From assembly GCA_039181265.1 (NCBI GenBank), contig JBCDCU010000002.1:1-63317 (forward strand): a stretch of DNA of 63,317 bases, written 5' to 3'. Of the stretch, positions 1 through 63,317 are shown one piece after another (the stretch's first letter is position 1; each line of letters starts with the position of its first letter). The notes under the pieces were generated by a model. The model saw nothing but the letters and a program-made list of their open reading frames with translations. It had not been told where the DNA came from and made no database searches. The stretch comes from Pseudomonadota bacterium. GTDB lineage: Bacteria; Pseudomonadota; Alphaproteobacteria; Rhizobiales; JACESI01. The translations under genes and the position numbers were made by a program.

Positions 1-1874
1 AGGAAGATGTTGCCGCCGCCATTCGCGATGCGATCGACATCCGCAATGACGAAGCGCGCGGTCGTGACATCAATGCCGAAATCGATAGCCGTCTTGACGA
101 TCGCCGGATCGAGTTTCGAGAACAGCGCCAGAGCAATATCAATTCCTTGCGCGAAACGGTCGACAGGCTCGAAAATGAATCGATCCCGAGATCCCAAAGA
201 GAGATACGTGATGCGACACGCAATCTGGAAAGGGAAAGGGAACGGCTGGCGGAGATCGACCGGCAAATCGAGCAGAATGAAGCTGCCAAAGATGCTGCGT
301 CCGCAGACGAACTCCAGCCTTTCTTCGATAGGGAACTCGCACTGGACGCGGATAGGCGGCGCCAGGACAACGCTGTCAGTGATGCCGGCTTCCGGCTGAG
401 GGATGCCGAGCAGGACCTCGCTGATCAGCAGGAAGCCGTTGAAAGGATATCGAACCAGATCCGGGAAGACCGGGACGCGATTTCCGATGAAAATTTCGAT
501 AAAACCTTCAACAATGCCTTGTCGAATGCCCGTGAGATCTCACGGGGAGAAGCGCTCGCCGAGCGGGTGCAGGACAATCTGGCCGCTTTGTTCTTCCGAC
601 AATTGGGGGGCGAAGACCTCTCAGCGCGCGCCAGACAGCTTCTGGATCAGCGTTTCGACCTCCTGGATCGGATAGACGAGAAAGAGGCAAAGCTTTCGCA
701 GTGTCTCGCCGAGAACGGCCAGGCGTCATTGGAGAGGGATCGTTTCCAACCTGAACACCGGACTATTCGCACGGCTTTTGTGAACCCGGCACGGTCAAGA
801 AACGCTGCGTTCTCAGTGCTGGACCGCAAACAGAAAACGGCTGTCGAAAGGCGTCAGACGGGCTTTGACGCGCGTTTCAATGCTGCTGCCCGGGACCACG
901 ACGACGCGCAATCCATAGAAGCGCTTGCCTTCGGACCACGCAGAATAACAAGCCACAACGGCGTGACGGCAATCTCGGAACGCGCCGTCAACGCCCGCTT
1001 TGATCTGCGCGAATGGCGGAGGGATCAAGAGCGTCGCTATGGTCAGGGCGCAAGCCTTGGCGAGCGCGTCAATCCCGGCGCGGAAGACGGGCGTCCGATC
1101 ATCGATCTGCCCGGTTTCTTCGGCGATGCGCGGTTCAACTTTTTCGGATCATCCAACATCACCTTTGGCGAAAATGATGGCGTCGGTCAGGACAGTTTCA
1201 GCTACGCCGTTTCGGGAGGCTTCAGCTATCTTGTGCTGCCAAGGCTCAATATCGGACTAGCCGGGCGGTATCAGGAAGCAGATGTCGATAGCGCGATTGC
1301 CGAGATTGACGCAGACACTTGGGGCATTGCCGCATTCGCACAAGGTGAGCTTCCTGTCGGCGCGAAGGCGGTCTATCTCGAAGGGATTGTTGCCTATAGC
1401 CGGTCTGACCTCGATAGCCTCTTCAACAATCTCGGCGTCATTACGACCGCAGACAGCATCACCGAAGCGTTTTCAAGTCAGGTGCGCGCATCGACGAGCT
1501 TCGAGATCGAAAAAATCTCGGTTTCACCGTTCCTGTCGCTCTCCTACATTTATACCGATCAGGCGAGTTTCTTCCTCTCCGACGGTCAGTTCGCTCCAGG
1601 CGCGGTCAATGATCAGGTAACGTTCAGTTCCGGTGCCTCGCTATCAAGTTCCTTCTTTTTGACGGATACAGAGATTGAGCTCAGCCCGAGCCTCGGTCTT
1701 GGTGCCTTCGGGACGGTGACGGATGGCGGCACGGTCGGTTTGTCGGCGAATGGTAGCCTGGGTTTCCGGTCAAAGCGGGGTATCGGCGGCGGCCTTGGGC
1801 TTGGCTTTTCCGGCCTGACGGGCGGCACCCGAAACCTCTCCTTAAGCGGTAATATTTCAATTCCGCTTAACTGA
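1..1874 (+). CDS. Autotransporter-type outer-membrane protein, 5' end outside the window (charged coiled-coil-like passenger plus C-terminal beta-barrel domain)
   Basis: Frame 3 is open from nt 3, and the listed start at 147 is only an internal TTG, so the gene begins upstream of the window. The last ~280 aa show the alternating hydrophobic beta-strand pattern of autotransporter beta-domains (FSYAVSGGFSYLVLPRLNIGLAGRYQEADVDS...GLGFSGLTGG...). The upstream part is rich in E/R/D/Q heptad-like sequence. Confidence 0.7.
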   Translation, partial: EDVAAAIRDAIDIRNDEARGRDINAEIDSRLDDRRIEFREQRQSNINSLRETVDRLENESIPRSQREIRDATRNLERERERLAEIDRQIEQNEAAKDAASADELQPFFDRELALDADRRRQDNAVSDAGFRLRDAEQDLADQQEAVERISNQIREDRDAISDENFDKTFNNALSNAREISRGEALAERVQDNLAALFFRQLGGEDLSARARQLLDQRFDLLDRIDEKEAKLSQCLAENGQASLERDRFQPEHRTIRTAFVNPARSRNAAFSVLDRKQKTAVERRQTGFDARFNAAARDHDDAQSIEALAFGPRRITSHNGVTAISERAVNARFDLREWRRDQERRYGQGASLGERVNPGAEDGRPIIDLPGFFGDARFNFFGSSNITFGENDGVGQDSFSYAVSGGFSYLVLPRLNIGLAGRYQEADVDSAIAEIDADTWGIAAFAQGELPVGAKAVYLEGIVAYSRSDLDSLFNNLGVITTADSITEAFSSQVRASTSFEIEKISVSPFLSLSYIYTDQASFFLSDGQFAPGAVNDQVTFSSGASLSSSFFLTDTEIELSPSLGLGAFGTVTDGGTVGLSANGSLGFRSKRGIGGGLGLGFSGLTGGTRNLSLSGNISIPLN

Positions 1875-2077
1875 GGAAGAGGGGCGTTTCCCGGAAGATG
1901 GGTCATGGAAGAAACCGGGGTGGCGGGTGAGGCTAGTCCGGTTTCATGCGTGCAAGGTGCACTGAAGTAAGTTTGAGCCGCGCCGTGTAATAAACACCCT
2001 CCTGTTGTCCGATCCCGGTTTGCGTGGCACGGTGGCAGCCGACCATTCCCCTGATCGAGGAGGATAAGGGGCTCCCC

Positions 2078-4171
2078 ATGCTGCATTTCCGTCTTATCGC
2101 CGTCATCCTGATTGTTGTTGCCGGATCATCACCGGCCTTTTCCAAGATCATTCCGGAAGCTGCCATCAAGTCCGTGGTTTCCGTTCTGCCGGTCTGGCCA
2201 AACCGGCCGCAAGGCAACGGTTCAGGCCGAAGGCCGAATGCGCCGGAGGGAAGCGGCGTTGTCATTGATGCGAGCGGTGTCATCGCGACGGCCTGGCATG
2301 TGATTGCCCCGGCGCGGCGCATTGATGTGCGCCTTTATGACGGGCGTGTCCTTCCAGCAGAGCTCATCGGCCATGATGAGCGCAGCGACATCGCGCTTTT
2401 GAAAATCGACGGCCCTCTGATCCCGTTCGACTATGCGGAGCCACCGGAACTCTCGTCGGACGTCTGCGCGGTCGGAAATGCTTTCGGGCTTGATCTCACG
2501 GTGACGTGCGGCGTTGTCTCCGCGATCAATGTTGCCAATGCCGGGTTCAATCCGGTGGAAGACTTCATCCAGACGGATGCGGCGGCAAATCCCGGAACCT
2601 CCGGCGGGGCCCTCATTGATGGAGAGGGCAAACTTGTCGGCATGGTCTCTGCGATCTTCGCGTCAGGCGCGGACACGAATATCGGGATTAATTTTGCCGT
2701 ATCGGCCCGTCTTCTGGATCGCGTCGCGCGCGATCTCCAGGCAACCGGCAGCGTCGATTATGTCGATGCGGGATGGCAGCTCGCGCGTTTGCGTGGACAA
2801 ATGGCGGCCCGGATTGCCGGTGCGCTTGTTCAGGATGTTGCGGCAGGAGGTGTTGCAGAAGAGAGCGGCATTCTCGCCGGTGATGTGATCTCCAGGGTGA
2901 ATGGCCGCTTGATCAGGCGACCGCAAGATGTCCGCTCCGAGCTTGCCGTCATCCGGCAAGGCGAAACGGCAGATGTCCAGATTTTTCGTGGCGGGCGGAG
3001 AATTTCCGCAAGCTTGACCTTCGGCACGGCAGAGGAAAGCCCCGACAGCGATGTGCCCGCTCCTGCAGACGAAGGGGAGACGCAAGCCGAACGCTCAACA
3101 GATCCCGATTGTCCGTATCCGGAAGCCGTTTGCGCGACCAGACAGGCGGTCTTCCCGGTGGAAAGCTTTGATCCGATTGCAAGTGCCGTTCGGATCGCAC
3201 CGGATCTTCTGATCACCAACCGCCATGTCGTCGGTGACCGCAAGAGCGCGAACGTCATCACGCCGTCCGGGCCAATCGAGGCGGATGTGATCGCATCCTC
3301 CTATCGCGGGGATTTGGCCCTCTTGCGGGTCTTGGGCCTGCCTGAGGATGGCGTTGTTCTGAGGCCTGACACCGAACAGGATTATGATTACACAACGGGC
3401 ACCTTTTACGCCGTCGGTGCCGATGTGGCGCGCCGCGAAATTCGGGTGTTTGAGCCGGGCGAAACCATCATTCCGCCTTCAGATGACGTGCCGTTTGCAA
3501 GGCACCATGTCACATCGCGTATGCAGCCCGGCGTGAGCGGCGGGGCGCTTGTCAATGAGAGAGGCGAACTCGTGGGGATAGCCGTCGGTGGCGGGGAGGG
3601 GCGCTACGAGGCGCTGCCGCTTCCCCAGGTGAAGCGCCTTCTGGACGGTCAGGACGACACGCGGGCTGCGGCCATTCAGGCGGACCTTGGGCGGTCCTAT
3701 GTCCTGTGTGCAGCGGCCCTTGATGCCGCCCGCGAAACACCGAGAGGGCGCCCGCATGATCCCGGTCTGGTCGACGCCATGCGGGATACCTGCCTTGCCG
3801 CTGAAAACCCCGGACAGATGATTGATGCTGGCCGGATGCTCGGAATTGGTCGCGCCACCGATGAAGCGATCCGGCTTCATGAAGCTGTTGTGGCGCGCAC
3901 GCCGAACTCGATCAACGCCCGCCTGTCACTCCTTGTTTCGCTGCAATTGGGCGGTCGGTTCCCGGAAATGCTACCCCATGCAAGCTGGATCATGGATATT
4001 CTCGATGACGACCCGCAGGCCCTGAGGTTTGCCATTCAATCCGGCGTCTGGGGCGGTGATCCGGACCTCGCAGAACGGGCTTACAGTAAGTTGCTGGAAG
4101 CGGATCCACGGCAGGCGCAGGCCGCCCGCCGCTTCATCGATAATGCCCCGCCAGCGCCGCCGCGCCGGTGA
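2078..4171 (+). CDS. Secreted trypsin-like (S1C/HtrA-type) serine protease with two protease domains, one PDZ domain and a C-terminal helical-repeat (TPR-like) tail
   Basis: The ATG at 2078 is preceded by GAGGAGGA (2057-2064) and followed by a signal peptide (MLHFRLIAVILIVVAGSSPAFS). Domain 1 has H (TAWHV), D (SDIALLKI) and S (NPGTSGGAL). A PDZ-like segment follows (GILAGDVISRVNG). Domain 2 has H (TNRHV), D (GDLALLRV) and S (QPGVSGGAL). The listed GTG start at 2024 is less likely. Confidence 0.8.
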   Translation: MLHFRLIAVILIVVAGSSPAFSKIIPEAAIKSVVSVLPVWPNRPQGNGSGRRPNAPEGSGVVIDASGVIATAWHVIAPARRIDVRLYDGRVLPAELIGHDERSDIALLKIDGPLIPFDYAEPPELSSDVCAVGNAFGLDLTVTCGVVSAINVANAGFNPVEDFIQTDAAANPGTSGGALIDGEGKLVGMVSAIFASGADTNIGINFAVSARLLDRVARDLQATGSVDYVDAGWQLARLRGQMAARIAGALVQDVAAGGVAEESGILAGDVISRVNGRLIRRPQDVRSELAVIRQGETADVQIFRGGRRISASLTFGTAEESPDSDVPAPADEGETQAERSTDPDCPYPEAVCATRQAVFPVESFDPIASAVRIAPDLLITNRHVVGDRKSANVITPSGPIEADVIASSYRGDLALLRVLGLPEDGVVLRPDTEQDYDYTTGTFYAVGADVARREIRVFEPGETIIPPSDDVPFARHHVTSRMQPGVSGGALVNERGELVGIAVGGGEGRYEALPLPQVKRLLDGQDDTRAAAIQADLGRSYVLCAAALDAARETPRGRPHDPGLVDAMRDTCLAAENPGQMIDAGRMLGIGRATDEAIRLHEAVVARTPNSINARLSLLVSLQLGGRFPEMLPHASWIMDILDDDPQALRFAIQSGVWGGDPDLAERAYSKLLEADPRQAQAARRFIDNAPPAPPRR

Positions 4172-4202
4172 GGATCTCGCGCTTAACAGGGACGGTTTGC
4201 CG

Positions 4203-5516
4203 CTAGTCGCGGTCCGGATCGAGGATCCAGCCGACTGCAACCAAGCCCGGTTTCCGAGGGTCGGCCGCGCGTTTAAAAATCGCTGACTTCAGATCTGCCG
4301 TCGAAAGATCCGGGTTCTTTTCCAATAGTCGGGCAGCGAGGGCAGCGATCCTGGGAACCGCATAGCTGGTGCCCGATGCCCGTCCTTCCGATCCGCGAAA
4401 ATCGACAACTGGCTGGTTTTCGGCTGGCACCATGAGGTCAACGCTGCTCGCGCCCCAGTTGGAGCCGTCGGCAAGGTGACCGAAGGCATCGGATGAGGTC
4501 ACCACAATCATATTCTCAAGCGGCAAGGCGGCGGGCCACAGGAGATCCGCATCGATGTTACGGCCATCATTGCCTGCCGAGACAATCGCAAGCATGTGCG
4601 GGCGCTCCTGCATGGCCGCTTTAAACGCAATCCAGTCGGTTTCCCTACGACTTCCAAGCGGCATGGATAAAATCCTTGCGCCTGATTGATCGGCCCGCGC
4701 GACGAGATCCGCCATGCGGGTCATATCCGGTCTTGGATAGCGAAAGGGAATGAGGGCAGCGTTCGGGGCTTCGCGGGCGACAATGGAAGCGACCGGCGTT
4801 CCATGGCGCACCGGCTGAAAGACGTTGCGCGCCGTATCCCCGTCATAGGGAAGATCATCAAGATCCCAGAAATCATAACCGAGCGGGATGCCTGAGGAAT
4901 CGCGGGCGAGGCGGTTTCTGAAAAAGGGGAGATCATAGGCAAGGCCGCTATCGACGAGTGCCACGCGCGCGCCGCCGGGATCGCGTCCTGCGGGCCAGGA
5001 GGCCTGATAGGTCTCGGTCCACATGACCTCATCAAGGTCGGCAGACAATTGCTCCAGCCTCATGTTTTCATCGTCTTCGCGCACAATGCGGCGCGCCGAT
5101 CTCACGGTGCAGGCTCCGTCGGTTTGGGCCTGCATGACGGGCAGTAACTCGTTTCCATTTTCCGGCGCGCGAAAAAGGTCTGCGCTGAACCTGCGGAGCG
5201 CGCCATTCACCCGCGTATAGACGAGCCGCAGTTCATGACCGTCCGGTAGTGCGAAGATGAATTCCGATCTCTCGACGGGACGCCCCGCAGGCGATTGCTC
5301 GGAGTTGAGATACCAGGCACCCGGCAAGTGCGTCTGGAGGGAAAGGCCGTCGGTGTCCTCTGCCGCACAGGCGTTTTCGATTGCCATGCGCACCCAGTCT
5401 TCGGGGTTGGCTGACTGGCTTTCGGCAAAGGATGCGAAGGGAACATAAGCGCTCGCAAGGAAAACGATCGCAGCGAGTGATCGCCATCGGGGAAACGTCG
5501 AGCGTGGTTTGCGCAT
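4203..5516 (-). CDS. Secreted S8 (subtilisin-family) serine peptidase
   Basis: The catalytic triad motifs are present: D (VALVDSGLAYD), H (HGTPVASIV) and S (SGTSYAVPRIAALAA). The ATG at 5516-5514 gives MRKPRSTFPRWRSLAAIVFLASAYVPFASFA, which is a signal peptide. The listed TTG at 5525 adds 3 codons. Confidence 0.85.
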   Translation of the reverse strand: MRKPRSTFPRWRSLAAIVFLASAYVPFASFAESQSANPEDWVRMAIENACAAEDTDGLSLQTHLPGAWYLNSEQSPAGRPVERSEFIFALPDGHELRLVYTRVNGALRRFSADLFRAPENGNELLPVMQAQTDGACTVRSARRIVREDDENMRLEQLSADLDEVMWTETYQASWPAGRDPGGARVALVDSGLAYDLPFFRNRLARDSSGIPLGYDFWDLDDLPYDGDTARNVFQPVRHGTPVASIVAREAPNAALIPFRYPRPDMTRMADLVARADQSGARILSMPLGSRRETDWIAFKAAMQERPHMLAIVSAGNDGRNIDADLLWPAALPLENMIVVTSSDAFGHLADGSNWGASSVDLMVPAENQPVVDFRGSEGRASGTSYAVPRIAALAARLLEKNPDLSTADLKSAIFKRAADPRKPGLVAVGWILDPDRD

Positions 5517-5587
5517 GAAAGACAATGCCTTTCTTTAAATCGAACAGGGGCGACTTCACCCCAAAGCACGGTGTCAGTCAAAGGCCG
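5494..5587. repeat. Direct repeat copy A (94 bp): first 23 nt of the S8 peptidase CDS plus 71 nt of its upstream region
   Basis: It aligns without gaps to 10418-10511, with 88/94 identical by hand alignment (mismatches at repeat positions 8, 14, 31, 40, 75 and 83). Confidence 0.9.
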
Positions 5588-5868
5588 AGCTGTGGGTCGG
5601 GCATAATGCCATGGTCGGATTTCCTCTGGATTAGGAAACTATGCCGTGGTGGCGCGTGCCCGTAAGAAAAGCTGCCACTGGGGGAGGGCAAGCACAAAGC
5701 CTGGTCCCGGCGTTTATTGGTTTGTCGGGACGAGCCGCGCGACCATTTCATGCGGGCTCCATGCCAGTGGTCGTTGCGGGCCATAACCGTATTATTGGCT
5801 ACTAGAATAAGGTTCATGCAGCACTAGCTCCAAGGTCGTTCTGAATCGATTTTGTAGAGTGTTTTTCC

Positions 5869-8800
5869 ATGAATAATGATCTGGTTGAAAAATCCCGTGC
5901 CCATGAATCTGCTGGAATGTTGCTTGGTGAAACGCCGAAAATTATCCTTGGCGTAAGCGAGAAAATCGCAGAAACGCTGGCAAATGTAGGCGTCAGAACA
6001 GTGCTGGACCTCGCGGAAAGTGAGCTTTTTAATCAGCTTGAATTTCTCCGCACCAATCCCGATGCCAATTCCTTGGAGCGCAAGCGAACGCTAACGGCGC
6101 TCGTCGGATCCGAAACGGCGAGCGATCTTTCGTTGTTGACGCCGAATGATCTTGTTCGCCTGGATCCTGGGGTGCGTACTGAACTGGGTGCAGCGTTTCC
6201 GACATTGGATGCAATGGCGACCTGGCCACCTTTTGCTCGGGCGCGAAGGCTGCGAGAGGGCGCGAAGCCGCAGCCATTACCGCAGGAAACGACGTCCACC
6301 AAAATAAATGAAAGAGAAGGGATTCCTGATGAGCTCGTTCCGGTTGCGCGACGGTATGCGACCCAAAAGACATCGGTAACGCGCAATTTCTTAGACCGCT
6401 TTGGCGCGCCGGGTAGTGATTTGATCCTGGACCCTTCGCCCCTTACGCGGTTGTCTCTGACGGATGCGAGAACGGCCCAATTCGACGTCCCGGCGCTCGG
6501 CGCAAGACTGACGATGGAACACACACTCACCCCTGAGGGTATTTCGCTTGGCCGCCTTCTGCATTCTCTTGCACTGGCGCCTGGGGAAAGCACCAATGTG
6601 GCTATTGTCGATTTTACACGCGCCGTTGGAACCTCAGCAGAGGAAAATATCAATCAGACAGAGGCGTTGAGCGCTGAAACCGAGCAAAATCAGGAGGCGA
6701 ACAGCGATACCAGTGTTGATATCTCGGAAAACCAAAGCGGACGCACCGACATCGACAGCACAGTCGATACCGAGAGCGGATCGGTCTCAGCAGGCGCCGG
6801 TGTTGGCGGTGGAGGAGGCGGGGTTCTGGCAGGGGTCGGCGTCGGCGGCACAAGAACCAATGCCACAACCACGACGGACACCTCTGTCGTTACGAGCACT
6901 CTTGGAACGCGCAACGTCGATGCGCAGGCATCCGAAGAGCTTCTCCGCCAGACGCAGCAGGCAAGTGCTTCGGAACGCGATCGCCGGGCCAGCTTGATTA
7001 CTGAAGTATCCGAGGCGGAAGGGTCCCGGGCGGAAACCCGAAATGTGACCAACTACAATCACATGCACACGCTTTCGGTCCACTATTATGAAGTTGTGCA
7101 GATTCATGAGGTCTCAGTCCGCGCGGTCAGGGCGGAGGCGCTGCTCTTTACTCCTGTCGCGCCGATTGATTTCTCAGACCCCGCCCTGATTGCCGAGCAT
7201 CGTGAAGCCTTGGCCGCGGCAGCACCCGATGAGCGTACGCGGCGTCTGATCCTGGGCGTCGACCGAATGATTCCGTTGGAACTCTTGACGAAGATCGGCA
7301 AGTTTCGTGGATCGCCTTTCCGGAGCTACGGCCCGGCAGATGCAGCCCTGCTCGGCATTACAGGCTCTTACGAAACGGGACGCTACAGTGTCCCACCGGA
7401 CCTTGAGATCAACTTCATTGAGTTTGACGCGATTGGCCCAGAAAATGCGCCTTTCATGACACCCAAACAGGTACTTTTCGAATTGGAAGGTGGCATTGTC
7501 GTTGACATTCCGATACCTGAGCAACCTAGTGGCTTTTTCGTAGGTGCACCGGTGGATCCGCCCATTAAGGTGGAGGCTTTGCGCCGCGTTAGGTTTGTCT
7601 ATTTCGCACAACCGCGTCCATCCGAACCCGTTGCATCGTTCCAACTCTTCATTAAACGCGGCGATATTACGGCAAGCGTCTCTTTCCGGGCGGACACAAC
7701 CGGCCACCAGAATACCGAGACAATCCTTGGAGCGAAAGACGATACCAGTCGTCAGCAGGTGATCTCCACCCTTCAGCGGGATCGGATGCGCTATTCCATC
7801 GCGGTGTATCAGGCGCTTGGCCCCCAGACGCTGGTTGCGATGTTTGCGGGCAAGACGTTCGCGGGTCTTGATCTTAGCAGCGCGATTGAACCGCGTATTG
7901 TCGCGACGCATGGAAACCTGCTCGGCTTTCCGCTGCGGATCGACGAGAATGGGGATGGTGCTCTTTCTGCCTGGTGGAAAGACTGGCTGGAGCGCAATTT
8001 CCATCCTGAGCGCGTTTCAACCGACTATGTTGCAGCGCCAACAGGCGGTGTTCACGCCGAGGGAATATTGGGTCGGGCGAACACGGCTGAACGGTTCGAT
8101 CTCACCCGTTTCTGGGATTGGCAGGATTCGCCAATACCGAACCTGCCACCGCGCATTTCGGATGTCTCGGCAGAGAGCCGCGCGTCGGTTGGCGGTGCAC
8201 CGACGCCCGGTTCGCTCGATCCAAGCGTTGTCAATATTCAGAACCTGCCGGCGATGACCGATCCGGTGAATGCACAAGCCGCGCTCAATGCTGCGCTCGC
8301 ATCTACCCCGTTTCGCGATATGAGTGGCCTTGCGGCAGCCGATGCCGTGAGCCGCCAGGGGATTGGATCAACAGTGGATCTGGCACAGACCACCGCACGG
8401 GAATCGGCTTCGCTTGCAAGAACAGCGTTATCACAGGTGCTCGCTGCCGGGGCGACAGGTCCAAAGGCTTCGACGAACTCTGATGTTGGCGCCCACATTG
8501 CGTATCAGGAAGATCGCGAAAAGGCACGTGGTGGCATCACGGAAGAACCGGGCGCACCGGACCGCACCAGTGAGAACACGTCCGATCCAACATCAGCAGC
8601 CGATAGAACCAAGACTGCTGAAGCAGCGCGCGCACTTATTCATGATGGTATCGACGAAGGCAAAAAGGCAGCGGACGACGAAGCAAAGAAGAAATCGGGC
8701 AAGTCCAGCAAACCGGCACCTGATCTTGGTCATGTGGTCTGGCTTTCCGATACGCCGGGGGCGCAGGAATTGTTGCTTTACAATTTCCCGCTGGGTGACG

Positions 8801-10278
8801 CAAATCAGCCTTTGCACCCCAGGCATATCGAAGCGTTGCGCAAAATTTCCGTTCAGATTGGCGGGATTGACGATATTGCTGTGGTTGAGGGGCGGGCAAG
8901 TACGACCGTGACAAAATCCGATGAAGCGGGTCGTGACAATAGCAGCCTGTCCATCACGAGAATGGAAAATGTTTGGGTTGCGTTGATGGAGTTTGCTCTT
9001 GTGCCGGCGCCCTTCAGTTCAGTCACCAAGCAACAAGCCTATGCTGCGACATCTCCCATTCGGCCTAAATACCCTGCACTTGCCAAAATACCGACCGGAC
9101 CGGGGGATGAGGATGCCGTGGAACGAAGCGTTCTCATCCGTCTAAGCCGTCAGGTCGACCCGCGCATCAAACCGGAACCAACACCCGAAGTTCCGGGTAT
9201 CTCGACCTTTGGACATGTGGCGATGATCGAGGAAATCGATGGGGATGCGAATATCATCAGCCAGCAAAGCGGCGGTATCTTTTTGAATGCCAATGACACA
9301 AGTCGGGAAATTGTAAAGGGTGACAAGATCGGCGAAGTACGCGGTATCGGCCAGATCAACGCAAAGAAGGTCGAAGGAAATACGCTGATCGCAAATGGAG
9401 GCGGGTTGAACATCAACCTCATTTTCCCGGGTGTCGACGCTAAACCGGGGGAGAAAGTTGAAGCTAAAGCCGAAGCACAACCGACCAAACAATGGGTGAT
9501 AGAGATCCGCCGCCCATGCGCGAGCGGCCTGTCGCCGGTTTCCGCCTTTGATGATGTCGTCCGCTTGATCAAGGCCTTACAACAGGTCGGGGGTGTCGCC
9601 CCGAGTGTGGAACTCGAGATTTCGGTGCCGGAAGATCTGGGCACCGCAACGGTTGTGGACTTCAACCCAAGTAAGCTGATCTCCACGGCAGCAGGCGAAC
9701 TGGCTGAGGCAATCTCTCAAAGCGAAATCTTGAAGCCACGATTGTCAGGGTTAGTATTTGGCCGCACACAAGTCGATGCGGTGATTAGACCCGTATATGA
9801 AAACGGTATTCCCGACGGGTTTGTTGCGCCACTTTTGAATCTCACCGGCGAGGGTATGAGCTACTGGCCGCGCGAGGCAAATGATGCTGAGACGACGGAT
9901 ATCCTGAAACGCTTCGACTATGAGACTGATACGCCTTTGCGTTTGTCGGACTGGAGCGAAACGACCAAGATCACGGATGTTAAACTGAGCTTTTCAAAAA
10001 GTACCGTTGGCGATGACATTGCAAGTGCTGCGGCATTCGTGGTCGAGCTTGCCGAGAAGATCCCCGCGCTTGGCGTGGTTGTGCCGGGGGACCTCATCTC
10101 CGAACTCGGCAATCTTGCGACAAACGCTTCGGCTCTTGCGCAACTGGCCGGCGGCGGAGAAAAAATGACATTCTCCGCTGAAGGGCAGCCGGAGCGGGAG
10201 TTCTCGAGTTTTATAAGCGCTTCCAGTGCCGCGACGTTCCGGTTGGAGGAAGGGCTGTTCACCAAAGCGAAGAAATAA
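5869..10278 (+). CDS. Giant hypothetical protein (1469 aa) with a glycine-zipper-like low-complexity core and an internal OmpA-like peptidoglycan-binding module; family not recognised
   Basis: This is a single uninterrupted 4.4-kb ORF with no N-terminal signal peptide. The N-terminus has helix-hairpin-helix-like segments (GVSEKIAETLANVGVRTVLDLAESELF). There are conserved-looking blocks LHSLALAPGESTNVAIVDFTR (6568-6622) and NVTNYNHMHTLSVHYYEVVQ (7051-7098). They flank an S/T/D/E/N-rich stretch containing SAGAGVGGGGGGVLAGVGVGG (6781-6850). No SD is obvious at 5869, so the start is uncertain by a few codons. Confidence 0.8.
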   Translation: MNNDLVEKSRAHESAGMLLGETPKIILGVSEKIAETLANVGVRTVLDLAESELFNQLEFLRTNPDANSLERKRTLTALVGSETASDLSLLTPNDLVRLDPGVRTELGAAFPTLDAMATWPPFARARRLREGAKPQPLPQETTSTKINEREGIPDELVPVARRYATQKTSVTRNFLDRFGAPGSDLILDPSPLTRLSLTDARTAQFDVPALGARLTMEHTLTPEGISLGRLLHSLALAPGESTNVAIVDFTRAVGTSAEENINQTEALSAETEQNQEANSDTSVDISENQSGRTDIDSTVDTESGSVSAGAGVGGGGGGVLAGVGVGGTRTNATTTTDTSVVTSTLGTRNVDAQASEELLRQTQQASASERDRRASLITEVSEAEGSRAETRNVTNYNHMHTLSVHYYEVVQIHEVSVRAVRAEALLFTPVAPIDFSDPALIAEHREALAAAAPDERTRRLILGVDRMIPLELLTKIGKFRGSPFRSYGPADAALLGITGSYETGRYSVPPDLEINFIEFDAIGPENAPFMTPKQVLFELEGGIVVDIPIPEQPSGFFVGAPVDPPIKVEALRRVRFVYFAQPRPSEPVASFQLFIKRGDITASVSFRADTTGHQNTETILGAKDDTSRQQVISTLQRDRMRYSIAVYQALGPQTLVAMFAGKTFAGLDLSSAIEPRIVATHGNLLGFPLRIDENGDGALSAWWKDWLERNFHPERVSTDYVAAPTGGVHAEGILGRANTAERFDLTRFWDWQDSPIPNLPPRISDVSAESRASVGGAPTPGSLDPSVVNIQNLPAMTDPVNAQAALNAALASTPFRDMSGLAAADAVSRQGIGSTVDLAQTTARESASLARTALSQVLAAGATGPKASTNSDVGAHIAYQEDREKARGGITEEPGAPDRTSENTSDPTSAADRTKTAEAARALIHDGIDEGKKAADDEAKKKSGKSSKPAPDLGHVVWLSDTPGAQELLLYNFPLGDANQPLHPRHIEALRKISVQIGGIDDIAVVEGRASTTVTKSDEAGRDNSSLSITRMENVWVALMEFALVPAPFSSVTKQQAYAATSPIRPKYPALAKIPTGPGDEDAVERSVLIRLSRQVDPRIKPEPTPEVPGISTFGHVAMIEEIDGDANIISQQSGGIFLNANDTSREIVKGDKIGEVRGIGQINAKKVEGNTLIANGGGLNINLIFPGVDAKPGEKVEAKAEAQPTKQWVIEIRRPCASGLSPVSAFDDVVRLIKALQQVGGVAPSVELEISVPEDLGTATVVDFNPSKLISTAAGELAEAISQSEILKPRLSGLVFGRTQVDAVIRPVYENGIPDGFVAPLLNLTGEGMSYWPREANDAETTDILKRFDYETDTPLRLSDWSETTKITDVKLSFSKSTVGDDIASAAAFVVELAEKIPALGVVVPGDLISELGNLATNASALAQLAGGGEKMTFSAEGQPEREFSSFISASSAATFRLEEGLFTKAKK
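8769..9150 (+). other. OmpA-like (peptidoglycan-binding) module inside the giant ORF
   Basis: The segment LLYNFPLGDANQPLHPRHIEALRKISVQIGGIDDIAVVEGRASTTVTKSDEAGRDNSSLSITRMENVWVALMEF...ERSVLIRL follows the OmpA_C pattern. That pattern is F-x-fd-sa-L, then L..ia..l, then i-V-x-GhtD, then N..LS..RA..V, then NRRVEI. The assignment rests on motif recall only. Confidence 0.55.
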
Positions 10279-10417
10279 CGCGGCCACAGCTTTAAAGAGG
10301 GTGCGGGATTGATCTTGCAAACCGGCTTCGCGTTTTCCGGAAACCAACCATTGGGCGGGTCGACCCGGCGGAACGTGTATGGAGGAGTCCCCCATTCATA
10401 ATGCGCCACAATCACGG

Positions 10418-10511
10418 AACGTCGGGCGTGCTTTGCGCATGAAAGACCATGCCTTTGTTTAAATCGAACAGGGGCGACTTCACCCCAAAGCGCGGTGTCC
10501 GTCAAAGGCCG
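10418..10511. repeat. Direct repeat copy B (94 bp): relic copy of the S8 promoter and start region, between the giant ORF and betC
   Basis: It is 88/94 identical to 5494-5587. It keeps the ATG (10440-10438, minus strand) and MRKARPTF, but the frame stops after 14 codons (stop at 10398-10396). Confidence 0.9.
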
Positions 10512-10529
10512 TGGGGAGGGCGCTCTGTT

Positions 10530-12026
10530 CTATTCACCCCTTGGAAATCTTTGCGCCTCTTCCAAAACGTTCAAATCCATATGGTTGCGCATATAGCGTT
10601 CACTGGCTTTTTGCAGCGGCTGAAAATCCCAGGGGTAATAGTCGCCATTGCGCAGGGCCTCATAGACAACCCAGCGCCGCGCCTGACTTTCGCGCACTTG
10701 AGCGTCGAACGCCTTTAGATCCCAGCGCTTGCCGGCTTCTTCTTCAAACATAGCCAGCGTGTCGGCATGGGTGGGATCTTTCGCCAGATCGTTGAGTTCA
10801 TTGGGGTCGGCTTCAAGATCGAACATTTGCGAGGGATCGAGCGCGCATTTGGTGAACTTGTAGCGCCGGTCACGCAGCGACACCATCGGGGCGTAGCTTG
10901 CTTCTGCCGCATATTCCATGGCAACGGCTGCCCGCTCGCCGCCAGCGGCAATTGGCGCAAGGTCAACGCCTTCCGTCCAGGGCGCGATCTCATCGAGCGA
11001 GACACCAGCAAGGGCGGCCAGCGTCGGCGTCACATCGATTGTGGAGACAGGGGTCTCGATTACTCCCGGTTCAAAGCCGTTCGCCGAGATCATCAGCGGG
11101 ACACGGGCAGAGCCCTCATAAAAGCACATCTTGTACCAGAGACCGCGCTCGCCAAGCATATCGCCATGGTCGGAGACAAACAGGATTGCAGCCTCCTGCC
11201 GGGTTGCTTCAAGCGCCTCCATAACCTCACCGATCTTGTCGTCGAGATAGGAGATGTTGGCGAAATAGGCCCTGCGGGAGCGTTTGATGTCCTCTTCCGT
11301 AATCTCGAAATTTTCATGGTCATTCGCATCAAGGATGCGCTTCGAGTGTGGATCCAGATCGGCGTAGCCAATTGCCGCGACGTCCGGCAGAAGATGAGGG
11401 CAGTCCTCATAAAGATCCCAGTATTTGCGGCGGGCGACATAGGGATCGTGCGGATGGGTGAAGCTGACAGTCAAAGCGCATGGCCGCGGGTCGTGGCCCC
11501 GCGCGAGATCATATATCTTGCGGGTGGCGTGATAGGCGACCTCGTCGTCATATTCCATCTGATTGGTGATTTCCGCGACGCCCGATCCGGTGACGGACCC
11601 CATATTGTGGTACCACCAGTCGATGCGCTCACCGGGATTGCGGTAATCCGGCGTCCAGCCGAAGTCCGGCGGATCGATATCGGTCGTGAAGCGCTCCTCA
11701 AATCCGTGCAGCTGATCCGGCCCGACAAAGTGCATTTTGCCTGAAAGCGCGGTGTAATAGCCAGCGCGGCGCAGATGATGGGCATAGGTGGGAATGTCGG
11801 AGGAAAACTCCGCCGCATTGTCATAGACCCGCGTGCGGCTCGGCAATTGACCGGACATGAAACTCGCGCGGCCCGGTGCACACAGGGGTGAGGCGGTATA
11901 GGCATTCTTGAAACGCGTGGAGCGCGCCGCGAGCTTCTTAAGGTTAGGAACATGGAGCCAGTCTGCCGGACCGTCTGGAAACAGCGTCCCGTTCAACTGA
12001 TCGACCATAAAAATCAGAATGTTCAT
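10530..12026 (-). CDS. betC: Choline-sulfatase
   Basis: The N-terminus is MNILIFMVDQLNG and the sulfatase C-x-P-x-R motif is present (SPLCAPGRASFMSG). The ATG at 12026 is preceded by GGAGGG. The listed start at 12164 adds 46 unsupported codons. Confidence 0.85.
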   Translation of the reverse strand: MNILIFMVDQLNGTLFPDGPADWLHVPNLKKLAARSTRFKNAYTASPLCAPGRASFMSGQLPSRTRVYDNAAEFSSDIPTYAHHLRRAGYYTALSGKMHFVGPDQLHGFEERFTTDIDPPDFGWTPDYRNPGERIDWWYHNMGSVTGSGVAEITNQMEYDDEVAYHATRKIYDLARGHDPRPCALTVSFTHPHDPYVARRKYWDLYEDCPHLLPDVAAIGYADLDPHSKRILDANDHENFEITEEDIKRSRRAYFANISYLDDKIGEVMEALEATRQEAAILFVSDHGDMLGERGLWYKMCFYEGSARVPLMISANGFEPGVIETPVSTIDVTPTLAALAGVSLDEIAPWTEGVDLAPIAAGGERAAVAMEYAAEASYAPMVSLRDRRYKFTKCALDPSQMFDLEADPNELNDLAKDPTHADTLAMFEEEAGKRWDLKAFDAQVRESQARRWVVYEALRNGDYYPWDFQPLQKASERYMRNHMDLNVLEEAQRFPRGE

Positions 12027-12215
12027 GCCGACCCTCCAGCTCTGTTTCTTCACCTTCGCATGCCGAGAGAATAGCGCCTTGGAACTGGTTCTCGGCAATC
12101 TTTTTTGTCGGTAGATTAAGGTGTATTTGAAAGCCCCGCAGTCTCCCCGCTCAGCGCGAGGCAATATCGCAATCCGGGTCGGCGCGCGTATGCTGCCGAT
12201 GACCTAACAGCACCT

Positions 12216-12611
12216 TCATTTTTGTCCCTCTCGCGGGGCAGCGGTTTCTTGTGCGCGCATCAGAAGGTCGTCGTTCTGATGGGCCCAGTCACAAAGCCAT
12301 TGAAGCGGTTCGTGAAACCGTCGGCCATCTTCTGTCAAGGCGTATTCGGTATGGGGCGGCACCACCGGATAAACGGTTCGCTCGACGAGCCCGTCCCTTT
12401 CAAGGCGTCTTAGAACTTGCGTCAGCATTTTCTTTGATATGTCGGGGATGCATCGGTGGAGTTGGCTGAATCTCAGGGTTCCCTGAGAAAGCGCATGAAG
12501 AACGATCGGCGTCCATGCATCGGCAATAACAGTGAAGAGGCGCCGCACCGGGTAATCACGCGGGTATATCTGTTCTCCGGTCTCGGTCACATCAATCTCC
12601 ATGGTTACCAA
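12216..12611 (-). CDS. HxlR-family winged-helix transcriptional regulator
   Basis: The sequence contains WTPIVLHALSQGTLRFSQLHRCIPDISKKMLTQVLRRLERDGLVERTVYPVVPPHTEYALTEDG, which is typical of HxlR/DUF24 proteins. Confidence 0.85.
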   Translation of the reverse strand: MVTMEIDVTETGEQIYPRDYPVRRLFTVIADAWTPIVLHALSQGTLRFSQLHRCIPDISKKMLTQVLRRLERDGLVERTVYPVVPPHTEYALTEDGRRFHEPLQWLCDWAHQNDDLLMRAQETAAPREGQK

Positions 12612-12699
12612 AGGGTGCCTACTTTACTAGGGGAGACCATAACGATACGCAATGGGTGATATGTCTGGTGCAAGAGTACCAAAAACGGGGAACATTGAG

Positions 12700-13668
12700 A
12701 TGAACAGACGAGAAGTCCTGACAGCTAGCGCTATCACGATCGGAGCAATCGCTTTGCCAGGCGTCTTGCGCGCCCAAAATGCAGTGAAAGGGAGCCTGAC
12801 CAAGCAGGTCCCGGCCATATGGCGGCATCGTATCGGTGACCGCGTGATGACGGTTGTCTCGGATGGCTATGTTCCTTTTGAGGAATGGCATTCACCCAAC
12901 ATTGATCCAGCCGACCGCGCGGCGCTGCTCTCAGAACATTTTCTTCCGACAGACATCTATAAGGGGGCGATTAACTGTTTCGTGGTCGATGATGGAAACG
13001 GGTCGGTCGTCCTGGTCGACGCTGGTGCCGGCCGGCTTCTCGGGCCCACGTCTGGTCATCTAATTCCGAACCTTGCGGCGAGCGGATACGGCCCGGAGGA
13101 CATTACAGCAATTGTGGCGACACACCTTCATCCTGATCATGTCGGCGGCATCTTTGATCAAGGCGGACAGGCCGTCTTTCCAAATGCAGAACTTCTCGTG
13201 AGTGAAGCCGATCATGCATTCTGGACAGATGACGGGATGAGATCGGCAGCCCCAGAGAAGGCCCGTTTCTTATGGGATATCGCCGGTGCAGCCCTCTCGA
13301 CTTACAAAGGCCGGGTCCGGCGTTTCACTGGCGAGACCGAGGTGTTGCCGGGCCTAACGTCGATACCTCTTCCTGGGCACACGCCGGGCCAAAGCGGCGT
13401 CGTGATCTCAAGCGGTGGAGACCAATTGCTTATCTGGGCGGATTTGGTCCATTTCGCACCGCTGCAACTCAAGCGACCAGACGTTGTGTTTGCATTCGAT
13501 GTCGACCCAAGCGAGGCGGTCGAGACCAGAAAGCGAACGTTCGATAGGGCCGCAAGCGAGCGCTTGCAAATTGCTGGCATGCATATGCCGTTTCCAGGCA
13601 CCGGTCACATCGTTCGTGACGGTGACGCATACACCTTCCTGCCCGAACGTTGGGGGTATGATCTGTAA
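12700..13668 (+). CDS. Tat-exported MBL-fold metallo-hydrolase (lactonase-like)
   Basis: The N-terminus MNRREVLTASAITIGAIALPGVLRAQ is a twin-arginine signal. The HxHxDH motif is present (THLHPDHVGG). Confidence 0.85.
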   Translation: MNRREVLTASAITIGAIALPGVLRAQNAVKGSLTKQVPAIWRHRIGDRVMTVVSDGYVPFEEWHSPNIDPADRAALLSEHFLPTDIYKGAINCFVVDDGNGSVVLVDAGAGRLLGPTSGHLIPNLAASGYGPEDITAIVATHLHPDHVGGIFDQGGQAVFPNAELLVSEADHAFWTDDGMRSAAPEKARFLWDIAGAALSTYKGRVRRFTGETEVLPGLTSIPLPGHTPGQSGVVISSGGDQLLIWADLVHFAPLQLKRPDVVFAFDVDPSEAVETRKRTFDRAASERLQIAGMHMPFPGTGHIVRDGDAYTFLPERWGYDL

Positions 13669-13833
13669 GAAGAGATGAGGGGACGGCGTTAAGAACGCTG
13701 AAAAGCCATCTCTGCGCCGACAAATTCGCCGGGCAGGGGTGCCCCCGCGCGCCATGCGCCGTGACCTGTCGAAAAGTTTGCTATGGTCCCTGCACCAATC
13801 GGCCCTTCGTTCAGCCACTGCCTGAGTAGTCAT

Positions 13834-14439
13834 ATGAGTGTTTCCAATACCGAGCGATATCACCATGGCGACCTCCGCCGCGCTTTGATTGACCGCGCCC
13901 TTGACGTGATTGCAGCGGACGGTACCGAAGCGATCAGTGTGCGGGCTTTATCGCGTGATATCGGTGTCACGCACCGCGCAGCGGCGGCGCATTTTTCCGG
14001 AAAAGCCGGTCTTGTCGCTGCGGCTCTTGCAGAAGGCTATGACCGCCTCGCTCGGAAATTGGAGGAAGCCGTCGCCGAAAGTGTTGCTCACGAGGCCGAT
14101 TGGAAAGGCGGCAGGCTCCTTCGGATTGGCGTTGCCTATGGAGCCTTTGCCCGCGAGGAAACCGCCTTGTTCCTTGCGATGAACGGGGCGCGCGTGAACG
14201 AGGGCGGGGAGCATCAGGAGCTGGAGGACGCTCTTCAACGCGCCTTCGGGCGAGCAATCGCAGCTGCCCGCGCGGACGGCTTCGCGGATCCAGAAGGGGC
14301 AGCCCTTCATTTCTGGGCGTGCCTTCAAGGCGTGCTTGCCCAGTCAGCGCTTGGGCGTATTCGCATTAATCCCGAGAAGTGGGATGAGTATGTGATGTTG
14401 AGCGCGAAACGCATCCTTTTTGGGCTTTCCAACGCCTGA
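13834..14439 (+). CDS. TetR/AcrR-family transcriptional regulator
   Basis: The N-terminal HTH reads HHGDLRRALIDRALDVIAADGTEAISVRALSRDIGVTHRAAAAHF. The ATG is at 13834. Confidence 0.85.
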   Translation: MSVSNTERYHHGDLRRALIDRALDVIAADGTEAISVRALSRDIGVTHRAAAAHFSGKAGLVAAALAEGYDRLARKLEEAVAESVAHEADWKGGRLLRIGVAYGAFAREETALFLAMNGARVNEGGEHQELEDALQRAFGRAIAAARADGFADPEGAALHFWACLQGVLAQSALGRIRINPEKWDEYVMLSAKRILFGLSNA

Positions 14440-14513
14440 ATCGGGATCGTGGCTTGCGGCTTTAAAGAAGGTCGGCTATCCAATATACCCACTGGGGAGA
14501 TTGGAGGCTTTCT

Positions 14514-15443
14514 ATGTTTGCCAGACTTGCCACACGCATCGACACCTTCAACGGTCAAAAGCTAGCCCGGCGTTTTAAGTCCGGTTGGCCATCTTCGTCG
14601 CGGCCTGACATCAAGTTTCACAAGACGCTGCTCGCCCAATACCGGTATCGCGAAAGGGCCCCGGCGGAAAATCCAGAAAATGTTCTGACCATCGTCCTCC
14701 TCGCCGATCCGCCCGTCACGCTGGAGCGATACGATGATTTGCTTGAAAGCTGGGGTAAACGCTTTCGTATCGTCGTGTTTGAAAGCGCGGCCATGGGGTT
14801 TTCGGCACCCGAACCCGGCTATGACTTCACTTTTCGTCAAACCAATGACGACGTTGCGAGCTTTCTGCGCGCCATTGTCGGTGAAAAGTCGATCCTTGCC
14901 TTTTCCTGCGTGTCCGGGCTCGGGGCGATTGATATCGCCGTGCGCTACCCGGATCTTGTACGCGGGCTCTTCCTTATGCAGACCGCCGATTGGGAGACGA
15001 TGATCGGTTGGAAAAAGCGGCTTGATTCAACCGGGCTTTTGTCGAAACCGGTTCTTGGTCAAATGATGATGAAAAGGCTTGGTGTGTCGGGGACGCCGGG
15101 CTGGTTCAAACAAGCCCTTGGACGCCGCGATCAAATGGGCCCGTTCTGCGACTGCGCCGCTGAAGGCTTTTCGCATGGTGCGCAGTTCTCATTGGCATCG
15201 GCCTTCCAGAGATACCTGACGGGACCGTCACCTCTTGGTGTGCCAGACCAGCCTGTCCGCGTGCTTTGGGGCGCACGCGACGCGTCGCACGATGTCGTCT
15301 CGTCAACTGGAGCGGAGATGGTACGAATGATCGCCCCTCAGGCGACTTTTGAAGCATTGGAGCACGTCGGACATTTCCCCGAATTGCAGGACCCGGACGC
15401 CGTTCTTCAGCGGATTGCCCGTTTCGCGCGTGCGGTCGTTTAA
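14514..15443 (+). CDS. Alpha/beta-fold hydrolase
   Basis: Length and motif layout fit this fold: FSCVSGLG is a nucleophile-elbow-like motif and EHVGHFPELQDP is at the C-terminus. Confidence 0.7.
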   Translation: MFARLATRIDTFNGQKLARRFKSGWPSSSRPDIKFHKTLLAQYRYRERAPAENPENVLTIVLLADPPVTLERYDDLLESWGKRFRIVVFESAAMGFSAPEPGYDFTFRQTNDDVASFLRAIVGEKSILAFSCVSGLGAIDIAVRYPDLVRGLFLMQTADWETMIGWKKRLDSTGLLSKPVLGQMMMKRLGVSGTPGWFKQALGRRDQMGPFCDCAAEGFSHGAQFSLASAFQRYLTGPSPLGVPDQPVRVLWGARDASHDVVSSTGAEMVRMIAPQATFEALEHVGHFPELQDPDAVLQRIARFARAVV

Positions 15444-15533
15444 CAGGGAAGGCATGAAGTGACGGGCCCGCTCGCAATCCGGGCTTTGCGGCAGAGAGGC
15501 TGAGGGTCGCGAAAAGCGGGCCTGTTTAGCCGC

Positions 15534-16166
15534 TTACTTACAAGCCCCTTCATCATAGCAGCTTATCAGATCATCCAACATGTCGGGGCTGAGCTTGAGA
15601 TAGGTCGGGCAGTACGAAGTTGTTAATTCATGTACTTTCCAGTCAACACGAGATCTTAAGATACCAAGTACGTCAATTTCGGTCTCAGGCAGGACGTCAA
15701 CAATTCCTTGATAATTGGATGAAATTGAAACCCGCGCGTTTATAGCGTCAACTGAAAAGGGAACAAATTTTCCGTCAATGAATCTGTAGCCTTGAAAGCT
15801 GTACGCCCGGCCGTAAGTGTACTCAATCCTCTGAGGCATCTCGACGTCTTTGGATGGAGGCCAGAATTTTGAGCGAATATCTTCGAGTTGCTCTTCATGG
15901 AGGAAAGGAGCCGAAGAATTTTTAGAAAACCGACCAACGACAACAAACTGCCCTTCTTGTCTGGAAGCGCCCGCAATCACCTCCGCAAATTTTCTGGTTT
16001 GCTTGCGCAAGAGTTCAGTCTTGGAGAGAGTGTCTTCGCCGTTCTTGACATAAAAACTCTCTACATGGTCGCAGTCCCATGCTTGTGCATCTGTCGCAAT
16101 AAAGAATGAAACAAGTATCAGAGACAGCACTCTTGCCGGTGCGCGGAGCATATGCATTTGGTCCAA
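15534..16166 (-). CDS. Hypothetical secreted protein
   Basis: A signal peptide is present (MLRAPARVLSLILVSFFIATDAQA; the likely start is the internal M at 16151). I see no recognisable domain. By eye it is AT-richer than its neighbours. Confidence 0.6.
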   Translation of the reverse strand: MDQMHMLRAPARVLSLILVSFFIATDAQAWDCDHVESFYVKNGEDTLSKTELLRKQTRKFAEVIAGASRQEGQFVVVGRFSKNSSAPFLHEEQLEDIRSKFWPPSKDVEMPQRIEYTYGRAYSFQGYRFIDGKFVPFSVDAINARVSISSNYQGIVDVLPETEIDVLGILRSRVDWKVHELTTSYCPTYLKLSPDMLDDLISCYDEGACK

Positions 16167-16404
16167 TAATCGAGTTTTGTTTATCCAAAGACCGTTAGCA
16201 GACCTTGTCGTTCAATGCGATGCTCCAAATCATGGGTTCACTCCAACCATCCTCGGAGTTCTGGTTATTGCTGATGGACAGCAAAGTGGCGCTAACGACC
16301 TGCCCAAAACGCCCGCGCAAATGGTGCAAATCGTTGCTCTCCGTTTCCGGGTAAGGCAAATGCCTCAAATGCTTGGTTCCTTGCCACCTGCTATCAACGC
16401 CTCC

Positions 16405-16956
16405 ATGGCCGATCCCCCGACCAGCATTGCAACGGACCGCCTTCTGCTGCGACCTTTCCAGCAGACGGATGTGGAGGCCTATGCCGCCATACGCGCAAAG
16501 CCGGACGTCGTTCGCTATCTTCCCGGCGGTGGAGACACCGTTAAGGGCGCCCGCGAGATTGCCGAAAAGGCGGTCGCGGGATTTTCAGGTTTGTGGAGCG
16601 AGCAGAACGGGCCGGGCTACGGGCCCTGGGCAGTCGTCCATCGCTCTTCCGGAGAACTGATCGGGCACCTTGGACTTCGCCTCTTGCCGGACCTCGGTGG
16701 AGAGACCGAAATCCTTTATATGCTCGATAATGCAGTCTGGGGACGCGGGCTTGCGAGCGAAGGCGCACGGGCGGGACGGGATTATGGCTTCGATCACTTG
16801 GGGCTCGATCGGATCATCGCCATGGCCCTTCCGGAAAATGCGGCATCACTGCGGGTTATGGAGAAAATCGGCATGAGCCGTGAGCCCGGTCTCGTAGAGG
16901 CGTTCGGCTTGAAAGTGGTCCAGTACACGATGCGGGCGGGTGACCCGCGCCTTTAG
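16405..16956 (+). CDS. GNAT-family N-acetyltransferase (RimJ/RimL-like)
   Basis: Typical elements are TDRLLLRPFQQTDVEAYAAIRAKPDVVRYLP, LIGHLGL and VWGRGLASEGARA. The ATG at 16405 removes an unsupported 76-codon extension. Confidence 0.85.
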   Translation: MADPPTSIATDRLLLRPFQQTDVEAYAAIRAKPDVVRYLPGGGDTVKGAREIAEKAVAGFSGLWSEQNGPGYGPWAVVHRSSGELIGHLGLRLLPDLGGETEILYMLDNAVWGRGLASEGARAGRDYGFDHLGLDRIIAMALPENAASLRVMEKIGMSREPGLVEAFGLKVVQYTMRAGDPRL

Positions 16957-17204
16957 GAGCCCAATCCCGAAAAACAGAACCCGGTCGAGACATCCGTCAA
17001 TTCGCCGGTCAGCCATTGTGTGGCGGGCAGGGCGTCGTATCCGTCCTTTGGCCGTCCTAAAATGGCACAAGCGTGGTGACTGAATGGGTCTCCGAACACA
17101 ATATAGGAAGGTATTCGTTGAGAATCACAATGTGGCAGAAAGATCAATTCTGCGGCCACATCTTGAACAAAATCAGTCAGGATTTTGTGATCGCCAGTCA
17201 TCAA
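16953..17204 (-). CDS. Possible small hypothetical protein (83 aa)
   Basis: The ORF sits in an otherwise empty 340-bp gap and has protein-like composition. I recognise no homology. Confidence 0.3.
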   Translation of the reverse strand: MMTGDHKILTDFVQDVAAELIFLPHCDSQRIPSYIVFGDPFSHHACAILGRPKDGYDALPATQWLTGELTDVSTGFCFSGLGS

Positions 17205-17312
17205 TTTATCAAATTGAAAGTATTTTTGATGTGATACTCAGGATATGATGTGGAATGACACGCATCATAAATAAGTGCATTCCAGATTGTTTTAATAATG
17301 GGACAAAAGAAC

Positions 17313-18071
17313 ATGAACAAATCTGTCATTGCGGCTGCTTCATTGTCAGTCGCCGCTCTGCTGGGTGCCGGGACCGGTCACGCCGCAGATCTCGGACTGC
17401 CGGCTCCTGCGGCCCCTGAGCCTTTCGTTGCCGCACCCGGCGGGCTTTATGTGTCGGTCTTTGGCGGCGCTAACATTCCGACCGGTGATGATGTTTTTAC
17501 GAATGGCATCACGAGTGTCGAGATTGATCGTGACCTTGGTTTCCAGGTCGGCGGCGCAGTCGGTTATAAATGGTCCAATTTCAATTACGGACCGGTAACG
17601 CCGCGTACCGAAGTGGAATTTTCCTATTTCGACAACAGTGTCGGTGAGTTGGACTTCTCGGGAAATGCCGTTTCCCCGGATATCCTGGTTGGCGACACCG
17701 ACGTCAGAGGCTTTAACGTTCTCGGCAATCTTTATCTCGACTTCGATGATTTGCTTGGCGAGGGTATCACGCCCTATGTTGTCGGTGGCGTCGGTATCCA
17801 GCGGACAAATCTCAATCTTGTCTATGCGCCCGGTGTGTTCGCCAATCTTGATGATAGCAGCACAAACTTTCTCTGGAGCATTGGCGCCGGTGGCAGCATC
17901 GATGTCACAGACAATGTTTCGTTCTTCGCCGATGCGCGCTTTCAGCAAGCCGTCAATGTTGACAGTGTGAGGCGCTTTGGTTCTGTGCCAGTCGTTGGCG
18001 CAGGGGGCGGCACGTTTGAAGATGACATCAACAATGTCGTCGTGAGAGGCGGTCTGAGCTACCGGTTCTAG
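17313..18071 (+). CDS. Outer-membrane beta-barrel protein, Omp25/Omp31/RopB-type porin family
   Basis: It has a signal peptide (MNKSVIAAASLSVAALLGAGTGHA), an alternating beta-strand pattern, and the C-terminal sequence GGLSYRF. Confidence 0.85.
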   Translation: MNKSVIAAASLSVAALLGAGTGHAADLGLPAPAAPEPFVAAPGGLYVSVFGGANIPTGDDVFTNGITSVEIDRDLGFQVGGAVGYKWSNFNYGPVTPRTEVEFSYFDNSVGELDFSGNAVSPDILVGDTDVRGFNVLGNLYLDFDDLLGEGITPYVVGGVGIQRTNLNLVYAPGVFANLDDSSTNFLWSIGAGGSIDVTDNVSFFADARFQQAVNVDSVRRFGSVPVVGAGGGTFEDDINNVVVRGGLSYRF

Positions 18072-18437
18072 CGAGCCTCACGCCCGGACCCATAACGCCC
18101 CCGGTTTTGGAAAGACCGAGGCACGATGGGCCGCATGGGTGCGGGTAGCAAAGACAAAGCCCTTATTGGGCATTTGAAGAAGGCGGGCATTGGCTCGCCT
18201 TTTTTTGTATCTGACCGTATGCCCCGATTTCATAGTTCTCCGTTTCTCTCCCAAACGCCTTACGCCCTTCGGTTCGCAAAGGATCCATGCGGCGCGGCTC
18301 CTCATTGCCGCGATCAGCGAATCCGGTCCGGTTTGAGATAGATCATAGTCTGCCGGACTGTGGATCCTCATAGACAATGGAGGGGCCGAGAATCGGCTGG
18401 TCCATGATTAAGGAAGCAGCATTGAAACGGAGATGAA

Positions 18438-18713
18438 ATGATGTCCAAGACCGAAAATCAGATTGCCGTTTGGGCAACCGGTCCGACGGAAAAAGATGAA
18501 GATCGGATGTTCCTGATCCTTAATAAGACCTCTGGAACGATTTCTGCCCGGATCGAGAAAGACCGCGTTGATCCCGCGAGCGGAAGGCTCACATTCTCTA
18601 CCGAGGATATGGATCTTGAAGCGGCTCTCGCGTTGAGCGAACCGAAGGTCTTCGCGGCAAAGCTGCAGGAAAGGCTTGAGCTTCTTATGCAGGGTGGTTC
18701 CGAACCCGGTTAG
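18438..18713 (+). CDS. Hypothetical protein (91 aa)
   Basis: A GGAG Shine-Dalgarno lies 8 nt upstream of the ATGATG. I recognise no domain. Confidence 0.5.
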   Translation: MMSKTENQIAVWATGPTEKDEDRMFLILNKTSGTISARIEKDRVDPASGRLTFSTEDMDLEAALALSEPKVFAAKLQERLELLMQGGSEPG

Positions 18714-18951
18714 ACATCTGTCGCGCAGCACATTGCATGACGGTCGAAGCCTTAGCTTTGAACGGGAGACCCCTTGGAAATCGTTGGTTTTTAGATCAAG
18801 CTGTCGCTTGAGGCGCCGCCTTCATAAGGTTTTCAGGGGGCGTTGCTGTCAGACGGGCGGGTACGCCCATCTGCAATTCATTTTTTTGATGCATTTTCTA
18901 TGCAGCGTCGTGCGCTTCGGCGCGCCTGATAGTCGATATGAGGGTACCGGC

Positions 18952-19959
18952 ATGTACGGTCTCACACGCCTGATCGTGGGTGTATCGGTTCTTCTTTTCC
19001 CCGTGGCCGTTTCATTGGCCGGTCCGGCGGATAAGCCCTGGGAAAAGGAAGAGTCGATCAAATATATCGGAGTCTGTGACGGATCGGCTGCTGTTCTCAT
19101 CGACGATAAAACCTTGCTCGTTGCCAATGATGAAACCACTGTTTTCCATAGTTTCGATGTTCTGGGCGGTCCGCCGGTCGCTTCCTTCGATATCAGCCAA
19201 TTCCTTGAGCTTGATCCGGATAATCCTGAAGTCGATTTCGAAGCGGTTGCGCGCGACGGTGACAGGCTTTGGTGGATCGGATCGCACGGTCTTAACGGTA
19301 AGGCGGAGAAACAGCCGAGCCGAAGGATCTTGGTCGCTACCAACGTTCCGCGCCGCGATCTCTCGGATCTGGCGCTCCAGTCCGCTCAGTATGATCTTCT
19401 TCCCACGCTGAAAACCCATTCCGGGCTCTCAGAAATTCTTACCAAGAAAGTTCTCAAGACCGCGCCAAAAAAGGGCGGGCTCAATATCGAAGGTCTTGCA
19501 ATTGCGCCTGATGGCAGCCTGGTGCTCGGCCTGCGGGCACCGCTTGCCAGTGCAAAGGGCAGGGAAGGCGACGCGCTAATCGTCAGTTTGTCGTTCAAGA
19601 ACAACGCCTGGTCTGTGTCCTCGTTCGAGCGGCTCCCACTCAAGGATCGGGGCATCCGCGATATGGTCTGGACCGGCGACGGGCTTATGATGATTGCGGG
19701 CGAAGTGGATGACGGCAGACCGTCGGTTCTGAGGATCTGGAATAAGGCGGAAAAGGTGGAGCCGATCGATGCGCCGTCCTTCAAGGGTTTTAACGCCGAG
19801 GCGCTCGTCAAGATCGGCGTAAAATGGCTGGTGATGAGCGACGACGGTTCGAAAAAGCGGTCCGCGGCGAATGGCAAAAAGGAAGATTGCAAAGATATCC
19901 AGGAAGATGGTGGCACCAAGGGCGTGTTCTTTCGCGGGCGTCTTTTGTCGCAGCGCTGA
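18952..19959 (+). CDS. Hypothetical secreted protein
   Basis: The internal ATG at 18952 gives the signal peptide MYGLTRLIVGVSVLLFPVAVSLAGPA. The upstream 92 codons of the listed ORF look non-coding. The mature part is repeat/propeller-like, with no family assignment. Confidence 0.7.
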   Translation: MYGLTRLIVGVSVLLFPVAVSLAGPADKPWEKEESIKYIGVCDGSAAVLIDDKTLLVANDETTVFHSFDVLGGPPVASFDISQFLELDPDNPEVDFEAVARDGDRLWWIGSHGLNGKAEKQPSRRILVATNVPRRDLSDLALQSAQYDLLPTLKTHSGLSEILTKKVLKTAPKKGGLNIEGLAIAPDGSLVLGLRAPLASAKGREGDALIVSLSFKNNAWSVSSFERLPLKDRGIRDMVWTGDGLMMIAGEVDDGRPSVLRIWNKAEKVEPIDAPSFKGFNAEALVKIGVKWLVMSDDGSKKRSAANGKKEDCKDIQEDGGTKGVFFRGRLLSQR

Positions 19960-20015
19960 AGGACCATCGAACGGCGTTTTTCGTTCGATAAGATTGCTCC
20001 TCGCCTAGGCGCCCC

Positions 20016-20930
20016 CTAAGCCAAAGCGCCCGCCATTTCCCCGATCAGCCACTCCGCGGCAGGGCCGGGTGCCATATCTTTCCTGTGGCAGGCATAAAGC
20101 GGTACACGCATGGCGTCCTGAGGTCTGGATGAGACTTTGAGTTCAACGAGAGCCCCGGCCTCCAGTGCGTCGCAGACGATATGGCGGGGGACGGTGCCCC
20201 AGCCAAGGCCCTCAAGAAGCATGTCCCGGCGAACCACAAGATCCGCCACCTCCCAGACATCCTGCACGAGCCGGTTCGGATAGCGAGGAAGCGCCCGTGA
20301 CGTCGGCACCAATTGCCTGTGACCGTCAAGATCGCTCTCAGTGAGGCCGTCGCCCATCTGAGCGAGCGGATGATCGGGCCGCGCAACAGCGACGACATCA
20401 ACCATGCCGACGGCCTTGGTGGTGAGCGCTTCATGAAGATCAGGGGCAAGGCTTGGCCGTCCGACGAGGCCAAGATCCGCCTGACCCTCCATCAGCAATT
20501 GCGGCGCACCGCCGACCTCTTCAACGAAGAGACGCAAACCGACGGACGGGAACTTTCCCTGAAACGCCTTCAACAGACTGATGATCGCGGGTCGTGGCAC
20601 GACAACGCTTATTGCGAGGAGAAGCTCTGTTTCTAGACCGGCGGCGATGGACCGCGCGCGGGCTTTTAAGTGATCGACGCGGCCTAATATCGTGCGAGCC
20701 TCCGCCAGAACAGCTTGCCCGGCTGGCGTAATCGTTGGCGTGCGGGTGGTTCGGTCAAAGAGCACGACGCCGATATCCATCTCAAGCCCCGCAATTGCGT
20801 GGCTCACCGCCGATTGGGCTCGGTCAAGGTTTTTGGCAGCTGCCGTGAAGCTTCCGGCGTCGTCGATTGCGACCAGCATACGGAGCTGATCAAGGGTGAG
20901 GCGTTCCAGCATAGCGCTCCTATCCATCAA
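20016..20930 (-). CDS. LysR-family transcriptional regulator
   Basis: The N-terminal HTH reads LDQLRMLVAIDDAGSFTAAAKNLDRAQSAVSHAIAGLE. It is divergent from the SDR gene. Confidence 0.9.
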   Translation of the reverse strand: MMDRSAMLERLTLDQLRMLVAIDDAGSFTAAAKNLDRAQSAVSHAIAGLEMDIGVVLFDRTTRTPTITPAGQAVLAEARTILGRVDHLKARARSIAAGLETELLLAISVVVPRPAIISLLKAFQGKFPSVGLRLFVEEVGGAPQLLMEGQADLGLVGRPSLAPDLHEALTTKAVGMVDVVAVARPDHPLAQMGDGLTESDLDGHRQLVPTSRALPRYPNRLVQDVWEVADLVVRRDMLLEGLGWGTVPRHIVCDALEAGALVELKVSSRPQDAMRVPLYACHRKDMAPGPAAEWLIGEMAGALA

Positions 20931-21075
20931 TCAAATAGATGAGAAGCGTCAATTTATTCGCAGTTCAAGCAAAAATACAGATGCATAAATTGAAGGTATG
21001 GCTGGTGACGGTTTTCTCGCCAGCGAAACCATTCAACAGATTTCATCGATTTTCAGATTGGAAAGGACGAAACAC

Positions 21076-21921
21076 ATGTCGACTATCACGCGTCGGACTG
21101 CATTGACGGGGATTGCAACGGCGGCTGTGACTTTAGCCACGGCGAAGACCGCTTCCTCTCAAACCGCTTCGGGTCCGCTTGCCGGAAAAGTGGCGATCAT
21201 CACAGGTGCAAGGCGCAATCAGGGACGGGCCTATGCCATTGAACTTGCCAAAATGGGGGCTGATCTCGTGCTCCATCACCATCGCGAGGATGGCGCTGCC
21301 GACACGGCTGAAACCGCGCGCTTTGTGGCGGAGGCCGGTGGACGGTCCGCGATTTCAATGGGGGATCTTGGCGATCCGGTGAATGCGGCAAAGCTCTTTG
21401 ATCTTGCGGAAGCCGAATTCGGCGGAGCCGATATTCTCATTCACACCGCAGGTGCGATTATCAAAAAGCCGGTCGCGGATTTCACCGATGCCGATTTCGA
21501 CCAGCTTCTGAACGACAATACGAAGACGACGTTTTACGTTATGCGGGAAGCGGCCCGGCGTTTGCGGGATGGTGGGCGTATCGTGGCTGTTGGAACGTCG
21601 CTCACCGCAGGCACGGCTCCGGCCTATGCCGTTTATGCCGCCACGAAGGCGCCCGTTGAGGAACTCACCAGAATGATGGCCCGTGAACTTGGAGCGCGCG
21701 GCATCACCGTCAACAATGTAGCGCCGGGACCGCTCGATAACAGCTTCTTCCATGCCGCAGAAACGGAACAGAGCGCGGCCTTTGCCGCGAGGCTCGCGCC
21801 GTCGGGACGGCTTGGCACCGAGGCCGATGTGGTCCCCGTTGTCGCCAATCTCGTGTCGGAAAGCGGCGGCTGGACGAACGGACAGACGCTCTTCGTCAAT
21901 GGCGGCTACGTCACCCGCTAG
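21076..21921 (+). CDS. SDR-family oxidoreductase with a twin-arginine signal peptide
   Basis: The ATG at 21076 follows AAAGGA. The N-terminus MSTITRRTALTGIATAAVTLATAKTASSQ is followed by a Rossmann motif (VAIITGARRNQG), YAATKAP (YxxxK) and VNNVAPGP. Confidence 0.85.
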   Translation: MSTITRRTALTGIATAAVTLATAKTASSQTASGPLAGKVAIITGARRNQGRAYAIELAKMGADLVLHHHREDGAADTAETARFVAEAGGRSAISMGDLGDPVNAAKLFDLAEAEFGGADILIHTAGAIIKKPVADFTDADFDQLLNDNTKTTFYVMREAARRLRDGGRIVAVGTSLTAGTAPAYAVYAATKAPVEELTRMMARELGARGITVNNVAPGPLDNSFFHAAETEQSAAFAARLAPSGRLGTEADVVPVVANLVSESGGWTNGQTLFVNGGYVTR

Positions 21922-22590
21922 GTTCCGAAGCCACCTACATTGAGTGAGGAATAGGGCGAGGGGCTCTCTGGGCCCCTCGGGACCCAATAAGACGCAGCCC
22001 GGCAGGCGGCGCTGGGAAACCGGGCCCCAGGGAGGCGAGGGCGCTATTTCAGCAGGCGTCCGCGGGCATATCTCTATCCGCAACCGGACCGTCGATAGAT
22101 TTCCGCGCGATCATCAAGTCGGCCATCGTCTCATGAATTTATCGTTTCACGTCCGAAGCCATCTCGATACCGTGAAACGAACGGGTGAGAAATTCGTCCA
22201 ACGATGGCCCCCCTTGATGATCGCGCACCACAAGCCGTTCAAGGGCGCCTTGCGGGAGGGAATTGCAACTTCGGCCCCAGCGAAACCGACGTGCGATAGC
22301 CCTAGAATGGATCAAGGATCCGGCAGAGGCTTTCACCAGATTGCTTTTTGTCCCAGCAAATTGCGGAACCTTTGCCCGCGCCTTGACTCGCCCCGGCGGT
22401 GACGGTTGTGTCCACGCAGTTTGACGGTTCGGTTGTGAAGGTCACCAGACTGCGGTGTGCCAGGACCCGAGCAGAGGCGCCGGTTTTGAACGGGTACGCG
22501 TGCAGGTAGCAATATCCCCAAATCGTTCTGTCGAGGCGCGCGTGTTAAAAGGAACATATCCTTAGGCAAAGAGGGGAGCGATTTCCATTG

Positions 22591-23511
22591 ATGTCAGTCG
22601 ACTCTCAGATCGATGTCATGTCGAGCGTGACGGATGTTGCGCTTGCGAAATACGCCGGCACGCCCATTAGTCTGGATTCCATCGCGCAAAACCGGAAGCA
22701 GGGCATCGCCGCGATCAAGACGACTGAATGCTTCCAGGAACTCGCCCATGAAGCCTGGCCGACCTACCTTGTTGTTCTGCCGACCCATATGCCGGATCCG
22801 GTTCGAAAGCTTGGTGGCGAATTGGGTCGCGGAAGCCGGGCGCGCATGGGTGCCTTCAGCGTGCTGCCGCCGGGTCGACCGGGGCATTGGGCTACCGAAC
22901 ATGGGCGAACATTCGAAACGGTGAAACTCCTCTTCACGCGTGAGTTTCTGCTGAATACAGCCCGTGACGTATTTGGCGATAAGACGGAAAACGTAGAGTT
23001 GCCTGATATCCATACCGGATCGGATCCTTTTCTGGTCCAGGTGATGAGCCAGATTGCGACTGAACTCGTCTCGAAAAACGGCCTGTCGGATTTATACCTG
23101 GAAAGCGTTTCCCATCTTCTCGTTCATCATCTGGTGCGCCACCATTCGACGCTCACTCAACTCAGCGAACGAGCGGGCCCGAGCCTCAATCGGCGGGCAA
23201 TCGACCGGACTTTGGACTTTATTGAAGAGCACCTTGACGAGACCATCACGATTGATGCAATGGCTGATGTCGCCGGTTTCAGTGCTTTCCATTTCCTCCG
23301 GGGCTTCAAGGCCGAGATGGGCGATACACCGCACCGTTACGTCATGAGCCGAAGGGTTGAGCGGTGCCGCGAATTGCTATCATCGACGGATGAGCCACTG
23401 GCGCATATTGCTTATGCGTGCGGATTTTCCAGTCAGGCGCATATGACGACGGTTTTTCGAGAAAGCGTCGGTGTGACGCCGGGCGATTATCGCCGGAAGG
23501 TGTCAGATTAG
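22591..23511 (+). CDS. AraC-family transcriptional regulator
   Basis: The C-terminal double HTH reads ITIDAMADVAGFSAFHFLRGFKAEMGDTPHRYVMSRRVERCRELL...ACGFSSQAHMTTVFRESVGVTPGDYRR. Confidence 0.8.
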   Translation: MSVDSQIDVMSSVTDVALAKYAGTPISLDSIAQNRKQGIAAIKTTECFQELAHEAWPTYLVVLPTHMPDPVRKLGGELGRGSRARMGAFSVLPPGRPGHWATEHGRTFETVKLLFTREFLLNTARDVFGDKTENVELPDIHTGSDPFLVQVMSQIATELVSKNGLSDLYLESVSHLLVHHLVRHHSTLTQLSERAGPSLNRRAIDRTLDFIEEHLDETITIDAMADVAGFSAFHFLRGFKAEMGDTPHRYVMSRRVERCRELLSSTDEPLAHIAYACGFSSQAHMTTVFRESVGVTPGDYRRKVSD

Positions 23512-23532
23512 GGGGCTAGAGTCGGAGAGGCT

Positions 23533-25125
23533 CTAACCCGCGAGATCAGCCCAGCTTAAATCGTATTTCTCAAGGTACTTCCTGAGCCGGTCGGCATCGT
23601 TGCGGCTCGTCTTGGTGGCGCGCGACGCTGAAAACAAAGTTCGACCGGCAGCGCTCAGGGATTTGCTCGCCCGGCAGATCCGGATCACAAGAGCAAGCTG
23701 CACCTTGTCGAAAGGATCGACGTTCTCTGCTTTCGTCCCAAGATAGCGCCGGGCAAGTTTGTCGTCCTTATCGTCTTCCGCGCTTTCCCACTGGTGCTTT
23801 AGAAACGCGATCTCGTGTTCAACCATCTGGGCGGTGATGCGGGCGCGGGGTGCGAGCGTACAAAGCCTCTGCAGAGATGCGCCGAGGTCGCGGAAATTGC
23901 CGAGCCATCTGGTGGCGGGGTCGGTCGCAAAGCGAATGTAGATCTGAAGCGCATCGGCATTAAAGCCGACACGATTGCCGAGCATGCGTTCGGCACGACG
24001 CAATTCGAATTCGATATTGGGCGCGATATCCTCGCGCCGGTCGCATAGCGACGGGAGCTCGAACGTCCATAGGTTCAGGCGGGCGAATAAATCGGCGCGG
24101 AACTTTCCTCTCGCAACAAGCGTGCTGAGGCTGCGGTTTGCGCCGGCTATCAGTTGAAACTTGCTGGTGATTTCATGGTCGGAGCCGAGCGGAAAGAATT
24201 TACCGGTTTCAATGGCGTGCAGGATCATCGCCTGCTCATCGAGGCCGAGCTCGTCGATCTCATCGAGGAACAAGACCCCGCCATCGGCCTCTCTCAAGAG
24301 ACCCCGGCGATCGTTCGGTGCGCCTGCCATCGCGCCGCGCCTGTGGCCGAACAAGGTCGACATGGCCCGTTCGCCTTTGAGCGTCGAGCAGTTCACATGG
24401 ACAAATCGGCCTTTCACCCGGCGGCGCTGGAGTTTGAGTTCATAAATCCGCTCGGCAAGTTCCGACTTTCCGGTTCCCGTAGAACCGAGGAGAAGAAGCG
24501 GTGCATCGCTTGTGGTTGAGACAAGTTCGATGCGCTCGATCAAAGCGTTGAAGCCTGCGTTCTTCGTGTCGATGCCGGATTTTAAGAGCGCGGTGTAATC
24601 ATCCGTCAGTTGATCGAAACGCTGCTGCAGCGCGTTATATTTGGAAAGGTCCAGATCGACGATATTGATCTCGCCGGTGATATCCTCATCCTCTTCCTGA
24701 CCCTTGATCCTGCGGGGCGGCGAGGTCTGCAACAACCGCGCGGGGATATGCCGGGATTCCGTCAACAGGAACCAGCAGATCTGCGCCACATGCGTGCCGG
24801 TCGTGAGATGAACGTGATATTCCTCGCGGTCCTCGTCGAAGCCATAGCCGCGGGCAAAATCGAACAAAGCGCCGTAGACTTCCTGGAAATCCCAGGGATC
24901 GCGCAGGTCGATCCGCTGCAACAAGACTTCGGTTGCCGCCTGATCTTCTTCGATCTCCCGCTTCAGGGAATGCGCGAGCTGGGAGAATTTCTGGTCGTAG
25001 AGGAGCTCCAGACGTTCGACTGGAAAGTCGACATGCTGAGTGAGCGCAATGGAGGGCCGCCAGCGGCGTTTTTTGCCAGCGTCCAGTTGCGTGCCCATAA
25101 ACCCTATAACGACGTTCTTCTTCAT
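23533..25125 (-). CDS. rtcR: RtcR, a CARF-domain AAA+ enhancer-binding-type regulator of the RNA-repair operon
   Basis: It is collinear with my recollection of E. coli RtcR: VIGFMGTQLD...RWRPSIAL, HLTTGTHVAQICWFLLTESRHIPARLLQTSPP, and DLDLSKYNALQQRF. The Walker A motif is GSTGTGKS. The C-terminus reads CRASKSLSAAGRTLF...NDADRLRKYL. Confidence 0.9.
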   Translation of the reverse strand: MKKNVVIGFMGTQLDAGKKRRWRPSIALTQHVDFPVERLELLYDQKFSQLAHSLKREIEEDQAATEVLLQRIDLRDPWDFQEVYGALFDFARGYGFDEDREEYHVHLTTGTHVAQICWFLLTESRHIPARLLQTSPPRRIKGQEEDEDITGEINIVDLDLSKYNALQQRFDQLTDDYTALLKSGIDTKNAGFNALIERIELVSTTSDAPLLLLGSTGTGKSELAERIYELKLQRRRVKGRFVHVNCSTLKGERAMSTLFGHRRGAMAGAPNDRRGLLREADGGVLFLDEIDELGLDEQAMILHAIETGKFFPLGSDHEITSKFQLIAGANRSLSTLVARGKFRADLFARLNLWTFELPSLCDRREDIAPNIEFELRRAERMLGNRVGFNADALQIYIRFATDPATRWLGNFRDLGASLQRLCTLAPRARITAQMVEHEIAFLKHQWESAEDDKDDKLARRYLGTKAENVDPFDKVQLALVIRICRASKSLSAAGRTLFSASRATKTSRNDADRLRKYLEKYDLSWADLAG

Positions 25126-25296
25126 GTCCTATCCAATAGAATAAAACTCTATAAAAAAGAATAAGATATTTCGTTTCGATTCTTGTGAAATAAAGAAAAG
25201 GGAAGAAAAACCAATAACTTATTGGATTGCGATTTTTTCTTTTTCCTGATCCCGGTTTCGCCGAAACTCGGGGCGTACAAACGAAGGAACAAGAAA

Positions 25297-26853
25297 ATGG
25301 CAAACAAATCCGTGTTTGCGTCGCTTCGAGGCCGGATGCTCCCGAAAGCTGATGCAGTCAACAAAATGGGGGCTCCGGCCTTTGCATATGAGGACCGGCA
25401 TAAACTCGCGCAACTGGCAATGACGGGTACACTGAGCGATTTGTATTATCAAGATGCTCAGCTTGAACTCGACACTGTGCTGGACGTCGCGGAGACAGTC
25501 GAACCGGAATTTCTCGCAAAGGCCGCAATTCACACCCGTGAAAAGGGTCATATGAAAGATATGCCGGCACTCTTGCTGGCGGTCCTGGCATCCCGTGACA
25601 AGCACTTGTTTGCGCGGGCTTTCCCAAGGATCGTGACGAACGGCAAGATGCTGCGCACTTTCGTGCAGATCATGCGCTCAGGTCAAACCGGCCGCAAGTC
25701 CTTGGGTACACGCCCGAAGGCACTTGTTGCCGGCTGGTTGAACGCTGCTTCTGACCGGCAGATCCTTGAAGCATCGATTGGTAACGATCCGTCTTTGGCA
25801 GATGTCATCAAGATTGTTCACCCGAAACCCGGTAACGCAGAGCGCGATGCTTTGTTTGCCTGGGCAATCGGAAAGCCATGCGATATCGCAAAGCTGCCGG
25901 AGGCGCTGCAAGACTATCTCGCCTACAAGGAAAACGGCGAGGGCTCTTTGCCGGATGTCCCGTTCCAGATGCTGACGCATCTGCCATTGTCGGTCGAGGA
26001 TTGGGCAAAGATTGCCCGCAGCGGAAGCTGGCAGATGGTGCGCATGAACCTCAACACGTTTGAGCGCCATGGTGTCTTTGGCATCGAGGGTATGACGGAG
26101 ACAATTGCGGCGATCCTGTGCGATCCGGCTCGCATCAAAAAGGCGCGGGTCTTCCCGTACCAGTTGATGACGGCCTACCAGTCGCTTTCTGCGGATATCC
26201 CTGCAGAAATCAGGGATGCTTTGCATGATGCAATGGAAATCGCCGTTGCGAACGTGCCGAAGATCAAGGGCAGGCTTGTTGTGTGTCCGGATGTTTCCGG
26301 CTCCATGCTGTCTCCGGTCACCGGATACCGCAGGGGCGCGACAACGGCGACCACGTTCGTGGATATCGCTGCACTGGTTGCGGCTGCCTTCTTGCGGCGC
26401 AATCGCAAGACTGAGGTTCTGCCGTTCGAGTTCAGGGTTCGCTCTGCGAAACTTGAAGCGCGCGACACGATCCTGACGAATGCGAAGCGCCTGGCAGGTC
26501 TTGCTGGTGGTGGAACGAACTGTTCCGCACCGCTGGAATGGTTGAACGAGCGCAAGGAAGTACCGGATCTGGTGGTCTTTGTATCGGACAACCAGTCCTG
26601 GGCGGATGCAGGCCAGAGCGTCCTGTCAACGCCGATGATGCAGAACTGGCAGAAGCTGAAAGCGCGGAACCCGCGTGCCAAACTGGTCTGTATCGATATC
26701 GCACCATACGGCACGACGCAGGCGTTAATCCGCAACGATGTCTTGAACATCGGCGGGTTTTCCGACGCGGTGTTCGATCAGATCGCAGCCTTCGCCGAAG
26801 ATCGGCACGGCCCGGAGCAATGGGTCGGTGAGATCGAGGCAATCGAGATCTGA
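25297..26853 (+). CDS. rsr: Ro60 ortholog Rsr (TROVE domain plus C-terminal vWA-like domain)
   Basis: The ATG at 25297 follows AAGGAA. The protein begins MANKSVFASLRG...NKMGAPAFAYEDRHKLAQLAMTGTLSDLYYQ. A vWA-like MIDAS motif is present (VCPDVSGSM). The position between rtcR and rtcB matches the known rsr locus layout. Confidence 0.9.
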   Translation: MANKSVFASLRGRMLPKADAVNKMGAPAFAYEDRHKLAQLAMTGTLSDLYYQDAQLELDTVLDVAETVEPEFLAKAAIHTREKGHMKDMPALLLAVLASRDKHLFARAFPRIVTNGKMLRTFVQIMRSGQTGRKSLGTRPKALVAGWLNAASDRQILEASIGNDPSLADVIKIVHPKPGNAERDALFAWAIGKPCDIAKLPEALQDYLAYKENGEGSLPDVPFQMLTHLPLSVEDWAKIARSGSWQMVRMNLNTFERHGVFGIEGMTETIAAILCDPARIKKARVFPYQLMTAYQSLSADIPAEIRDALHDAMEIAVANVPKIKGRLVVCPDVSGSMLSPVTGYRRGATTATTFVDIAALVAAAFLRRNRKTEVLPFEFRVRSAKLEARDTILTNAKRLAGLAGGGTNCSAPLEWLNERKEVPDLVVFVSDNQSWADAGQSVLSTPMMQNWQKLKARNPRAKLVCIDIAPYGTTQALIRNDVLNIGGFSDAVFDQIAAFAEDRHGPEQWVGEIEAIEI

Positions 26854-26911
26854 CGCAACAAGGAACCGGGAGCGGGTCGTGTGATCCGCTCCCAAGTAAG
26901 AAACAGAATTC

Positions 26912-26979
26912 TCCCGGTGAATGCCGATGGAACTCCATCCTTTTGATACCAACGTTTCATCGAAACCTTGTCACCGGGA
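26912..26979 (+). ncRNA. Y-RNA-like module 1 (short, YrlB-like stem-loop)
   Basis: A 9-bp closing helix pairs TCCCGGTGA (26912-26920) with TCACCGGGA (26971-26979). Inside it are two small hairpins (GATGG/CCATC and GTTTC/GAAAC). The flanking motifs GAATGCC and ACCTTGTC are shared with module 2. The true 5' and 3' ends are unknown. Confidence 0.55.
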
Positions 26980-27000
26980 CCAACTTGAAAGGGATTCTTT

Positions 27001-27133
27001 CCGGGCGAATGCCTGCAGAACTACATCGACTTCTAATCGCCAGGTCGCGGGTTCGAATCCCGCCACTGCCGCCATTATTGCAGTGTAGCTCAGTGGTAGA
27101 GCAGGAACGTTTTGCAAATACCTTGTCGCCCGA
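27001..27133 (+). ncRNA. Y-RNA-like module 2 (YrlA-like) enclosing a circularly permuted tRNA-like domain
   Basis: The closing helix pairs CGGGCGA (27002-27008) with TCGCCCG (27126-27132). Inside are three tRNA-like elements. The first is a T-arm, GCGGG-TTCGAAT-CCCGC (27047-27063). The second is an acceptor-like hairpin, CACTGC-cgccattatt-GCAGTG (27064-27085), which includes a CCA. The third is a D-arm, GCTC-AGTGGTA-GAGC (27088-27102). The order T-arm, acceptor, D-arm is the permutation expected for YrlA-type RNAs. Confidence 0.7.
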
Positions 27134-27184
27134 CAAGACCCCAACAAGCATGAAGGGATGCGAGCAGGATTACAGGTAGACGCA

Positions 27185-27290
27185 GTCCATTCCAGGCGAA
27201 TGGATGGCTGAGGGTAAAACCAAAAAGCGTGCTGGTTCAAATCCAGCCCGGATCGATCCCGAAAGGGATGAGCCGGTGGCGGAATTTTCA
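27185..27290 (+). ncRNA. Possible third structured RNA element (second T-arm-like hairpin plus GNRA-capped hairpin)
   Basis: Three hairpins are present: TCCATTC-caggc-GAATGGA (27187-27205), GCTGG-TTCAAAT-CCAGC (27231-27247) and ATCCC-GAAA-GGGAT (27255-27268). No D-arm partner was found, so the boundaries and identity are uncertain. Confidence 0.35.
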
Positions 27291-27315
27291 TCTTGCTCAT
27301 CACTTGCCCTTCACG

Positions 27316-27357
27316 GTGCGGGCGGCAAACGTGGCGCCCGCACTCGAAATTTTCGAG
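27316..27357 (+). terminator. GC-rich hairpin plus T-containing tail between the Y-RNA region and rtcB (terminator or attenuator candidate)
   Basis: A 9-bp stem pairs GTGCGGGCG (27316-27324) with CGCCCGCAC (27335-27343). It is followed by TCGAAATTTTCGAG. The U-tract is interrupted, so it is likely leaky if it is functional. Confidence 0.4.
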
Positions 27358-27375
27358 GGTTTAAGGAAAAGACCA

Positions 27376-28791
27376 ATGACTGAAGAGAACAAAGAAACAC
27401 TCACAAGCGACATCCTGGCTTCTTGGGGCCATATTCCGGGTAAAGCCTTCGGCGCAGCCCTGCGTGATGGTGCGCAAGCGCTTGAAGCGGGAAAGTCATT
27501 GGCCGAAGTGCGTGAGCTTCTTGAACCCTATAAACCGGCGCCGGTCCTTCCATTGGAAGCGAGCGGAGAAAAGCCGTTTCAGGTCAACATCGAAGCCGAC
27601 AGTTTCGATGAGGAAGAAAACATCATCAATGTCAAAGAGCATATGACGGAGCTGATGCGCACGCCGACGATTGAAACGGGCGCGATTATGCCGGATGCCT
27701 GTCCTGCAGGTCCGCTTGGAACCATTCCGGTCGGCGGCGTTGTCGCTGCCCGAAATGCCATCCATCCGGGTATGCACTCAGCGGATATCTGCTGTTCTGT
27801 GATGATCTCCAATCTCGGCAAGGTTGACCCGAAAAGCGTTCTCGATGCAGCGCAGTCCGTCACCCATTTCGGGCCGGGCGGGCGTAAACAGGGCCAGCGG
27901 TTCACTGTGAGCCAGAAGCTTGTCGATGCGTTTCGGGAAAACCGGTTTCTGGCAAACCCGAAGATCCAGCGCATGATGCATGAGCATATGGGGACGCAGG
28001 GCGACGGCAATCATTTCCTGTTTGTCGGTAAATCCCGCAAGACAGGGGATACTTGCATTGTGACCCATCACGGTTCCCGTGGACCGGGGGCAGGGCTCTA
28101 CAAGCTTGGGATGGATGTCGCGAACCGGCATCGCCGGACCTTGTCGCCGGAAACCCTGAAGCAGAACGCCTGGATTCCGGCCGATTCAGAAGATGGGGTC
28201 GACTATTGGGAAGCCTTGCAGCTTGTCCGCAAATGGACGAAGGCGAACCATACGGGCATCCATCAGGCAACTGTTGAGGCGGTTGGTGCGGACTTGGCGG
28301 ATCGCTATTGGAACGAGCACAATTTCGTCTTCAAGCGGGGTGATCTTTTCTATCATGGAAAGGGTGCGACACCGGCCTGGGATGATTTTGCGGCCGATGC
28401 AACCGGCTTGACGCTGATCCCGCTCAATATGTCCGAGCCGGTTCTCGTCGTGAAAGGCAAGGACGCCAAGCATGGTCTTGGCTTCAGCCCGCATGGCGCA
28501 GGCCGGAACTTCTCGCGCTCCGAGCACAAACGGCGGAACAGCTCGCTGACGCCGAAGGAGATGTTGAAGATGGAAACGGACGGACTGGATATCCGGTTCT
28601 TCGAAGACAAGATCGACATTTCCGAATTGCCGTCAGGCTATAAGAATGCGGAGTCCGTCGTTCGTCAGATCGACAAATTCGCGCTCGCAGACGTGGAAGA
28701 TTACATCGATCCCTACGGATGCATTATGGCGGGCGACATCGAACCCTTCTGGAAGACACAGAAGGACAAAACCAAAGGTGCGCGGCGCTGA
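27376..28791 (+). CDS. rtcB: RNA ligase RtcB
   Basis: The ATG at 27376 follows AAGGAAAAG. RtcB-type motifs are present: MPDAC..G..G, GDGNHFLF, HHGSRGPG, HGKGAT and SPHGAGRN. The listed GTG start at 27229 would translate through the T-arm-like RNA element and is rejected. Confidence 0.9.
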   Translation: MTEENKETLTSDILASWGHIPGKAFGAALRDGAQALEAGKSLAEVRELLEPYKPAPVLPLEASGEKPFQVNIEADSFDEEENIINVKEHMTELMRTPTIETGAIMPDACPAGPLGTIPVGGVVAARNAIHPGMHSADICCSVMISNLGKVDPKSVLDAAQSVTHFGPGGRKQGQRFTVSQKLVDAFRENRFLANPKIQRMMHEHMGTQGDGNHFLFVGKSRKTGDTCIVTHHGSRGPGAGLYKLGMDVANRHRRTLSPETLKQNAWIPADSEDGVDYWEALQLVRKWTKANHTGIHQATVEAVGADLADRYWNEHNFVFKRGDLFYHGKGATPAWDDFAADATGLTLIPLNMSEPVLVVKGKDAKHGLGFSPHGAGRNFSRSEHKRRNSSLTPKEMLKMETDGLDIRFFEDKIDISELPSGYKNAESVVRQIDKFALADVEDYIDPYGCIMAGDIEPFWKTQKDKTKGARR

Positions 28792-28900
28792 AAGGCGTGA
28801 TGGCGCGCACCTTGGAGCCCCAATAGGCTCTGATCGGTAAGAGGCTTTGCTGGCGCGTATGGTGTCAGCAGGCTTCTGCCGATGCCGCTTCGCCCGTCCG

Positions 28901-30424
28901 TTACCCGTAGAGGATGTTGAATCGATCCTTTATGGCGTCTTCCTGTTCGGGGGTTAGATGGGCGGGATGGTGTGTCTCAAGGATATGATCGACCCGTTGG
29001 CGCGCTGCCGTCCAGGCATCCTGACAGCCATTTTCCGCCCAGGTTCGCGGTTGCTCGCGGTCAGCAAGGGAAGGGTAGAAATAGTCCCGTTCCATCGCGG
29101 CATAGGTGTGTTCGCCGCCGAGGAAATGCCCTTCACCCGTAACAGCCTCGATGATTGCCTCATAGCCGAGATTATCGTCCGTCACTTCAATGCCGCGAAG
29201 CGCCCGGTAAGTATGCGAGTGCATTTCATCATCAAGCACGAAGGCTTCAAAGCTCACCCCGAGGAGCGAGGCCGTCATGCCGGAACTTTCATAGATGAGA
29301 TTGCCGCCGGCAAGCGCTGCGGCAAGAGAGGTGAGGCCCTTTTCCATACCGTATTGCGCGTCGATTGCCTTTGCATCGGTCATTGAACAGGCAACGCCGG
29401 AGGGAAGGCCGAGCCAGTTCGACAATTGCGCGGAAGCCGCATTCAAGACAGCCGTTTCGCCGCTCCCGCCGGAGAAGGCTCCGGTGCGAAGATCAACCAC
29501 CAGGGGCCAGTTTGAAAAGACCATCGGATAGCCCGGCTGAATGGTGTAGACCATGACCAGACTGGCGAGGGTTTCGGCGAGTGACTGCGCCAAAAAACCT
29601 GCGAGCGTCGCCGGTGCCGTCGCGCCCGCCTGGGCGGCGGTGATGCACGAGATCGGAATATTGTATTTGATGCACTCATAGACCACGTCGACCGCATCTT
29701 CGCCGAACCGCATGGGCGAGATGACCGGGCTGATATGGGCTTTCAGGAACGGCCGCTCTGAAAATTTGCCTGGGCCCCCGGCGGCAATGTCGAGCATCTC
29801 AACGATCGGCGCGACGTGGCTTGCCAATGTGAACGAAGTCGCCGTCGGTTTCGTCGTGTTCTTTAAAAGCGCGTAGGCCGTATTGACGTCGAGATCGAAA
29901 TTATCCGGAACGTCCGTTGCGACACAACAGCGTGTGTACCAGCTCACATTGGAAAGCGTGTCCTGAAGCCGTGTGAAATCGTGCAAATCTTTCAGGGTCG
30001 ACGGCCGATAGATCCGGGTTTCGAGATCAAGGGTCTGGACGGCAGCTCCGCCGGTGCCGAAGTGAACGCGGTTTCCGCCGATCTCGATGGAGCGGGCGGG
30101 GTCGCGGCCATGGAGGACGAATGTCTTCGCAGCCGCTTTGATGGCGCTCTCGACGAGCGTGCGCGGGAGCAGGATCCGGCCGCTATCGTTTTTCGTGGCA
30201 CCGGCTTTCAAAAAATCCGTTTCAAGCCGCGCCGGGACCTCTCCCATCCCGAGATTTTCAAGGAGCTTCAGGGCCGTCTCAAATATGCGGGCGAGGTCTG
30301 CTTCGGTGAGCGGCTTATAAGTACCGCCGATCTGACCGGGCGGGCAGGGGTCGAAGACGGGCTTTGCTGCCCGTTTTGCCAAGCGTCCTTTGCGTCCTCC
30401 GCGTTTGATACCTTCTGCGCCCAT
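28901..30424 (-). CDS. MttB-superfamily (trimethylamine methyltransferase-like, non-pyrrolysine) protein
   Basis: The ORF is full length with no in-frame TAG. A strong SD (GGAGGATAAA) precedes the ATG at 30424. The sequence character matches MttB-family proteins (GGNRVHFGTGGAAV, GAFSGGSGETA, DDEMHSH). Confidence 0.8.
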   Translation of the reverse strand: MGAEGIKRGGRKGRLAKRAAKPVFDPCPPGQIGGTYKPLTEADLARIFETALKLLENLGMGEVPARLETDFLKAGATKNDSGRILLPRTLVESAIKAAAKTFVLHGRDPARSIEIGGNRVHFGTGGAAVQTLDLETRIYRPSTLKDLHDFTRLQDTLSNVSWYTRCCVATDVPDNFDLDVNTAYALLKNTTKPTATSFTLASHVAPIVEMLDIAAGGPGKFSERPFLKAHISPVISPMRFGEDAVDVVYECIKYNIPISCITAAQAGATAPATLAGFLAQSLAETLASLVMVYTIQPGYPMVFSNWPLVVDLRTGAFSGGSGETAVLNAASAQLSNWLGLPSGVACSMTDAKAIDAQYGMEKGLTSLAAALAGGNLIYESSGMTASLLGVSFEAFVLDDEMHSHTYRALRGIEVTDDNLGYEAIIEAVTGEGHFLGGEHTYAAMERDYFYPSLADREQPRTWAENGCQDAWTAARQRVDHILETHHPAHLTPEQEDAIKDRFNILYG

Positions 30425-30712
30425 TTTATCCTCCGCGCCGGATAGTGGCTCAGGACGGGTCGGCTTTTCAAGATGGTTTTATAAGGTGTTTGTTTCTTCT
30501 AAACCGAACGGTTGAGACATCTAAGCTCTTGAGCGCTAAAGCAGATGGGACGCTCTATCGTCGTGGTGATGGGCGTAGGGCGGGTATAGGGAATATGTGC
30601 AAGGAGCCGATAGTGACGAATTGGAGATCTTAGTGTCAGCGATACCAACGCATGGCTGTCGTCCGTTTCGCCAACACCTGTATTATCCGCCTTTATCAAA
30701 GCTTGAGATTCA

Positions 30713-30748
30713 TGGAAAAACGCATGGTGATGTGTCCATCGCCATGCG
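30713..30748 (-). terminator. Rho-independent terminator downstream of cynS
   Basis: On the minus strand a 12-bp stem (one G-U) pairs CGCATGGCGATG with CATCACCATGCG around a 4-nt loop. It is followed by GTTTTTCC and lies 144 nt after the cynS stop. Confidence 0.7.
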
Positions 30749-30891
30749 TCCGGTTTGCACTAGGAAAACTCAAGGCTTAATTCGCAGGCTGTCTTTGCCG
30801 AAGTGGCGTCCCAAATTGGATAAGCCCTACTGCGGCCAGATCACTTTAACACTGTGGCCTTGTTGAAGGCGTAAGTGGATGATTTGCCAGT

Positions 30892-31356
30892 CTACCAGCT
30901 GTTGTAGCTCAGGAACTTCCCTGACATTTCAACTTTCACCCGGTCTCCCTTCGGGTTAGGGACCCGGCTCACGACCATATCAAAGTCGATCGCGGACATA
31001 ATCCCATCCCCGAATTCCTCCTGGATAAGGGCTTTCAATGTTGGAGCATACACGCCAACTATCTCATAAAACCGATACATACACGGATCAGTTGGAACCG
31101 TCTGTTCCCATATCTTGGTTGGATATTCTTCAAGCACTTCCACCACTTCCTGCGGCAAACCCAGAACCTGCACCAGTGCGAGTGCTTTTTCCTTAGGCAT
31201 GGTATTCATTCCAAGGCAGGCAGAGTGTGTCCAGGCTGGGGACATGGAGATTTTGTCAGCGATTTCCACCCAAGTCATGCCGGTTTTCTTTTTCTGAGCC
31301 AGAATGATCTGCGCGACGTCGTCTTTGGTCAGCATTTGTGGAATTTCAATTGTCAT
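30892..31356 (-). CDS. cynS: Cyanase (cyanate hydratase)
   Basis: The protein is 154 aa. The C-terminal half reads VPTDPCMYRFYEIVGVYAPTLKALIQEEFGDGIMSAIDF, which closely parallels my recollection of E. coli CynS ([39 protein letters not shown]). Confidence 0.9.
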   Translation of the reverse strand: MTIEIPQMLTKDDVAQIILAQKKKTGMTWVEIADKISMSPAWTHSACLGMNTMPKEKALALVQVLGLPQEVVEVLEEYPTKIWEQTVPTDPCMYRFYEIVGVYAPTLKALIQEEFGDGIMSAIDFDMVVSRVPNPKGDRVKVEMSGKFLSYNSW

Positions 31357-31373
31357 GTCAGTCCCTATTCAGT

Positions 31374-32306
31374 TTAGTCGTTAACGGCACGAAGGTGCGG
31401 TCTTTCGATTTCCTCGGTTTCATCATCGGACTTTTCCAGGCGGTCGATCCTTACTGTTTCTGGTGTATTCACGGCGCCGTCACTGCTCTTGCTGGCGAGT
31501 TCTTTTGATCTTGTGGCCAGAAAATGGACGAGGTGATTCCGAATGGCGTAGTAATTCGGGTGTTCAATGATCTCATCGCGTTTGCGCGGACGCGGGATAG
31601 TAATTTCAACTGCCTCAGCAACCCGGGCGAAGGGGCCGTTGGTCATCAACAATATTCGGTCCGCCAGCAATATTGCTTCATCAATGTCATGGGTGATCAT
31701 GAAGACGGTTTGTTCAGTGCCACTCCAGATTTTCAGCAATTCATCCTGAATGGTGCCGCGCGTAAGAGCATCAAGCGCACCAAAGGGTTCATCAAGCAAA
31801 AGCAACTTTGGATGGTTTGCAAAGGCGCGTGCGATTGATACACGCTGGCGCATGCCACCAGACAGCTGGGATGGCTTACGATGGATTGCATCGCCTTCCA
31901 AACCAACCATTGCGAGGTACTTTTTCGAATGGTCGGCAACCTGTGCGGATGACCATTCGGGATGGCGGGCCGAAACGCCGAAGGTCACGTTTTTCAAAGC
32001 AGAAAGCCAGGGCAAAAGAGAATAGTTCTGGAACACAACGCCGCGATCAAGACTCGGGCCTGAGACCTCTTTGCCATCCATAATGACCGTGCCGCTGGTC
32101 GGCTCAGCAAGCCCGGCAAGCACATTCATGATTGTCGATTTCCCACAACCGGAATGGCCGAGGATACAAACAAACTCCCCCTTATCCACGCTAAACGAGC
32201 TGTTCTCAAACACTGTTAGCATGCCACCTGCGCCGTCAGGAAATTGCTGCGTCAGACGCTCAATTGATAGAAATGGCTTCGACACGGTCTTCTCCTTATT
32301 CAGCAT
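31374..32306 (-). CDS. ABC transporter ATP-binding protein, nitrate/cyanate/bicarbonate (NrtD/CynD-like) type
   Basis: The Walker A motif (GHSGCGKST), signature (LSGGMRQR) and Walker B motif (LLLLDEPF) are present. The gene overlaps the upstream permease by 11 nt. Confidence 0.9.
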
Positions 32307-33297
32307 AGGCTACGGTGCGTTGCAGCCGGGCAAAGGCAGCGTCCAACAACATGCCGACGACACCGATCAGCAGGATGGCAACGATCATGCGGTCAAGGCG
32401 CAAGCCATTCCATTCATTCCAGACGACATATCCAATTCCAGTGCCACCCACGAGCATTTCGGCAGCGACAATCACAAGCCACGCAATACCGATGGAGATC
32501 CGCATTCCGGTGATGATCGTTGGGGCTGCCGCGGGGAGAACAACCGTCAAAGCCGTGCGTACAGAACTCAATTCATGGGTCCGTGCGACATTCACCCAGT
32601 CAGCCCGAACATTTGCGACACCAAAGGCTGTATTCGTCAACATCGGCCAAAGGGAACATATGAAAATGACAAACAGGGAGGAGATCTCGCTGTCACCGAT
32701 GGTGAAGAGTGCAATTGGCATCCAGGCCAAGGGAGAAATGGGTTTCAAAACCTGAATATACGGATCCAAAGCCCTGTAAAACAAAGGCGACATGCCGATG
32801 AGAAACCCAAGTGGGATCGCAACGGCAGCGGCAAGCGTGTAGCCGATGACAACGCGAAGCAGCGAGTATCCCATCTGGATCCCGTAACCCATATCGTTAG
32901 TACCGGCGACATAGAAGGGATCAGTAAGCGTGTCCCAAAGCTCACTTCCGACTTGCGCCGGAGAAGGAAAGAGTGAACCGGGAGCCGGTGCGCTGTTTTC
33001 ATCGGGAACGCTGATTCCGAGCGCGCGAATGCCACCTGCCGCGTCAATCATAGCGCGAGACAAGTTTAGCGAGGCGATCTGTTCGAGCTGCGGGAATTCA
33101 ACCCCTTGTTTTGCATAATACTCGATATCTTCCGCGAGCATGTTCTTGCCCAATAGGGCATCTTTCTGTGTTTCAGAAAGCTTTACGCCAACCGGACCTG
33201 TGTTGGGCACATGCGTTGTGATCTGCCAGACTAAAAGGCCAATCACGAGGATAACCAGAGACAGTAATGTGCTGCGAATATCGAGTTTCTGGATCAT
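32296..33297 (-). CDS. ABC transporter permease (NrtB/CynB-like)
   Basis: It is a multi-pass membrane protein with an EAA-like loop ([22 protein letters not shown]), and it sits in an operon with the ATPase. Confidence 0.85.
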
Positions 33298-33382
33298 TCC
33301 GCCACCCTATGAAATCTATAGAAAAGACGGGGCGCGCATGATCCAGGTCATGCGCATCCCGCAAAAATGCCGCGAGACAGAT

Positions 33383-34810
33383 CTAGATCGTGCGACTGAA
33401 TGGCTGGCCGTTGATGAAGTCCTGAGCCGCATTGGGAGCAAACTCACGGCCTTGGATCTCGACGGGTGCGTAAACATCCTGCTCCGCATCAGCGAAGGTC
33501 AGATTTGGATTGGCCGCCATCATCTCGCGCATACGCTCACGCGTCGTGGTCGTAAGAACCAAATCCTCGGCAAGCGATGCGTAGTTGGCATCACTTTCGA
33601 TATAGTTCCAACGGCGAAGCTGAGAGAGGACCCAGGTGCCCATCGTTTGCGTTGGCAGGGGCATGAAAGAAATCCGATCTGGCACGTTCTTGATGTTGCC
33701 CTGACCGTCTGGGAAGACGCCCGTCAAAATCTGTTTCAAAATCTCTACGGGCTGATTTAGATAGTTTGCCGGCGCCATTGATTCCGCAAAGGCAACACGA
33801 CCCTCGGATGTTTCCGCTGATGCGGTCGCTTCCAGAATAGATGTTGTCAGCGCTACGGTCGTGTTGGGGTTTTCTGAAATGAACGTCTCGGAAAGACCGA
33901 ACACACAACACGGGTGTTGCTTCCAAAGATCAAGCGTCAGCTTGTGAATGAAGCCTACCTGGTCATAAACAGCACGCTGGCAGAACGGGTCAGGAGCCAA
34001 ATAGCCGTCCACGTTCTCCGAACGCAGGTTTGCAACCATCTCGGGCGGTGGGACAACGCGGATTTGAATGTCACGGTCCGGGTCAAGCCCGGCATCGGCC
34101 ACATAATTGCGCAGTAGCAGATTGTGCATGGAATACTCAAACGGGACCGCGAATTTGAACCCCTTCCAGTTCTTGGGATCCTGATTGTCGCGGTGCTTGT
34201 TCGCCAAGACAATTGCCTGTCCATTGGTGTTCACGTTGGACACCACTTTCCAGGGCTGCGCCGTCGAGCCAATTCCCAAAGACATCGCCATTGGCATCGG
34301 GAACAAGAGGTGCGAACCGTCGTATTCCCCGTTCAAACATTTGTCGCGTGAGACGGCCCATCCCGCAGTTTTCACGATATCAACATCAAGACCATAGCGT
34401 TGATAGAAACCAAGTGCATGACCGCCAATGATGGGTGTTGCGCAGGTGATTGGAACAAAGCCAAGTGTCAACTTGGTTTTCTCGAGGTTCTTGATCGCCT
34501 CCTCGGCCATCAACTGCAGCGATGAGAGAGGGAAAATTGTCGATACGGCTGCAAGAGCACCAGATACACCCGCGCTTTTCAAAAATGCACGTCGATTGAT
34601 ATCTGTCTTGAACAGGCCCTGCATGACAGAACTTTCAAGCGCCCGTGCCATGCCAAGTTCGGAATTCAGAGCCTGCTTTTCGCGGCGCTTCAAAATCTCC
34701 GCGTCTTCACGGGGTAGATCTTTGTATGGGTTCTCCGGCCCCGAAGAGGCCTCACCGCATTCGTTCCAAATGTCGATGTTCGGATTAAATGGATCCTTGA
34801 AATGCGTCAT
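33383..34810 (-). CDS. Tat-signal periplasmic substrate-binding protein (NrtA/CmpA/CynA-like)
   Basis: The RRAFLKSAGVSGALAAV twin-arginine motif sits ~70 aa into the ORF. The ATG at 34810 has a good SD (GAGGGGTGATGA). The internal ATGs at 34651 and 34624 lack one, so the long N-region may be real. Confidence 0.8.
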   Translation of the reverse strand: MTHFKDPFNPNIDIWNECGEASSGPENPYKDLPREDAEILKRREKQALNSELGMARALESSVMQGLFKTDINRRAFLKSAGVSGALAAVSTIFPLSSLQLMAEEAIKNLEKTKLTLGFVPITCATPIIGGHALGFYQRYGLDVDIVKTAGWAVSRDKCLNGEYDGSHLLFPMPMAMSLGIGSTAQPWKVVSNVNTNGQAIVLANKHRDNQDPKNWKGFKFAVPFEYSMHNLLLRNYVADAGLDPDRDIQIRVVPPPEMVANLRSENVDGYLAPDPFCQRAVYDQVGFIHKLTLDLWKQHPCCVFGLSETFISENPNTTVALTTSILEATASAETSEGRVAFAESMAPANYLNQPVEILKQILTGVFPDGQGNIKNVPDRISFMPLPTQTMGTWVLSQLRRWNYIESDANYASLAEDLVLTTTTRERMREMMAANPNLTFADAEQDVYAPVEIQGREFAPNAAQDFINGQPFSRTI

Positions 34811-35066
34811 TCATCACCCCTCTGCGTGCGCCGATACAGGTTTGTACAGCTTCGTGATCAAAGTTATTTTGTGAGTAATCCTGGCTGAGGAAGGTCGCCC
34901 AGGATACGTTGCTAAAAGAACTAGAGAGGCTTCAGTGACAAAAAAAGAGCGCGCCGCCATTTTAGCGGAGTTTTAAAAAGCGTTATAGAACAAATGCTTG
35001 CACAACTCTTAGATTATGGTCTGTTACGATAATTCATAAATTACGATATTTCGTGTATTTGTAGCG

Positions 35067-36986
35067 GTGACCGTATTGAATATCATGGGTGAGATGGACA
35101 CGAAGACCACAGAACAAACCCTGACGGATTATTTGGAGGCAATCCCGCTCGCGGCAATTCTCCTGGCTCCAACGCAAGATAAGATCATCAGCGCCAATAG
35201 CCGTGCGCGAAAGCTTTTGGCCTGCGACCAGGCGAACATCCCTAATTTTTCCCGATTTGTCGGTACAGACCTCCCAAAATTCCTGGTGTTTATCGACGAG
35301 GCTTTTCACAAAGGCTCGGCCTGGACGCGCAAAATTTCTCTGAGCGGTCAGAGTGACAACCTGATCCAATGCGAAATTCGAGCGCAATTGCATACGTCTG
35401 ATCTGGGGTCTGAGCAGCCATTAGTGACCTTGCTCTTCTTGGAACTTGGAGAGCTGTCTCACCACGAGCAAATTTATGAAACAGAAAACCTTCATTTAGC
35501 TGGCTTGACCGGCTGGAAACATGCGCAAACTTTTTTTTCAGAACTTGAACTGCAAAATCAATTGATCCTGAATGCTGCAGGAGAAGGAATTTACGGGGTC
35601 AATACGAAAGGGCACGCAACCTTTGTTAATCGTGCTGCCCAAGAGATGTTGGGTTGGACCTCAGAAGACCTGCTGGGCAAAGTTGTTCACGATATTATCC
35701 ATCATCACCATACAGATGGTAGAGTTCATCATTCTCATGATTGCCCGATTTACAAGTCGTTCCGGTTTGAAAAAGTTATGCGGGTTGAAGATGATGTCTT
35801 CTGGAGAAAGGATGGCAAACCCATCCAGGTGGAATATGTTTCGACGCCTATTTACGATCAACGTATTCTTGCAGGCGCCGTGATTGTGTTCCGGGACGTC
35901 ACAGATCGTAAGTCGAACGAAAAAAAGCTCCTTGCGGCGATGACTGAAGTGGCGGAGCTGCGCGATCGCCTGGAACAAGAAAATGCCTATCTGCAATTGG
36001 AAATCACAAAGGAACGCGCGCATCACAACGTCATCGGTCGCTCTAGCGTCATTCAACAATTGCACGCAAAAATTGACCTCGTAGCACCTACCAACGCGCC
36101 TGTGCTGATTACCGGAGAGACCGGAACCGGAAAGACAATTGTCGCCAATGAAATCCATAAGAACAGCGGAAAAAAAGACCGTCCGTTGATCCACTTTAAA
36201 TGCGGTTCAATGAGCCGGACTGCCATCGAAGCGGAACTTTTTGGCCGTTATGACAAAGCAGCCAATGGTCAGAAGACAAACATGACGTCCGGTGCCTTGG
36301 AGCTTGCGCACGGCGGAACCCTGTTCGTCGAAAACATCTGCGATCTACCGTTCGAGATTCAGCAAAAATTGCTGCAGGCATTGCAGGATGGCAAATTCAG
36401 GCGTGTTGGGGATCACCAATTCAGAAATCTCAATGTTCGGATTATCGCAGCAAGTACCAAGAATGTGGAGAAAGAAGTTTCAGCCGGGCGGTTCAGCGAA
36501 GATCTCTTTCTGACGCTCAATGTTTTTCCGATAGACTGCGTGCCACTGCGCGACAGGCGAGAGGATATTCCGGATCTTGTGACGCATCTTCTTTCTCTGG
36601 CCTGTGAACGGCTTAACCGACGCATTCCAATCGTAACGGAACGCACGATGCGTATGCTCAGCGAATATGCCTGGCCGGGCAATATAAAAGAACTGCGGAA
36701 CGTGATTGAACGCGCAGCAATTGTTTCAATTGGTGGAAAGTTACTGATTGAACTTGGTGCGACCGGAGAAAAACGCGCTCAAAGTGTCAAGACGGTTAGA
36801 ACCGAGCACGAAATGCAGCTGGAAATTCGAGCAAACATTGTGTCTGCTCTTCGAGAAACCAAAGGCAAGGTCTCCGGCAAAACCGGTGCTGCAGCGCTTT
36901 TGGGTATTGAACCCACCACGCTTTACTCGCGAATTAAGAAGTTTGAGATTGAAAAAAACGAATGGCAGCATTTGGAACTCGGGTGA
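35067..36986 (+). CDS. PAS-domain AAA+ enhancer-binding-type transcriptional regulator with a C-terminal Fis-type HTH
   Basis: PAS segments are present (NAAGEGIYGVNTKGHATFVNRAAQEMLGW...). The Walker A motif is GETGTGKT, Walker B is GGTLFVENI, and the HTH is AAALLGIEPTTLYSRIKKF. The start is uncertain (GTG 35067, ATG 35085 or ATG 35094). It is divergent from the cyn operon. Confidence 0.85.
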   Translation: MTVLNIMGEMDTKTTEQTLTDYLEAIPLAAILLAPTQDKIISANSRARKLLACDQANIPNFSRFVGTDLPKFLVFIDEAFHKGSAWTRKISLSGQSDNLIQCEIRAQLHTSDLGSEQPLVTLLFLELGELSHHEQIYETENLHLAGLTGWKHAQTFFSELELQNQLILNAAGEGIYGVNTKGHATFVNRAAQEMLGWTSEDLLGKVVHDIIHHHHTDGRVHHSHDCPIYKSFRFEKVMRVEDDVFWRKDGKPIQVEYVSTPIYDQRILAGAVIVFRDVTDRKSNEKKLLAAMTEVAELRDRLEQENAYLQLEITKERAHHNVIGRSSVIQQLHAKIDLVAPTNAPVLITGETGTGKTIVANEIHKNSGKKDRPLIHFKCGSMSRTAIEAELFGRYDKAANGQKTNMTSGALELAHGGTLFVENICDLPFEIQQKLLQALQDGKFRRVGDHQFRNLNVRIIAASTKNVEKEVSAGRFSEDLFLTLNVFPIDCVPLRDRREDIPDLVTHLLSLACERLNRRIPIVTERTMRMLSEYAWPGNIKELRNVIERAAIVSIGGKLLIELGATGEKRAQSVKTVRTEHEMQLEIRANIVSALRETKGKVSGKTGAAALLGIEPTTLYSRIKKFEIEKNEWQHLELG

Positions 36987-37251
36987 CGAACATCGCGGCT
37001 GGGTCAACCATCAGAATTCTCTGTCACCTGAGACGATTCCATAAGGATCAAACCCGCACTTCCGCAACCTTGCAACCATATCAATCCGCCTCCATCGCCT
37101 GATTGATTTTATCGTTGCTGGTGTGAAGCGGTTCGGCAAGCTCAAGGACTGGAGACATATGGCAATACGATAGGACCGTTGCGCAGACATCTTTATGGCC
37201 GCAATAGCAATCGCAGCAATCATAGTATGCTGGATTTAATGAATCCTGAGC

Positions 37252-37752
37252 CTAGCTCCCGGTTTTTCCATTGGCAGTATAGCGAAGGTGCCGTCTTGCT
37301 TCTTCTCCAATGTGTTGTTGACGATGCCATTTGACAGCATGTGCCACCAGTTTATCCGACCGCCTTCCAGCGGTTGATAGCGCACCCGTACAGTCAGCCC
37401 AATCGTTATAGGATATAACAAGACCCGCGTTGAACTTAAACCGGGCGGCTCCAAGGATTAAAACACGTGGACCCGTCCAGTCGTTAGATTTTGTCAGAAA
37501 GCTGAAGTGATAAGAGGCATACCCGTACGTGCCGTCAAAGACCGGTTTTTGAAAAGTCCAGTGATAGGCTGTGCCGTCCTTCAGAAAGTGATCTGTTAGC
37601 ATCCTTTTGATTTCGGCAGGGCCGGTAAACAATCCATAGAAATAGTCATCATAGGTGCCGTTGTCGTTAAAAAGTGCAGCAAATGCCGCTGCATCTTCCT
37701 GCTCGAGCGCGCGGGCGAACTTATCCAGAAATTCAGTGAATATGATTGTCAT
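37252..37752 (-). CDS. NTF2-like / SnoaL-family protein
   Basis: The N-terminus reads FTEFLDKFARALEQEDAAAFAALFNDNGTYDDYFYG, and the size (166 aa) is typical. Its ATG overlaps the stop of the upstream SDR relic in an ATGA. Confidence 0.65.
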   Translation of the reverse strand: MTIIFTEFLDKFARALEQEDAAAFAALFNDNGTYDDYFYGLFTGPAEIKRMLTDHFLKDGTAYHWTFQKPVFDGTYGYASYHFSFLTKSNDWTGPRVLILGAARFKFNAGLVISYNDWADCTGALSTAGRRSDKLVAHAVKWHRQQHIGEEARRHLRYTANGKTGS

Positions 37753-38178
37753 CTTGCTGTGTAACCGCCTTCCGCCATGGTCTCGGATCCGGTGACAAAT
37801 GATGAGATAGCATCAGAGGCCAGGTACGCCACCGCGCTTGCAACTTCGTTGGGCAATCCAAATGACCCATTGGGTATCGGGCGCGCAAGGTCGATTTAAC
37901 CTCCGCGACGGTGTCGCACATCACTCCTTGAGCGTCGATGCTGTCAAGCAATGTGTCGGCCATGTCTCTATCCGTTAAACCCGGCAATACTCCCGTTACG
38001 CGGTGTTTTGGCCGCGCTCCAGCAGTTCGACGGCAGCTGATTTTGTCAACATGCATAACGCTCCTTTACTTGTAGAGTATGCGGTTGCAAGACAGCAACT
38101 GGTCGCGAACCCGATCCACGAAGCTCAGCATGTGATCAGGCCAACGTGACCGGACAGATTGAAAAGTGATTTTCTCAT
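37749..38178 (-). pseudogene. Decayed SDR-family oxidoreductase gene (in-frame stop, at least 2 frameshifts, internal deletion)
   Basis: Three frames on the minus strand each carry SDR pieces. Frame 1 reads MRKSLFNLSGHVGLITC*ASWIGFAT..AYSTSKGALCMLTKSAAVELLERGQNTA*. Frame 2 reads HRVTGVLPGLTDRDM. Frame 3 reads PNGSFGLPNEVASAVAYLASDAISSFVTGSETMAEGGYTAR*. The Rossmann motif is fused almost directly to the YxxxK region, so about 110 aa are missing. Confidence 0.75.
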
Positions 38179-38202
38179 GATGAGTCTCTGCAGGTATGCG
38201 GC

Positions 38203-38245
38203 CAAAGCCGCCGAATGATTTATCAATCCGAACGGCGGCTTTTGC
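38203..38245 (-). terminator. Hairpin downstream of the 38271-38687 gene (weak terminator candidate)
   Basis: An 11-bp stem pairs CAAAGCCGCCG with CGGCGGCTTTG around a 19-nt loop. The T-run is better on the plus strand (CTTTTG), so the orientation is ambiguous. Confidence 0.35.
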
Positions 38246-38270
38246 ACGTCGCGAAAAAGCATTGGAACAG

Positions 38271-38687
38271 TCAAAGACCCTTAGAAGGCTCCACTTTCAA
38301 TAGCTCAAAGGTTTTTTGCCCGTCTGCGTTAAACTTTTGAACTAAGTCACCATCGCGCACGACCGTAAGGCAACGGTACCGACCTTTGTCGGCTGCCATG
38401 GATACACAAACCTGGTCCGTATCGGTAATGGCAAAAGCTCCCGAACCTTGCCAGCCTGCATTGGTCAGTTCGCCGCTCACTACATTTGTCGGGTCATAAT
38501 AAAAGCGAAACATCTTCTTTCCTGATTTTGCCGTAACGCTATTGCCGACCAACAACTCAGCAATCTGATCGGCGTCTAGCTTTTCGCCGCCGGTCGCCAG
38601 CGCTACTTCTAGGTCGGATTGTGCAAAGGCCGCGCCACTTGCAGAGGTCATGGCAAAAGCCAACACAAGCGTTTTAAGTTTCATCAT
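38271..38687 (-). CDS. Hypothetical secreted protein (138 aa)
   Basis: The ATGATG at 38687 follows AGGAGAAGAGAA. A signal peptide is present (MMKLKTLVLAFAMTSASGAAFAQ). The listed 213-aa ORF start overlaps the divergent regulator gene and is rejected. Confidence 0.65.
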   Translation of the reverse strand: MMKLKTLVLAFAMTSASGAAFAQSDLEVALATGGEKLDADQIAELLVGNSVTAKSGKKMFRFYYDPTNVVSGELTNAGWQGSGAFAITDTDQVCVSMAADKGRYRCLTVVRDGDLVQKFNADGQKTFELLKVEPSKGL

Positions 38688-38859
38688 TTCTCTTCTCCTA
38701 AGTCTGTAAAAGGGCACGTAAGAAAGGGTGACCCGCAAGTTGGAGGCTAGTCGGGGAATAGGAACGGCGCTTAATCGGAAGCTGATATTTTCTGACAAAG
38801 AAATGACAATTGGCAAAATCCGTTGAGGTAAAAGCAAAGCCGGTTGTACGTTAGCAAGC

Positions 38860-40497
38860 ATGTACAGATTTGCAGAATTTGAACTCGACCCGACGAAAGG
38901 CCTGAGCCGCAACGGACAGCAAGTAGCATTGGAGCCTCAAGCACTGCAGCTACTTGAGTTCCTGATAGGGCACCGCGAGCGTGTTGTCACGAAAGAAGAA
39001 ATTATTGATGAAATCTGGTCGGGAAACGCCATAACGGATGCGGCGCTCAACACACGAATCCGGTCTGTTCGAAAGGCTTTGGGCGATAGCGCCGCGAGTT
39101 CTGAGTACATCAAAACATTCCCGAAGCGCGGTTTCCAATTCGTGGCGCCTTTGGAAACGGACACTTCGGAAAAAAAGCCGTTCTTCCAAAATCACATCCG
39201 ACTGGCAGTTTCCGCGAGTGCAGCGCTGTTTCTCGCAATTTTTGTGTTCTTGCAGTTCGCACTATTCGAAGGCGAAAAACTGTCGGAAAGCGAAACGCCC
39301 TCGCTGGCAGTTGTTCGGTTTGATAATCTCAGTGGAGAAGACGCGGAGCAGTACTTTGTTGACGGTCTTACGGACGACCTGACCGCTCATCTATCGCGTA
39401 ATCGCGATCTCTTTGTGATCTCCAGTTCAACTATGGTTTCTTATGCAAAGGAGGAGGTAAGCCCCATCGAGATTGCCCGTGATCTGGGGGTCGACTACCT
39501 AGTACGTGGCAGCGTAAGACGCGCTGGCGATCAAGTCCGCGTAAGCGGCGAACTCATCGACGTAGGTGCCAGCGAAACAATCTGGGCGGAGGTGTTCGAA
39601 CGGCAACTCACAGCCATCTTCGCCGTTCAGGATGAGATCAGCCAATCTATTGCGGGTCAGTTGCTGCCGGAAATTTATCTTTCAGATCAGACCCGCTCAA
39701 AAGGCAAACCAACCGAAGATATGGGAGCATGGGACCTGTATATTCGTGGTCGTGCGCATCAGGCCGAATTCAACAAAGAATCTCAGGAGGAGGCTGCATC
39801 AACCGCTCGACAAGCCATTGCCGCCGACCCCGAATTTGCCGCTGCCTACAGTTTGTTGGCTCGCGCACTTGGGACAATCTTTTTCTTTCAATGGGCAGAC
39901 AGCCCGCAAGACACGTTGATATCTGCAACTGAAGCGGCAACGCGAGCAATTGAACTCGATGACCAAGACGCTCAAGCATACGCAGCCCTTGGATACATCA
40001 ATCGCTTCACTGGGGATGCCGAACCTGCCATCGCTAATCTGGAACTTGCTGTAGCGCTGAATCCTAATGATGCTCGCATTCGTTTGGAATTGGCTCATAC
40101 ATATGACTGGTTTCGTATGCAGGATAAGGCGTTGCCGGAAATCGAGATTGCAATCAAACTAAGCCCGCGCGACCCAATGCTGCAAAACATGTATTTTTAC
40201 AAAGGACATATTCTGTTCCATCTGGGCCGCTACGAAGATGCGCTGGAAGCTGCTCGTCAGTTGGGCGTCGTCGCGACGAGTAAAACCTGGCGACTGTTCC
40301 ACTATCTTCTGCGCGCTGCCAATTTTGCTGAGTTGGAAAAGTCCGAAGAAGCATTGGATGCAGTGGAAGCCGCGTTGCGCATCAATCCCAAACTTTCAAT
40401 TTCCGCGATGCAGAGACAGTTCGCCGGATCGAAGAACCACCCGGAGAATAGAAAGGTCTGGTTGGCAAGTTTGAAGAAAGCTGGTGTGCCGGACTGA
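38860..40497 (+). CDS. Membrane-anchored winged-helix (OmpR/CadC-type) transcriptional regulator with a periplasmic TolB-like/TPR region
   Basis: The N-terminus reads YRFAEFELDPTKGLSRNGQQVALEPQALQLLEFLIGHRERVVTKEEIIDEIWSG..ALNTRIRSVRKAL. One TM segment is present (LAVSASAALFLAIFVFLQFALF). TPR-like repeats follow at the C-terminus. Confidence 0.8.
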   Translation: MYRFAEFELDPTKGLSRNGQQVALEPQALQLLEFLIGHRERVVTKEEIIDEIWSGNAITDAALNTRIRSVRKALGDSAASSEYIKTFPKRGFQFVAPLETDTSEKKPFFQNHIRLAVSASAALFLAIFVFLQFALFEGEKLSESETPSLAVVRFDNLSGEDAEQYFVDGLTDDLTAHLSRNRDLFVISSSTMVSYAKEEVSPIEIARDLGVDYLVRGSVRRAGDQVRVSGELIDVGASETIWAEVFERQLTAIFAVQDEISQSIAGQLLPEIYLSDQTRSKGKPTEDMGAWDLYIRGRAHQAEFNKESQEEAASTARQAIAADPEFAAAYSLLARALGTIFFFQWADSPQDTLISATEAATRAIELDDQDAQAYAALGYINRFTGDAEPAIANLELAVALNPNDARIRLELAHTYDWFRMQDKALPEIEIAIKLSPRDPMLQNMYFYKGHILFHLGRYEDALEAARQLGVVATSKTWRLFHYLLRAANFAELEKSEEALDAVEAALRINPKLSISAMQRQFAGSKNHPENRKVWLASLKKAGVPD

Positions 40498-40958
40498 GTC
40501 CGAGAGAAAGAGAAAGCCGAAAAGCGGACGTTTCCGCGTCGTTCAGGATCGGTCACAAAGGGCTCGCTTCGGACCTTGGTTTGGTTCTTTCCAAGGTCGG
40601 TTTCCGAGAAGCGGTCATTCAAGTATGTCAGGTGGACAGCCGCAACGCGCTGAAAGCTACGCAATGTGAGAGACTTTGGATATCGACTTTGAGTTCGGAG
40701 ATGACATCGAAGCCTGAATTTTGAACAACAGCTTCCCGGAAGCGGCTCTTCAACATCGTCAACCTAACGACAGCAGTGCGGCCTAATGCTGCCATTCGGC
40801 AAAGGTCCGCTTTAAACAATTGAAAATGCTATTCGGGCTCCTCGGTTGAGTGCATCTGCCAAGGAGTTCCTAGGTGTCTCTACGTAAGAGTTAACGCTTT
40901 GTTCGCGATATCAAACTATTAACTGCAGTTAAGGAAACTTAATTGTGAGGCAGCTAAC

Positions 40959-42965
40959 ATGTTGAAAGCTCTTTCATTGAAAAAAATGATTGGTATCGGC
41001 TTCGGACTTATTCTGATGCTTATGGCCGTACTCGCGGTGATGTCGTTTCGTGGCACGACGATACTCGGCGAAACTTTTACTGAATACCGTCAAGCAGCCC
41101 GTGAGAGTCTGCTTCTGAATGAAGCGAAAAATGATCTCTTGAGCGCCCGTCTTGGCGTGATGCAATACCGCATCACCAATGATGACGTGTTTGCACAACG
41201 GGTGGCGGACCGGATGACAAACCTGCTCGCCCTTAATGATGAAATCGCCGCGTTCATGTTGGACCAAGGTAAGGTGTCGCAAATTACCAGCCAGGAAGGC
41301 AGGCTTCTAGATTATAAGACAGGCTTTGCGGACGTGGTTGAAATTCAAAACCGTCGCAATGAAGTTGTTCCCATAATGAACGGTGTTGGCCGTGATGCCC
41401 GCGCAACAATGACACGCATCATCGATAGCGCTTATAAAGACGGCGATATCGAAGCAGCTTATTACGGCGGCAACGTTCAGCAGCACCTAATGCTCTCTCG
41501 ATATTACGGCGAGAAGTTCTTGCTCGAGAACCGCCCTGAGGATCGCGACCGCACCTATGCGGAACTCGAAACCGTCCGCGAGACGATGGGCACGCTTGAC
41601 GTGAATTTGCAGAACCCTGAAAGGCGGCAGCTCGCAGCCCAGTTTAATGAGAAGGTGAGTGCATTTACGACCCATTTTGACGAAGTGGTTCAGCTTATCG
41701 AGACCCGAAATGCCATTCTATCGGACCGCCTGGATGCGATCGGACCGGACCTCGCGGCCGGTTATGAAAATGTCCTGAATACTGTCGTCGATACGCAGAA
41801 CACTTTGGGTCCACAGGCATCCGCGCAGGTTTCTGGCACAGTACGAACCACAATAATGCTCGCATTGGGCGCTTTGGCGCTCGGCGTGGTCATTGCGTTC
41901 TTAATGGGACGCAAGCTTTCCGGTTTGATCGCCGCCGTCGCAGCGCGGATGAACGAGCTTGCCTCAGGTAATCTCGATATCGAGATCGCTGGCGACAATC
42001 GTAAGGATGAGCTTGGCGAGATGGCACGCGCGCTGCTGGTTTTTCAAGAGAATGGTCGCGAAAAAGAACGGCTGCAAGCAGAGCAGGAGCGAACCGCTGC
42101 GGACGCAGAGACTGAGAAGCGTCGAGTAATGAACGCAATGGCGGATAAGTTCGAAGCTGACGTTAACGGTGTTGTCACTGCCGTTTCCAGTGCGGCCCAA
42201 CAACTGGTCGGATTGGCTAATACGTTGACCGCATCAGCTAATCGCGCCGGTGACCGATCGACGGCCGTGGCTTCGGTCTCTGAAGAAGCGTCGACGAATG
42301 TCGGCACGGTCGCGGCAGCATCAGAAGAGATGTCCAATTCCATTGCCGAGGTATCGCAGCAGGTTGGCCAAGCAGCCGATATGACAAACACTGCTGCCGA
42401 AAGCACTGATCATAGCGCTCAGATGGTTGGGAAGCTCGCATCAAGTGCTCAAACAATAAGCGAAGTGATCTCCATTATCTCGGACATTGCCGAGCAGACA
42501 AACCTTCTGGCCTTGAATGCGACAATCGAAGCAGCTCGCGCCGGCGAAGGTGGAAAGGGATTTGCAGTTGTTGCAAGCGAGGTAAAAAACCTCGCAAATC
42601 AGACAGCCAAGGCGACCGAAGAGATATCCGCTCAGATTTCGGAAATGCAAGGCGATACCGATGGCGTGGTGAACGCCATTGAGAAAATCGGCTCTATGAT
42701 TAAAGAGCTTAACGGCACGTCTTCCTCAATCGCGGCTGCTGTTGAAGAGCAGCACGCGGCTACGAAGGAGATTGCGCGCAACACTCAACAAGCTGCCGAT
42801 GGCACGAAACAGGTTTCGGCGGATATTACGGAGGTCTCCTCCGCAGTGCATGAGACCGAGCAAGCGGCGAGTGAGGTGATGACGGCTTCGTCACAACTCG
42901 TCCGCGAGTCAGAGCGCCTGCGCGAAAACGTGTCGGAGTTTCTATCGACCGTCAGGGCCGCCTAA
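40959..42965 (+). CDS. Methyl-accepting chemotaxis protein
   Basis: It has two TM segments, a HAMP domain, and the conserved signalling hairpin ([42 protein letters not shown]). Confidence 0.9.
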
Positions 42966-43037
42966 ACATTTAAGACGTGCGCACCTGAGCTTCCACGTTT
43001 TAATCAATAACGATAAATCAGCCAATTATCTGCCCCA

Positions 43038-43084
43038 TTCACGGCGAAGCTACGACAGCTTCGCTGTGAACACGGATCCTTTTT
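43038..43084 (+). terminator. Hairpin downstream of the MCP gene (terminator candidate)
   Basis: A 13-bp stem (one G-U) pairs TTCACGGCGAAGC with GCTTCGCTGTGAA around a 7-nt loop. The T-run (CCTTTTTC) starts 9 nt after the stem, so it is non-canonical. Confidence 0.4.
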
Positions 43085-43383
43085 CGGAACAGGCGTCGAG
43101 CTTGCTGGCATTAGAGTCGTCTGATTACAGAAAAGTCCTGCGATAGCAGTCAATCGCCGCAAGCGGGCGAATGGGCAAAAAGGGCTCGAAGCGGCCGTTG
43201 ACCGTCTATTCAGCAATGCTGGCTCTTGCCCGACAACCCCAACAAGGGGATCGATGATTTCCCTCCGGATCATCCAATCAACCATGATCGTAGGGACAGC
43301 GTCGACGCACGAGTGGAAGGTTACACAGGCGTCGGGAACGGCTGCAGTGTGCCCAAAGCCTCAGCCCGGCACTTTAGTTCGGA

Positions 43384-44208
43384 TCATTCGCCCCCGAAAA
43401 ACGGATGCGGCCCTTCGAACGGGCCAACCGGAACATATTCGCTTGTAAAGCTCGCCGTTTCACTGTCGAAGCTGTGCAGCAAAAACCCACCGGGCTCCAT
43501 GAAAAACTCCGATGCTCCGTCGGGCCTGTGATCGAGTGCAACACTGTGGGCGGGTGAGGGGGCAATCACCATGGGTGAAGGCGCTGTCTGACGATAAATA
43601 AACCGGTGAACATGGCCGCATATGATCAACCGCGCTGCCTGATGCTCCGATACGACGGAGAGGAAAGCGTCAGGATCCTGGAGTTTGATTGCATCCATAT
43701 GCGCGATCCCGCAGTCAAACGGCGGATGGTGGATTGCGATCAAGACCGGCTCCCCTTTCAGGCGATCGAGCTCTTCGGAGAGCCATTTCAGGGTTTCGGG
43801 TGCCAATCGGCCGTAGGATTTTCCTTCGTCAAGACTATCAAGCGCGAGGACATCGAGGTTCCCGATCCGGCAGCGAAAATTGAGCGGGCCCTCTTCAGGC
43901 AGATAATCATGCTTTGAGAGCGTAGCGCGCAATGTCTCCCGGTGATCATGGTTTCCGGGAAGAACAAAGATCGGCATCTTGAGGGGTGACAGGATGCTCT
44001 GGAACCGCTCATAGGCTTTTTGAGTTCCGTGATCCGTCAAATCCCCGGTAATGATCATACCGTCGATCGGGCCGATCTTCGGCAAAATATCGACGATATA
44101 CCGGACGGCTCTCTCCAGATGGAGGGCCGTATCGACCACACCATAGGCAACCATCCCTTCGTCAACGATATGGGTATCTGATAGCTGTAGGATTTTCGTA
44201 ATAGGCAT
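43384..44208 (-). CDS. Metallophosphoesterase (CpdA/GpdQ-like phosphodiesterase)
   Basis: Typical calcineurin-like motifs are present: MPITKILQLSDTHIV, ITGDLTDHG, LPGNHD and ICGHVH. The ATG at 44208 lies 4 nt after the upstream ATPase stop. Confidence 0.85.
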   Translation of the reverse strand: MPITKILQLSDTHIVDEGMVAYGVVDTALHLERAVRYIVDILPKIGPIDGMIITGDLTDHGTQKAYERFQSILSPLKMPIFVLPGNHDHRETLRATLSKHDYLPEEGPLNFRCRIGNLDVLALDSLDEGKSYGRLAPETLKWLSEELDRLKGEPVLIAIHHPPFDCGIAHMDAIKLQDPDAFLSVVSEHQAARLIICGHVHRFIYRQTAPSPMVIAPSPAHSVALDHRPDGASEFFMEPGGFLLHSFDSETASFTSEYVPVGPFEGPHPFFGGE

Positions 44209-44212
44209 GAAC

Positions 44213-45286
44213 TTATTCAGCAATCTGCAGGATTTTGTCAGGATTGATAACGAGGCCGATTTGAGCGTCGACGTCAGGTGGGGCATCGCCGGAATAGATC
44301 ACCTGGAGGGGCTCGGCGTTTGCGCCTTCAATCTGGAAGACGAAGTGCGTTCCAAGGAAAACCCGGCTCTTTACAATACCCTTGAGCGTTGCCTCGCCCG
44401 AAGATGACAGATCGATCGATTCACCGCGGACGAAATAAGAGTGCTTCCCGGTTGCGCCATCGGGGAGCTTGATCGAGCCGCCCGGCATTTCCAGTCTTCC
44501 GTCGTTGAAGATGCCGTTGAGTTTCACTGCGCCCCCGAGAAACGTTGCCACAAACGTGTTCTTCGGATGTCTGTAGAGTTGTTCGGGGGTATCGATCTGT
44601 TGGATCACACCGTTTTCCATCACCGCAATCCGATCGGCAATCGCCATTGCCTCCGATTGATCGTGCGTGACAAAAACCGAGGTGATGGAGAGTTTCCGCA
44701 AGGTTTCAGCAAGTTCGTCTCTTAAAGCTTCCCTGAGGCTCGCATCGAGCGCGGATAGTGGTTCATCGAGAAGGAGAACCTTCGGATTGGGCGCGACCGC
44801 TCGTGCAAGTGCCACACGCTGGCGCTGGCCGCCCGAGAGCTGTTTGACGGATCTATCCGCAAGATCCTCCAATCGACACAAGGCAAGGACTTCTAAGACC
44901 CGCTCTTTGCGCGAGGAAGCACTGTCTCCCCGGATTTTCAGGCCGTAAGCGATGTTTGTTTTGACATCCATATTCGGGAAGAGCGCATAGGATTGAAACA
45001 CCATTCCGACAGTGCGTTTTTCAATGGGAAGAGCCGTCACATCCTCTTCATTGAAGAAAACTTTGCCGCCTTCATCGGAGGTTTCGAGCCCGGAAAGAAT
45101 ACGGAGCAGCGTGGTCTTTCCACAACCGGACGGCCCCAAGAGCCCCATGATTTCACCCGGTTCAATCATAAGGTCGGACGGCATCAGCGCCCGCGTGCCA
45201 TCGGGAAACGTCTTCGCGCAACCTTCGAGCGTGATGGTTGTGCCCAAACTCAATTCTGGACCCTTTGAAGATAGCTTGTTGCCCAT
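44213..45286 (-). CDS. ABC transporter ATP-binding protein (PotA/UgpC-like importer ATPase)
   Basis: The Walker A motif (GPSGCGKTT), signature (LSGGQRQR) and Walker B motif (VLLLDEPLS) are present, with a C-terminal regulatory domain. The start is uncertain because of a 37-nt overlap with the upstream permease. Confidence 0.9.
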   Translation of the reverse strand: MGNKLSSKGPELSLGTTITLEGCAKTFPDGTRALMPSDLMIEPGEIMGLLGPSGCGKTTLLRILSGLETSDEGGKVFFNEEDVTALPIEKRTVGMVFQSYALFPNMDVKTNIAYGLKIRGDSASSRKERVLEVLALCRLEDLADRSVKQLSGGQRQRVALARAVAPNPKVLLLDEPLSALDASLREALRDELAETLRKLSITSVFVTHDQSEAMAIADRIAVMENGVIQQIDTPEQLYRHPKNTFVATFLGGAVKLNGIFNDGRLEMPGGSIKLPDGATGKHSYFVRGESIDLSSSGEATLKGIVKSRVFLGTHFVFQIEGANAEPLQVIYSGDAPPDVDAQIGLVINPDKILQIAE

Positions 45287-46044
45287 TGCATGCCGACGAG
45301 AAGCGGCACGATCATGATGAAGAAGACCAGCGTATAGGCGGACGCAATTTCAAGACGCATGGAGGCGTAACTGTCAGCAAGCCCGACCGGCAGGGTCTTC
45401 GTGAGCGGCGTATGCAGCATCCATGTCAGGTTAAATTCTCCAATCGAAAGCGTCACAACAGTCAGCGATCCGGCAAGGATGCCAGGCAGGGCATTCGGTA
45501 TGGCGATGTCGCGAAACCGTTGAAAAGGTGTGGCACCGAGCGACGAGGCACCTTCTTCCAGCGTTTTAAGGTCAATGGAGGCAAAAACGGCCAGCACGGA
45601 TCGGATCATGAAGGGGAGGGTATAGAGGACATGCCCGACCAGGATGAAGGTCCAGGAGATGCGGAAACCCTTCATCGTTCCGTAAAGCTGGAGAAGCGCG
45701 AGCGCGAGGGCAAGGCCCGGCACGGAAAGCGGGAGCGACACGAATTCTTCAACGAGCCGTGCCCCGCGGCCGCTCCAGTTGTTGAGCGCGTAAGCGGCGG
45801 GGACGCCGACCAGAAGCGTTGCGAACAGACAGGAAAAGGCAATGAGAAGCGACAAGAGGATGCTGTCTGCGTAAAGGACCCAGACTTCGCCGATCCACCT
45901 CAGCGTGACGCCGCTCTCCCATATGCCTTTGAAATAGTTGACCGTGATGCCCGCCAGGATCGACATGATCGCGGGCACGATCAGAAAGGCGCACGCCATC
46001 AGCGTGATGACAATCTGGAAGGTGAGACTGGCCTGTCGCGTCAT
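45250..46044 (-). CDS. ABC transporter permease
   Basis: It is a multi-pass membrane protein. The ATG at 46044 follows GGGGTGATGAG and lies 4 nt after the upstream permease stop. The listed TTG at 46065 is less likely. Confidence 0.85.
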   Translation of the reverse strand: MTRQASLTFQIVITLMACAFLIVPAIMSILAGITVNYFKGIWESGVTLRWIGEVWVLYADSILLSLLIAFSCLFATLLVGVPAAYALNNWSGRGARLVEEFVSLPLSVPGLALALALLQLYGTMKGFRISWTFILVGHVLYTLPFMIRSVLAVFASIDLKTLEEGASSLGATPFQRFRDIAIPNALPGILAGSLTVVTLSIGEFNLTWMLHTPLTKTLPVGLADSYASMRLEIASAYTLVFFIMIVPLLVGMQWATSYLQRVQN

Positions 46045-46048
46045 CTCA

Positions 46049-46861
46049 TCACCCCGCTGCAGCAACCGCCGTGCCGCTGAAGGAGCGGCTGATCAAAAGC
46101 AGCACCCAGGTGACAAGCCCAAGGATGACGGATAGCGCGCAGGCCATCGTGATGTTCGCCGACAAGGTGAACTCGGTGTAGATCACCATCGGCAAGACAT
46201 CGATGTCGGTTGCAAGCGTGAAAGCGGTGCCGAACGCCCCCATCGCCGTTGCAAAGGCCATGGCGCCCGTTGCGAACAAGGCTGGCGCGAGGCCGGGTAG
46301 CGTGACATCGCGCAGAACCTGGATCGGCTTTGCGCCGAGTGATCGCGCCGCTTCTTCAATGGCCGGGTCGAGTTTTTCGACCGCCGCCATCACCGTCAAA
46401 AGGACGCGCGGAATTGAGAAATAGAGATAGCCGAGGAAGAGCCCCACCATTGTGTAGGCAAAGACGACGCGAACGCCGAAAAGCCCGGTCGTGATATCGT
46501 TGGTGAGCCCTTGTCTGCCGCCGAGAAGAATAATCAGGAACCCGATGACGACCCCTGGAAACGCGAGGGGGAAGGTAAGAAGCGAGATCAGGATGGAGCG
46601 CCCGGCAAAGTGATTGCGGGTGAGAAAAAGGGCAGCCGTCGTGGAAATGAAGAGCGCTGTAAACGTGACCAGGGCCGACACCACCACCGTGTCCAGAAGG
46701 CTGCGCATATAGCGCTCGTTTGTGAGGATCTCCAAATAGATTGCAAAGCCGGATTCCCCCTCAATGGAAGCAAATAAAAGCCGCACGAGGGGCAATGCCA
46801 GAAAGGCGATACTGAAAATCGCAAGCGGCAGAAAGCAAAGGATGGAAAAACGCGGGAGCAT
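46049..46861 (-). CDS. ABC transporter permease
   Basis: It is a multi-pass membrane protein with an EAA-type loop (IEEAARSLGAKPIQVLRDVTLP). I prefer the ATG at 46861 over the listed TTG at 46918. Confidence 0.8.
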   Translation of the reverse strand: MLPRFSILCFLPLAIFSIAFLALPLVRLLFASIEGESGFAIYLEILTNERYMRSLLDTVVVSALVTFTALFISTTAALFLTRNHFAGRSILISLLTFPLAFPGVVIGFLIILLGGRQGLTNDITTGLFGVRVVFAYTMVGLFLGYLYFSIPRVLLTVMAAVEKLDPAIEEAARSLGAKPIQVLRDVTLPGLAPALFATGAMAFATAMGAFGTAFTLATDIDVLPMVIYTEFTLSANITMACALSVILGLVTWVLLLISRSFSGTAVAAAG

Positions 46862-46948
46862 GGTTGGTTTTGACTGGGAAGCAATGTCCCGGTCACGAAC
46901 CCGACTTCGGGTTCGCAACCGGGTGTTTTTGGTCTTCGGTTATCCGGA

Positions 46949-47962
46949 CTATTTCACTTCAGCGAGATAGCGCTCGCCAAAAGCTTTTTGAACTTCTTCC
47001 ATCTTGGCGTAATCCACCGGAGTTGCACGCTCATATTCGCTGTCCGGCAGGAACTTTGCCGCAACCTCTTCAGGCAACTCGACGGAACGGGCCGGTTTCA
47101 AATAGGCGTTGGTCCAGATCGCCTGACCTTTGTCCGACAGGATAAAGTCAAGGATTTCCTTGCCCTTTTCCGGGTTCGGACCGTTCTTCACAAGGCTCAT
47201 TGTGTAGGGAACGACAACGCTTCCTTCGCAGGGAAGGACGAATTCAAAATTCCCGTCTTCCGTGTATTTCCCGCGATAGGCGTTGAAATCATAGTCGAAC
47301 AGGATCGGGATTTCGCCGGAAACGACTCGGGCGTAAGAGGTTTGCTTCGGGACGATTGGATCGTTTTTGGCAAGCTCCTGGAAGAACTCAATCGCCTTGT
47401 CAAAGTTATCGAGCGAGCCGCCAAAAGCGCGGTTCACCGCAACAGCGCCCGCATAACCGACGAACGCGCTGGACGGATCAAGATAACCGACCATGCCTCG
47501 ATACTCCGGTTTCTTGAGATCGGCCCAGCATTTTGGAACCGGGGCGCCCCCAAGCGCGTCCTTGTTCACAAAAAGGCCGAGCGTTCCGTAGTGGATCGTG
47601 AACCATTTGCCATCCGGGTCTTTCAAACCATCGGCAATATCGTCAAAGCCCTTTGGTTTATAGGCAGCAGCAACGCCCTCATTGCCGGCTTTGATGCCGG
47701 TCGTGACGCCATAATAAGCAATATCGGCAACCGGGGCCTCTTTTTCAGCAAGCAACTGGCTGAGCGTTTGACCGGAATTCTTGTTGTCGTGCGGCAGCTT
47801 GTAGCCGAGTTCGGTTTCAATTGCCTTCAGCATAGAGGCCCAGTCCGCCCATTGGGGCGGGCAATTGTAGCAGATCGCATCAGCGGCCTTTGTGACGGGC
47901 GCTGAAACAATGAACGTTGCTGCCAAGGCTGCGGCAAGTATATGTTTCATGGGTCGACTCAT
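46949..47962 (-). CDS. ABC transporter periplasmic substrate-binding protein
   Basis: A signal peptide is present (MSRPMKHILAAALAATFIVSAPVTKAADA). The ATG at 47962 overlaps the LacI stop in an ATGA, which suggests translational coupling. The listed 415-aa ORF is an over-extension. Confidence 0.85.
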   Translation of the reverse strand: MSRPMKHILAAALAATFIVSAPVTKAADAICYNCPPQWADWASMLKAIETELGYKLPHDNKNSGQTLSQLLAEKEAPVADIAYYGVTTGIKAGNEGVAAAYKPKGFDDIADGLKDPDGKWFTIHYGTLGLFVNKDALGGAPVPKCWADLKKPEYRGMVGYLDPSSAFVGYAGAVAVNRAFGGSLDNFDKAIEFFQELAKNDPIVPKQTSYARVVSGEIPILFDYDFNAYRGKYTEDGNFEFVLPCEGSVVVPYTMSLVKNGPNPEKGKEILDFILSDKGQAIWTNAYLKPARSVELPEEVAAKFLPDSEYERATPVDYAKMEEVQKAFGERYLAEVK

Positions 47963-49077
47963 TTCGTTTGATTGATGTTGAGTGGAGTGGTGGCGACAGC
48001 CGACGGATGAGTTGCAGCTCTTTCGTCGGCAATTTTCGTCCGATAGGGCGCAAGGCTGTTCCCGGATCGAAATTCGAATGGAAGCGTGATCAATGTGGGC
48101 TCCGGACCCGGTTGGTCTGGAGCGTTTTGGTCTGATGATTTGCCGGTAAGGCCGGAGATCACGAGCTTTGCCGCTGTGCGTCCCATGGCCCGGCACGGTG
48201 TGCTGACCGTCGCGAGGTTTGGCTCCACCAGATCGGCAATCGCAATCCCGTCAAAGCCAACGACACTGACGTCCTCCGGTACACGTTTTCCAAGCGCTCT
48301 TAATGCGCGAATGCAGGAAAGCGCCAAAAGGTCGTTTGACGCAAAGAGCACGGATATGTCGGGATCGTCGCGAAAAACCGCCGATAGCGAGACTTCCAGG
48401 TCCTTTGGCGCGTAGTCGACCTCGATCAAACCCGGCTCGCGCAAGCCGCTGTCTCTGAAGGCTGCGCAAAATCCGTCATAACGCGCCTTGGAACGGTCCG
48501 ACGAGTTGAAGTGAACGGCAACAAATGCTGCTTTTTTGTGATTGAGTTCAATCATCTTGTCGCCGACAAGCCTTGCGGCTGCGACGTTATCCACCCCGAC
48601 CGCAGAGTGTTGAATGTCGCCAGAATGATTGAAGATGAGACAGTGAGGCGTGCTTGTTTGCCGCAAGAGATCCAGGGCCGCGCTCTCGTGGGGATCCGAT
48701 ACGGTGAGGATGACGCCATCCACCTGTCTTGAAATGAGCGTCTTCAAGCCCGCAAGTTCTGCATCCGCATTATAATTTGAGCAGATCAGGATGATCTCAT
48801 AGCCAAGCTCTGATGCCGCTTCCTGAATGCCTTCAATCGCATCGGCAAAGACCGGATTCGTCAATGTCGGGACAAGGACAGCAATCGCCTTCGATTGATT
48901 GCTCTTGAGGGAGCGGCCCATTTCATTGAACTGGAACCCGAGAGCTTCGACCGCTTCTTCGACCTGTTGCCGCTTCTCAAGGCTGGTCGGGCCGGAATTG
49001 TTTAGAACGCGGCTGACGGTGGCAATGCCGCATCCTGCCAGTTCAGCAACGTCTTTGATTGTCGGTTTGCCGGTCAC
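47959..49077 (-). CDS. LacI-family transcriptional regulator
   Basis: The N-terminal HTH reads TIKDVAELAGCGIATVSRVLNNSGPTSLEKRQQVEEAVEALGF, followed by a periplasmic-binding-fold core. It is the first gene of the ABC/phosphodiesterase operon. Confidence 0.9.
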   Translation of the reverse strand: MTGKPTIKDVAELAGCGIATVSRVLNNSGPTSLEKRQQVEEAVEALGFQFNEMGRSLKSNQSKAIAVLVPTLTNPVFADAIEGIQEAASELGYEIILICSNYNADAELAGLKTLISRQVDGVILTVSDPHESAALDLLRQTSTPHCLIFNHSGDIQHSAVGVDNVAAARLVGDKMIELNHKKAAFVAVHFNSSDRSKARYDGFCAAFRDSGLREPGLIEVDYAPKDLEVSLSAVFRDDPDISVLFASNDLLALSCIRALRALGKRVPEDVSVVGFDGIAIADLVEPNLATVSTPCRAMGRTAAKLVISGLTGKSSDQNAPDQPGPEPTLITLPFEFRSGNSLAPYRTKIADERAATHPSAVATTPLNINQTK

Positions 49078-49105
49078 GCCGCTTTCCGCTCAAGTTCCGC
49101 CCAAA

Positions 49106-49119
49106 ATGGAAACGTTTCC
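49106..49119. promoter_or_regulatory. Candidate LacI-family operator (perfect 14-bp palindrome)
   Basis: TGGAAACGTTTCCA lies 29 bp upstream of the LacI start codon. It fits the generic LacI/GalR half-site pattern TGnAAnC|GnTTnCA. Confidence 0.65.
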
Positions 49120-49304
49120 ACAGTGAACACCGGTTACATTTCACTTATGTGACAGGCAGGTCGTTTTCCATCCTCGGGGTGAGGGCGCTGGGACGGGCGA
49201 GGGGAGCGTCTGAATTGAACCCAAACGATCCGATGTCGTTCGTGCAGAATTGACCTTGGCGGAATCGCATGTAGCGTAACGATGACTCTTATCGGAGCAC
49301 ATGC

Positions 49305-49763
49305 GTGAATAACGGACCTGTAGAAATCTACCACCCTCGTGCGACAGCATTTCGCGCGATTTGGGAATGTGATGGCATCAAATTCAAGGTCTACGATCTA
49401 CTGGCTCATGGTAAGACTGTGACCGCCGACATGATTGAATCCGCGAGGACCTTCCTGCACGAAACGGTTGTCCCTGATGTGGAGAACATGGGTGATAGCA
49501 ATGACTTGGGTTTCGTCATTATCCACCCTGGTGATCTCGGGCTGACAATAGCAGCGCAATGGTGGGCGCAAGGATCGGTCCTTTGCCAACGGATCTATCG
49601 TCACCAGTATGATGAGGCTGCTCCTTTAGATACGATCAAGCGCCCCGCCGTGGCATGTGTTTGGGAACTGGAGATCATTCAGGCCGAGCAAGCGATCTGG
49701 CGTGAAACAATGATGACGTCAAAACCAGACAAGTCTGCCTACCTTAATACGGTCGCAACCTGA
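49305..49763 (+). CDS. Hypothetical protein (152 aa)
   Basis: The GTG start has GGAG 9 nt upstream. I recognise no domain. Confidence 0.55.
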   Translation: MNNGPVEIYHPRATAFRAIWECDGIKFKVYDLLAHGKTVTADMIESARTFLHETVVPDVENMGDSNDLGFVIIHPGDLGLTIAAQWWAQGSVLCQRIYRHQYDEAAPLDTIKRPAVACVWELEIIQAEQAIWRETMMTSKPDKSAYLNTVAT

Positions 49764-49877
49764 ATCCCTAGGGCAGCTTTGCCCACTCTTTGACCTTGGA
49801 CTGAGAGCACGCATGTGAAAAAAATGGGCGGTCTTTTGAAAAAGATATCAACGCATTCAAGCAAAGGCTCATACGAT

Positions 49878-50303
49878 ATGGCCCACATCGTTTTTTATGA
49901 AAAGCCAGGCTGCATCGGTAATGCCCGGCAAAAGAAGCTTCTGGAGCGTTCCGGACATCAGCTGGACGTGCGGGACATGACAACAACGCCATGGACGCCT
50001 GATCTCCTGCGTCCCTTCTTTGGCAAAAGGCCCGTCACCCAGTGGTTCAATCTGTCTTCGCCGCGCGTGAAGTCGGGAGAGGTGAAAGCCGATACGTTAA
50101 GCGCCGATCAGGCCCTGGACGTCCTTTGCGCCGATCCGCTTTTGATCCGCCGCCCGCTCTTGAAAGTTGGCGACGAATATGAGGTCGGCTTTGAAATGGA
50201 TCTCATCGACGCATGGATTGGTCTTCATGATGATGAGGCAGAGGTTGGTGAAGGCTGTCCCCGCGAGACATTGAAAGCATCGTCTCGCACGAAGACCAGT
50301 TAG
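49878..50303 (+). CDS. ArsC/Spx-superfamily (thioredoxin-fold) protein
   Basis: MAHIVFYEKPGCIGNARQKKLLERSGHQLDVRDM... has the typical N-terminal beta-alpha with Cys. The ATG at 49878 is preferred over the listed 49815. Confidence 0.75.
   Translation: MAHIVFYEKPGCIGNARQKKLLERSGHQLDVRDMTTTPWTPDLLRPFFGKRPVTQWFNLSSPRVKSGEVKADTLSADQALDVLCADPLLIRRPLLKVGDEYEVGFEMDLIDAWIGLHDDEAEVGEGCPRETLKASSRTKTS
49951..50205. repeat. 255-bp duplicated segment, copy 1 (inside the intact ArsC-family gene)
   Basis: It is 243/255 identical, ungapped, to 59485-59739 (hand alignment). Confidence 0.9.
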
Positions 50304-50464
50304 CGCATGGTCAAACGGGCGGCGGGCACCGAACGCTGTCCTGCTGACATCGATTGTGCAAGAGCCGTCGGCCTCAAGATCATCAGCTGTTGAATGCTGC
50401 ACATTGCACAAAGGGCAGCTCTTCAGCGATTGATGCTTAAAAGCCCGATCTCTAAGGTCAAGGA

Positions 50465-51097
50465 ATGATCGATCCTATCTCTTTCCTTCTCTTCACAGCT
50501 GCCAGCGTAACCGCTCTTGCAATTCCCGGCCCGACAATCGCCCTGGTGATCACCCGGTCACTATCTGACGGGCGACACATCTCAGTGCCACTCGCTATCG
50601 GCATAGGGCTTGGCACACTCGTCGGATCAACTGCGGCCATTGCCGGGGCTGGAGCGGTCCTCCTTGCCTCCGCTTCCGCGTTCACCGCCGTAAAACTGAT
50701 CGGTGCGGCCTACCTCATTTATCTCGGGATCATGCTCTTCACTGCTGAACCGACACCTCCGGATGTCGGTGTTCAACAAAAGCGGGGTTCGACGCTGAAG
50801 GGACTACGAGATGCCTTCTTCGTTACCCTGTTGAACCCAAAGAGCATCGCTTTTTCGGCTGCCTTTATTCCCCAGTTCATCGGGTCGGACGGCAGCTATA
50901 TATGGCAGGCAACTATTTTGGTGGTCACCTTTTCAATCCTGGCAACGGTGAACGGACTCGCCTTTGCGTTCGGAACAGATATCTTGCGGCGCTTTATCAG
51001 GCGATTAGCCGTTCTTCGTTGGATGAACAGGATTGGTGGCAGTTTTTTGGTCGCATCAGGAGTGGCAGGCCTGTTTCTCAAACGTCCGGCTGTTTAA
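50465..51097 (+). CDS. LysE-family amino-acid exporter
   Basis: The N-terminus reads FLLFTAASVTALAIPGPTIALVITRSL. The protein is ~210 aa with about 6 TM segments. Confidence 0.85.
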   Translation: MIDPISFLLFTAASVTALAIPGPTIALVITRSLSDGRHISVPLAIGIGLGTLVGSTAAIAGAGAVLLASASAFTAVKLIGAAYLIYLGIMLFTAEPTPPDVGVQQKRGSTLKGLRDAFFVTLLNPKSIAFSAAFIPQFIGSDGSYIWQATILVVTFSILATVNGLAFAFGTDILRRFIRRLAVLRWMNRIGGSFLVASGVAGLFLKRPAV

Positions 51098-51238
51098 GGG
51101 ATTGCAGTAGGGCTTGCCCGTGCATGGCAGGTCTTCCCAATGTCCTCTTTCAGGGACGATTGGAAATCCTATTGGGTGCCACGGGTAAAAGCACTACGAC
51201 CTAGATCGCGGTTTTGATCCTAGATGACCTTGTCGGTT

Positions 51239-51817
51239 TTAGGTCATTTTGCCGATGTGCGAACTCAGCCATTTTCCGAGATCCGTTGCTGTATGAATGA
51301 CTTCCGGGTGATCATTGCGAATTACGCTGTTCGGCATGCTGGAGTGTTCAGCATCGCTCGGCTCTTGAACGATTGTCCGTCCGCCCATATCGTAGATGAC
51401 TTGCGCGCCACGCATGCCATCCGTCAGCATGCCCGAGAGGACTACTGCGATTGCTCTGTCCTTATATTCAGCTGCCAGCGTCATAAACATGGCATCGATC
51501 GAGGGCCTGAAACCAGAGTCGCGGACGGGTTCGGAAAGATGTATTTTACCGTTTCTGAAAAAGCCGTGCATTGCTCCTGGCAAAACGTAGATCCATCCCT
51601 TTTCTAACGTTTGGTTGTCTTCGGCCCGTTTGATTTTGAGATTGCTCTCGGATTGCAGAGCTTCGGTAAGCACCGCACCTTGCATGCTGTGAACGCCAAT
51701 CACGATCGGAGCATTGAGACGATCGGGTAACTCTGCAATTAGAGATTGTATAGCCGCAAGCCCGCCAGCGGACGCGCCGATCGCAACAACAAAATCTTGC
51801 CTTTTGTCTGACTTCAA
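51239..51817 (-). CDS. Stand-alone CheB-type protein-glutamate methylesterase catalytic domain (no receiver domain)
   Basis: Triad contexts resembling the CheB catalytic domain are present: VVAIGASAGGLAA (Ser), IVIGVHS (His) and LSGMLTDGMRG (Asp). The protein is 192 aa. Confidence 0.75.
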   Translation of the reverse strand: MKSDKRQDFVVAIGASAGGLAAIQSLIAELPDRLNAPIVIGVHSMQGAVLTEALQSESNLKIKRAEDNQTLEKGWIYVLPGAMHGFFRNGKIHLSEPVRDSGFRPSIDAMFMTLAAEYKDRAIAVVLSGMLTDGMRGAQVIYDMGGRTIVQEPSDAEHSSMPNSVIRNDHPEVIHTATDLGKWLSSHIGKMT

Positions 51818-52309
51818 AAATTCTTCACTTTCAAGGCGAGACTGTCATTGTGGTCGTCGCAGAGTGAATAAATGTTTGGCAGATAAAGCTACGCCATATT
51901 GGCAGCGTCTGCGCAATGTACATTACCGCTACACGGTCTCTCGTTGTTAAGCAAGAAATTTGCAAGAATTGAAGTTTGTAAACTTCGTTGGCAATCGAAA
52001 AATATTTGGTCGTGTGCCAAATTAAGTCTGAAATGTGTATTTGCAGTCTCTGTTTTTATCTTTACATGGCGCTGAAGATAACAAAACGATTGATAATTCT
52101 TATGAAACGTGATCTACGTCCAATAACAGCTTGCGCGTAGATGCCTCTTTTCCAGCAGCTGATGATCTTCCAGCGCTCATCGTTTTGATCCGTTGTCGAA
52201 AGATGCCCTTGAGGCAAAACAAACGGACGCTGTTCTGCGCGAGCTTCCATAAAAACAAACGCCGCGCCGCGCTTTAAGCGCCATAAATGCGGCTGATTGA
52301 CAGGATTAT

Positions 52310-53512
52310 TTGACCGATTTTAAAAGTTTCGGCCTTGCCGAACCCCTGCTTCGTGCTCTCAAAGCCGAAGGATATGAAACACCCACTCCAATCCAGACCC
52401 GGGCCATTCCGGTTCTCTTGAAAAACCAAGATGTCGTTGGTATCGCCCAGACAGGCACCGGCAAGACCGCCGCCTTCACGCTGCCCGTTCTTAACCGCAT
52501 TATTGAAGACAAATGCAAGCGCGTGCCGAAAGCGTGCTCGGCCTTGATTCTGGCGCCAACCCGCGAACTTGCCGCTCAGATTGTGCAGACCATTCAAGTT
52601 TACAGCCAATTTACTCAGGTGAGTGTCGCGCTCATCGTCGGCGGTCTGAGTTCAGGCCCTCAGGTAAAAATCATGCGTGGCGGTGTCGATATCATCGTTG
52701 CAACGCCCGGCCGCCTGCTCGACCATATGGATACCGGAGCCATCACTCTCGACTGGACCAAAACGGTTGTCCTCGACGAAGCCGATCAGATGATGGATCT
52801 CGGCTTCCTTCCGGACATTCGCAAAGTCGTGCAGAGCATACCTTCGAGCCGTTCGACGGCACTCTTTTCAGCGACCATGCCGAAAGAAATCAGACGGCTT
52901 GCAAATGATTTTCTGGATAATCCCGTTGAAGTTGCCGTTGCCGCGGCTTCAAAGCCGATTGAACGCATCGAGCAGAGTGTGCAGTTGGTTGAGCGTAGCG
53001 AGAAGCGCACGGTTCTGACTGAACTTGTCTCGGAGGAAGATGTAGAAAGCGCGGTCGTTTTCACCCGCACGAAACGCGGTGCGGACAGGATCAGCTGGCA
53101 TCTGAAAGACGCCGGGTTTGCGGTTGACGCAATCCATGGCAACAAGAGTCAGGGGCAGCGCGCCCGGGCCTTGAAGCAATTCAAGAACGGTGAGATCGCC
53201 ATTCTGGTGGCGACCGACATTGCTGCGCGCGGGATCGACATTGATGGTGTCTCCCATGTCTTCAATTTCGATCTTCCGGAAGTGCCGGAGGCTTATGTCC
53301 ACCGGATCGGGCGGACGGCGCGCGCGGGACGCTCCGGCGTCGCGATTTCCCTTTACGAAGCGTCGGAGTCTCATTTGCTGAGGGCGATTGAAAAGCTCAC
53401 GGGAAGCAGGATCGAAGGCAGACCGAGAAGAAAGAAAGACCAGCCTTCACGGGCCCGTACCCCCGCTGGGCACGTGGACGGCAAGCCCCGCTTTAAGAAA
53501 GCGGCGGCGTAA
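52310..53512 (+). CDS. DEAD-box ATP-dependent RNA helicase (RhlE-like)
   Basis: The Q-motif (GYETPTPIQ), motif I (AQTGTGKT), motif II (DEAD), SAT, and HRIGRTARAG are present. The start is TTG at 52310. The C-terminal tail is basic. Confidence 0.9.
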   Translation: MTDFKSFGLAEPLLRALKAEGYETPTPIQTRAIPVLLKNQDVVGIAQTGTGKTAAFTLPVLNRIIEDKCKRVPKACSALILAPTRELAAQIVQTIQVYSQFTQVSVALIVGGLSSGPQVKIMRGGVDIIVATPGRLLDHMDTGAITLDWTKTVVLDEADQMMDLGFLPDIRKVVQSIPSSRSTALFSATMPKEIRRLANDFLDNPVEVAVAAASKPIERIEQSVQLVERSEKRTVLTELVSEEDVESAVVFTRTKRGADRISWHLKDAGFAVDAIHGNKSQGQRARALKQFKNGEIAILVATDIAARGIDIDGVSHVFNFDLPEVPEAYVHRIGRTARAGRSGVAISLYEASESHLLRAIEKLTGSRIEGRPRRKKDQPSRARTPAGHVDGKPRFKKAAA

Positions 53513-53575
53513 AGAAATCAACGACACACAAACCGTGTGTTTTGAGAAAAGCTATTTGACTAGGAGATCTCTAAA

Positions 53576-53788
53576 ATGGCGACAGGAACAGTAAAATTTT
53601 TTAATGGAACCAAAGGGTTCGGCTTCATCGAGCCAGACGGCGGAGGCAAGGATGTCTTCGTTCACATCAGTGCCGTAGAACGTTCGGGGCTGAACGGGCT
53701 CCAGGAAAACGACAAAGTGCACTTTGAACTCGAAACAGATGAAAGACGCGGGAAAACGTCTGCAGTTAATCTCAAAATGGCGTCATAG
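53576..53788 (+). CDS. cspA: Cold-shock protein (CspA family)
   Basis: MATGTVKFFNGTKGFGFIEPDGGGKDVFVHISAV contains the RNP1 and RNP2 motifs. The SD is TAGGAG. Confidence 0.95.
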   Translation: MATGTVKFFNGTKGFGFIEPDGGGKDVFVHISAVERSGLNGLQENDKVHFELETDERRGKTSAVNLKMAS

Positions 53789-54110
53789 CGCATTTGAAAC
53801 CGGCACAATGCTTATCGAGCCGGTAAGCGAGTGGAATACAATACACTGTTTCCACTCGCGTGGTTTCGCAGCGGCATTCAATGCGACCGTTCAATGTTGC
53901 AAGATCACATACCAGAGACCTTGATGATGCACAGGATGCGGTTAGAGCGGGCTGCCAACAAGCCTCGTTCGGCAATCCGCATCGCGGGATCAAGTTTATT
54001 GCGAATTCTTCCTTCAGTGATGCGTGTCACTTTCTAATGACCAGAAGTCAAACTGGGAACGGCCTATACAGGTAACGACTGTCAGAATTCTGAAAACTGG
54101 AAAATAATAT

Positions 54111-54896
54111 ATGACCGGAACAAATGCCCTTTCCTTTTTTTCTATTCGGGCCGGCTTCTGTTTGGCTGCCTTGATATTGATGACTTTGCCAGCATGGTCA
54201 CAGGAAGTCAGGAGCGGAATTCCTGAAAACGCACGCGCCAAAAGTTACGGTACAGGTTGGGAGTGCAACAGAGGCTTCCGTGAAAAATCTGACCGCTGCG
54301 AAGAGGTTAAAATCCCCAAGAATGGCTATTCAACCGATACCTCTTACGGACGCGGTTGGGAGTGCAGCCATGGATTCGCGGAAAAAGGCAACCAGTGCCT
54401 AGCGATCACGATTCCATCGAACGCCTTTCTTAATGCCAGGGGGGACGGATGGCGATGTCACAGGGGCTTTGTAAGAACTGGTGAGGCTTGTTTGGAGATT
54501 GAGGTTCCCGAAAACGCCTACCTGGACAAGTCTTCCTACAGTACTGGCTGGAAATGCGACCGCGGATTTCGTGAAGTGAATGACCATTGCCTCGCAATCG
54601 AAATACCACAGAACGCCTTTGCAACCAACCGAACGTCGGGAGAAGGTTGGGAATGCGAACGCGGGTACAAAAAAGTCGCGAATGAGTGCCAGCATATAAC
54701 TGTGCCGAAGAATGGGTATCTGCTTGATGATTCTTCTTTTAGGTCTGGATGGAAATGTGAACGTGGATACGCGCCCATTGACAATAGATGTCAGAAGATA
54801 AGCGTCCCATCCAATGCCCATTTAGATTATTCAGGAAACCGATGGGAGTGCAACAGGCCATTTACAAAGCGGCGAAATGCTTGCATTCTTCGGTAA
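54111..54896 (+). CDS. Secreted cysteine-rich protein built from 7 tandem ~33-aa repeats
   Basis: A signal/TM segment (FCLAALILMTLPAWSQ) is followed by 7 repeats (about 54231-54890) of the pattern [IV]P-x-N-[AG]-[YFH], then G-W-x-C-x-R-[GP]-[FY], then C-x-x-I. Each repeat has two Cys. Confidence 0.75.
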   Translation: MTGTNALSFFSIRAGFCLAALILMTLPAWSQEVRSGIPENARAKSYGTGWECNRGFREKSDRCEEVKIPKNGYSTDTSYGRGWECSHGFAEKGNQCLAITIPSNAFLNARGDGWRCHRGFVRTGEACLEIEVPENAYLDKSSYSTGWKCDRGFREVNDHCLAIEIPQNAFATNRTSGEGWECERGYKKVANECQHITVPKNGYLLDDSSFRSGWKCERGYAPIDNRCQKISVPSNAHLDYSGNRWECNRPFTKRRNACILR

Positions 54897-55105
54897 TAAG
54901 GACACCCGAGATACTCAAACCAGGTTCGTCCAGCCGTTTTATAAAGCCACTTCGCGGAAACGGCATTTATCTCGCAAACCGACTCATCGTCCATGAATCG
55001 GCTAGGAGGCTGAGTTACAAAGTAATTCGATCCATGTATCGGATCGGAGAACGAGAAGAGGTCTTTTTCGACTTCGATCTTATAAGGACACCCCAATGGA
55101 ATCAT
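54827..55105 (-). CDS. Possible hypothetical protein (92 aa)
   Basis: The ORF lies immediately downstream of 55167-55472 on the same strand. Its 3' end overlaps the convergent repeat-protein gene by 70 nt, and its SD is weak. Confidence 0.3.
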   Translation of the reverse strand: MIPLGCPYKIEVEKDLFSFSDPIHGSNYFVTQPPSRFMDDESVCEINAVSAKWLYKTAGRTWFEYLGCPYYRRMQAFRRFVNGLLHSHRFPE

Positions 55106-55166
55106 TGGGCTCTTTCACGCGAAAACCTCTTAACTAACGCTCACAATCTTCAAACGTTTGTATATT

Positions 55167-55472
55167 CTATACTGGCTTTCCGCGCGCCGATCGAGCTACG
55201 ATTTCACAAGCGAGCAAATGTAAATCATGATTAAAGCCAAAATCGACATGATAAAGTGACTGCTCGACTATTGATACCAGGGTGACATCTAACGGATTTA
55301 CGTAAAGTCCATTCTTCAGAAGGTCATAATCAGGATCAGCGTCATACACTTTCCATCCAAGAGCTCCACTTCCGACCATAGCGTCGGTCAGTTCCCCGGT
55401 TTGAAAGTGACGCCAATCGAGAAAGTCTCTTTGGCCGACATAGACGCAATATTTCTGCGGCTTCATATCCAT
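55167..55472 (-). CDS. Hypothetical protein (101 aa)
   Basis: The ATG is preceded by GGGGAG. I recognise no domain. It lies in the AT-rich block. Confidence 0.55.
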   Translation of the reverse strand: MDMKPQKYCVYVGQRDFLDWRHFQTGELTDAMVGSGALGWKVYDADPDYDLLKNGLYVNPLDVTLVSIVEQSLYHVDFGFNHDLHLLACEIVARSARGKPV

Positions 55473-55948
55473 TGTATACTCCCCGAACTATAGGCGTCGT
55501 TGAAGCCAAAAGTTTCTCACCGTCCCCAAGACTGCGGACGATTGATTGATCGTTTCAAAATGCCTGATAGAAAAACCTTGTAGGTCAACTTACTCTATTA
55601 AACGATGTTTAACAAACAGAAAGAAAATTATGATGCGAGATAAAATATCGTCGGCATTAGAATCAAATTCAGTGATGTAAGACTATCCTACCAAGAGACA
55701 TTTGGTCGCAATTCAGCCTTTTCCAGGTGGAAGTTTAACGGAAGAAAAGGCCGCAATGCTTACTCAATAGGAGCGCACTAGGCATTAACACTCTAGCGCC
55801 GCATTCTTCTATAGCCTAGATTGGCTCACTTACTGTCGAAAACTTCTCCGACTGTGAGAGGTCCCGGCTTTTGTAGTCGCGCCGCAGCGCCTTTGCAGGA
55901 GTCCCGGACTGCTATCTTGTTCCATGATATTCGATGTAGGAGAAAGTT

Positions 55949-56197
55949 GTGAGCCAACAGAGCAGTAGAATAGCGACCTTGATGAAAGAGGCTGTCATCG
56001 CATCGGAAGTTTATTATTTCCATAAAGGCAAGCCTTCACCAAGGAATGAATTTATCCTGACTTCAGGTTCGTTTAATCGGCTTAAGCTGGAAAAAGACCT
56101 GATCTGCAGTATCGATGGCGTTTGGGAGTATCTAAAAGTGCCTGTCCGCATCGATAACAGCGTGGATGAATGGCAATTGCGGGAAATACCGGCTTAA
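55949..56197 (+). CDS. Hypothetical protein (82 aa)
   Basis: The GTG start is preceded by a strong SD (TAGGAGAAAG). I recognise no domain. It lies in the AT-rich block. Confidence 0.45.
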   Translation: MSQQSSRIATLMKEAVIASEVYYFHKGKPSPRNEFILTSGSFNRLKLEKDLICSIDGVWEYLKVPVRIDNSVDEWQLREIPA

Positions 56198-56728
56198 AAG
56201 ATGAATCGCAGCAGGCCCGGACTAGTCCATGACCTGAGTCTCGGCGACGCGCCAGAGGAGAGATGTTCCAGGTAACAGGAACACCCGCAAAGCGCATGCT
56301 ACGACAACTCGAACTCAAACTCTGAATGACAGTTTACGGAAAGCCGTCGTTCAATAAATTTGCTCGAAGATCTGTAAAAGCCAAATCCCGGTCGCATAGT
56401 GCAATTCGCCTACACAGGTGAAGCGGTCGATTTGCCGACAATAAAACAAACGACGATGCGGTATGTGCGTAGTGGAATGTTTTGCTGTTGTGGTACTTGG
56501 AATTACATGAAAAGACATTGGTAATACCAGTGTAATCAGCATACCTAGCACGGAATTACTGTCTACCTTATCAATTATTGATCCAATAAATCCGCGCTAA
56601 TATGTCGCTAATCTCACTTATATGTTAACAACTTCTGGTTGATACTTACGAAAATCAACTTATGTGCTAATAGTCAAAGAGGCTGGCTAGTCACCTCACC
56701 AAGGAATAACATAACCAGCCCCTTCTTT

Positions 56729-56760
56729 AGGCCTTGCTCATTATGTGCAAGGCCTTTTTT
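56729..56760 (+). terminator. Rho-independent terminator with no upstream ORF (orphan)
   Basis: A 9-bp stem pairs AGGCCTTGC with GCAAGGCCT around a 9-nt loop, followed by TTTTT. No plus-strand ORF of 60 aa or more lies in the preceding ~530 nt. Confidence 0.65.
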
Positions 56761-57305
56761 AGATGGATTGCCGTACGGAAAATGAAACAGGAATACGGCG
56801 CAGGTCGTATGCGTTTTTTCCATGCTTGGCAGAGTTCTTAGGCTACTAGATATAGTGGTTTCCAGAAAGCCGGTTTTTGTGTTTTGTCACCGCAAAAACC
56901 GATAATACAACAATATCAAACTGCTTATGACCGGTTTCCAACCGTATTTTGCCATTGGGCAAACGACTGCAATGGGCGCTTTGCTGGCATTCCGGCACGT
57001 TCCAGCAACCGCGTCTTTCGCCCCGACAAGAAGATCGGCAATCTAAAGCGGGTTCATCCAATCCACCATCAACGGATGGGCCTCTTGATTGCAGGAGCGA
57101 AACGTCATGGGCAAGACGTCAAAGTGCGCCAAGGCGGGGCTGGACGATTGTTCGGTTCTCGTCGTGAAAGGTCTGGGACGGGCGAGGGGAACGGCTGAAT
57201 TGAGCCCATAGTTACAGATTTTTGAAATAGCTCGAATGTCGGCTTCATGGGTCTTGTAGATCTCAGGATGACCGTTAATCATTGATAACGAACACAGTCA
57301 GACGA

Positions 57306-58190
57306 ATGCTCTGGATAATCCTCACTATTTCGGCCGCCGGTGCACAAACAGTCCGGAATGCGCTTCAGCGCGGGCTTACCGATACCATTGGAGCGCTCGG
57401 CGCTGCACATGCTCGTTTTCTATATGGCCTGCCTTTCGCACTTGGATTTGTAGGTTTGCTTTGGCTGACCGGAAGGCCTCCGGCGATACCAACTGTCAAC
57501 ATGATTGGTTGGGCAGCACTCGGTGGTTTTGCTCAAATCGGCGCTACGGCGTGCTTACTCGCGGCAATGCGCACAAGCAGCTTTGTACTTGTTGTGGCGT
57601 ACACCAAAACGGAGCCGGTGCTGGTTTTGCTCGCAGCTTGGTTGATTATCGGCGAAGCCCCAACCGTCATTCAGGCCGTTGCAATCATAGTTGCGACCTT
57701 TGGTGTGATGCTGATGGGATGGCCGACGCAAATGAGACATAGCTTTGTATCCAGTCGTTCAGCGACCCTGGGGCTATGTTCCGGCGCATTGTTCGCAATT
57801 TCTGCGGTTTCCTTTCGTGAGGGAATAATCAGCCTTAACCATCCAGAATTTGTAACGGCTGCGACAACGACATTGGCAGTTGTGCTGACATTGCAAACAC
57901 TAGTGCTCTCTGCTTGGCTATTGTTGATGCAACCGTCCACGATGAAGGCTCTCATCGCCAAACCGACTTCAACACTCCCGGCTGGATTCTGCGGAGCGGC
58001 AGCGTCAGCTCTTTGGTTTTTGGCCTTCGCGCTTGCTCCAGCACCGTTGGTGCGGACTGTCGGCCTTGTCGAAATCGCATTTAGCCAATTGCTAGGACAG
58101 CGCCTGTTTGCTGAAAAGATGTCACTACGCGAGGGTTGTGGCGCGCTGTTGGTGACATGCGGGATTGTCGGTGTTCTGCTCGGCGCTTAA
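57306..58190 (+). CDS. DMT-superfamily (EamA-like) transporter
   Basis: It has about 10 predicted TM segments and the two-EamA-repeat look. I prefer the ATG at 57306 over the listed TTG at 57282. Confidence 0.8.
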   Translation: MLWIILTISAAGAQTVRNALQRGLTDTIGALGAAHARFLYGLPFALGFVGLLWLTGRPPAIPTVNMIGWAALGGFAQIGATACLLAAMRTSSFVLVVAYTKTEPVLVLLAAWLIIGEAPTVIQAVAIIVATFGVMLMGWPTQMRHSFVSSRSATLGLCSGALFAISAVSFREGIISLNHPEFVTAATTTLAVVLTLQTLVLSAWLLLMQPSTMKALIAKPTSTLPAGFCGAAASALWFLAFALAPAPLVRTVGLVEIAFSQLLGQRLFAEKMSLREGCGALLVTCGIVGVLLGA

Positions 58191-58285
58191 CGAAACATCA
58201 GCTTTCTGTTTTGTTATGCAAGCTGTCAAACGGATGGCTTGAGTGAGTTCAAACAAAACACCTCAAAACCAAATAGAAAAATCTA

Positions 58286-58561
58286 GTGACAATCAAATCA
58301 ATCGTTGCAGTTGCTGTCGCCGTTGCTCTTTCAACGAGCGCATTTGCTGCGTCTGTGGATACTGCTTCTGCAGGTGAGCGTACGAAAGCGAAATCAACAG
58401 GTATGGCACTCCAGGCAAAGCCTGATCGCGGTGCCCACCAGACAACAAGCGGCTCGCCGTCCAGCGGCGACCTTCCAAACTGGACGCTTGCTTGCTACGC
58501 TGAATTCGGTCCGGATGCAAAGTACCCGGATGCAGATCTTCTTGAGAAATGCGTGAACTAG
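58286..58561 (+). CDS. Small secreted hypothetical protein (91 aa)
   Basis: The signal peptide MTIKSIVAVAVAVALSTSAFAAS is clear. The start is GTG with no clear SD. Confidence 0.55.
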   Translation: MTIKSIVAVAVAVALSTSAFAASVDTASAGERTKAKSTGMALQAKPDRGAHQTTSGSPSSGDLPNWTLACYAEFGPDAKYPDADLLEKCVN

Positions 58562-58690
58562 TAAGGTAATCAATTTTGACGACCAGAATAGATTTTGTGC
58601 GGCGAACGGATTGTGCGATCGCACTCAGACATTCTTGAATTTCTGCAAAACTTAAGGCGATTGCGCGAACCGCCGTCCATTTATAGTCAA

Positions 58691-58727
58691 AAGGCTGTAC
58701 CTGTTTTTAGGGTGCAGCCTTTGTTTT
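58691..58727 (+). terminator. Rho-independent terminator
   Basis: An 11-bp stem (one G-U) pairs AAGGCTGTACC with GGTGCAGCCTT around an 8-nt loop, followed by TGTTTTG. It lies 130 nt after the 58561 stop. Confidence 0.6.
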
Positions 58728-58830
58728 GCCCAAACCGCTTTCAATTTTACAATTGATACAGTCGCCAACAAACTACAGATACGAGGCGCTCCTACTTGGA
58801 AGCTATAGCTAACCAAAAAGGAGAAACGCT

Positions 58831-59280
58831 ATGCTCAAAAAAGGTATCACGATGGCTGGTTTGCTCGCTGTCGTTACTGTCACAACCGCTTCTGCCGGCA
58901 CCATTCTCGCCCCTCAAAAGGGCGGTAATGGTGGCATTCTTCCACCGCAAGAAAAACAGTTCCAGGTGGTTGAAGCCCAGCTCGCCATTAAGAGCCCGAC
59001 CAGTTACAGCTGCCCTAGCAGCGCTAAAATTTCAGGCTGGATCATGACGAACAAGCCTGGAGCCTTTCAGTATATGATTGCGAAGAAAGCAGGTGGCGTT
59101 ATTGGGCCCTTTAACGCGGTTTCCAAAAAACGCCCGAATGGTCTTCATATGGCAACTTTTTCAAGGAAGCTCCAAGTTCACAAGCCAATCGAGGCGGAAT
59201 ACCGGATTTTGGTGACCAATAAATATGGACAAACCTTGAGCAATTGGGCACCCTTGAACGCCTATTGCGCCAAGTTCTAA
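58831..59280 (+). CDS. Secreted hypothetical protein (149 aa)
   Basis: The SD is AAAGGAGAAACGCT and the signal peptide is MLKKGITMAGLLAVVTVTTASAG. I recognise no domain. Confidence 0.7.
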   Translation: MLKKGITMAGLLAVVTVTTASAGTILAPQKGGNGGILPPQEKQFQVVEAQLAIKSPTSYSCPSSAKISGWIMTNKPGAFQYMIAKKAGGVIGPFNAVSKKRPNGLHMATFSRKLQVHKPIEAEYRILVTNKYGQTLSNWAPLNAYCAKF

Positions 59281-59484
59281 ATTGGAAGGCCTGAAGAATG
59301 CCTCCCACATTGCCAAAATCCTCACCCTAAACTTTTGGGGTGGGGATTTTGTTTTCGGGGGCTGGACGATGGAAAACGCCTCATCCAAATCCAAGTCCAC
59401 GCAAGCTGCGGACAATTTCAGGTTTGCTGGGATTTGGTTCAATCTTGCGGCGAATGCGCGAGATACGAAGATCGATGGCGCGTG

Positions 59485-59762
59485 CCGGACATGAGCTGGA
59501 CGTGCGGGATATGACAACAACGCCATGGACGCCTGATCTCTTGCGTCCCTTCTTTGGCAAGCGGTTCGTCACCCAGTGGTTCAACCTGTCTTTGCCGCGC
59601 GTGAAATCGGGAGAGGTGAAAGCCGATACGTTAAGCGCTGATCAGGCCCTGGACGTCCTTTGCGCCGATCCGCTTTTGATCCGCCGCCCGCTCTTGAAAG
59701 TTGGCGACGAACATGAGGTCGGCTTTGAAATGGATCTCACCGAAACGAAAAAGGGATCGTGA
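59485..59762 (+). pseudogene. 5'-truncated relic of an ArsC-family gene (copy 2 of the 255-bp duplication)
   Basis: It encodes GHELDVRDMTTTPWTPDLLRPFFGKRFVTQWFNLSLPRVKSGEVKADTLSADQALDVLCADPLLIRRPLLKVGDEHEVGFEMDL, which matches residues ~26-110 of the 49878-50303 product. The N-terminal 25 aa, including the Cys motif, and the native C-terminus are missing. The 3' end overlaps the tonB stop. Confidence 0.75.
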
Positions 59763-60714
59763 AAGAAAGCTGCCGACTTGACGCTCCGCTTGGCGGTTTG
59801 CCGAACGGGGCGGCGCGCTTTACAGCGCGCATGGCGGCACTGTCGACCTTTTTGTCACCACTTGAGCTGACGACACGCGCGGTGGACATGCCGCCGGATT
59901 TCGTCAAGCGGAACGCAATCACCACACGCCCTTCGCCGACACGGCCCGGTTTTTTGGAGAGGATCCGGGCGCGGACCTTTCGTGCGTAAGCGTTCATTTC
60001 GCCCTTACGGGCCTTGCTCTTACCGCCACCACCGGCTCTCGCGCCTGCCTGCCCATCACGATTGGATCCTTGCCGGGCCGCCTGCCGTTTCGGTGGGGTC
60101 TTTGCTTTCCGGACTGTCTTCTTAGGTTTTGGTTTCGCCTCAGTGACCTTTTTGCGTGGCGGTTCTTTTGGGATAGCCTTGACCGGTTCAAGAACGCGCT
60201 CAGGCTTGACGGGTTTCGGGGGAAGTGCAGCCAATCTCTGTAAAGGCTTCGCTTCCGTCACCCGCTCCACCTTCTTTGCAGGCGTTTCCTGTTTGGGCGG
60301 CTCCTGTGGGGTGTCAACTGCGGTCACCGGCACGACCGGTGCTGCGCTGATTGCGGTCAAGCGTTGCACCCGTGTTGGCTGTTGAACCGGTTCGATCCTG
60401 TCGGGCTGCGGTGGGACTGCTTCCGCGACCTCGGAGGGCGCAATACGCGGTGTCACCGCGCTCACCGTTTCCAACGAGACCGGCTGGACTTCATTCAGGA
60501 CAGGTGCAGAAACTTCCTGCACCGGTGTTTCTTTTTCGGCTTCCTGAAGGGTCTTACTGCCGAGAACGCTCGCAACGCTGCCGGAAACGGACACAAGGCT
60601 TCCCGCAGGCGGGCTTTCTTCGCCATCACGAACCGCATCGAACCCGAAGAAGAGTGCAGCGTGAAAGCCGACCGCAACCAGACCTGCGAAAGACCAACGC
60701 ATTGCGCTTATCAT
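59737..60714 (-). CDS. tonB: TonB-family energy transducer
   Basis: It has an N-terminal TM segment, a long Pro/Lys/Glu-rich spacer (PPKPVKPERVLEPVKAIPKEPPRKK) and a C-terminal TonB domain (GRVVIAFRLTKSGGMSTARVVSSSGDKKVDSAAMRAVKRAAPF). Confidence 0.85.
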   Translation of the reverse strand: MISAMRWSFAGLVAVGFHAALFFGFDAVRDGEESPPAGSLVSVSGSVASVLGSKTLQEAEKETPVQEVSAPVLNEVQPVSLETVSAVTPRIAPSEVAEAVPPQPDRIEPVQQPTRVQRLTAISAAPVVPVTAVDTPQEPPKQETPAKKVERVTEAKPLQRLAALPPKPVKPERVLEPVKAIPKEPPRKKVTEAKPKPKKTVRKAKTPPKRQAARQGSNRDGQAGARAGGGGKSKARKGEMNAYARKVRARILSKKPGRVGEGRVVIAFRLTKSGGMSTARVVSSSGDKKVDSAAMRAVKRAAPFGKPPSGASSRQLSFTIPFSFR

Positions 60715-61118
60715 CGTCCGCCTCCGCGCTGGGTCATGATCGAAACATCCGTGACATCAAGGGCTCTCAAGGCTTCTATTACTTTCAGCGTTTCTATTGC
60801 ATCGGCCCTATGGTCGGCAATCAGAATGAAAGGTTGGTCTGACGAAAACTGCTCAGGATCGGCCACAGCCGTTTCGAGATCTTCGAACGCAATGATGGTC
60901 CCGTCGAACACCAGTGCGCCCTCGGCATCCATGATGAGATGACCGCGCGCCAGTGACGGGGATGTTTCTTCATCGAGGGTTACGAGTTCGAGATCGGGAT
61001 GAGAGAAAGGACGGAGCGTTCCGGCCACCAGAAAGAAGATCAGGATCAGAAAAACAATGTTGATGAGCGGCGTCAGATCCGCTTCTTTGCGCGATGATCT
61101 TTGCGGTTGAAGGCGCAT
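60711..61118 (-). CDS. exbD: ExbD/TolR-family biopolymer transport protein
   Basis: ADLTPLINIVFLILIFFLV is the typical N-terminal TM segment. The protein is 135 aa, and the gene overlaps tonB by 4 nt. Confidence 0.9.
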   Translation of the reverse strand: MRLQPQRSSRKEADLTPLINIVFLILIFFLVAGTLRPFSHPDLELVTLDEETSPSLARGHLIMDAEGALVFDGTIIAFEDLETAVADPEQFSSDQPFILIADHRADAIETLKVIEALRALDVTDVSIMTQRGGGR

Positions 61119-61120
61119 CG

Positions 61121-61507
61121 CTATCGCACCACCCGGATCGTTTTGAAAGCGTGCGACCGCACTGTTGCAAGCGTCGTGACGAGATCTTCAACCTTGGTTC
61201 CGGTTCGCATCACAAGGACAATCGTTTCCCCTCCCTCGGCCTTGATTGCGGCAAGACGTTCATTGAACTCTTCTGGAAGCACCGACGCGCCGTTTACCCG
61301 CAATGCGCCCTCCTGGTCGACATGGATTAAAACCACATCGGATGGTTCTACGGAGACGGTTCCAGCACCGCCTGCTTCAACGCTGAAGGAGGAAAAGCGC
61401 AGAAACGTCGAACTCAGCATGAAGAAGACAAGCAGAAGAAACACGACGTCAATCAACGGCGTGAGTGACATGATCCGTCTTGGTGGGCGCGTGTCACTCA
61501 GCTGCAT
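61121..61507 (-). CDS. exbD: ExbD/TolR-family biopolymer transport protein (second copy)
   Basis: The internal ATG at 61507 gives MQLSDTRPPRRIMSLTPLIDVVFLLLVFFML. The listed upstream 48 codons overlap exbB and are rejected. Confidence 0.85.
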   Translation of the reverse strand: MQLSDTRPPRRIMSLTPLIDVVFLLLVFFMLSSTFLRFSSFSVEAGGAGTVSVEPSDVVLIHVDQEGALRVNGASVLPEEFNERLAAIKAEGGETIVLVMRTGTKVEDLVTTLATVRSHAFKTIRVVR

Positions 61508-62207
61508 AGGCGCTTCCCATAACAGCTTGTGGTTCGCTTGGCTGGCGGTCTGCTGCGGCAAAGATGTCGGTAAGGCCAGCCTCAAGCAATTCCTGTTCGC
61601 GTTGAAGGCGCCCGTCGAGCCAATAGAGCGCAAAGGACGCTGGGATCGCAATGGCGAGACCGGCTGCCGTTGTCATCAGCGCGACCCAGATGCCGCCTGC
61701 CAGGGCCGCCGGATCCGTGTCAGCGCCCGCGGCCTGTAGCTCCTGAAAGGCGCCCATCATTCCGATGACAGTCCCGAATAGACCGATCAAAGGTGCGAGC
61801 TGGGCTGCGGATTCAAGCACCCTGAGATTGCCCCGGAGAGCTGACAAATGCTTTTGAGCATCCTTTTCAGCCTGATCCTCACTGTGCGGGTTGCGACCAT
61901 CATTGGAGAGGCGCCCGATGACTGCGGCAAAGACCGAAGGACGCCCGGATTTATAGGCTGACAGTGCCTGAAGTGCTTCCGCCGCCTGTCCGTTCGACCA
62001 GAGCCGAATTGCCTGTTGGCTGCGCTCATGGTTCCACCCGACACTGTGCCAGGTGAACTGCACAACCTTGTAAACGAGCACGGTCATCGCGGCGATAGAA
62101 AGCCCGAGCAGAAGGAGCATGACAAGCGCACCGCCATAATCGACGAGGGCCGCCAAACCCGATACGCCAACGCCTTCCGGCAAAAACCCCGCAATCAAGT
62201 CTGGCAT
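61494..62207 (-). CDS. exbB: ExbB/MotA/TolQ-family proton channel protein
   Basis: It has three TM segments and the conserved LAPLIGLFGTVIGMMGAF motif. Confidence 0.9.
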   Translation of the reverse strand: MPDLIAGFLPEGVGVSGLAALVDYGGALVMLLLLGLSIAAMTVLVYKVVQFTWHSVGWNHERSQQAIRLWSNGQAAEALQALSAYKSGRPSVFAAVIGRLSNDGRNPHSEDQAEKDAQKHLSALRGNLRVLESAAQLAPLIGLFGTVIGMMGAFQELQAAGADTDPAALAGGIWVALMTTAAGLAIAIPASFALYWLDGRLQREQELLEAGLTDIFAAADRQPSEPQAVMGSAYAAE

Positions 62208-62216
62208 GAAGCGCTC

Positions 62217-62651
62217 CTAGTAAACGAGGTCCACGCCAGCCCGCGACCGAGTTTCGGTTGCGTTGAGGCAGGTTTCAGCAGAAAGATCGCCACCGTCACA
62301 AACGGTGATTGTGTTGAGCATCATCCGGCCAATGCCGGTGCAGTCAGTCTCTGGCAGATCGAACTGGGACACGCGCGACTTGTTTTCCGGAAATGCTCCG
62401 GTCGCTATGCTTAAAAGCTGCGTGATCCGCTCATCGCTATCGAAGAGCACAATCTCGAATTCCAGGCTCTTCAAACTGCTTTTCAGCTTGTTCTGAACAA
62501 GAAAGCTCGCCCGGCAGGCGGTGCCGTTCGGCTGAAGATTGTTGAGTTCGATGATGAGGCTCGGGTCAGCTTCTTCGGCAGATTGAGCCGCCTGCCCAAC
62601 AAATAGAAAGGGCAGGGCGGTACCCAGGATTAAGAGCTTGCGAATGGTCAT
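62217..62651 (-). CDS. Hypothetical periplasmic protein, first gene of the exbB-exbD-exbD-tonB cluster
   Basis: It has a signal peptide (MTIRKLLILGTALPFLFVGQAAQSA) and is 144 aa. I recognise no domain. Confidence 0.65.
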   Translation of the reverse strand: MTIRKLLILGTALPFLFVGQAAQSAEEADPSLIIELNNLQPNGTACRASFLVQNKLKSSLKSLEFEIVLFDSDERITQLLSIATGAFPENKSRVSQFDLPETDCTGIGRMMLNTITVCDGGDLSAETCLNATETRSRAGVDLVY

Positions 62652-62662
62652 CGTCCGATACC

Positions 62663-63317
62663 CTAGATCCGTTCTTTGGCTACTTCGCGCAGCTTTGATT
62701 CAAAGCCTCTGAACATGCTTGCCATAATTTCAGTGACTTCTGCACCTGCTTTTTCAGGCGTACCGGCATTCAGCGGAGGTGTCGGGTCGTATTCGGCGAG
62801 GAGCTGGATCGACTTCGCATAGGTGGTGTCGCGTTGTTGCTCGACGATGGAAAGCCCGAAATCGAGCCCCGCCGTAACGCCTGCGCCGGTAATGCGGTTG
62901 CGATCGACGACGACGCGTTCATTGACGGGTTCAGCCCCAAAAAGCGGCAGTAGGTCGCGGCAAACCCAGTGACCGGTCGCCTTGTATCCGTCGAGGAGCC
63001 CGGCCTGGCCGAGGAGAAGGGAACCGGTGCAGACACTTGTCACATACTCAGCGCGCGCGCCGCGGTCCTGAAGGAATGAAAGGGTTTCTTCATCCTGCAT
63101 GGCGTCAAGTGCGCCGCTGATTGCGCCTGGCGCGAAGAGGATGGTGAGGTCCTTTGGGCATTCTTCAAAGGTGGTGTCGGCGACAATCGCAAGATTGAGG
63201 TCGCTCATGACCGGTCCTTTTTCCTTTGCAACAAGGCGGACCTTGGCGCCCCAGAGGCTGCCGAACATGTAATGCGGTCCGACAAGATCGAGGGCTGTAA
63301 AACCCGGATAAAGAAGC
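62663..63317 (-). CDS. DJ-1/PfpI-family protein, 5' end outside the window
   Basis: The nucleophile elbow is present (SVCTGSLLLGQAGLL). The reading frame stays open to the window edge (…LLYPGFTALDLVGPHYMFGSLWGAKV…), so the listed ATG at 63268 is internal. Confidence 0.85.
   Translation of the reverse strand, partial: LLYPGFTALDLVGPHYMFGSLWGAKVRLVAKEKGPVMSDLNLAIVADTTFEECPKDLTILFAPGAISGALDAMQDEETLSFLQDRGARAEYVTSVCTGSLLLGQAGLLDGYKATGHWVCRDLLPLFGAEPVNERVVVDRNRITGAGVTAGLDFGLSIVEQQRDTTYAKSIQLLAEYDPTPPLNAGTPEKAGAEVTEIMASMFRGFESKLREVAKERI

Follow-up and report, generated by a model that had tools for sequence, protein, structure and literature searches.

The 63,317-nucleotide stretch of DNA analysed here (the window) carries a 1469-aa open reading frame between an S8 (subtilase) peptidase gene and betC (choline sulfatase), with one copy of a direct repeat on each side of it. 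Pfam supported both flanking gene identities, and the spacers originally given for the open reading frame at 5869-10278, 281 nt upstream and 139 nt downstream, were correct. The S8 gene and an HtrA-like gene (2024-4171) form a convergent pair in 69 of 80 related loci, and the upstream neighbours of S8 differ among relatives. The features of the locus are as follows:

4203..5516, minus strand: S8 (subtilase) peptidase, intact, 437 aa
5494..5596, minus strand: repeat copy A, functional, comprising the spacer 3' of the ancestral betC stop, a terminator-like hairpin, the RBS region, the ATG and S8 codons 1-8
5562-5547, minus strand: terminator-like hairpin GGGGTGAAGTCGCCCC with a T-rich tail, in copy A
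5597..10417: inserted segment, ~4.82 kb, one gene
5869..10278, plus strand: 1469-aa open reading frame (the cargo), divergent from S8
10396..10440, minus strand: relic S8 start in copy B, with the ATG (10440-10438) and 13 further codons, MRKARPTFRDCGAL, then a stop
10418..10520, minus strand: repeat copy B, decaying, 90% identity (core 88/94), 9-18 nt 3' of the betC stop
10486-10471, minus strand: the same hairpin and T-tract in copy B, ~45 nt 3' of the betC stop
10530..12026, minus strand: betC (choline sulfatase), stop codon 10530-10532

By repeat search and MAFFT alignment, 5494-5596 and 10418-10520 form a gapless 103-nt direct repeat, with copy A lying 4924 bp from copy B. Within it, the 94-nt core (5494-5587 and 10418-10511) is identical at 88 of 94 positions, as originally noted, and the longest identical stretch is 34 nt. 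The edge of the repeat on the S8-coding side is sharp (5494 and 10418), the opposite edge is fuzzy (5587-5604 and 10511-10524), and extension past 103 nt was no better than in shuffled sequences. A 53-nt degenerate core pattern had exactly two matches in the window, with none expected from 100 shuffles, and none in metagenome and viral collections.

Copy A was confirmed to hold the start of the S8 gene (ATG at 5516-5514, followed by codons for MRKPRSTF), and the S8 orthologue in the closest relative is called from the same ATG. Copy B likewise keeps the ATG in a frame of 14 codons, with its 94-nt core 18 nt from the betC stop codon, as had been described; its similarity to S8 stops after codon 8, and within those codons it has the amino-acid changes P4A and S6P. 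The hairpin in copy B is probably the betC terminator. The repeat had also been taken to duplicate the S8 promoter, a claim that was not confirmed: no sigma-70-type consensus was found in the repeat, where a TTGAC box is the only promoter-like piece conserved with the closest relative.

Among the protein database and GTDB representative genomes, the only close relative is the MAG P01_G01_bin.29, locus L001 (L001/L009), and no other relative above 71% S8 identity was found there. The window and L001 are collinear on both flanks with ~89% DNA identity. L001 has the same flanking genes and a single spacer copy adjoining S8, without the giant gene. This spacer is preceded directly by what is left of the betC 3' end, a degraded version of its final ~10 codons and stop (EKTRGFPRGE-stop versus EEAQRFPRGE-stop in the real gene; 0 of 3000 shuffles). 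The distance from the betC stop to the S8 ATG is 89 nt in both genomes, and copy B with the betC end is collinear over 134 nt with the L001 spacer and betC relic (E=2e-27). Because the single L001 spacer is contiguous with both the betC relic and S8, the betC-spacer-S8 order is ancestral, as originally proposed, and the betC 3' end together with copy B reproduces the ancestral betC-spacer junction.

No empty-site allele was found, the site in the sole close relative being occupied by a different cassette that encodes a TonB-dependent receptor, FecR and an ECF sigma factor. As for the proposed search for relatives with betC directly next to S8 and a single 94-mer, L001 does have one copy, but betC and S8 are separated by this cassette. 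Metagenome scans with the repeat core and the S8-start pattern returned no matches. The L001 cassette is bracketed by its own 37-nt duplication, from the last 33 nt of betC to stop+4, which does not overlap the segment duplicated in the window (about stop+8 to S8 codon 8). Since the junctions in L001 differ from those in the window, the two insertion events are independent. On its betC side, the L001 cassette ends in a truncated relic of a TonB-receptor C-terminus, which indicates that the insert was a fragment with an arbitrary end and no defined termini. The two units are alike in length (4924 bp in the window, 4626 bp in L001), both cassettes are antiparallel to the flanking genes, and each has one junction at the same point to within 4 nt, 4-8 nt past the betC stop. 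Two further indels between the window and L001 have no flanking repeats, and thus the process does not hold for the lineage in general.

Over the 94-nt core, copies A and B differ at 6 positions, compared with 16 between copy A and L001 and 19 between copy B and L001. The copies are far closer to each other than to L001, so the duplication appears to postdate the split between the two genomes, unless gene conversion has homogenised the copies. Copy B carries four of the five polarisable changes, two of them amino-acid changes; this is what would be expected of a non-functional copy, although a 4:1 ratio is not significant alone.

The ends of the inserted segment carry neither inverted nor direct repeats belonging to the insert itself (795 of 2000 shuffles score as well for inverted repeats). 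Neither the insert nor the larger open reading frames of the window include integrase, transposase or gene transfer agent (GTA) genes, and no tRNA was found; the previously noted absence of a transposase, an integrase and terminal inverted repeats thus stands. The giant open reading frame has no match in Pfam, NCBIfam, PADLOC or PHROG, and neither a restriction-modification domain nor any other known domain was found in it. Residues 1-860 place the protein in a widespread family of solitary, uncharacterised proteins of ~1000-1500 aa with variable C-termini, and residues ~900-1469 form a rare module with six relatives among 1.84 billion representatives. In the AF2 model of residues 1-880 (pLDDT 69.8), a disordered G/S/T-rich segment is surrounded by very long beta-hairpins, and the top Foldseek matches of this model are pore-forming toxins, weak ones (best E=5e-4, TM<=0.16); a domain-only model of residues 150-480 (pLDDT 60.6) had no match better than E=0.8. 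GC3 is 0.577 for the cargo compared with 0.655 and 0.666 for the flanking genes, and lies within one standard deviation of the window mean. Homologues of the giant gene elsewhere are solitary, in unrelated contexts and without flanking repeats, from which it follows that the duplication is a feature of this insertion event rather than of the gene family. None was found near S8 in the 80 S8 loci.

We consider it likely, on balance, that a single insertion of horizontally acquired DNA, with target duplication, left the two ~100-bp copies behind as its scar. An insert of ~4.8 kb with just the 1469-aa gene would have entered the 89-nt betC-S8 spacer and first S8 codons, duplicating ~100 bp of target from a few nucleotides past the betC stop to S8 codon 8. 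The duplication would have spared both neighbours: copy B leaves betC with its own 3' end and putative terminator, and copy A leaves S8 with its upstream region, RBS and start. Host break repair or illegitimate recombination is the likeliest route we infer. Here two junctions overlapping by ~100 bp could arise when a staggered break is filled in, or from joints on two sister chromatids, with selection keeping only those events that leave both flanking genes intact.

A Campbell-type integration would yield an identical product, such that the arrangement does not discriminate between the two routes. Here, a circle with the giant gene and ~100 bp of S8-upstream homology would integrate by a single RecA-dependent crossover that duplicates the homology, and its donor could be a circularised fragment from a sister strain with the gene already upstream of S8. 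A single crossover always gives direct repeats of the length of the homology, the 34-nt identical stretch is enough for RecA, the unit lengths are alike in both genomes, and the varying upstream neighbours of S8 make a donor with a different neighbour conceivable. However, this account needs a donor in which the cargo already lies beside the spacer, which just defers the question, and no such donor was found among protein-database relatives or the 80 S8 loci. Identity to L001 shows no mosaic step along S8 to the repeat (82-91% per 150 nt), and copies A and B share 14-15 derived states relative to L001, so that the donor would have been nearly the same strain. We therefore regard a circular donor as rather unlikely.

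The betC-S8 spacer might be a recurrent target of element-independent insertion with long, variable target duplications and ordinary, non-restriction-modification cargo, a speculative reading to which we give less credence than to the circular donor. The two cassettes at one site, their similar unit lengths, their shared antiparallel orientation and the near-shared junction all point in this direction. It could rest on delivery of DNA of a fixed size (e.g. GTA-sized fragments), which is then circularised and integrated by short homology, or the gene end could be a specific fragile site. GTA genes, which would match the fixed-size delivery reading, were not found in the insert or the larger open reading frames of the window, and the chance of an accidental shared junction within 4 nt is about 0.2, a rough estimate from two cases.

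That the repeats are the relic of a tandem duplication seems more doubtful again. In this case a ~4.9-kb unit (5494-10417) would have been duplicated and its second copy mostly deleted, leaving ~100 bp beside betC. Such a history better fits the other long direct repeat in the window, at 49942-50209 and 59476-59743. At the locus studied here, the contiguity of copy B and betC matches that of the spacer and betC relic in L001, so both repeat-flank junctions are ancestral, and a tandem duplication would still require a separate insertion of the giant gene and two more events. The 59476-59743 copy of the second repeat is an internal gene fragment.

Site-specific recombination, with the repeats as attL and attR and a tyrosine or serine recombinase acting in trans, is highly improbable. 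Integrative elements do often duplicate tens of base pairs of a gene end and so restore the target gene, and the occupation of one spot by two cassettes might point to a preferred site. Against this, there is no recombinase in the insert or the 63-kb window and no tRNA, the non-overlapping duplicated segments of the window and L001 leave no common att core at the independent insertions, and the L001 insert ends on one side within a gene relic. A classical transposon or IS insertion, with a target duplication of fixed length below ~15 bp, was rejected on account of the ~100-nt duplication and the lack of terminal inverted repeats and a transposase. Least credible of all is a dispersed REP/MITE-like element or a metagenome-assembly artefact: although the repeat contains a hairpin and the window looks like one MAG contig (a single contig of 63,317 bp in the protein clusters), there are only two copies in 63 kb, one in L001 and none in the metagenome and viral collections, one copy is the coding sequence and start of a conserved gene, and copies that differ at 6-10 positions with at most 34 identical nucleotides would, we reason, share too little to mislead a large-k assembler.

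[quoted passage not shown] Known from genome comparison since 2000 and mostly tied to restriction-modification systems, this category has repeats that range from 30 to ~420 bp and can include the ends of genes (PMC2853133; PMC3457768). The cases in PMC2853133 came from a screen for restriction-modification cargo, whose own DNA breakage the authors suspected of being involved. As here, they have target repeats above 30 bp, inserts below 20 kb (4.8 kb in the window) without a transposase or integrase, a repeat found just once in a related genome without the insert (here L001), repeats that may overlap the ends of flanking genes, and variable repeat lengths (46 to ~420 bp in that paper, 37 and ~100 nt here). 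In contrast to those cases, neither cargo here is restriction-modification, one being a giant uncharacterised protein and the other a TonB-receptor/FecR/ECF-sigma operon, our comparison genome lacks a clean empty site, and two different inserts occupy the same ~130-bp target of sister genomes. The window case fits insertion with long target duplication, here with non-restriction-modification cargo. Two unrelated cassettes of this kind in one target, each with its own duplication, argue that the process stems not from the cargo but from host recombination or repair together with selection for intact flanking genes.

Other known systems share parts of this arrangement. The att duplications of integrative islands and prophages are also direct repeats, of tens to hundreds of base pairs, that rebuild an interrupted gene end, but the present locus has no integrase, no core common to both cases, and one insert end in a gene relic. 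Minimal mobile element cassettes are thought to be swapped by homologous recombination in the flanking genes, and are not known for long target duplications. Like the two genomes here, these minimal mobile elements or intergenic replacement hotspots of Neisseria (cited in PMC3787668 and PMC1797815) have alternative whole-gene cassettes without mobility genes between the same conserved genes. Transformation-triggered merodiploidy, in which one incoming DNA pairs with two sister chromatids and yields a duplication, was demonstrated experimentally (Johnston et al. 2013, PMC3784515) and offers a precedent for overlapping junctions, but the duplications there span 100-900 kb between pre-existing repeats and have no foreign insert.

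Insertion with target duplication would account for a 1469-aa orphan gene in an otherwise syntenic chromosome region. It also predicts that the repeats permit loss or amplification of the cassette; their 34-nt identical stretch could serve RecA-dependent excision or amplification.

By repeat search we found a 103-nt direct repeat (5494-5596 and 10418-10520, 90% identical without gaps, spacing 4924) that is the sole long direct repeat within positions 4000-12500. Its 94-nt core is identical at 88/94 positions when the two copies are aligned with MAFFT, and a 53-nt degenerate pattern of that core matched twice in the 63,317-nt window, at these two copies, where chance predicts no match. The repeat was therefore as the original prediction had described it, and the distances claimed there were also correct: 18 nt from the second copy to the betC stop, and 281 and 139 nt of spacer before and after the giant gene. 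The genes of this region are as follows.

147-1874, plus strand: autotransporter (Pfam)
2024-4171, plus strand: HtrA-like trypsin-PDZ protease (Pfam)
4203-5516, minus strand: subtilase, S8 (Pfam)
5869-10278, plus strand: 1469-aa ORF, the giant gene (no match in Pfam, even at E<=10, or in NCBIfam, PADLOC, PHROGs or PDB sequences)
10530-12026, minus strand: choline sulfatase betC, with Sulfatase and Choline_sulf_C domains (Pfam)

Outside this region the window consists of unremarkable alphaproteobacterial chromosomal DNA; its larger ORFs include no integrase, transposase or GTA gene, and it contains no tRNA. Copy A of the repeat (5494-5596) carries on the minus strand the S8 start codon (5516-5514) followed by MRKPRSTF, and the S8 orthologue of the sister genome described below is called from the same ATG. 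Copy B (10418-10520) retains the ATG and then reads MRKARPTFRDCGAL-stop. A 34-nt stretch with a hairpin and T-tract is identical between the copies, and in copy B it is located where the betC terminator would be. The repeat edge is sharp on the S8-coding side and fuzzy on the opposite side (5587-5604 / 10511-10524), with extension past 103 nt on either side no better than shuffled sequence. The 8-mer CATAATGC, common to both insert ends, is not above chance, and Rfam gave no match within or close to the repeat.

When searching 5.8 billion clusters for S8 relatives, we found a sole close one, P0122 (87% identity), from the metagenome-assembled genome P01_G01_bin.29. This relative lies on a 13.3-kb contig, L001 (identical to L009 among the 80 compared S8 loci, L009-L088), which aligns collinearly with the window (~89% DNA identity): the autotransporter, HtrA-like protease and S8 genes are shared on one flank, and the betC, TetR, hydrolase and acetyltransferase genes on the other. 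Between betC and S8, L001 lacks the giant gene and instead has a TonB-dependent receptor/FecR/ECF-sigma operon. The spacer is present there in one copy, adjoining S8, and is preceded directly upstream by a betC relic, 37 nt of the 3' end with the stop codon (EKTRGFPRGE-stop, compared with EEAQRFPRGE-stop in the real gene; none of 3000 shuffles scored equally well). The relic stop and the S8 ATG are 89 nt apart, as are the betC stop and the copy-B ATG of the window, and window positions 10416-10549, comprising copy B and the betC end, are collinear with the relic-spacer stretch (E=2e-27). It follows that both repeat-flank junctions of the window, betC|spacer and spacer|S8, are ancestral. The proposal of an ancestral betC-spacer-S8 order, into which a single-gene cassette was inserted with target duplication, is thus supported by the single spacer, the betC relic and the 89-nt spacing of L001, giving an ancestor of the form betC-89 nt-S8, although a clean empty site was not found. 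Searches for a close relative or empty site returned only distant betC matches (~74%) in the plasmid collection, the same P01_G01_bin.29 among GTDB genomes, and no match in two metagenome DNA scans. The adjacency of betC to S8 is confined to the clade of the window and L001, and S8 relatives at 64-71% identity have other upstream neighbours.

Over the 94 positions, copies A and B differ from each other at 6, A from L001 at 16 and B from L001 at 19, and the two copies have 14-15 derived states in common. The duplication is therefore younger than the divergence of the window and L001 lineages, provided that the copies were not homogenized by gene conversion. With L001 as outgroup, four of the five polarizable changes fall in copy B and one in copy A, those in copy B including one in the ribosome-binding-site region and the amino-acid changes P4A and S6P; the polarity fits a constrained copy A and a decaying copy B, with counts too small for significance.

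The case gains interest from the sister genome, whose betC|S8 site is occupied by a different cassette, bracketed by a long duplication of its own. In L001 (contig JBCDCZ010000113.1) this duplication is 37 nt long (3685-3721 and 8311-8347, 81% identity) and comprises the final 33 nt of betC and 4 nt more. The L001 cassette does not have the junctions of the window insert, and the duplicated segments of the two do not overlap; the insertions are therefore independent and have no att-like core in common. The betC-proximal end of the L001 insert is a C-terminal relic of a further, truncated TonB-dependent receptor (...ETRRFGARAKVTF-stop, ~3786-3950, minus strand), so that this insert was a DNA fragment that ended arbitrarily and not an element whose termini are defined. 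In both genomes the cassette runs antiparallel to its flanking genes, the unit lengths are similar (4924 bp in the window, 4626 bp in L001), and one junction lies 4-8 nt past the betC stop; by a rough estimate, these coincidences are not significant with n=2.

We conclude that the betC|S8 insertion adds a new case, one without restriction-modification cargo, to a known class of rearrangement whose mechanism is unexplained. Described cases have repeats of >30 bp and up to ~420 bp, sometimes overlapping gene ends, and no other mobile element (PMC2853133). A foreign fragment was probably captured by a host-mediated process, in which the two junctions would overlap by ~100 bp, either because a staggered break was filled in or because joints formed on two sister chromatids; experiments have documented interchromatid integration (PMC3784515). 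Where an 89-nt spacer separates two useful genes, the survivors would be those events that duplicated gene ends instead of deleting them. The cargo has a codon third-position GC of 0.577, compared with 0.655 and 0.666 in its neighbours, which is compatible with a foreign origin but lies within the spread of the window.

The main rival is Campbell-type integration, in which a circle with ~100 bp of homology would yield the same product; no donor was found, and a mosaic test for donor-derived DNA gave no identity step along S8. A dispersed repeat is disfavoured as far as testable, with two copies in the window, one in L001 and none in the metagenome and viral scans. Nor does duplication-forming insertion appear to be general in this lineage: 12106-13713 and 15496-16371, further window segments missing from L001, have no flanking direct repeats. 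One of these contains an HxlR regulator and a metallo-beta-lactamase-fold gene, the other a 210-aa orphan ORF of low GC (0.46). We also rejected a self-mobilizing giant-gene family, given that homologues at four loci (from Mesorhizobium, Legionella and metagenomes) are solitary genes with unrelated neighbours and without flanking repeats, so that the duplication is no trait of the cargo family. A transposon was dismissed because the insert lacks terminal inverted repeats.

Residues 1-860 of the giant protein (window 5869-8450) belong to a large uncharacterized family, with at least 424 significant matches among 8000 candidates scored. The ~850-aa N-terminal module, over which there is no Pfam model, is strongly conserved and includes the motifs LALAPGES, NYNHMH..YYEVVQ and RFWNWQDSPIP. 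Among the matches listed, homologues of 909-1507 aa occur in bacteria and haloarchaea; no viral relatives were found. Other members have variable C-termini with OmpA, M15, M23, GH25, LysM or DUF2272 domains, peptidoglycan-binding or peptidoglycan-hydrolase domains among them, suggesting a cell-envelope-directed modular protein. The C-terminal ~570 aa of the giant protein form a rare module with six relatives, none of which has a Pfam domain. An AF2 model of residues 1-880 (mean pLDDT 69.8) combines a helical N-domain and a beta-domain with very long beta-hairpins that surround a disordered G/S/T-rich segment. The top Foldseek matches to this model were weak ones to pore-forming beta-barrel toxins, a resemblance that was not replicated with a domain-only model, leaving a possible pore-forming role as an unconfirmed lead.

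The S8 gene and a ~700-aa trypsin-PDZ HtrA-like gene form a convergent pair in 69 of the 80 marine alphaproteobacterial loci compared. A functional pairing of S8 with the giant gene was rejected, since these 69 keep the HtrA-like partner and a giant-gene homologue occurs in 0/80.

Elsewhere in the window, a second long direct repeat (49942-50209 / 59476-59743; 268 nt, 94%, spacing 9534) is at odds with a simple insertion that duplicated its target. The first copy is inside an intact gene of the ArsC/Spx/MgsR family ('nitrogenase-associated', 49878-50303, plus strand); the second is an internal fragment of that gene, without the N-terminal motif and last ~35 codons, and lies directly against the 3' end of a TonB-like gene (59737-60714, minus strand). 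The arrangement resembles a duplicated gene fragment or the remnant of a tandem duplication of 9.5 kb; no close relative was found for comparison (best homologue 67%). A 58-nt G-rich sequence in three diverged copies (49166-49223, 57151-57208 and 30553-30610; 79% and 60% identity to the reference) may be a short dispersed intergenic repeat. At 23533-28791, genes for RtcR (a sigma-54 activator), a Ro60/TROVE-vWA protein and RtcB are clustered with a YrlA Y-RNA-like sRNA (27002-27135, Rfam 71.6 bits), forming a bacterial Ro-Y RNA-RtcB RNA-repair locus.

Follow-up and report, generated by a model that had tools for sequence, protein, structure and literature searches.

The window (the whole 63,317-nt stretch of DNA that was analysed) has as its largest ORF a gene for a member of a large protein family that is horizontally mobile and so far unnamed. 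In this family, a conserved core of ~880 residues precedes a C-terminal tail that is hypervariable. The family probably represents an undescribed kind of envelope-breaching protein. We suggest, at a probability of about 0.4, that its members are stand-alone, self-contained and polymorphic proteins that act antagonistically, pore-toxin-like and directed at the cell wall. In appearance at least, the protein fits the view taken in an earlier sequence-only reading, the interpretation of which was partly supported overall, that the gene is envelope-acting or toxin-like and not housekeeping.

The ORF, which starts with ATG and was confirmed as a real gene by ORF call and translation, encodes 1469 aa; the next largest in the window encodes 715 aa, and the gene is thus the largest, as had been stated. 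Alignments of homologs begin at residues 1-5, indicating that the start codon is right. Most of the features listed in the sequence-only reading are present, the exceptions being the status of "orphan" and a helical "glycine zipper". The core consists of four parts: an HhH-like helical head, a beta-rich hairpin module, a beta-sandwich/helical domain and a motif-rich segment. Together with the linkers and tail, all on the + strand, they are arranged as follows:

5869-10278, +: complete gene, 1469 aa and stop (ORF and translation; homologs)
5869-6264, +: conserved HhH-like N-terminal helical domain without signal peptide, aa 1-132 (AlphaFold2 pLDDT ~90; weak HhH signals; no N-terminal hydrophobic stretch)
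6265-6363, +: P/E/T-rich linker, aa 133-165 (pLDDT <50; composition)
6364-7170, +: beta-rich module of very long strands, aa 166-434 (AlphaFold2 strands; invariant columns; Foldseek)
6724-6978, +: long conserved beta-hairpin, aa 286-370, with arms at 286-313 and 326-370 (period-2 conservation)
6808-6843, +: uncharged Gly-rich hairpin tip, aa 314-325 (run at the same place in nearly all homologs examined)
7174-8070, +: conserved middle domain, beta-sandwich and helical, aa 436-734 (AlphaFold2, 75 sequences)
8071-8520, +: last conserved part of the core, a low-confidence segment, aa 735-884 (invariant columns; end of BLAST coverage; pLDDT <50)
8521-8763, +: A/S/G/T/D/K low-complexity linker opening the variable tail, aa 885-965 (composition; homolog coverage ended)
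8764-9144, +: non-canonical OmpA-like module, aa 966-1092 (family OmpA-tail profile; BLASTP to a Psychrobacter homolog)
9145-10275, +: C-terminal region without detectable relatives, aa 1093-1469 (protein, phmmer, jackhmmer and pairwise searches)

The gene had been described as an orphan that could not be placed. Searches gave at least 424 homologs, and the family defined by its first ~880 residues comprises at least 4,042 clusters (50% identity) at E ≤ 1e-3, 3,147 at E ≤ 1e-10 and 2,228 at E ≤ 1e-30. Members are present in at least 362 species genomes from many bacterial phyla, including Bacteroidota, Actinomycetota, Chloroflexota and Myxococcota, as well as from haloarchaea, with a patchy and plasmid-borne distribution. 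The protein thus has thousands of homologs, though no curated family matches: the core gave no match to Pfam, NCBIfam, PADLOC or PHROGs models, to PDB sequences or to phage genomes, and the family is covered by none of the curated libraries, solved structures or searchable papers.

BLAST coverage by the homologs extends from aa 1 to about 820-880, and past about aa 900 there is none. Past residue ~885 the tails are hypervariable, 81 tails from 81 loci falling into 46 BLAST clusters. Of the tails sampled, only about a fifth to a quarter can be recognised, and these are almost always peptidoglycan-binding or -cleaving (OmpA, LysM, SH3_3, M23, M15_4, Hedgehog-N/M15_3, GH25, Amidase_2, Amidase_6, DUF2272, C70, DUF4056 and beta-lactamase2), with PKD, Big_1 and collagen also represented among the binding or adhesin-type tails. 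No cytoplasm-acting toxin domain was detected in about 150 sampled family proteins. Haloarchaeal members carry M15 and DUF2272 tails; since haloarchaea lack peptidoglycan of their own, this suggests a non-self target. Tandem paralogs are ~75% identical as far as the linker and divergent after it, and in one clade a small ORF lies 4-20 nt downstream of the gene, both features shared with polymorphic toxins. In classical polymorphic toxins, however, an immunity gene is almost always adjacent, whereas no generally conserved adjacent one is found in this family, which counts against an antagonistic role.

For the protein encoded here, the tail appears to comprise a non-canonical OmpA-like, putative wall-binding module and 377 residues without detectable relatives. 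The OmpA_C-like module proposed earlier is below threshold with the Pfam OmpA model (15.7 bits against a cutoff of 27.2, E 0.02), but is supported by BLASTP against the OmpA region of a Psychrobacter homolog (E 9e-9) and by a family-internal OmpA-tail profile, which matches aa 966-1092 at 31 bits (E 1e-11). Within the module VEGRAS (aa 1006-1011) replaces the canonical GHTD, while N..LS..R (aa 1024-1031) is retained; the canonical peptidoglycan-binding Asp of GHTD is replaced in this protein and its tail subfamily, another point against the antagonistic reading. The C-terminal ~370 residues had been said to lack a recognisable motif, in agreement with our failure to detect a relative of the last ~377: these gave no match in a search of 5.8 billion proteins, phmmer and jackhmmer among family members gave nothing past aa 1184, and pairwise alignment of the region with the Psychrobacter tail gave z = 1.5.

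The conserved core begins with a helical domain modelled confidently by AlphaFold2 (aa 1-132, pLDDT ~90). The two HhH-like segments noted there previously are weakly supported, with Pfam HHH_5 matching at E 0.38 and the family profile matching the HhH of DNA polymerase IV in the PDB at E ~0.05, although a distant Psychrobacter relative matches HHH_3, a ComEA-type model, at 1.5e-5. The lack of a signal peptide was confirmed for this protein and holds across the family, an N-terminal hydrophobic segment being present in only four of 130 complete homologs.

In the beta-rich module, AlphaFold2 predicts strands at residues 209-236, 241-256, 381-396 and 402-430 (pLDDT 70-90). The two well-formed blocks previously noted ~140 aa apart correspond to the most conserved, near-invariant motifs of the family, LHSLALAPGE... 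(aa 231-251; LHSLALAPGE at 6559-6588) and NVTNYNHMH... (aa 392-415; NYNHMH at 7051-7068), with many invariant columns and ~141 aa between them; the motif-to-motif spacing is kept at 151-179 aa across the homologs examined. Also as described, a polar S/T/D/E/N/Q segment lies between them, centred on the uncharged run SAGAGVGGGGGGVLAGVGVGG at aa 307-327, and in nearly all homologs examined the same hairpin-tip place holds 12-49 uncharged residues rich in Gly, Ala, Val and Leu. Conservation in both flanking arms has a period of 2 (p<2e-4) and lacks the 100-degree helical period (p 0.76-0.80), with small residues (S/T/G/A) conserved on one face. These sequence patterns identify the Gly-rich run as the turn, or tip, of a conserved and very long beta-hairpin. 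This argues against a glycine zipper in the sense of a membrane helix: the period of conservation is 2 and not 3.6, and the highest 19-residue hydropathy of the whole protein, 1.68, is located outside the run. As the run is a hairpin turn, both its flanks come back to one side and sidedness cannot change across it, contrary to the proposal that it serves as an internal N-in, C-out signal-anchor.

Foldseek comparison of the beta-rich module with the PDB returned beta-barrel pore-forming toxins in the pore state at all of ranks 1-40 (aerolysin, lysenin, iota Ib, Epx4, alpha-hemolysin, CDTb and others), with anthrax PA at rank 45; the likeness is weak, with E ~3e-3 and TM-scores <0.15. The middle domain (aa 436-734) was modelled from 75 sequences with a pLDDT of 84 and a pTM of 0.70 and has no recognisable fold relative in the PDB by Foldseek (best E 0.02, TM-scores <0.3). 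The last core segment (aa 735-884) has a pLDDT <50 in both AlphaFold2 models despite its conservation, which includes the invariant motifs RFWDWQDSPIP (from 8107) and FRDMSG (8311-8328) and the invariant columns R747, F748, W749, W751, S754, P755, P757, F815 and R816.

Under the antagonistic reading, the protein would be released from the producer without a Sec or Tat signal, by lysis or an unrecognised route, its tail would dock on, or open, the wall of another cell, and the core would oligomerise, with the hairpins forming a beta-barrel that breaches the membrane. Several observations weigh against this scheme in addition to those given above. The structural match is weak and the hairpin itself has a pLDDT of 30-40. 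A classical transmembrane beta-hairpin alternates hydrophobic and polar residues, whereas that of the family is G/A/S/T-rich (68% of the segment) without such a pattern (per-sequence beta-moment z 0.39). Neither a signal peptide nor a conserved secretion partner is present, the scheme leaves the conserved HhH-like head unexplained, and most of the sampled tails cannot be recognised.

The main rival, which we consider unlikely, is a self-directed lysis or abortive-infection effector that stays in the cytoplasm, where the HhH-like head senses nucleic acid or stress, the core perforates the cell's own membrane and the tail aids lysis, analogous to a holin and endolysin in one chain or to gasdermin-like defence. 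The family-wide lack of a signal peptide, the patchy, plasmid-borne distribution and the stand-alone gene, for which no immunity partner would be needed, are consistent with this, as are several loci that resemble defence or mobile islands: the copy on Polaromonas pH8NP2 adjoins TIR, PIN, DUF262 and type I restriction genes, that on a Bacillus tropicus plasmid SIR2, ATPase and helicase genes, and that of Antarcticibacterium type I restriction and toxin-antitoxin genes, while a Peptidase_U49 gene is near the Pseudomonas copy. Many family loci are nevertheless found amid housekeeping genes, PADLOC gave no match, and the immediate neighbours are enriched for no family: the 125 examined at 70 further loci include 139 Pfam families, none in more than two neighbours. 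Moreover, peptidoglycan peptidase tails would be of no use to haloarchaea for self-lysis, and if the hairpin enters the membrane from inside the cell, the tail would remain cytoplasmic unless it threads the pore.

It is improbable that the protein is cargo or an effector of a separately encoded machine (an extracellular contractile injection system, or type IV, VI or VII secretion) with the N-terminal domain as loading signal. Many effectors likewise are leaderless and combine a conserved N-terminal domain with a variable C-terminal effector, the taxonomic spread of the family may resemble that of contractile injection systems, and the Mesorhizobium copy is near the conjugation genes TrbC and SLT. 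However, secretion or injection genes do not recur near the family loci examined, and the 880-aa core far exceeds known loading signals. Only contractile injection systems are known to be common to Gram-positives, Gram-negatives and archaea, and their cargo normally is encoded beside the apparatus.

There is equally little to expect of a non-toxic structural or adhesive role, as a wall scaffold or a DNA-binding matrix protein with the HhH attached to extracellular DNA, the tail to the wall and the hairpin serving as spacer or in fibre assembly. The HhH-like head (matched to the ComEA-type HHH_3 model in a distant relative), those tails that are of binding or adhesin type only (OmpA, LysM, SH3_3, PKD, Big_1, collagen) and the polar, not clearly amphipathic hairpin suit such a role, but lytic enzymes (M23, M15, GH25, amidases) make up many of the tails, an export signal is absent, and the extreme tail turnover and patchy, mobile distribution are traits of conflict genes.

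The genes upstream code for an autotransporter, for a trypsin/PDZ protease and for an S8 subtilase with a signal peptide, in line with the two secreted serine proteases and autotransporter reported earlier. These had been taken as partners of an N-in/C-out envelope protein held by a Gly-rich signal-anchor and by OmpA_C on peptidoglycan, a model that builds on an existing uncharged run, OmpA-like module and adjoining genes but is largely refuted and very improbable, given that the run is a hairpin turn with hydropathy below the level of a transmembrane helix, that the neighbours are conserved nowhere among the loci examined, and that the adjacency is the product of an insertion that duplicated the protease 5´ end. 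BLAST clustering across more than 80 loci identified no conserved neighbour gene, and the proteases and autotransporter do not form a system with this one. The previously noted cassette-like boundaries correspond to direct repeats of ~100 nt, 90% identical, on both sides of the gene:

5494-5596, no strand assigned: left copy, in which the S8 gene (minus strand) has its genuine 5´ end and signal peptide
10418-10520, no strand assigned: right copy, just downstream of a choline-sulfatase gene, a truncated duplicate of the S8 start (MRKARPTFRDCGAL*)

A 4.9-kb segment carrying the gene was inserted between these repeats, with duplication of the S8 5´ end, and the gene adjoins the S8 protease only because the segment was inserted there.

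The largest ORF of the window by far (5869-10278, plus strand; the runner-up encodes 715 aa) begins with an ATG and encodes a 1469-aa protein. BLAST alignments with homologs begin at query residues 1-5, indicating that this start codon is correct. All the features listed in a sequence-only reading of this DNA could be located in the protein: a polar N-terminus lacking a hydrophobic leader (no signal peptide was seen), the motif blocks LHSLALAPGE... (aa 231-251) and NVTNYNHMH... (aa 392-415), a polar segment with SAGAGVGGGGGGVLAGVGVGG (aa 307-327) at its centre, an OmpA-like region from about aa 966 onwards, and a motif-free C-terminus of ~377 residues. The same reading had described the protein as an orphan belonging to no known family. 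The absence of a family placement held up, with 0 matches at E ≤ 1 for the whole protein in Pfam, NCBIfam and PADLOC (the defence protein models of PADLOC-DB 2.0) and only noise in PHROGs; when sub-regions were included, these four collections returned only a sub-threshold OmpA match. Sequence and profile searches of the PDB gave noise plus a weak helix-hairpin-helix (HhH) match, and no record of an identical protein was present in the contig index searched. The orphan status, however, was wrong, since at least 424 homologs of 900-1500 aa, with ~30-35% identity to the query, were found among 5.8 billion proteins.

When 1.84 billion representatives were searched exhaustively with a profile, 4,042 clusters matched at E ≤ 1e-3, of which 2,228 also passed E ≤ 1e-30; in a scan covering a single genome per species, the family was confirmed in at least 362 species. 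Members are found in Bacteroidota, Actinomycetota, Chloroflexota, Myxococcota, Nitrospirota, Acidobacteriota, Gemmatimonadota, Verrucomicrobiota, Pseudomonadota (including several Legionella, Thiobacillus, Nitrosospira and Mesorhizobium) and Bacillota (Paenibacillus and Pelosinus), as well as in the haloarchaeon Salinigranum. In Bacillus tropicus, Haladaptatus, Streptomyces and Nostoc, family genes are carried on plasmids. In public records the members are named after their C-terminal tails ("M15 family metallopeptidase", "DUF2272 domain-containing protein", "OmpA family protein") or as "hypothetical protein", a tail-only naming that hides their kinship. Searches of the literature with domain combinations and signature motifs found no paper describing the family, and its ~880-aa conserved core, together with the combination of domains, is absent from Pfam, NCBIfam, PADLOC, PHROGs and the PDB; the core merits its own family model, whatever its function. 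A phage origin was ruled out, given no tblastn match among 50,697 phage genome records, no relatives among IMG/VR viral contigs and a single borderline match, to a giant-virus protein, in a viral fold library; PHROGs likewise held nothing meaningful for the query. A divergent 1756-aa relative on the Psychrobacter plasmid pP32BP2 (L008:4559-9829) carries a ~400-aa insertion behind a ComEA-type HHH_3 head and keeps the order of the motifs (LHSLTLAP..., NINYCHAL...) as well as an OmpA-like tail resembling that of the query, and this shared plan indicates that the family is broader than the core set at ~30% identity.

The genes flanking the large ORF in the window are as follows.

147-1874: autotransporter beta-domain protein
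2024-4171: trypsin-like protease with a PDZ domain, 715 aa
4203-5525, minus strand: S8 subtilase with a clear signal peptide
10530-12164, minus strand: betC-type choline sulfatase

Cassette-like boundaries had been proposed for the large gene and are borne out by a direct repeat of ~100 nt (5494-5596 and 10418-10520, 90% identical) that brackets it on a 4.9-kb insert. The S8 protease gene genuinely begins within the left copy of the repeat, which encodes its signal peptide MRKPRSTFPRWRSLAAIVFLASAYVPFASFA. The choline sulfatase gene has 74% DNA identity to a Rhizobium plasmid betC, which points to a source organism among Alphaproteobacteria near Rhizobiales. Just downstream of this gene, the right copy carries a second, truncated version of the S8 start (MRKARPTFRDCGAL*) and shares the terminator-like hairpin of the left copy. 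The repeat copies and the duplicated S8 start indicate that a 4.9-kb segment carrying the large gene alone was inserted between betC and the protease gene with duplication of ~100 bp, which suggests that the segment either integrated by a Campbell-type single crossover or generated an exceptionally long target duplication. Elsewhere in the window the repeat core does not recur, and metagenome contigs contain no exact match to it.

The neighbouring proteases and autotransporter, which had been taken to point to an envelope-acting or toxin-like function, are thus bystanders rather than partners, their adjacency being due to the insertion. BLAST clustering of all ORFs within 6 kb at 80+ homolog loci revealed no conserved neighbour except family paralogs and an ORF of ~144 aa confined to one clade, and the 125 immediate neighbours at 70 further loci represent 139 Pfam families, none in more than two of them. 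Across the same two sets of loci, a cognate immunity gene directly downstream is not generally conserved, and in the window nothing lies between the large gene and the downstream repeat. Conserved neighbours, an immunity gene and protease partners were therefore ruled out on the basis of the neighbour clustering and the Pfam counts. Dedicated secretion or delivery genes were not recurrent in the neighbourhoods examined. The ~144-aa ORF encodes a protein lacking a signal peptide and follows the family gene at a distance of 4-20 nt in loci L041:9676-10110, L049:7979-8413, L061:2420-2854 and L076:7653-8144, separating tandem paralogs in the last two; it is a candidate tail-specific partner such as an immunity protein or a chaperone. 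Some loci resemble defence or mobile islands, namely those of Polaromonas pH8NP2 (TIR, PIN, DUF262 and a type I restriction enzyme), B. tropicus (SIR2, ATPase and helicase) and Antarcticibacterium (a type I restriction system and toxin-antitoxin genes), but others lie among housekeeping genes, and a consistent defence-island context was dropped.

BLAST coverage by 119 homologs is near-complete over aa 30-450 and 630-810, lower over aa 480-600, and zero past ~aa 900. This loss of coverage past ~aa 880-900 divides the protein into a conserved core of ~880 aa and a tail. An AlphaFold2 model of aa 1-900, built from 33 sequences with a mean pLDDT of 64, gives the core the following layout.

aa 1-132: confident helical domain
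after aa 132: disordered P/E/T-rich linker
aa 209-256 and 381-430: very long strands, pLDDT 70-90
aa 284-349: low-confidence long hairpin, flanked by the long strands
between the hairpin module and aa 735: beta-rich domain, then helices
aa 735-884: highly conserved, low-confidence segment

A second model, of aa 436-770 from 75 sequences, reached a pLDDT of 84 and a pTM of 0.70, and a search of the PDB with this middle domain gave no significant match and returned only generic C2/PLAT-type beta-sandwiches at E 0.03 or worse. The two motif blocks are the family signature, with H232, L236, A237, P238, G239, E240, T242 and R251 of the first and N395, N397, H398, H400, Y406 and E408 of the second invariant or nearly so; further signatures are RFW(N/D)WQ(D/E)SPIP and FRDMSG. 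The HhH signal is weak both in the query (HHH_5, E 0.38) and for the family profile against the Pol IV HhH in the PDB (E ~0.05), and in the distant Psychrobacter relative HHH_3 is matched at 1.5e-5 (25.5 bits, cutoff 27). Between WNWQDSPIP and FRDMSG, shortly before the tail, 144 of 213 members (68%) carry the string PxxxxDPxG[LIVM], of which the query has a degenerate equivalent, LPAMTDPVNA (window 8248-8280, aa 794-804). The same string ends the Rhs core ahead of its variable toxin, a likeness that may reflect a processing site or chance. An Rhs-type autoprotease was not adopted as an explanation, given the single occurrence, the lack of Rhs repeats and the degenerate copy in the query.

The Gly-rich run around aa 314-325 had been interpreted as a glycine zipper, a helical membrane element. 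In an alignment of 131 homologs, conservation follows a strict period of 2 over aa 286-313 and 326-370, with 180-degree Fourier power above that of all 5,000 shuffles in both arms (p<2e-4), while the helical 100-degree power is at chance level (p 0.76-0.80) and flanking control regions have no period-2 signal. The conserved positions read E.Q.G.S.S.S...G in the first arm and G.S.Q.A.T...S.S.S.G.R, then V.A.M.Q.V.D.T.Q.A.S.R, in the second, so that the conserved face is held by small residues. In nearly every homolog examined the arms are separated by an uncharged Gly/Ala/Val/Leu-rich run of 12-49 aa, and the spacing from LALAPGE to NYNH is kept at 151-179 aa. Judging from this pattern, the Gly-rich run is the predicted tip of a conserved long beta-hairpin. 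The glycine zipper does not survive these data, and a transmembrane helix is ruled out by the period-2 conservation together with the insufficient hydrophobicity of the run. A hairpin brings the chain back to the side from which it started and would keep both flanks on one side, so the internal signal-anchor with N-in/C-out topology that had been suggested for this run does not follow.

The extended hairpin also underlies the structural neighbours found for the core. In a Foldseek search of the PDB with the core model, ranks 1-40 were all beta-barrel pore-forming toxins in the pore state, including aerolysin, lysenin, iota toxin Ib, Epx4, gamma- and alpha-hemolysin, beta-toxin, CDTb, LukGH, epsilon toxin, Vibrio cytolysin and NetB, with anthrax PA at rank 45. 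The best E value was 2.9e-3, with TM-scores of 0.05-0.15 and a pLDDT of 30-40 in the matched hairpin, and the modelled resemblance, statistically not firm, may serve as a lead rather than as proof. With the query and 33 homolog cores, no Pfam or NCBIfam match to known pore-toxin families (Aerolysin, ETX_MTX2, Leukocidin, Binary_toxB and others) was obtained at E ≤ 1, and sequence and profile searches of the PDB gave no pore-toxin match. A long beta-hairpin able to form a stem is indicated by the period of 2, the Gly-rich tip and the AlphaFold2 strands. Amphipathic alternation in this hairpin is not significant (mean per-sequence beta-moment z 0.39, with only 8% of sequences >1.64); the segment is 68% G/A/S/T and 8% charged, and the hydropathy of its variable face increases only near the tip. 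The core shares with aerolysin/ETX-MTX2, alpha-hemolysin/leukocidin and anthrax PA/iota Ib/CDTb its long strands, one long Gly/Ser/Thr-rich beta-hairpin and a soluble character, and these single-insertion-hairpin toxins are the sole structural neighbours found for it. Unlike them, the family has no Pfam or profile match, TM-scores below 0.15, no signal peptide and no clear amphipathic alternation, and its proteins are far larger, with an HhH-like head and a wall-directed tail.

The tails vary extensively. Some 81 of them (from 80 loci, the query and the Psychrobacter homolog) fell into 46 BLAST clusters, the largest of which has 20 members whose profile matched nothing in Pfam or the PDB. Roughly a fifth to a quarter of ~150 members scanned have a recognisable tail, with matches to OmpA, LysM, SH3_3, Peptidase_M23, M15_4, Hedgehog-N/M15_3, GH25 lysozyme, Amidase_2, Amidase_6, DUF2272, Peptidase_C70, DUF4056 or Beta-lactamase2, and single cases of PKD, Big_1, collagen, tyrosinase and DUF5675. 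By these matches, the recognisable tails would overwhelmingly be modules that bind or cleave peptidoglycan; among the same ~150 members, cytoplasm-acting toxin domains of any kind, such as nucleases, deaminases or ADP-ribosyltransferases, were not found. At one locus, tandem paralogs share ~75% identity up to the end of the linker preceding the tail and diverge from there on, as in polymorphic toxins. Tails of the Hedgehog type (L007:7944-11258 on a Bacillus tropicus plasmid, L037 in Pelosinus baikalensis, and one more protein of the homolog alignment A7) match the Hedgehog N-terminal signalling domain at E 1e-52 to 1e-26, overlapping Peptidase_M15_3 matches, and this tail is a putative bacterial Hedgehog-like DD-peptidase module. 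In one A7 homolog the tail is a tyrosinase central domain (E 5e-29), which is not peptidoglycan-directed and is off-pattern.

The OmpA-like module recognised earlier in the tail of the query is supported by profile comparison within the family, although it stays below the Pfam threshold. OmpA (PF00691) matches aa ~982-1063 with 13.1-15.7 bits (E 0.02-0.13; gathering threshold 27.2) and was not matched when the whole protein was scanned against Pfam. Residues 967-1099 align to the OmpA region of the Psychrobacter relative (BLASTP, E 9e-9), which itself matches Pfam at 1.5e-5, and a profile that starts from homolog P0002 (OmpA domain, Pfam 2.3e-11) and comprises 16 family tails matches aa 966-1092 (31 bits, E 1e-11), linking the query to bona fide OmpA_C domains through intermediate sequences. 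In canonical OmpA_C domains, peptidoglycan is contacted by the Arg of NxxLSxxRA and by the Asp of GHTD, the latter at diaminopimelate. The subfamily consensus EG(R)AS...N..LS..RA retains the Arg motif (NSSLSITR, aa 1024-1031, in the query) and replaces the Asp, with GRAS (aa 1008-1011, within VEGRAS) standing in for GHTD, which makes peptidoglycan binding by the query tail plausible but not assured. The module aligns to the fold of OmpA, Pal and MotB and keeps N..LS..R, and differs from these proteins in its sub-threshold Pfam score, the GRAS substitution and its place at the end of a leaderless giant. Residues 960-1469 alone gave no match as a homology query, the last 370 aa do not align significantly with the Psychrobacter tail (z = 1.5), and aa 1093-1469 had no relatives by any method tried, including jackhmmer.

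Each building block is of a familiar kind, namely a pore-toxin-like core with a single hairpin, a C-terminus that is polymorphic, and modules directed at peptidoglycan. Like Rhs/YD, CdiA, LXG and colicin/pyocin-type proteins, the family joins a conserved N-terminal part, ending here with the coverage at ~aa 880, to a hypervariable, swapped C-terminal module (the 46 tail clusters), and it has tandem paralogs with divergent tails and a patchy, mobile distribution. Unlike polymorphic toxins, it has no generally conserved adjacent immunity gene, no linked secretion system and wall-directed tails only, and its core is unrelated to those of Rhs, CdiA, LXG and colicins, with no Pfam match and one DPxG string without Rhs repeats. 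Lysostaphin, zoocin A, enterolysin A, pesticin and colicin M, the last two of which are also leaderless, similarly aim C-terminal M23, M15, GH25, amidase, LysM or SH3 modules at another cell's wall. CpnT of Mycobacterium tuberculosis combines a channel-forming N-terminal domain with a C-terminal toxin, a cytoplasm-acting NADase, and has no classical signal peptide and ESX-dependent secretion; the family resembles it in joining a proposed channel-forming part to an exchangeable C-terminal effector on one polypeptide, and has no sequence relation to it. Bacteria-killing peptidoglycan hydrolases, many without signal peptides, have been described from archaea (PMC12352652). Both these hydrolases and the bacteriolysins are proteins of 250-600 aa lacking the 880-aa core and the hairpin, and the query further differs from both in having a binding-type OmpA-like module only, with no recognisable hydrolase.

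The gene is leaderless, stands alone and was acquired horizontally, and its product couples a core with a long beta-hairpin to a polymorphic, wall-directed tail. For such a protein, the best-supported function, wholly predicted, is that of an antagonist that breaches the cell envelope, to which we assign a probability of about 0.4. In this scheme the protein would be released by lysis or an unrecognised route, its tail would attach to the cell wall or open it, and the hairpins of oligomerised cores would build a barrel that breaches a membrane. The main rival, which we consider unlikely, is a self-lysis or defence effector that acts from inside the cell. The absence of a signal peptide and of an immunity gene would suit such an effector, as would the defence-island-like setting of some loci; against it stand the hairpin topology, which returns the chain to the same side, and the peptidoglycan-type tails in archaea. 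Because haloarchaea lack peptidoglycan, the M15 and DUF2272 tails of their members speak for a bacterial, non-self target. Less likely, the protein would be delivered as cargo by a separate injection or secretion system, would have a structural or matrix function, or would be the membrane anchor that the sequence-only reading had built on the Gly-rich run.

For the family as a whole, we would tentatively propose an autonomous envelope-breaching class in bacteria and archaea, in which a leaderless single chain couples a core that would form a long beta-barrel to a swappable module that would bind or cut peptidoglycan, acting without a dedicated secretion system or an immunity partner and serving as an antibacterial weapon across domains or as a single-gene device for lysis or defence. 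If so, thousands of genomes, spanning Legionella, Pseudomonas, Bacillus and Streptomyces to haloarchaea, would carry an unannotated one-gene device with a pore-toxin-like core and an exchangeable wall module, representing a new class of interbacterial or archaeal-bacterial weapons or of programmed-lysis effectors. How a leaderless 140-kDa protein reaches the wall would then become a question, and the tails, of which about three quarters or more match nothing known, would constitute a large natural library of new peptidoglycan-directed domains. In the viral fold library, the only notable match to the core model came from the giant virus Yasminevirus: its uncharacterised protein A0A5K0U6Q4 aligned over 349 columns at 15% identity with a probability of 0.98 and an E value of 1.1e-3.

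Follow-up and report, generated by a model that had tools for sequence, protein, structure and literature searches.

A probable tandem array of three Y RNA genes between rsr and rtcB in an alphaproteobacterial genome

Bacterial particles consisting of Ro60 and a Y RNA are thought to use the variable end of that RNA for tethering the Ro ring to different partners. The only such partner known to us is PNPase in Deinococcus. That Y RNAs can stand in tandem beside rsr is known in principle, each species studied having at least two of them. The structure of one of them, YrlA, was described by Wang et al. 2018 (10.1101/312249). In Salmonella and in M. smegmatis Rsr binds a second RNA, YrlB (Chen et al. 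2013/2014); homologues of it were found by Chen et al. within S. enterica only. The sequence GNCGAAN0-1G was proposed as the Rsr contact on the basis of a few tested RNAs (Chen et al. 2014, PMC4201824). In Deinococcus radiodurans the Rsr-bound RNAs Yrn1 and Yrn2 are encoded beside rsr and are often polycistronic with tRNA. Yrn1 has the D- and T-arms in normal order, a Ro stem replacing the acceptor stem, and a metazoan-like handle (PMC4201824). Circularly permuted tRNA genes have been described from red algae and from some archaea (Soma et al. 2007, as cited in 10.1101/312249). Here we describe an rsr-rtcB spacer which very probably contains three tandem structured Y-type RNAs: a plain hairpin, a YrlA and a tRNA-like module opened in the D-loop.

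The rsr-rtcB spacer and the handle shared by its modules

The window, i.e. the whole stretch of 63,317 nucleotides that was analysed, contains rtcR, rsr and rtcB, all assigned by Pfam domain matches. The rtcR gene (23533-25125; Pfam RtcR and Sigma54_activat) lies on the minus strand and is divergent from rsr, the Ro60 orthologue (25297..26853, plus strand; Pfam vWA_Ro60, 1e-15, and TROVE). The list of open reading frames places the rsr start at TTG 25222; since the ribosome binding site GAAGGAA stands in front of ATG 25297, the latter is the likely start. No GG-N10-GC sigma-54 promoter was seen by eye upstream of rsr. The rsr gene is separated by 522 nt from rtcB (27376..28791, plus strand; Pfam RtcB, 1.4e-33), whose ribosome binding site AAGGAAAAG is located at 27363-71.

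For comparison, 80 loci encoding Rsr relatives were fetched from a genome collection. All of them were gathered by Rsr similarity, thus the covariation statistics given below include related sequences. The closest locus (L001) is from a marine metagenome-assembled genome (MAG) and is 92% identical; it is followed by loci from Rhizobiaceae/Hyphomicrobiales MAGs, Hoeflea and Methyloligella (75-80%), and, at a greater distance, by those of Rhizobium species, Oxalobacteraceae and some enterics. In nearly all loci several modules bearing the handle described below stand in tandem after rsr. The comparison also bears on the start of rtcB. An open reading frame from GTG 27229 is present, but nothing in RtcB homologues corresponds to its first 49 codons. 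The RtcB N-termini of L001, of L011 and of the annotated R. phaseoli protein align from the residue encoded by ATG 27376. The doubt cast on the start at 27229 by the initial annotation of the spacer was therefore justified, and translation of rtcB begins at ATG 27376, not at 27229.

All sequence elements listed in the initial annotation were found where it had placed them. It had described two Y-RNA-like stems in the spacer. Both are real, but a third module, located at 27152-27312, was missed. The three modules are all on the plus strand, at most 460 nt from the rsr stop codon; they are thus on the same strand as, and within 4 kb of, a Ro60/TROVE gene, the criterion of Chen et al. 2014.

Modules 1 and 2 begin with the related 5' strands CCCGGTGAATGCC (from 26913) and CCGGGCGAATGCC (from 27001), and end with the 3' strands ACCTTGTCACCGGG (ending at 26978) and ACCTTGTCGCCCG (ending at 27132), respectively. 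The pair C26915-G26976 of module 1 corresponds to G27003-C27131 of module 2, and T26918-A26973 corresponds to C27006-G27128, i.e. both differences are compensated. That these shared strands and compensatory differences reflect a real helix was borne out by 27 related minimal modules, in which the stem covaries strongly. The handle common to the RNAs starts with a closing helix (H1), continues through a conserved asymmetric internal loop with GAAUGC in its 5' strand and CUUGU in its 3' strand, and leads by way of another helix (H2) to an ACUACA-type motif. The segments GAAUG (5' strand) and UGUC (3' strand) do not vary among the 27 minimal modules. This segment coincides with GNCGAAN0-1G, in agreement with the earlier proposal that the GAATGCC flank is a candidate Ro-binding loop, at which Rsr would make its contact. 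GNCGAAN0-1G is present in module 2 as GGCGAAUG (27004-27011). Module 1 has GGUGAAUG, with U for the C of the motif; this position is U, C or G in the 27 relatives, each with the matching partner. The corresponding sequence of module 3, AAGGGAUG, deviates from the motif, three of the eight positions being different. The sharing of the handle among the modules makes their tandem duplication evident.

Modules were detected with a strict handle motif and then with two covariance models (R1 and R2). R1, the model of the handle, was built from the 27 minimal modules. When 81 sources (769 kb) were searched on both strands, R1 gave 219 matches with E <= 0.01, all of them on the rsr strand and just 3' of rsr. 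In the 63-kb window R1 recognized only 26910-26981 (73.8 bits) and 26998-27136 (47.6 bits), i.e. modules 1 and 2. A GAAAGGA-like purine-rich motif of the spacers was dropped as a candidate feature, being only weakly enriched (20% versus a background of 10.6%). A search of a plasmid collection returned a distant match of 123 nt to the YrlA of Rhizobium phaseoli and nothing further.

The array is flanked by two GC-rich hairpins on the plus strand. The upstream hairpin (26868..26893; GGGAGCGG / CCGCTCCC) lies directly 3' of the rsr stop codon, and the same hairpin (GGAAGCGG...CCGCTTCC) is kept there in L001-L009 and L011. It has no U tract, and the terminator scan made no call at this site. It probably serves as the 3' boundary or stabilizer of the rsr message once the Y RNAs are excised. 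The downstream hairpin, which the initial annotation had correctly located at 27316..27343, lies between module 3 and the rtcB ribosome binding site and is followed by AAAUUUU (z = -3.28 for the fold of 27300-27375). Its likely role is to delimit or stabilize the mRNA piece left after excision of the Y RNAs, or to act as a weak attenuator.

The minimal hairpin and the YrlA module

Module 1 (26913..26978, plus strand) is a minimal, YrlB-like hairpin. It is composed of H1 (26913-26920 paired with 26971-26978, 8 bp), an internal loop (AAUGC // AAACCUUG), H2 (26925-26933 paired with 26953-26961, 9 bp; CGAUGGAAC with GUUUCAUCG) and a pyrimidine-rich loop of 20 nt (UCCAUCCUUUUGAUACCAAC). The z-score of the fold is -3.76, and none of 200 shuffled sequences folded as well. 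In a MAFFT alignment of the 27 minimal modules, which derive from alpha-, beta- and gamma-proteobacteria and adjoin rsr in all three classes, 93.7% of the cells were paired and 14 of the 17 pairs showed compensatory changes. None of 500 shuffles reached the observed value, and the slid controls gave 33-58%. Module 1 matched no Rfam family and had no YrlA match at E <= 10. A long hairpin carrying the handle motif and a small pyrimidine-rich loop, located beside rsr and distinct from YrlA, is the form of a YrlB-type RNA.

Module 2 (27002..27135, plus strand) is a YrlA, i.e. a member of an already known class. In a covariance-model scan of the whole window the Rfam YrlA family RF02553 matched it with 71.6 bits (gathering score 69, E = 1.8e-14) over the full model (1-114), and this was the only Rfam match above threshold in the window. 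Its tRNA-like elements are a T-arm (27047-27063, GCGGG-TTCGAAT-CCCGC), an acceptor hairpin (27064-27085, CACTGC...GCAGTG), U8-A9 (27086-87) and a D-arm (27088-27102, GCTC-AGTGGTA-GAGC). As in YrlA, the T-arm comes first, the sealed acceptor stem next and the D-arm last, and an anticodon-like stem closes the domain. Module 2 further shares with YrlA the GGCGAAUG motif, the pair G15:C48 and the position in the rsr-rtcB interval, on the strand of rsr. The match above the curated threshold and the presence of all arms uphold the initial interpretation of this module as a tRNA opened at the anticodon stem. Taken with the covariation of the stems, they also uphold the wider reading of two paralogous Y-RNA-like stems, one of which encloses such a tRNA. 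Pair counts on the alignments with the spacers of related genomes revealed conserved helices with compensatory changes, as had been predicted.

The acceptor hairpin of module 2 reads CACUGCC-G-CCA-UUAU-U-GCAGUG and encodes G-CCA at 27071-27074, so that a discriminator and CCA occupy exactly tRNA positions 73-76. Among 93 YrlA-type modules of the loci, 49 have CCA at tRNA positions 74-76, compared with 0-12 at neighbouring offsets; these 49 modules are spread over 44 of 66 loci, and in 44 of them the CCA is preceded by a stem of at least 7 bp. In module 2 itself the stem comprises 6 bp and a C.U mismatch (C27070.U27079), and the seventh pair is intact in L001. RNase P cleavage and a CCA end have been reported only for the YrlA of M. 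smegmatis, and the cleavage was attributed to its being the only one of three studied YrlA RNAs with a 7-bp stem (PMC4201824; 10.1101/312249). Whereas these papers stress the 7-bp stem and the RNase P cut for M. smegmatis alone, the YrlA of the window and about half of the 93 modules encode N-CCA.

The module resembling a tRNA opened in the D-loop

Module 3 (27152..27312, plus strand) is a Y-like RNA whose inner domain corresponds to a complete tRNA cloverleaf with its opening in the D-loop. The handle is formed by H1 (27152-57 paired with 27307-12, GAAGGG / CCCUUC) and H2 (27162-70 paired with 27290-98, GAGCAGGAU / AUCUUGCUC). H2 is followed by UACA and by the GG corresponding to G18 G19 (27175-76), the 3' strand of the D-stem (27181-83, CGC), a hairpin at the position of the anticodon arm (27185-27205), a long variable arm (27206-27228), U48 (27230), the T-arm (27231-47), a sealed acceptor hairpin capped by GAAA (27248-76), U8 G9 (27277-78), the 5' strand of the D-stem (27279-81, GCG) and A14 A15 (27283-84). 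The inner order is thus GG-U-AGACGC, hairpin, second hairpin, T-arm, sealed acceptor hairpin and U-G-GCGG-A-A, which is the order expected of a tRNA opened in the D-loop. The second T-arm (27231-27247) and the GAAA hairpin (27248-27276) had been noticed initially as separate elements; they are present, however, not as loose hairpins but as the T-arm and the sealed acceptor of this module. The minimum-energy fold of the single sequence (27150-27314; z = -2.82) yielded the same structure as the comparison of relatives, and RNAalifold predictions on 7 and on 27 sequences agreed with it.

The Rfam YrlA model gave only 15.2 bits (E = 4.4) with module 3 and 33 bits with a canonical Rhizobium member of the class, and both alignments were out of register. 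The D-loop-opened class thus escapes this model. The arm order also differs from that of YrlA in that the D-stem is made of two distant strands and a hairpin stands in the place of the anticodon arm. In the clade of the window the handle reads AAGGGAUG and not GGCGAAUG; each of the changes is compensated on the 3' strand, and the altered handle is fully paired in five lineages. This indicates that the helix was kept while the proposed Rsr-contact sequence was altered. A handle with a one-base deletion in each strand was considered for module 3 and rejected, as the alignment of 27 sequences showed compensated substitutions.

Homologues of the second T-arm and the GAAA hairpin were found in L001, L011, L004, L006, L007, L009, L014 and L015. 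The covariance model R2 scored L015 and L014, on which it had not been trained, with 80.5 and 72.6 bits, respectively, and picked up weaker relatives as well, among them some from Rhizobium and Massilia. In the weaker relatives the split halves are canonical, GG(N)UAGAGC (5') and UAGCUCAG (3'), and a hairpin, a variable loop of class I (AGGUC), a T-arm and an acceptor stem capped by a tetraloop stand between them. Split halves of the form TAGAGC / TAGCTCAG were seen in homologues of module 3. The class was defined by the pattern handle, GG-N-AGA(C)GC, hairpin, variable region, T-arm, sealed acceptor hairpin, U-R-GC(U/G)(C/G)-A-R, handle. Besides module 3 of the window, it fits 45 further instances in 33 loci; these 46 instances were selected by a regular expression on U8 and A14. 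Members of the family occur in alpha-, beta- and gamma-proteobacteria. The class structure was scored on a plain MAFFT alignment of 27 sequences: 93.3% of the cells were paired, and 28 of 34 pairs were compensatory. The observed value was reached by none of 500 shuffles, and the slid controls gave 33-52%.

Covariation extends to positions that form tertiary contacts in tRNA. The Levitt pair N15:N48 is A:U in all nine members of the window clade and G:C in 36 of the 37 others, the single exception being an instance with an ambiguous parse. Position 9 and the 12-23 pair change in concert, G9 occurring with G12-C23 and A9 with U12-A23, and GG is found at the place of G18-G19 in 45 of the 46 instances. 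The Levitt pair, the relation between position 9 and 12-23, and G18-G19 lend support to a possible tRNA-like L-shape of module 3. The hairpin at the place of the anticodon arm has a loop of 5 nt on a stem of 8 bp (tetraloops in the relatives), which makes decoding impossible.

Alternative readings, possible function and relation to known systems

The modules are structured, conserved, supported by covariation and strictly linked to rsr. It is very likely that they constitute a tandem array of three Y RNA genes, predicted to be co-transcribed with rsr and rtcB under RtcR and then excised. The tandem duplication evident from the handle could also mean that module 2 alone is a functional Y RNA, and that modules 1 and 3 are decaying duplicates or spacer structures for RNase processing. 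Modules 1 and 3 are indeed below the Rfam YrlA threshold, and module 3 is without the canonical GNCGAA. However, decaying copies would lose their helices and their tertiary covariation. Both families persist in the alpha, beta and gamma classes of proteobacteria, nearly all of their helices show compensatory changes, module 3 retains covariation of the tRNA tertiary type, and the window clade holds even its altered handle fully paired in five lineages. This reading is therefore unlikely. We regard as extremely improbable that module 3 is a degenerate tRNA gene or pseudogene, left from the tRNA genes that follow YrlA in relatives. The idea has some appeal: a tRNA-Pro(UGG) gene stands directly 3' of YrlA at the equivalent place in relatives, and the T-loop of module 3, GGTTCAAATCC, is identical to that of tRNA-Pro(UGG). 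But the order of the elements is permuted, the halves of the D-stem lie at opposite ends, the acceptor stem is sealed by a loop, and the whole is enclosed by the covarying H1/H2 handle common to the Y modules. Moreover, L006, L007 and L009 contain both module 3 and the tRNA-Pro gene. A tRNA gene would have an unbroken cloverleaf, free acceptor ends and an anticodon loop of 7 nt; ARAGORN found 0 tRNA genes in the window. The Rfam tRNA model gave one match of 19 bits, a chimera made up of the module 2 D-arm and the module 3 T-arm.

It is also conceivable that the spacer acts in cis as an rtcB leader, in which the tRNA-like folds and the 27316-27343 hairpin sense a ligand (damaged tRNA or a protein) and control read-through into, or translation of, rtcB. 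The GC-rich hairpin with its AAAUUUU just before the rtcB ribosome binding site would suit such a role, and tRNA-like RNAs have been proposed in the leaders of Ro-less RtcB operons (as cited in 10.1101/312249). In the relatives, however, the number and order of the modules vary, and tRNA genes, other modules or an open reading frame intervene before rtcB, showing that the modules track rsr and not the start of rtcB. Furthermore, the 27316-27343 hairpin lacks sequence conservation (the equivalent place in L011 is taken by another GC hairpin, without a U run), it has no proper U tract, and the terminator scan made no call there. These observations make a leader function of the modules very unlikely.

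In the preferred reading, that of three Y RNA genes, the RNAs would share a precursor transcript with rsr and rtcB, made from the RtcR-controlled operon, and would subsequently be released from it by cleavage. By analogy with the Y RNAs of Salmonella, M. smegmatis and Deinococcus, the handle would dock to the Rsr ring, and the three effector ends may tether Rsr to different partners or mimic tRNA. The first effector end would be the YrlB-like hairpin with its pyrimidine-rich loop. The second would be the tRNA mimic opened at the anticodon stem, whose acceptor loop encodes a discriminator and CCA. The third would be the D-loop-opened mimic with the hairpin at the anticodon place, the long variable arm, the T-arm and the sealed acceptor, presented on a handle which is altered (AAGGGAUG in place of GGCGAAUG) yet paired. 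None of the RNA sequencing runs searched with the spacer of the window contains it; one miRNA-seq coral metatranscriptome contains 7% of its words. For the Rhizobium pisi array (L076), three pieces match exactly in one plant metatranscriptome; these are contigs, so they neither define ends nor exclude DNA.

If this reading is correct, a single RtcR/RtcB repair operon routinely bears several effector ends, and these offer concrete RNAs for pull-down experiments. One of the ends would be a second, differently permuted tRNA mimic which is missed by the Rfam YrlA model. Whole tRNAs seem to be imitated in more than one way, as would suit an operon whose expression is induced by broken tRNAs. Because CCA is encoded and conserved, it can be tested directly in many species whether YrlA is cleaved by RNase P and possibly also aminoacylated. 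The annotation of the spacer should be changed to three ncRNA genes, and the rtcB start should be moved from 27229 to 27376.

A more far-reaching proposal is that the D-loop-permuted, L-shaped cloverleaf represents an undescribed class of Y RNA existing beside the classical YrlA, and that many proteobacterial YrlA RNAs are cut by RNase P into CCA-ended two-piece mimics. We put this forward tentatively, judging it somewhat less probable than its opposite. Were it true, the CCA-ended YrlA mimics might be chargeable. In the literature searched no description was found of the D-loop-opened tRNA-like class or of the conserved encoded CCA, and an earlier description is possible.

The locus has the same layout as the Salmonella rsr-yrlBA-rtcBA operon (PMC7790460) except that it is without rtcA. 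Module 1 resembles YrlB in form and in position, both being located between rsr and yrlA; the family of module 1, however, is present in three proteobacterial classes, whereas Chen et al. found homologues of YrlB in S. enterica only. Yrn1 of Deinococcus resembles module 3 in content, having a T-arm, an anticodon-arm-like hairpin and partial D-arm features, but in module 3 the acceptor stem is sealed, the ends are in the D-loop and the handle sequence is different. With the permuted tRNA genes, as presented in the citing paper, module 3 shares a cloverleaf whose genomic ends lie in a loop and whose acceptor stem is initially closed; unlike module 3, those genes give precursors which are circularized and reopened into working tRNAs. 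Module 3 has the handle, the T-arm, the sealed acceptor stem and the genomic context in common with YrlA. It differs in being opened in the D-loop and not at the anticodon stem, and it retains a hairpin at the place of the anticodon arm together with a long variable arm.

Flanks and folding of the rsr-rtcB spacer

The start codon of rsr is probably the ATG at 25297 and not the TTG at 25222. No sigma-54 promoter of the GG-N10-GC type was seen by eye in the AT-rich intergenic region between rtcR and rsr (25126-25296). Directly 3' of the rsr stop codon lies a conserved hairpin, GGRAGCGG...CCGCUYCC (26868-26893), which occurs at the same place in ten of the fetched loci encoding Rsr relatives (L001-L009 and L011), with the stem sequence itself kept. 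The hairpin has no U tract, and is possibly a processing or 3' protection element.

In module 1, the minimal YrlB-like hairpin, an alternative local pairing was found within 26925-26939, where GAUGG (26926-26930) can pair with CCAUC (26935-26939). This small hairpin and helix H2 (26925-26933 with 26953-26961) are mutually competing: the minimum-energy fold chooses the small hairpin, whereas the centroid and covariation favour H2.

RtcB type and array composition in relatives

The Pfam RtcB match of the window RtcB (27376-28791) is confined to residues 196-450 (117 bits), leaving the N-terminal ~190 residues outside. The protein is of a divergent RtcB type that Rhizobium also has; no rtcA was found in the rsr-rtcB locus of the window. 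Rhizobium loci (L029:5637-6330, L076:5633-6430 and others) carry five or six distinct modules in fixed order, all bearing the handle (closing helix, conserved internal loop and H2): YrlA, variants with just a T-arm or just a D-arm, one or two modules opened in the D-loop, and one short module. The first YrlA of these arrays scores below the Rfam gathering threshold (61.6 bits in L029).

Unlike the window, which has no tRNA genes, some relatives (L002, L003, L004, L006-L009, L013, L014 and L015) contain genuine tRNA genes within the array (L003:6229-6563, L004:6103-6345, L013:5830-6064, L015:5962-7011, the last with ten tRNAs). There, YrlA is followed immediately 3' by tRNA-Pro(UGG) and then by an Asn, His, Gln or Lys tRNA. 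In L003, rsr is followed by four Y modules and then by four tRNAs, after which come a small ORF, YrlA, rtcB and RlaP in that order. In an operon induced by broken tRNAs, such genes could serve as replacement copies.

Encoded CCA in the YrlA acceptor loop

The sealed acceptor loop of the window YrlA (27064-27085) contains a discriminator and CCA at exactly tRNA positions 73-76, as do 49 of the 93 YrlA-type modules in L001-L080; the CCA is mostly preceded by a 7-bp stem, a linker of 4-6 nt then following. This arrangement suggests that cleavage by RNase P, together with a 3' end like that of a tRNA, is widespread among YrlA RNAs rather than a peculiarity of M. smegmatis.
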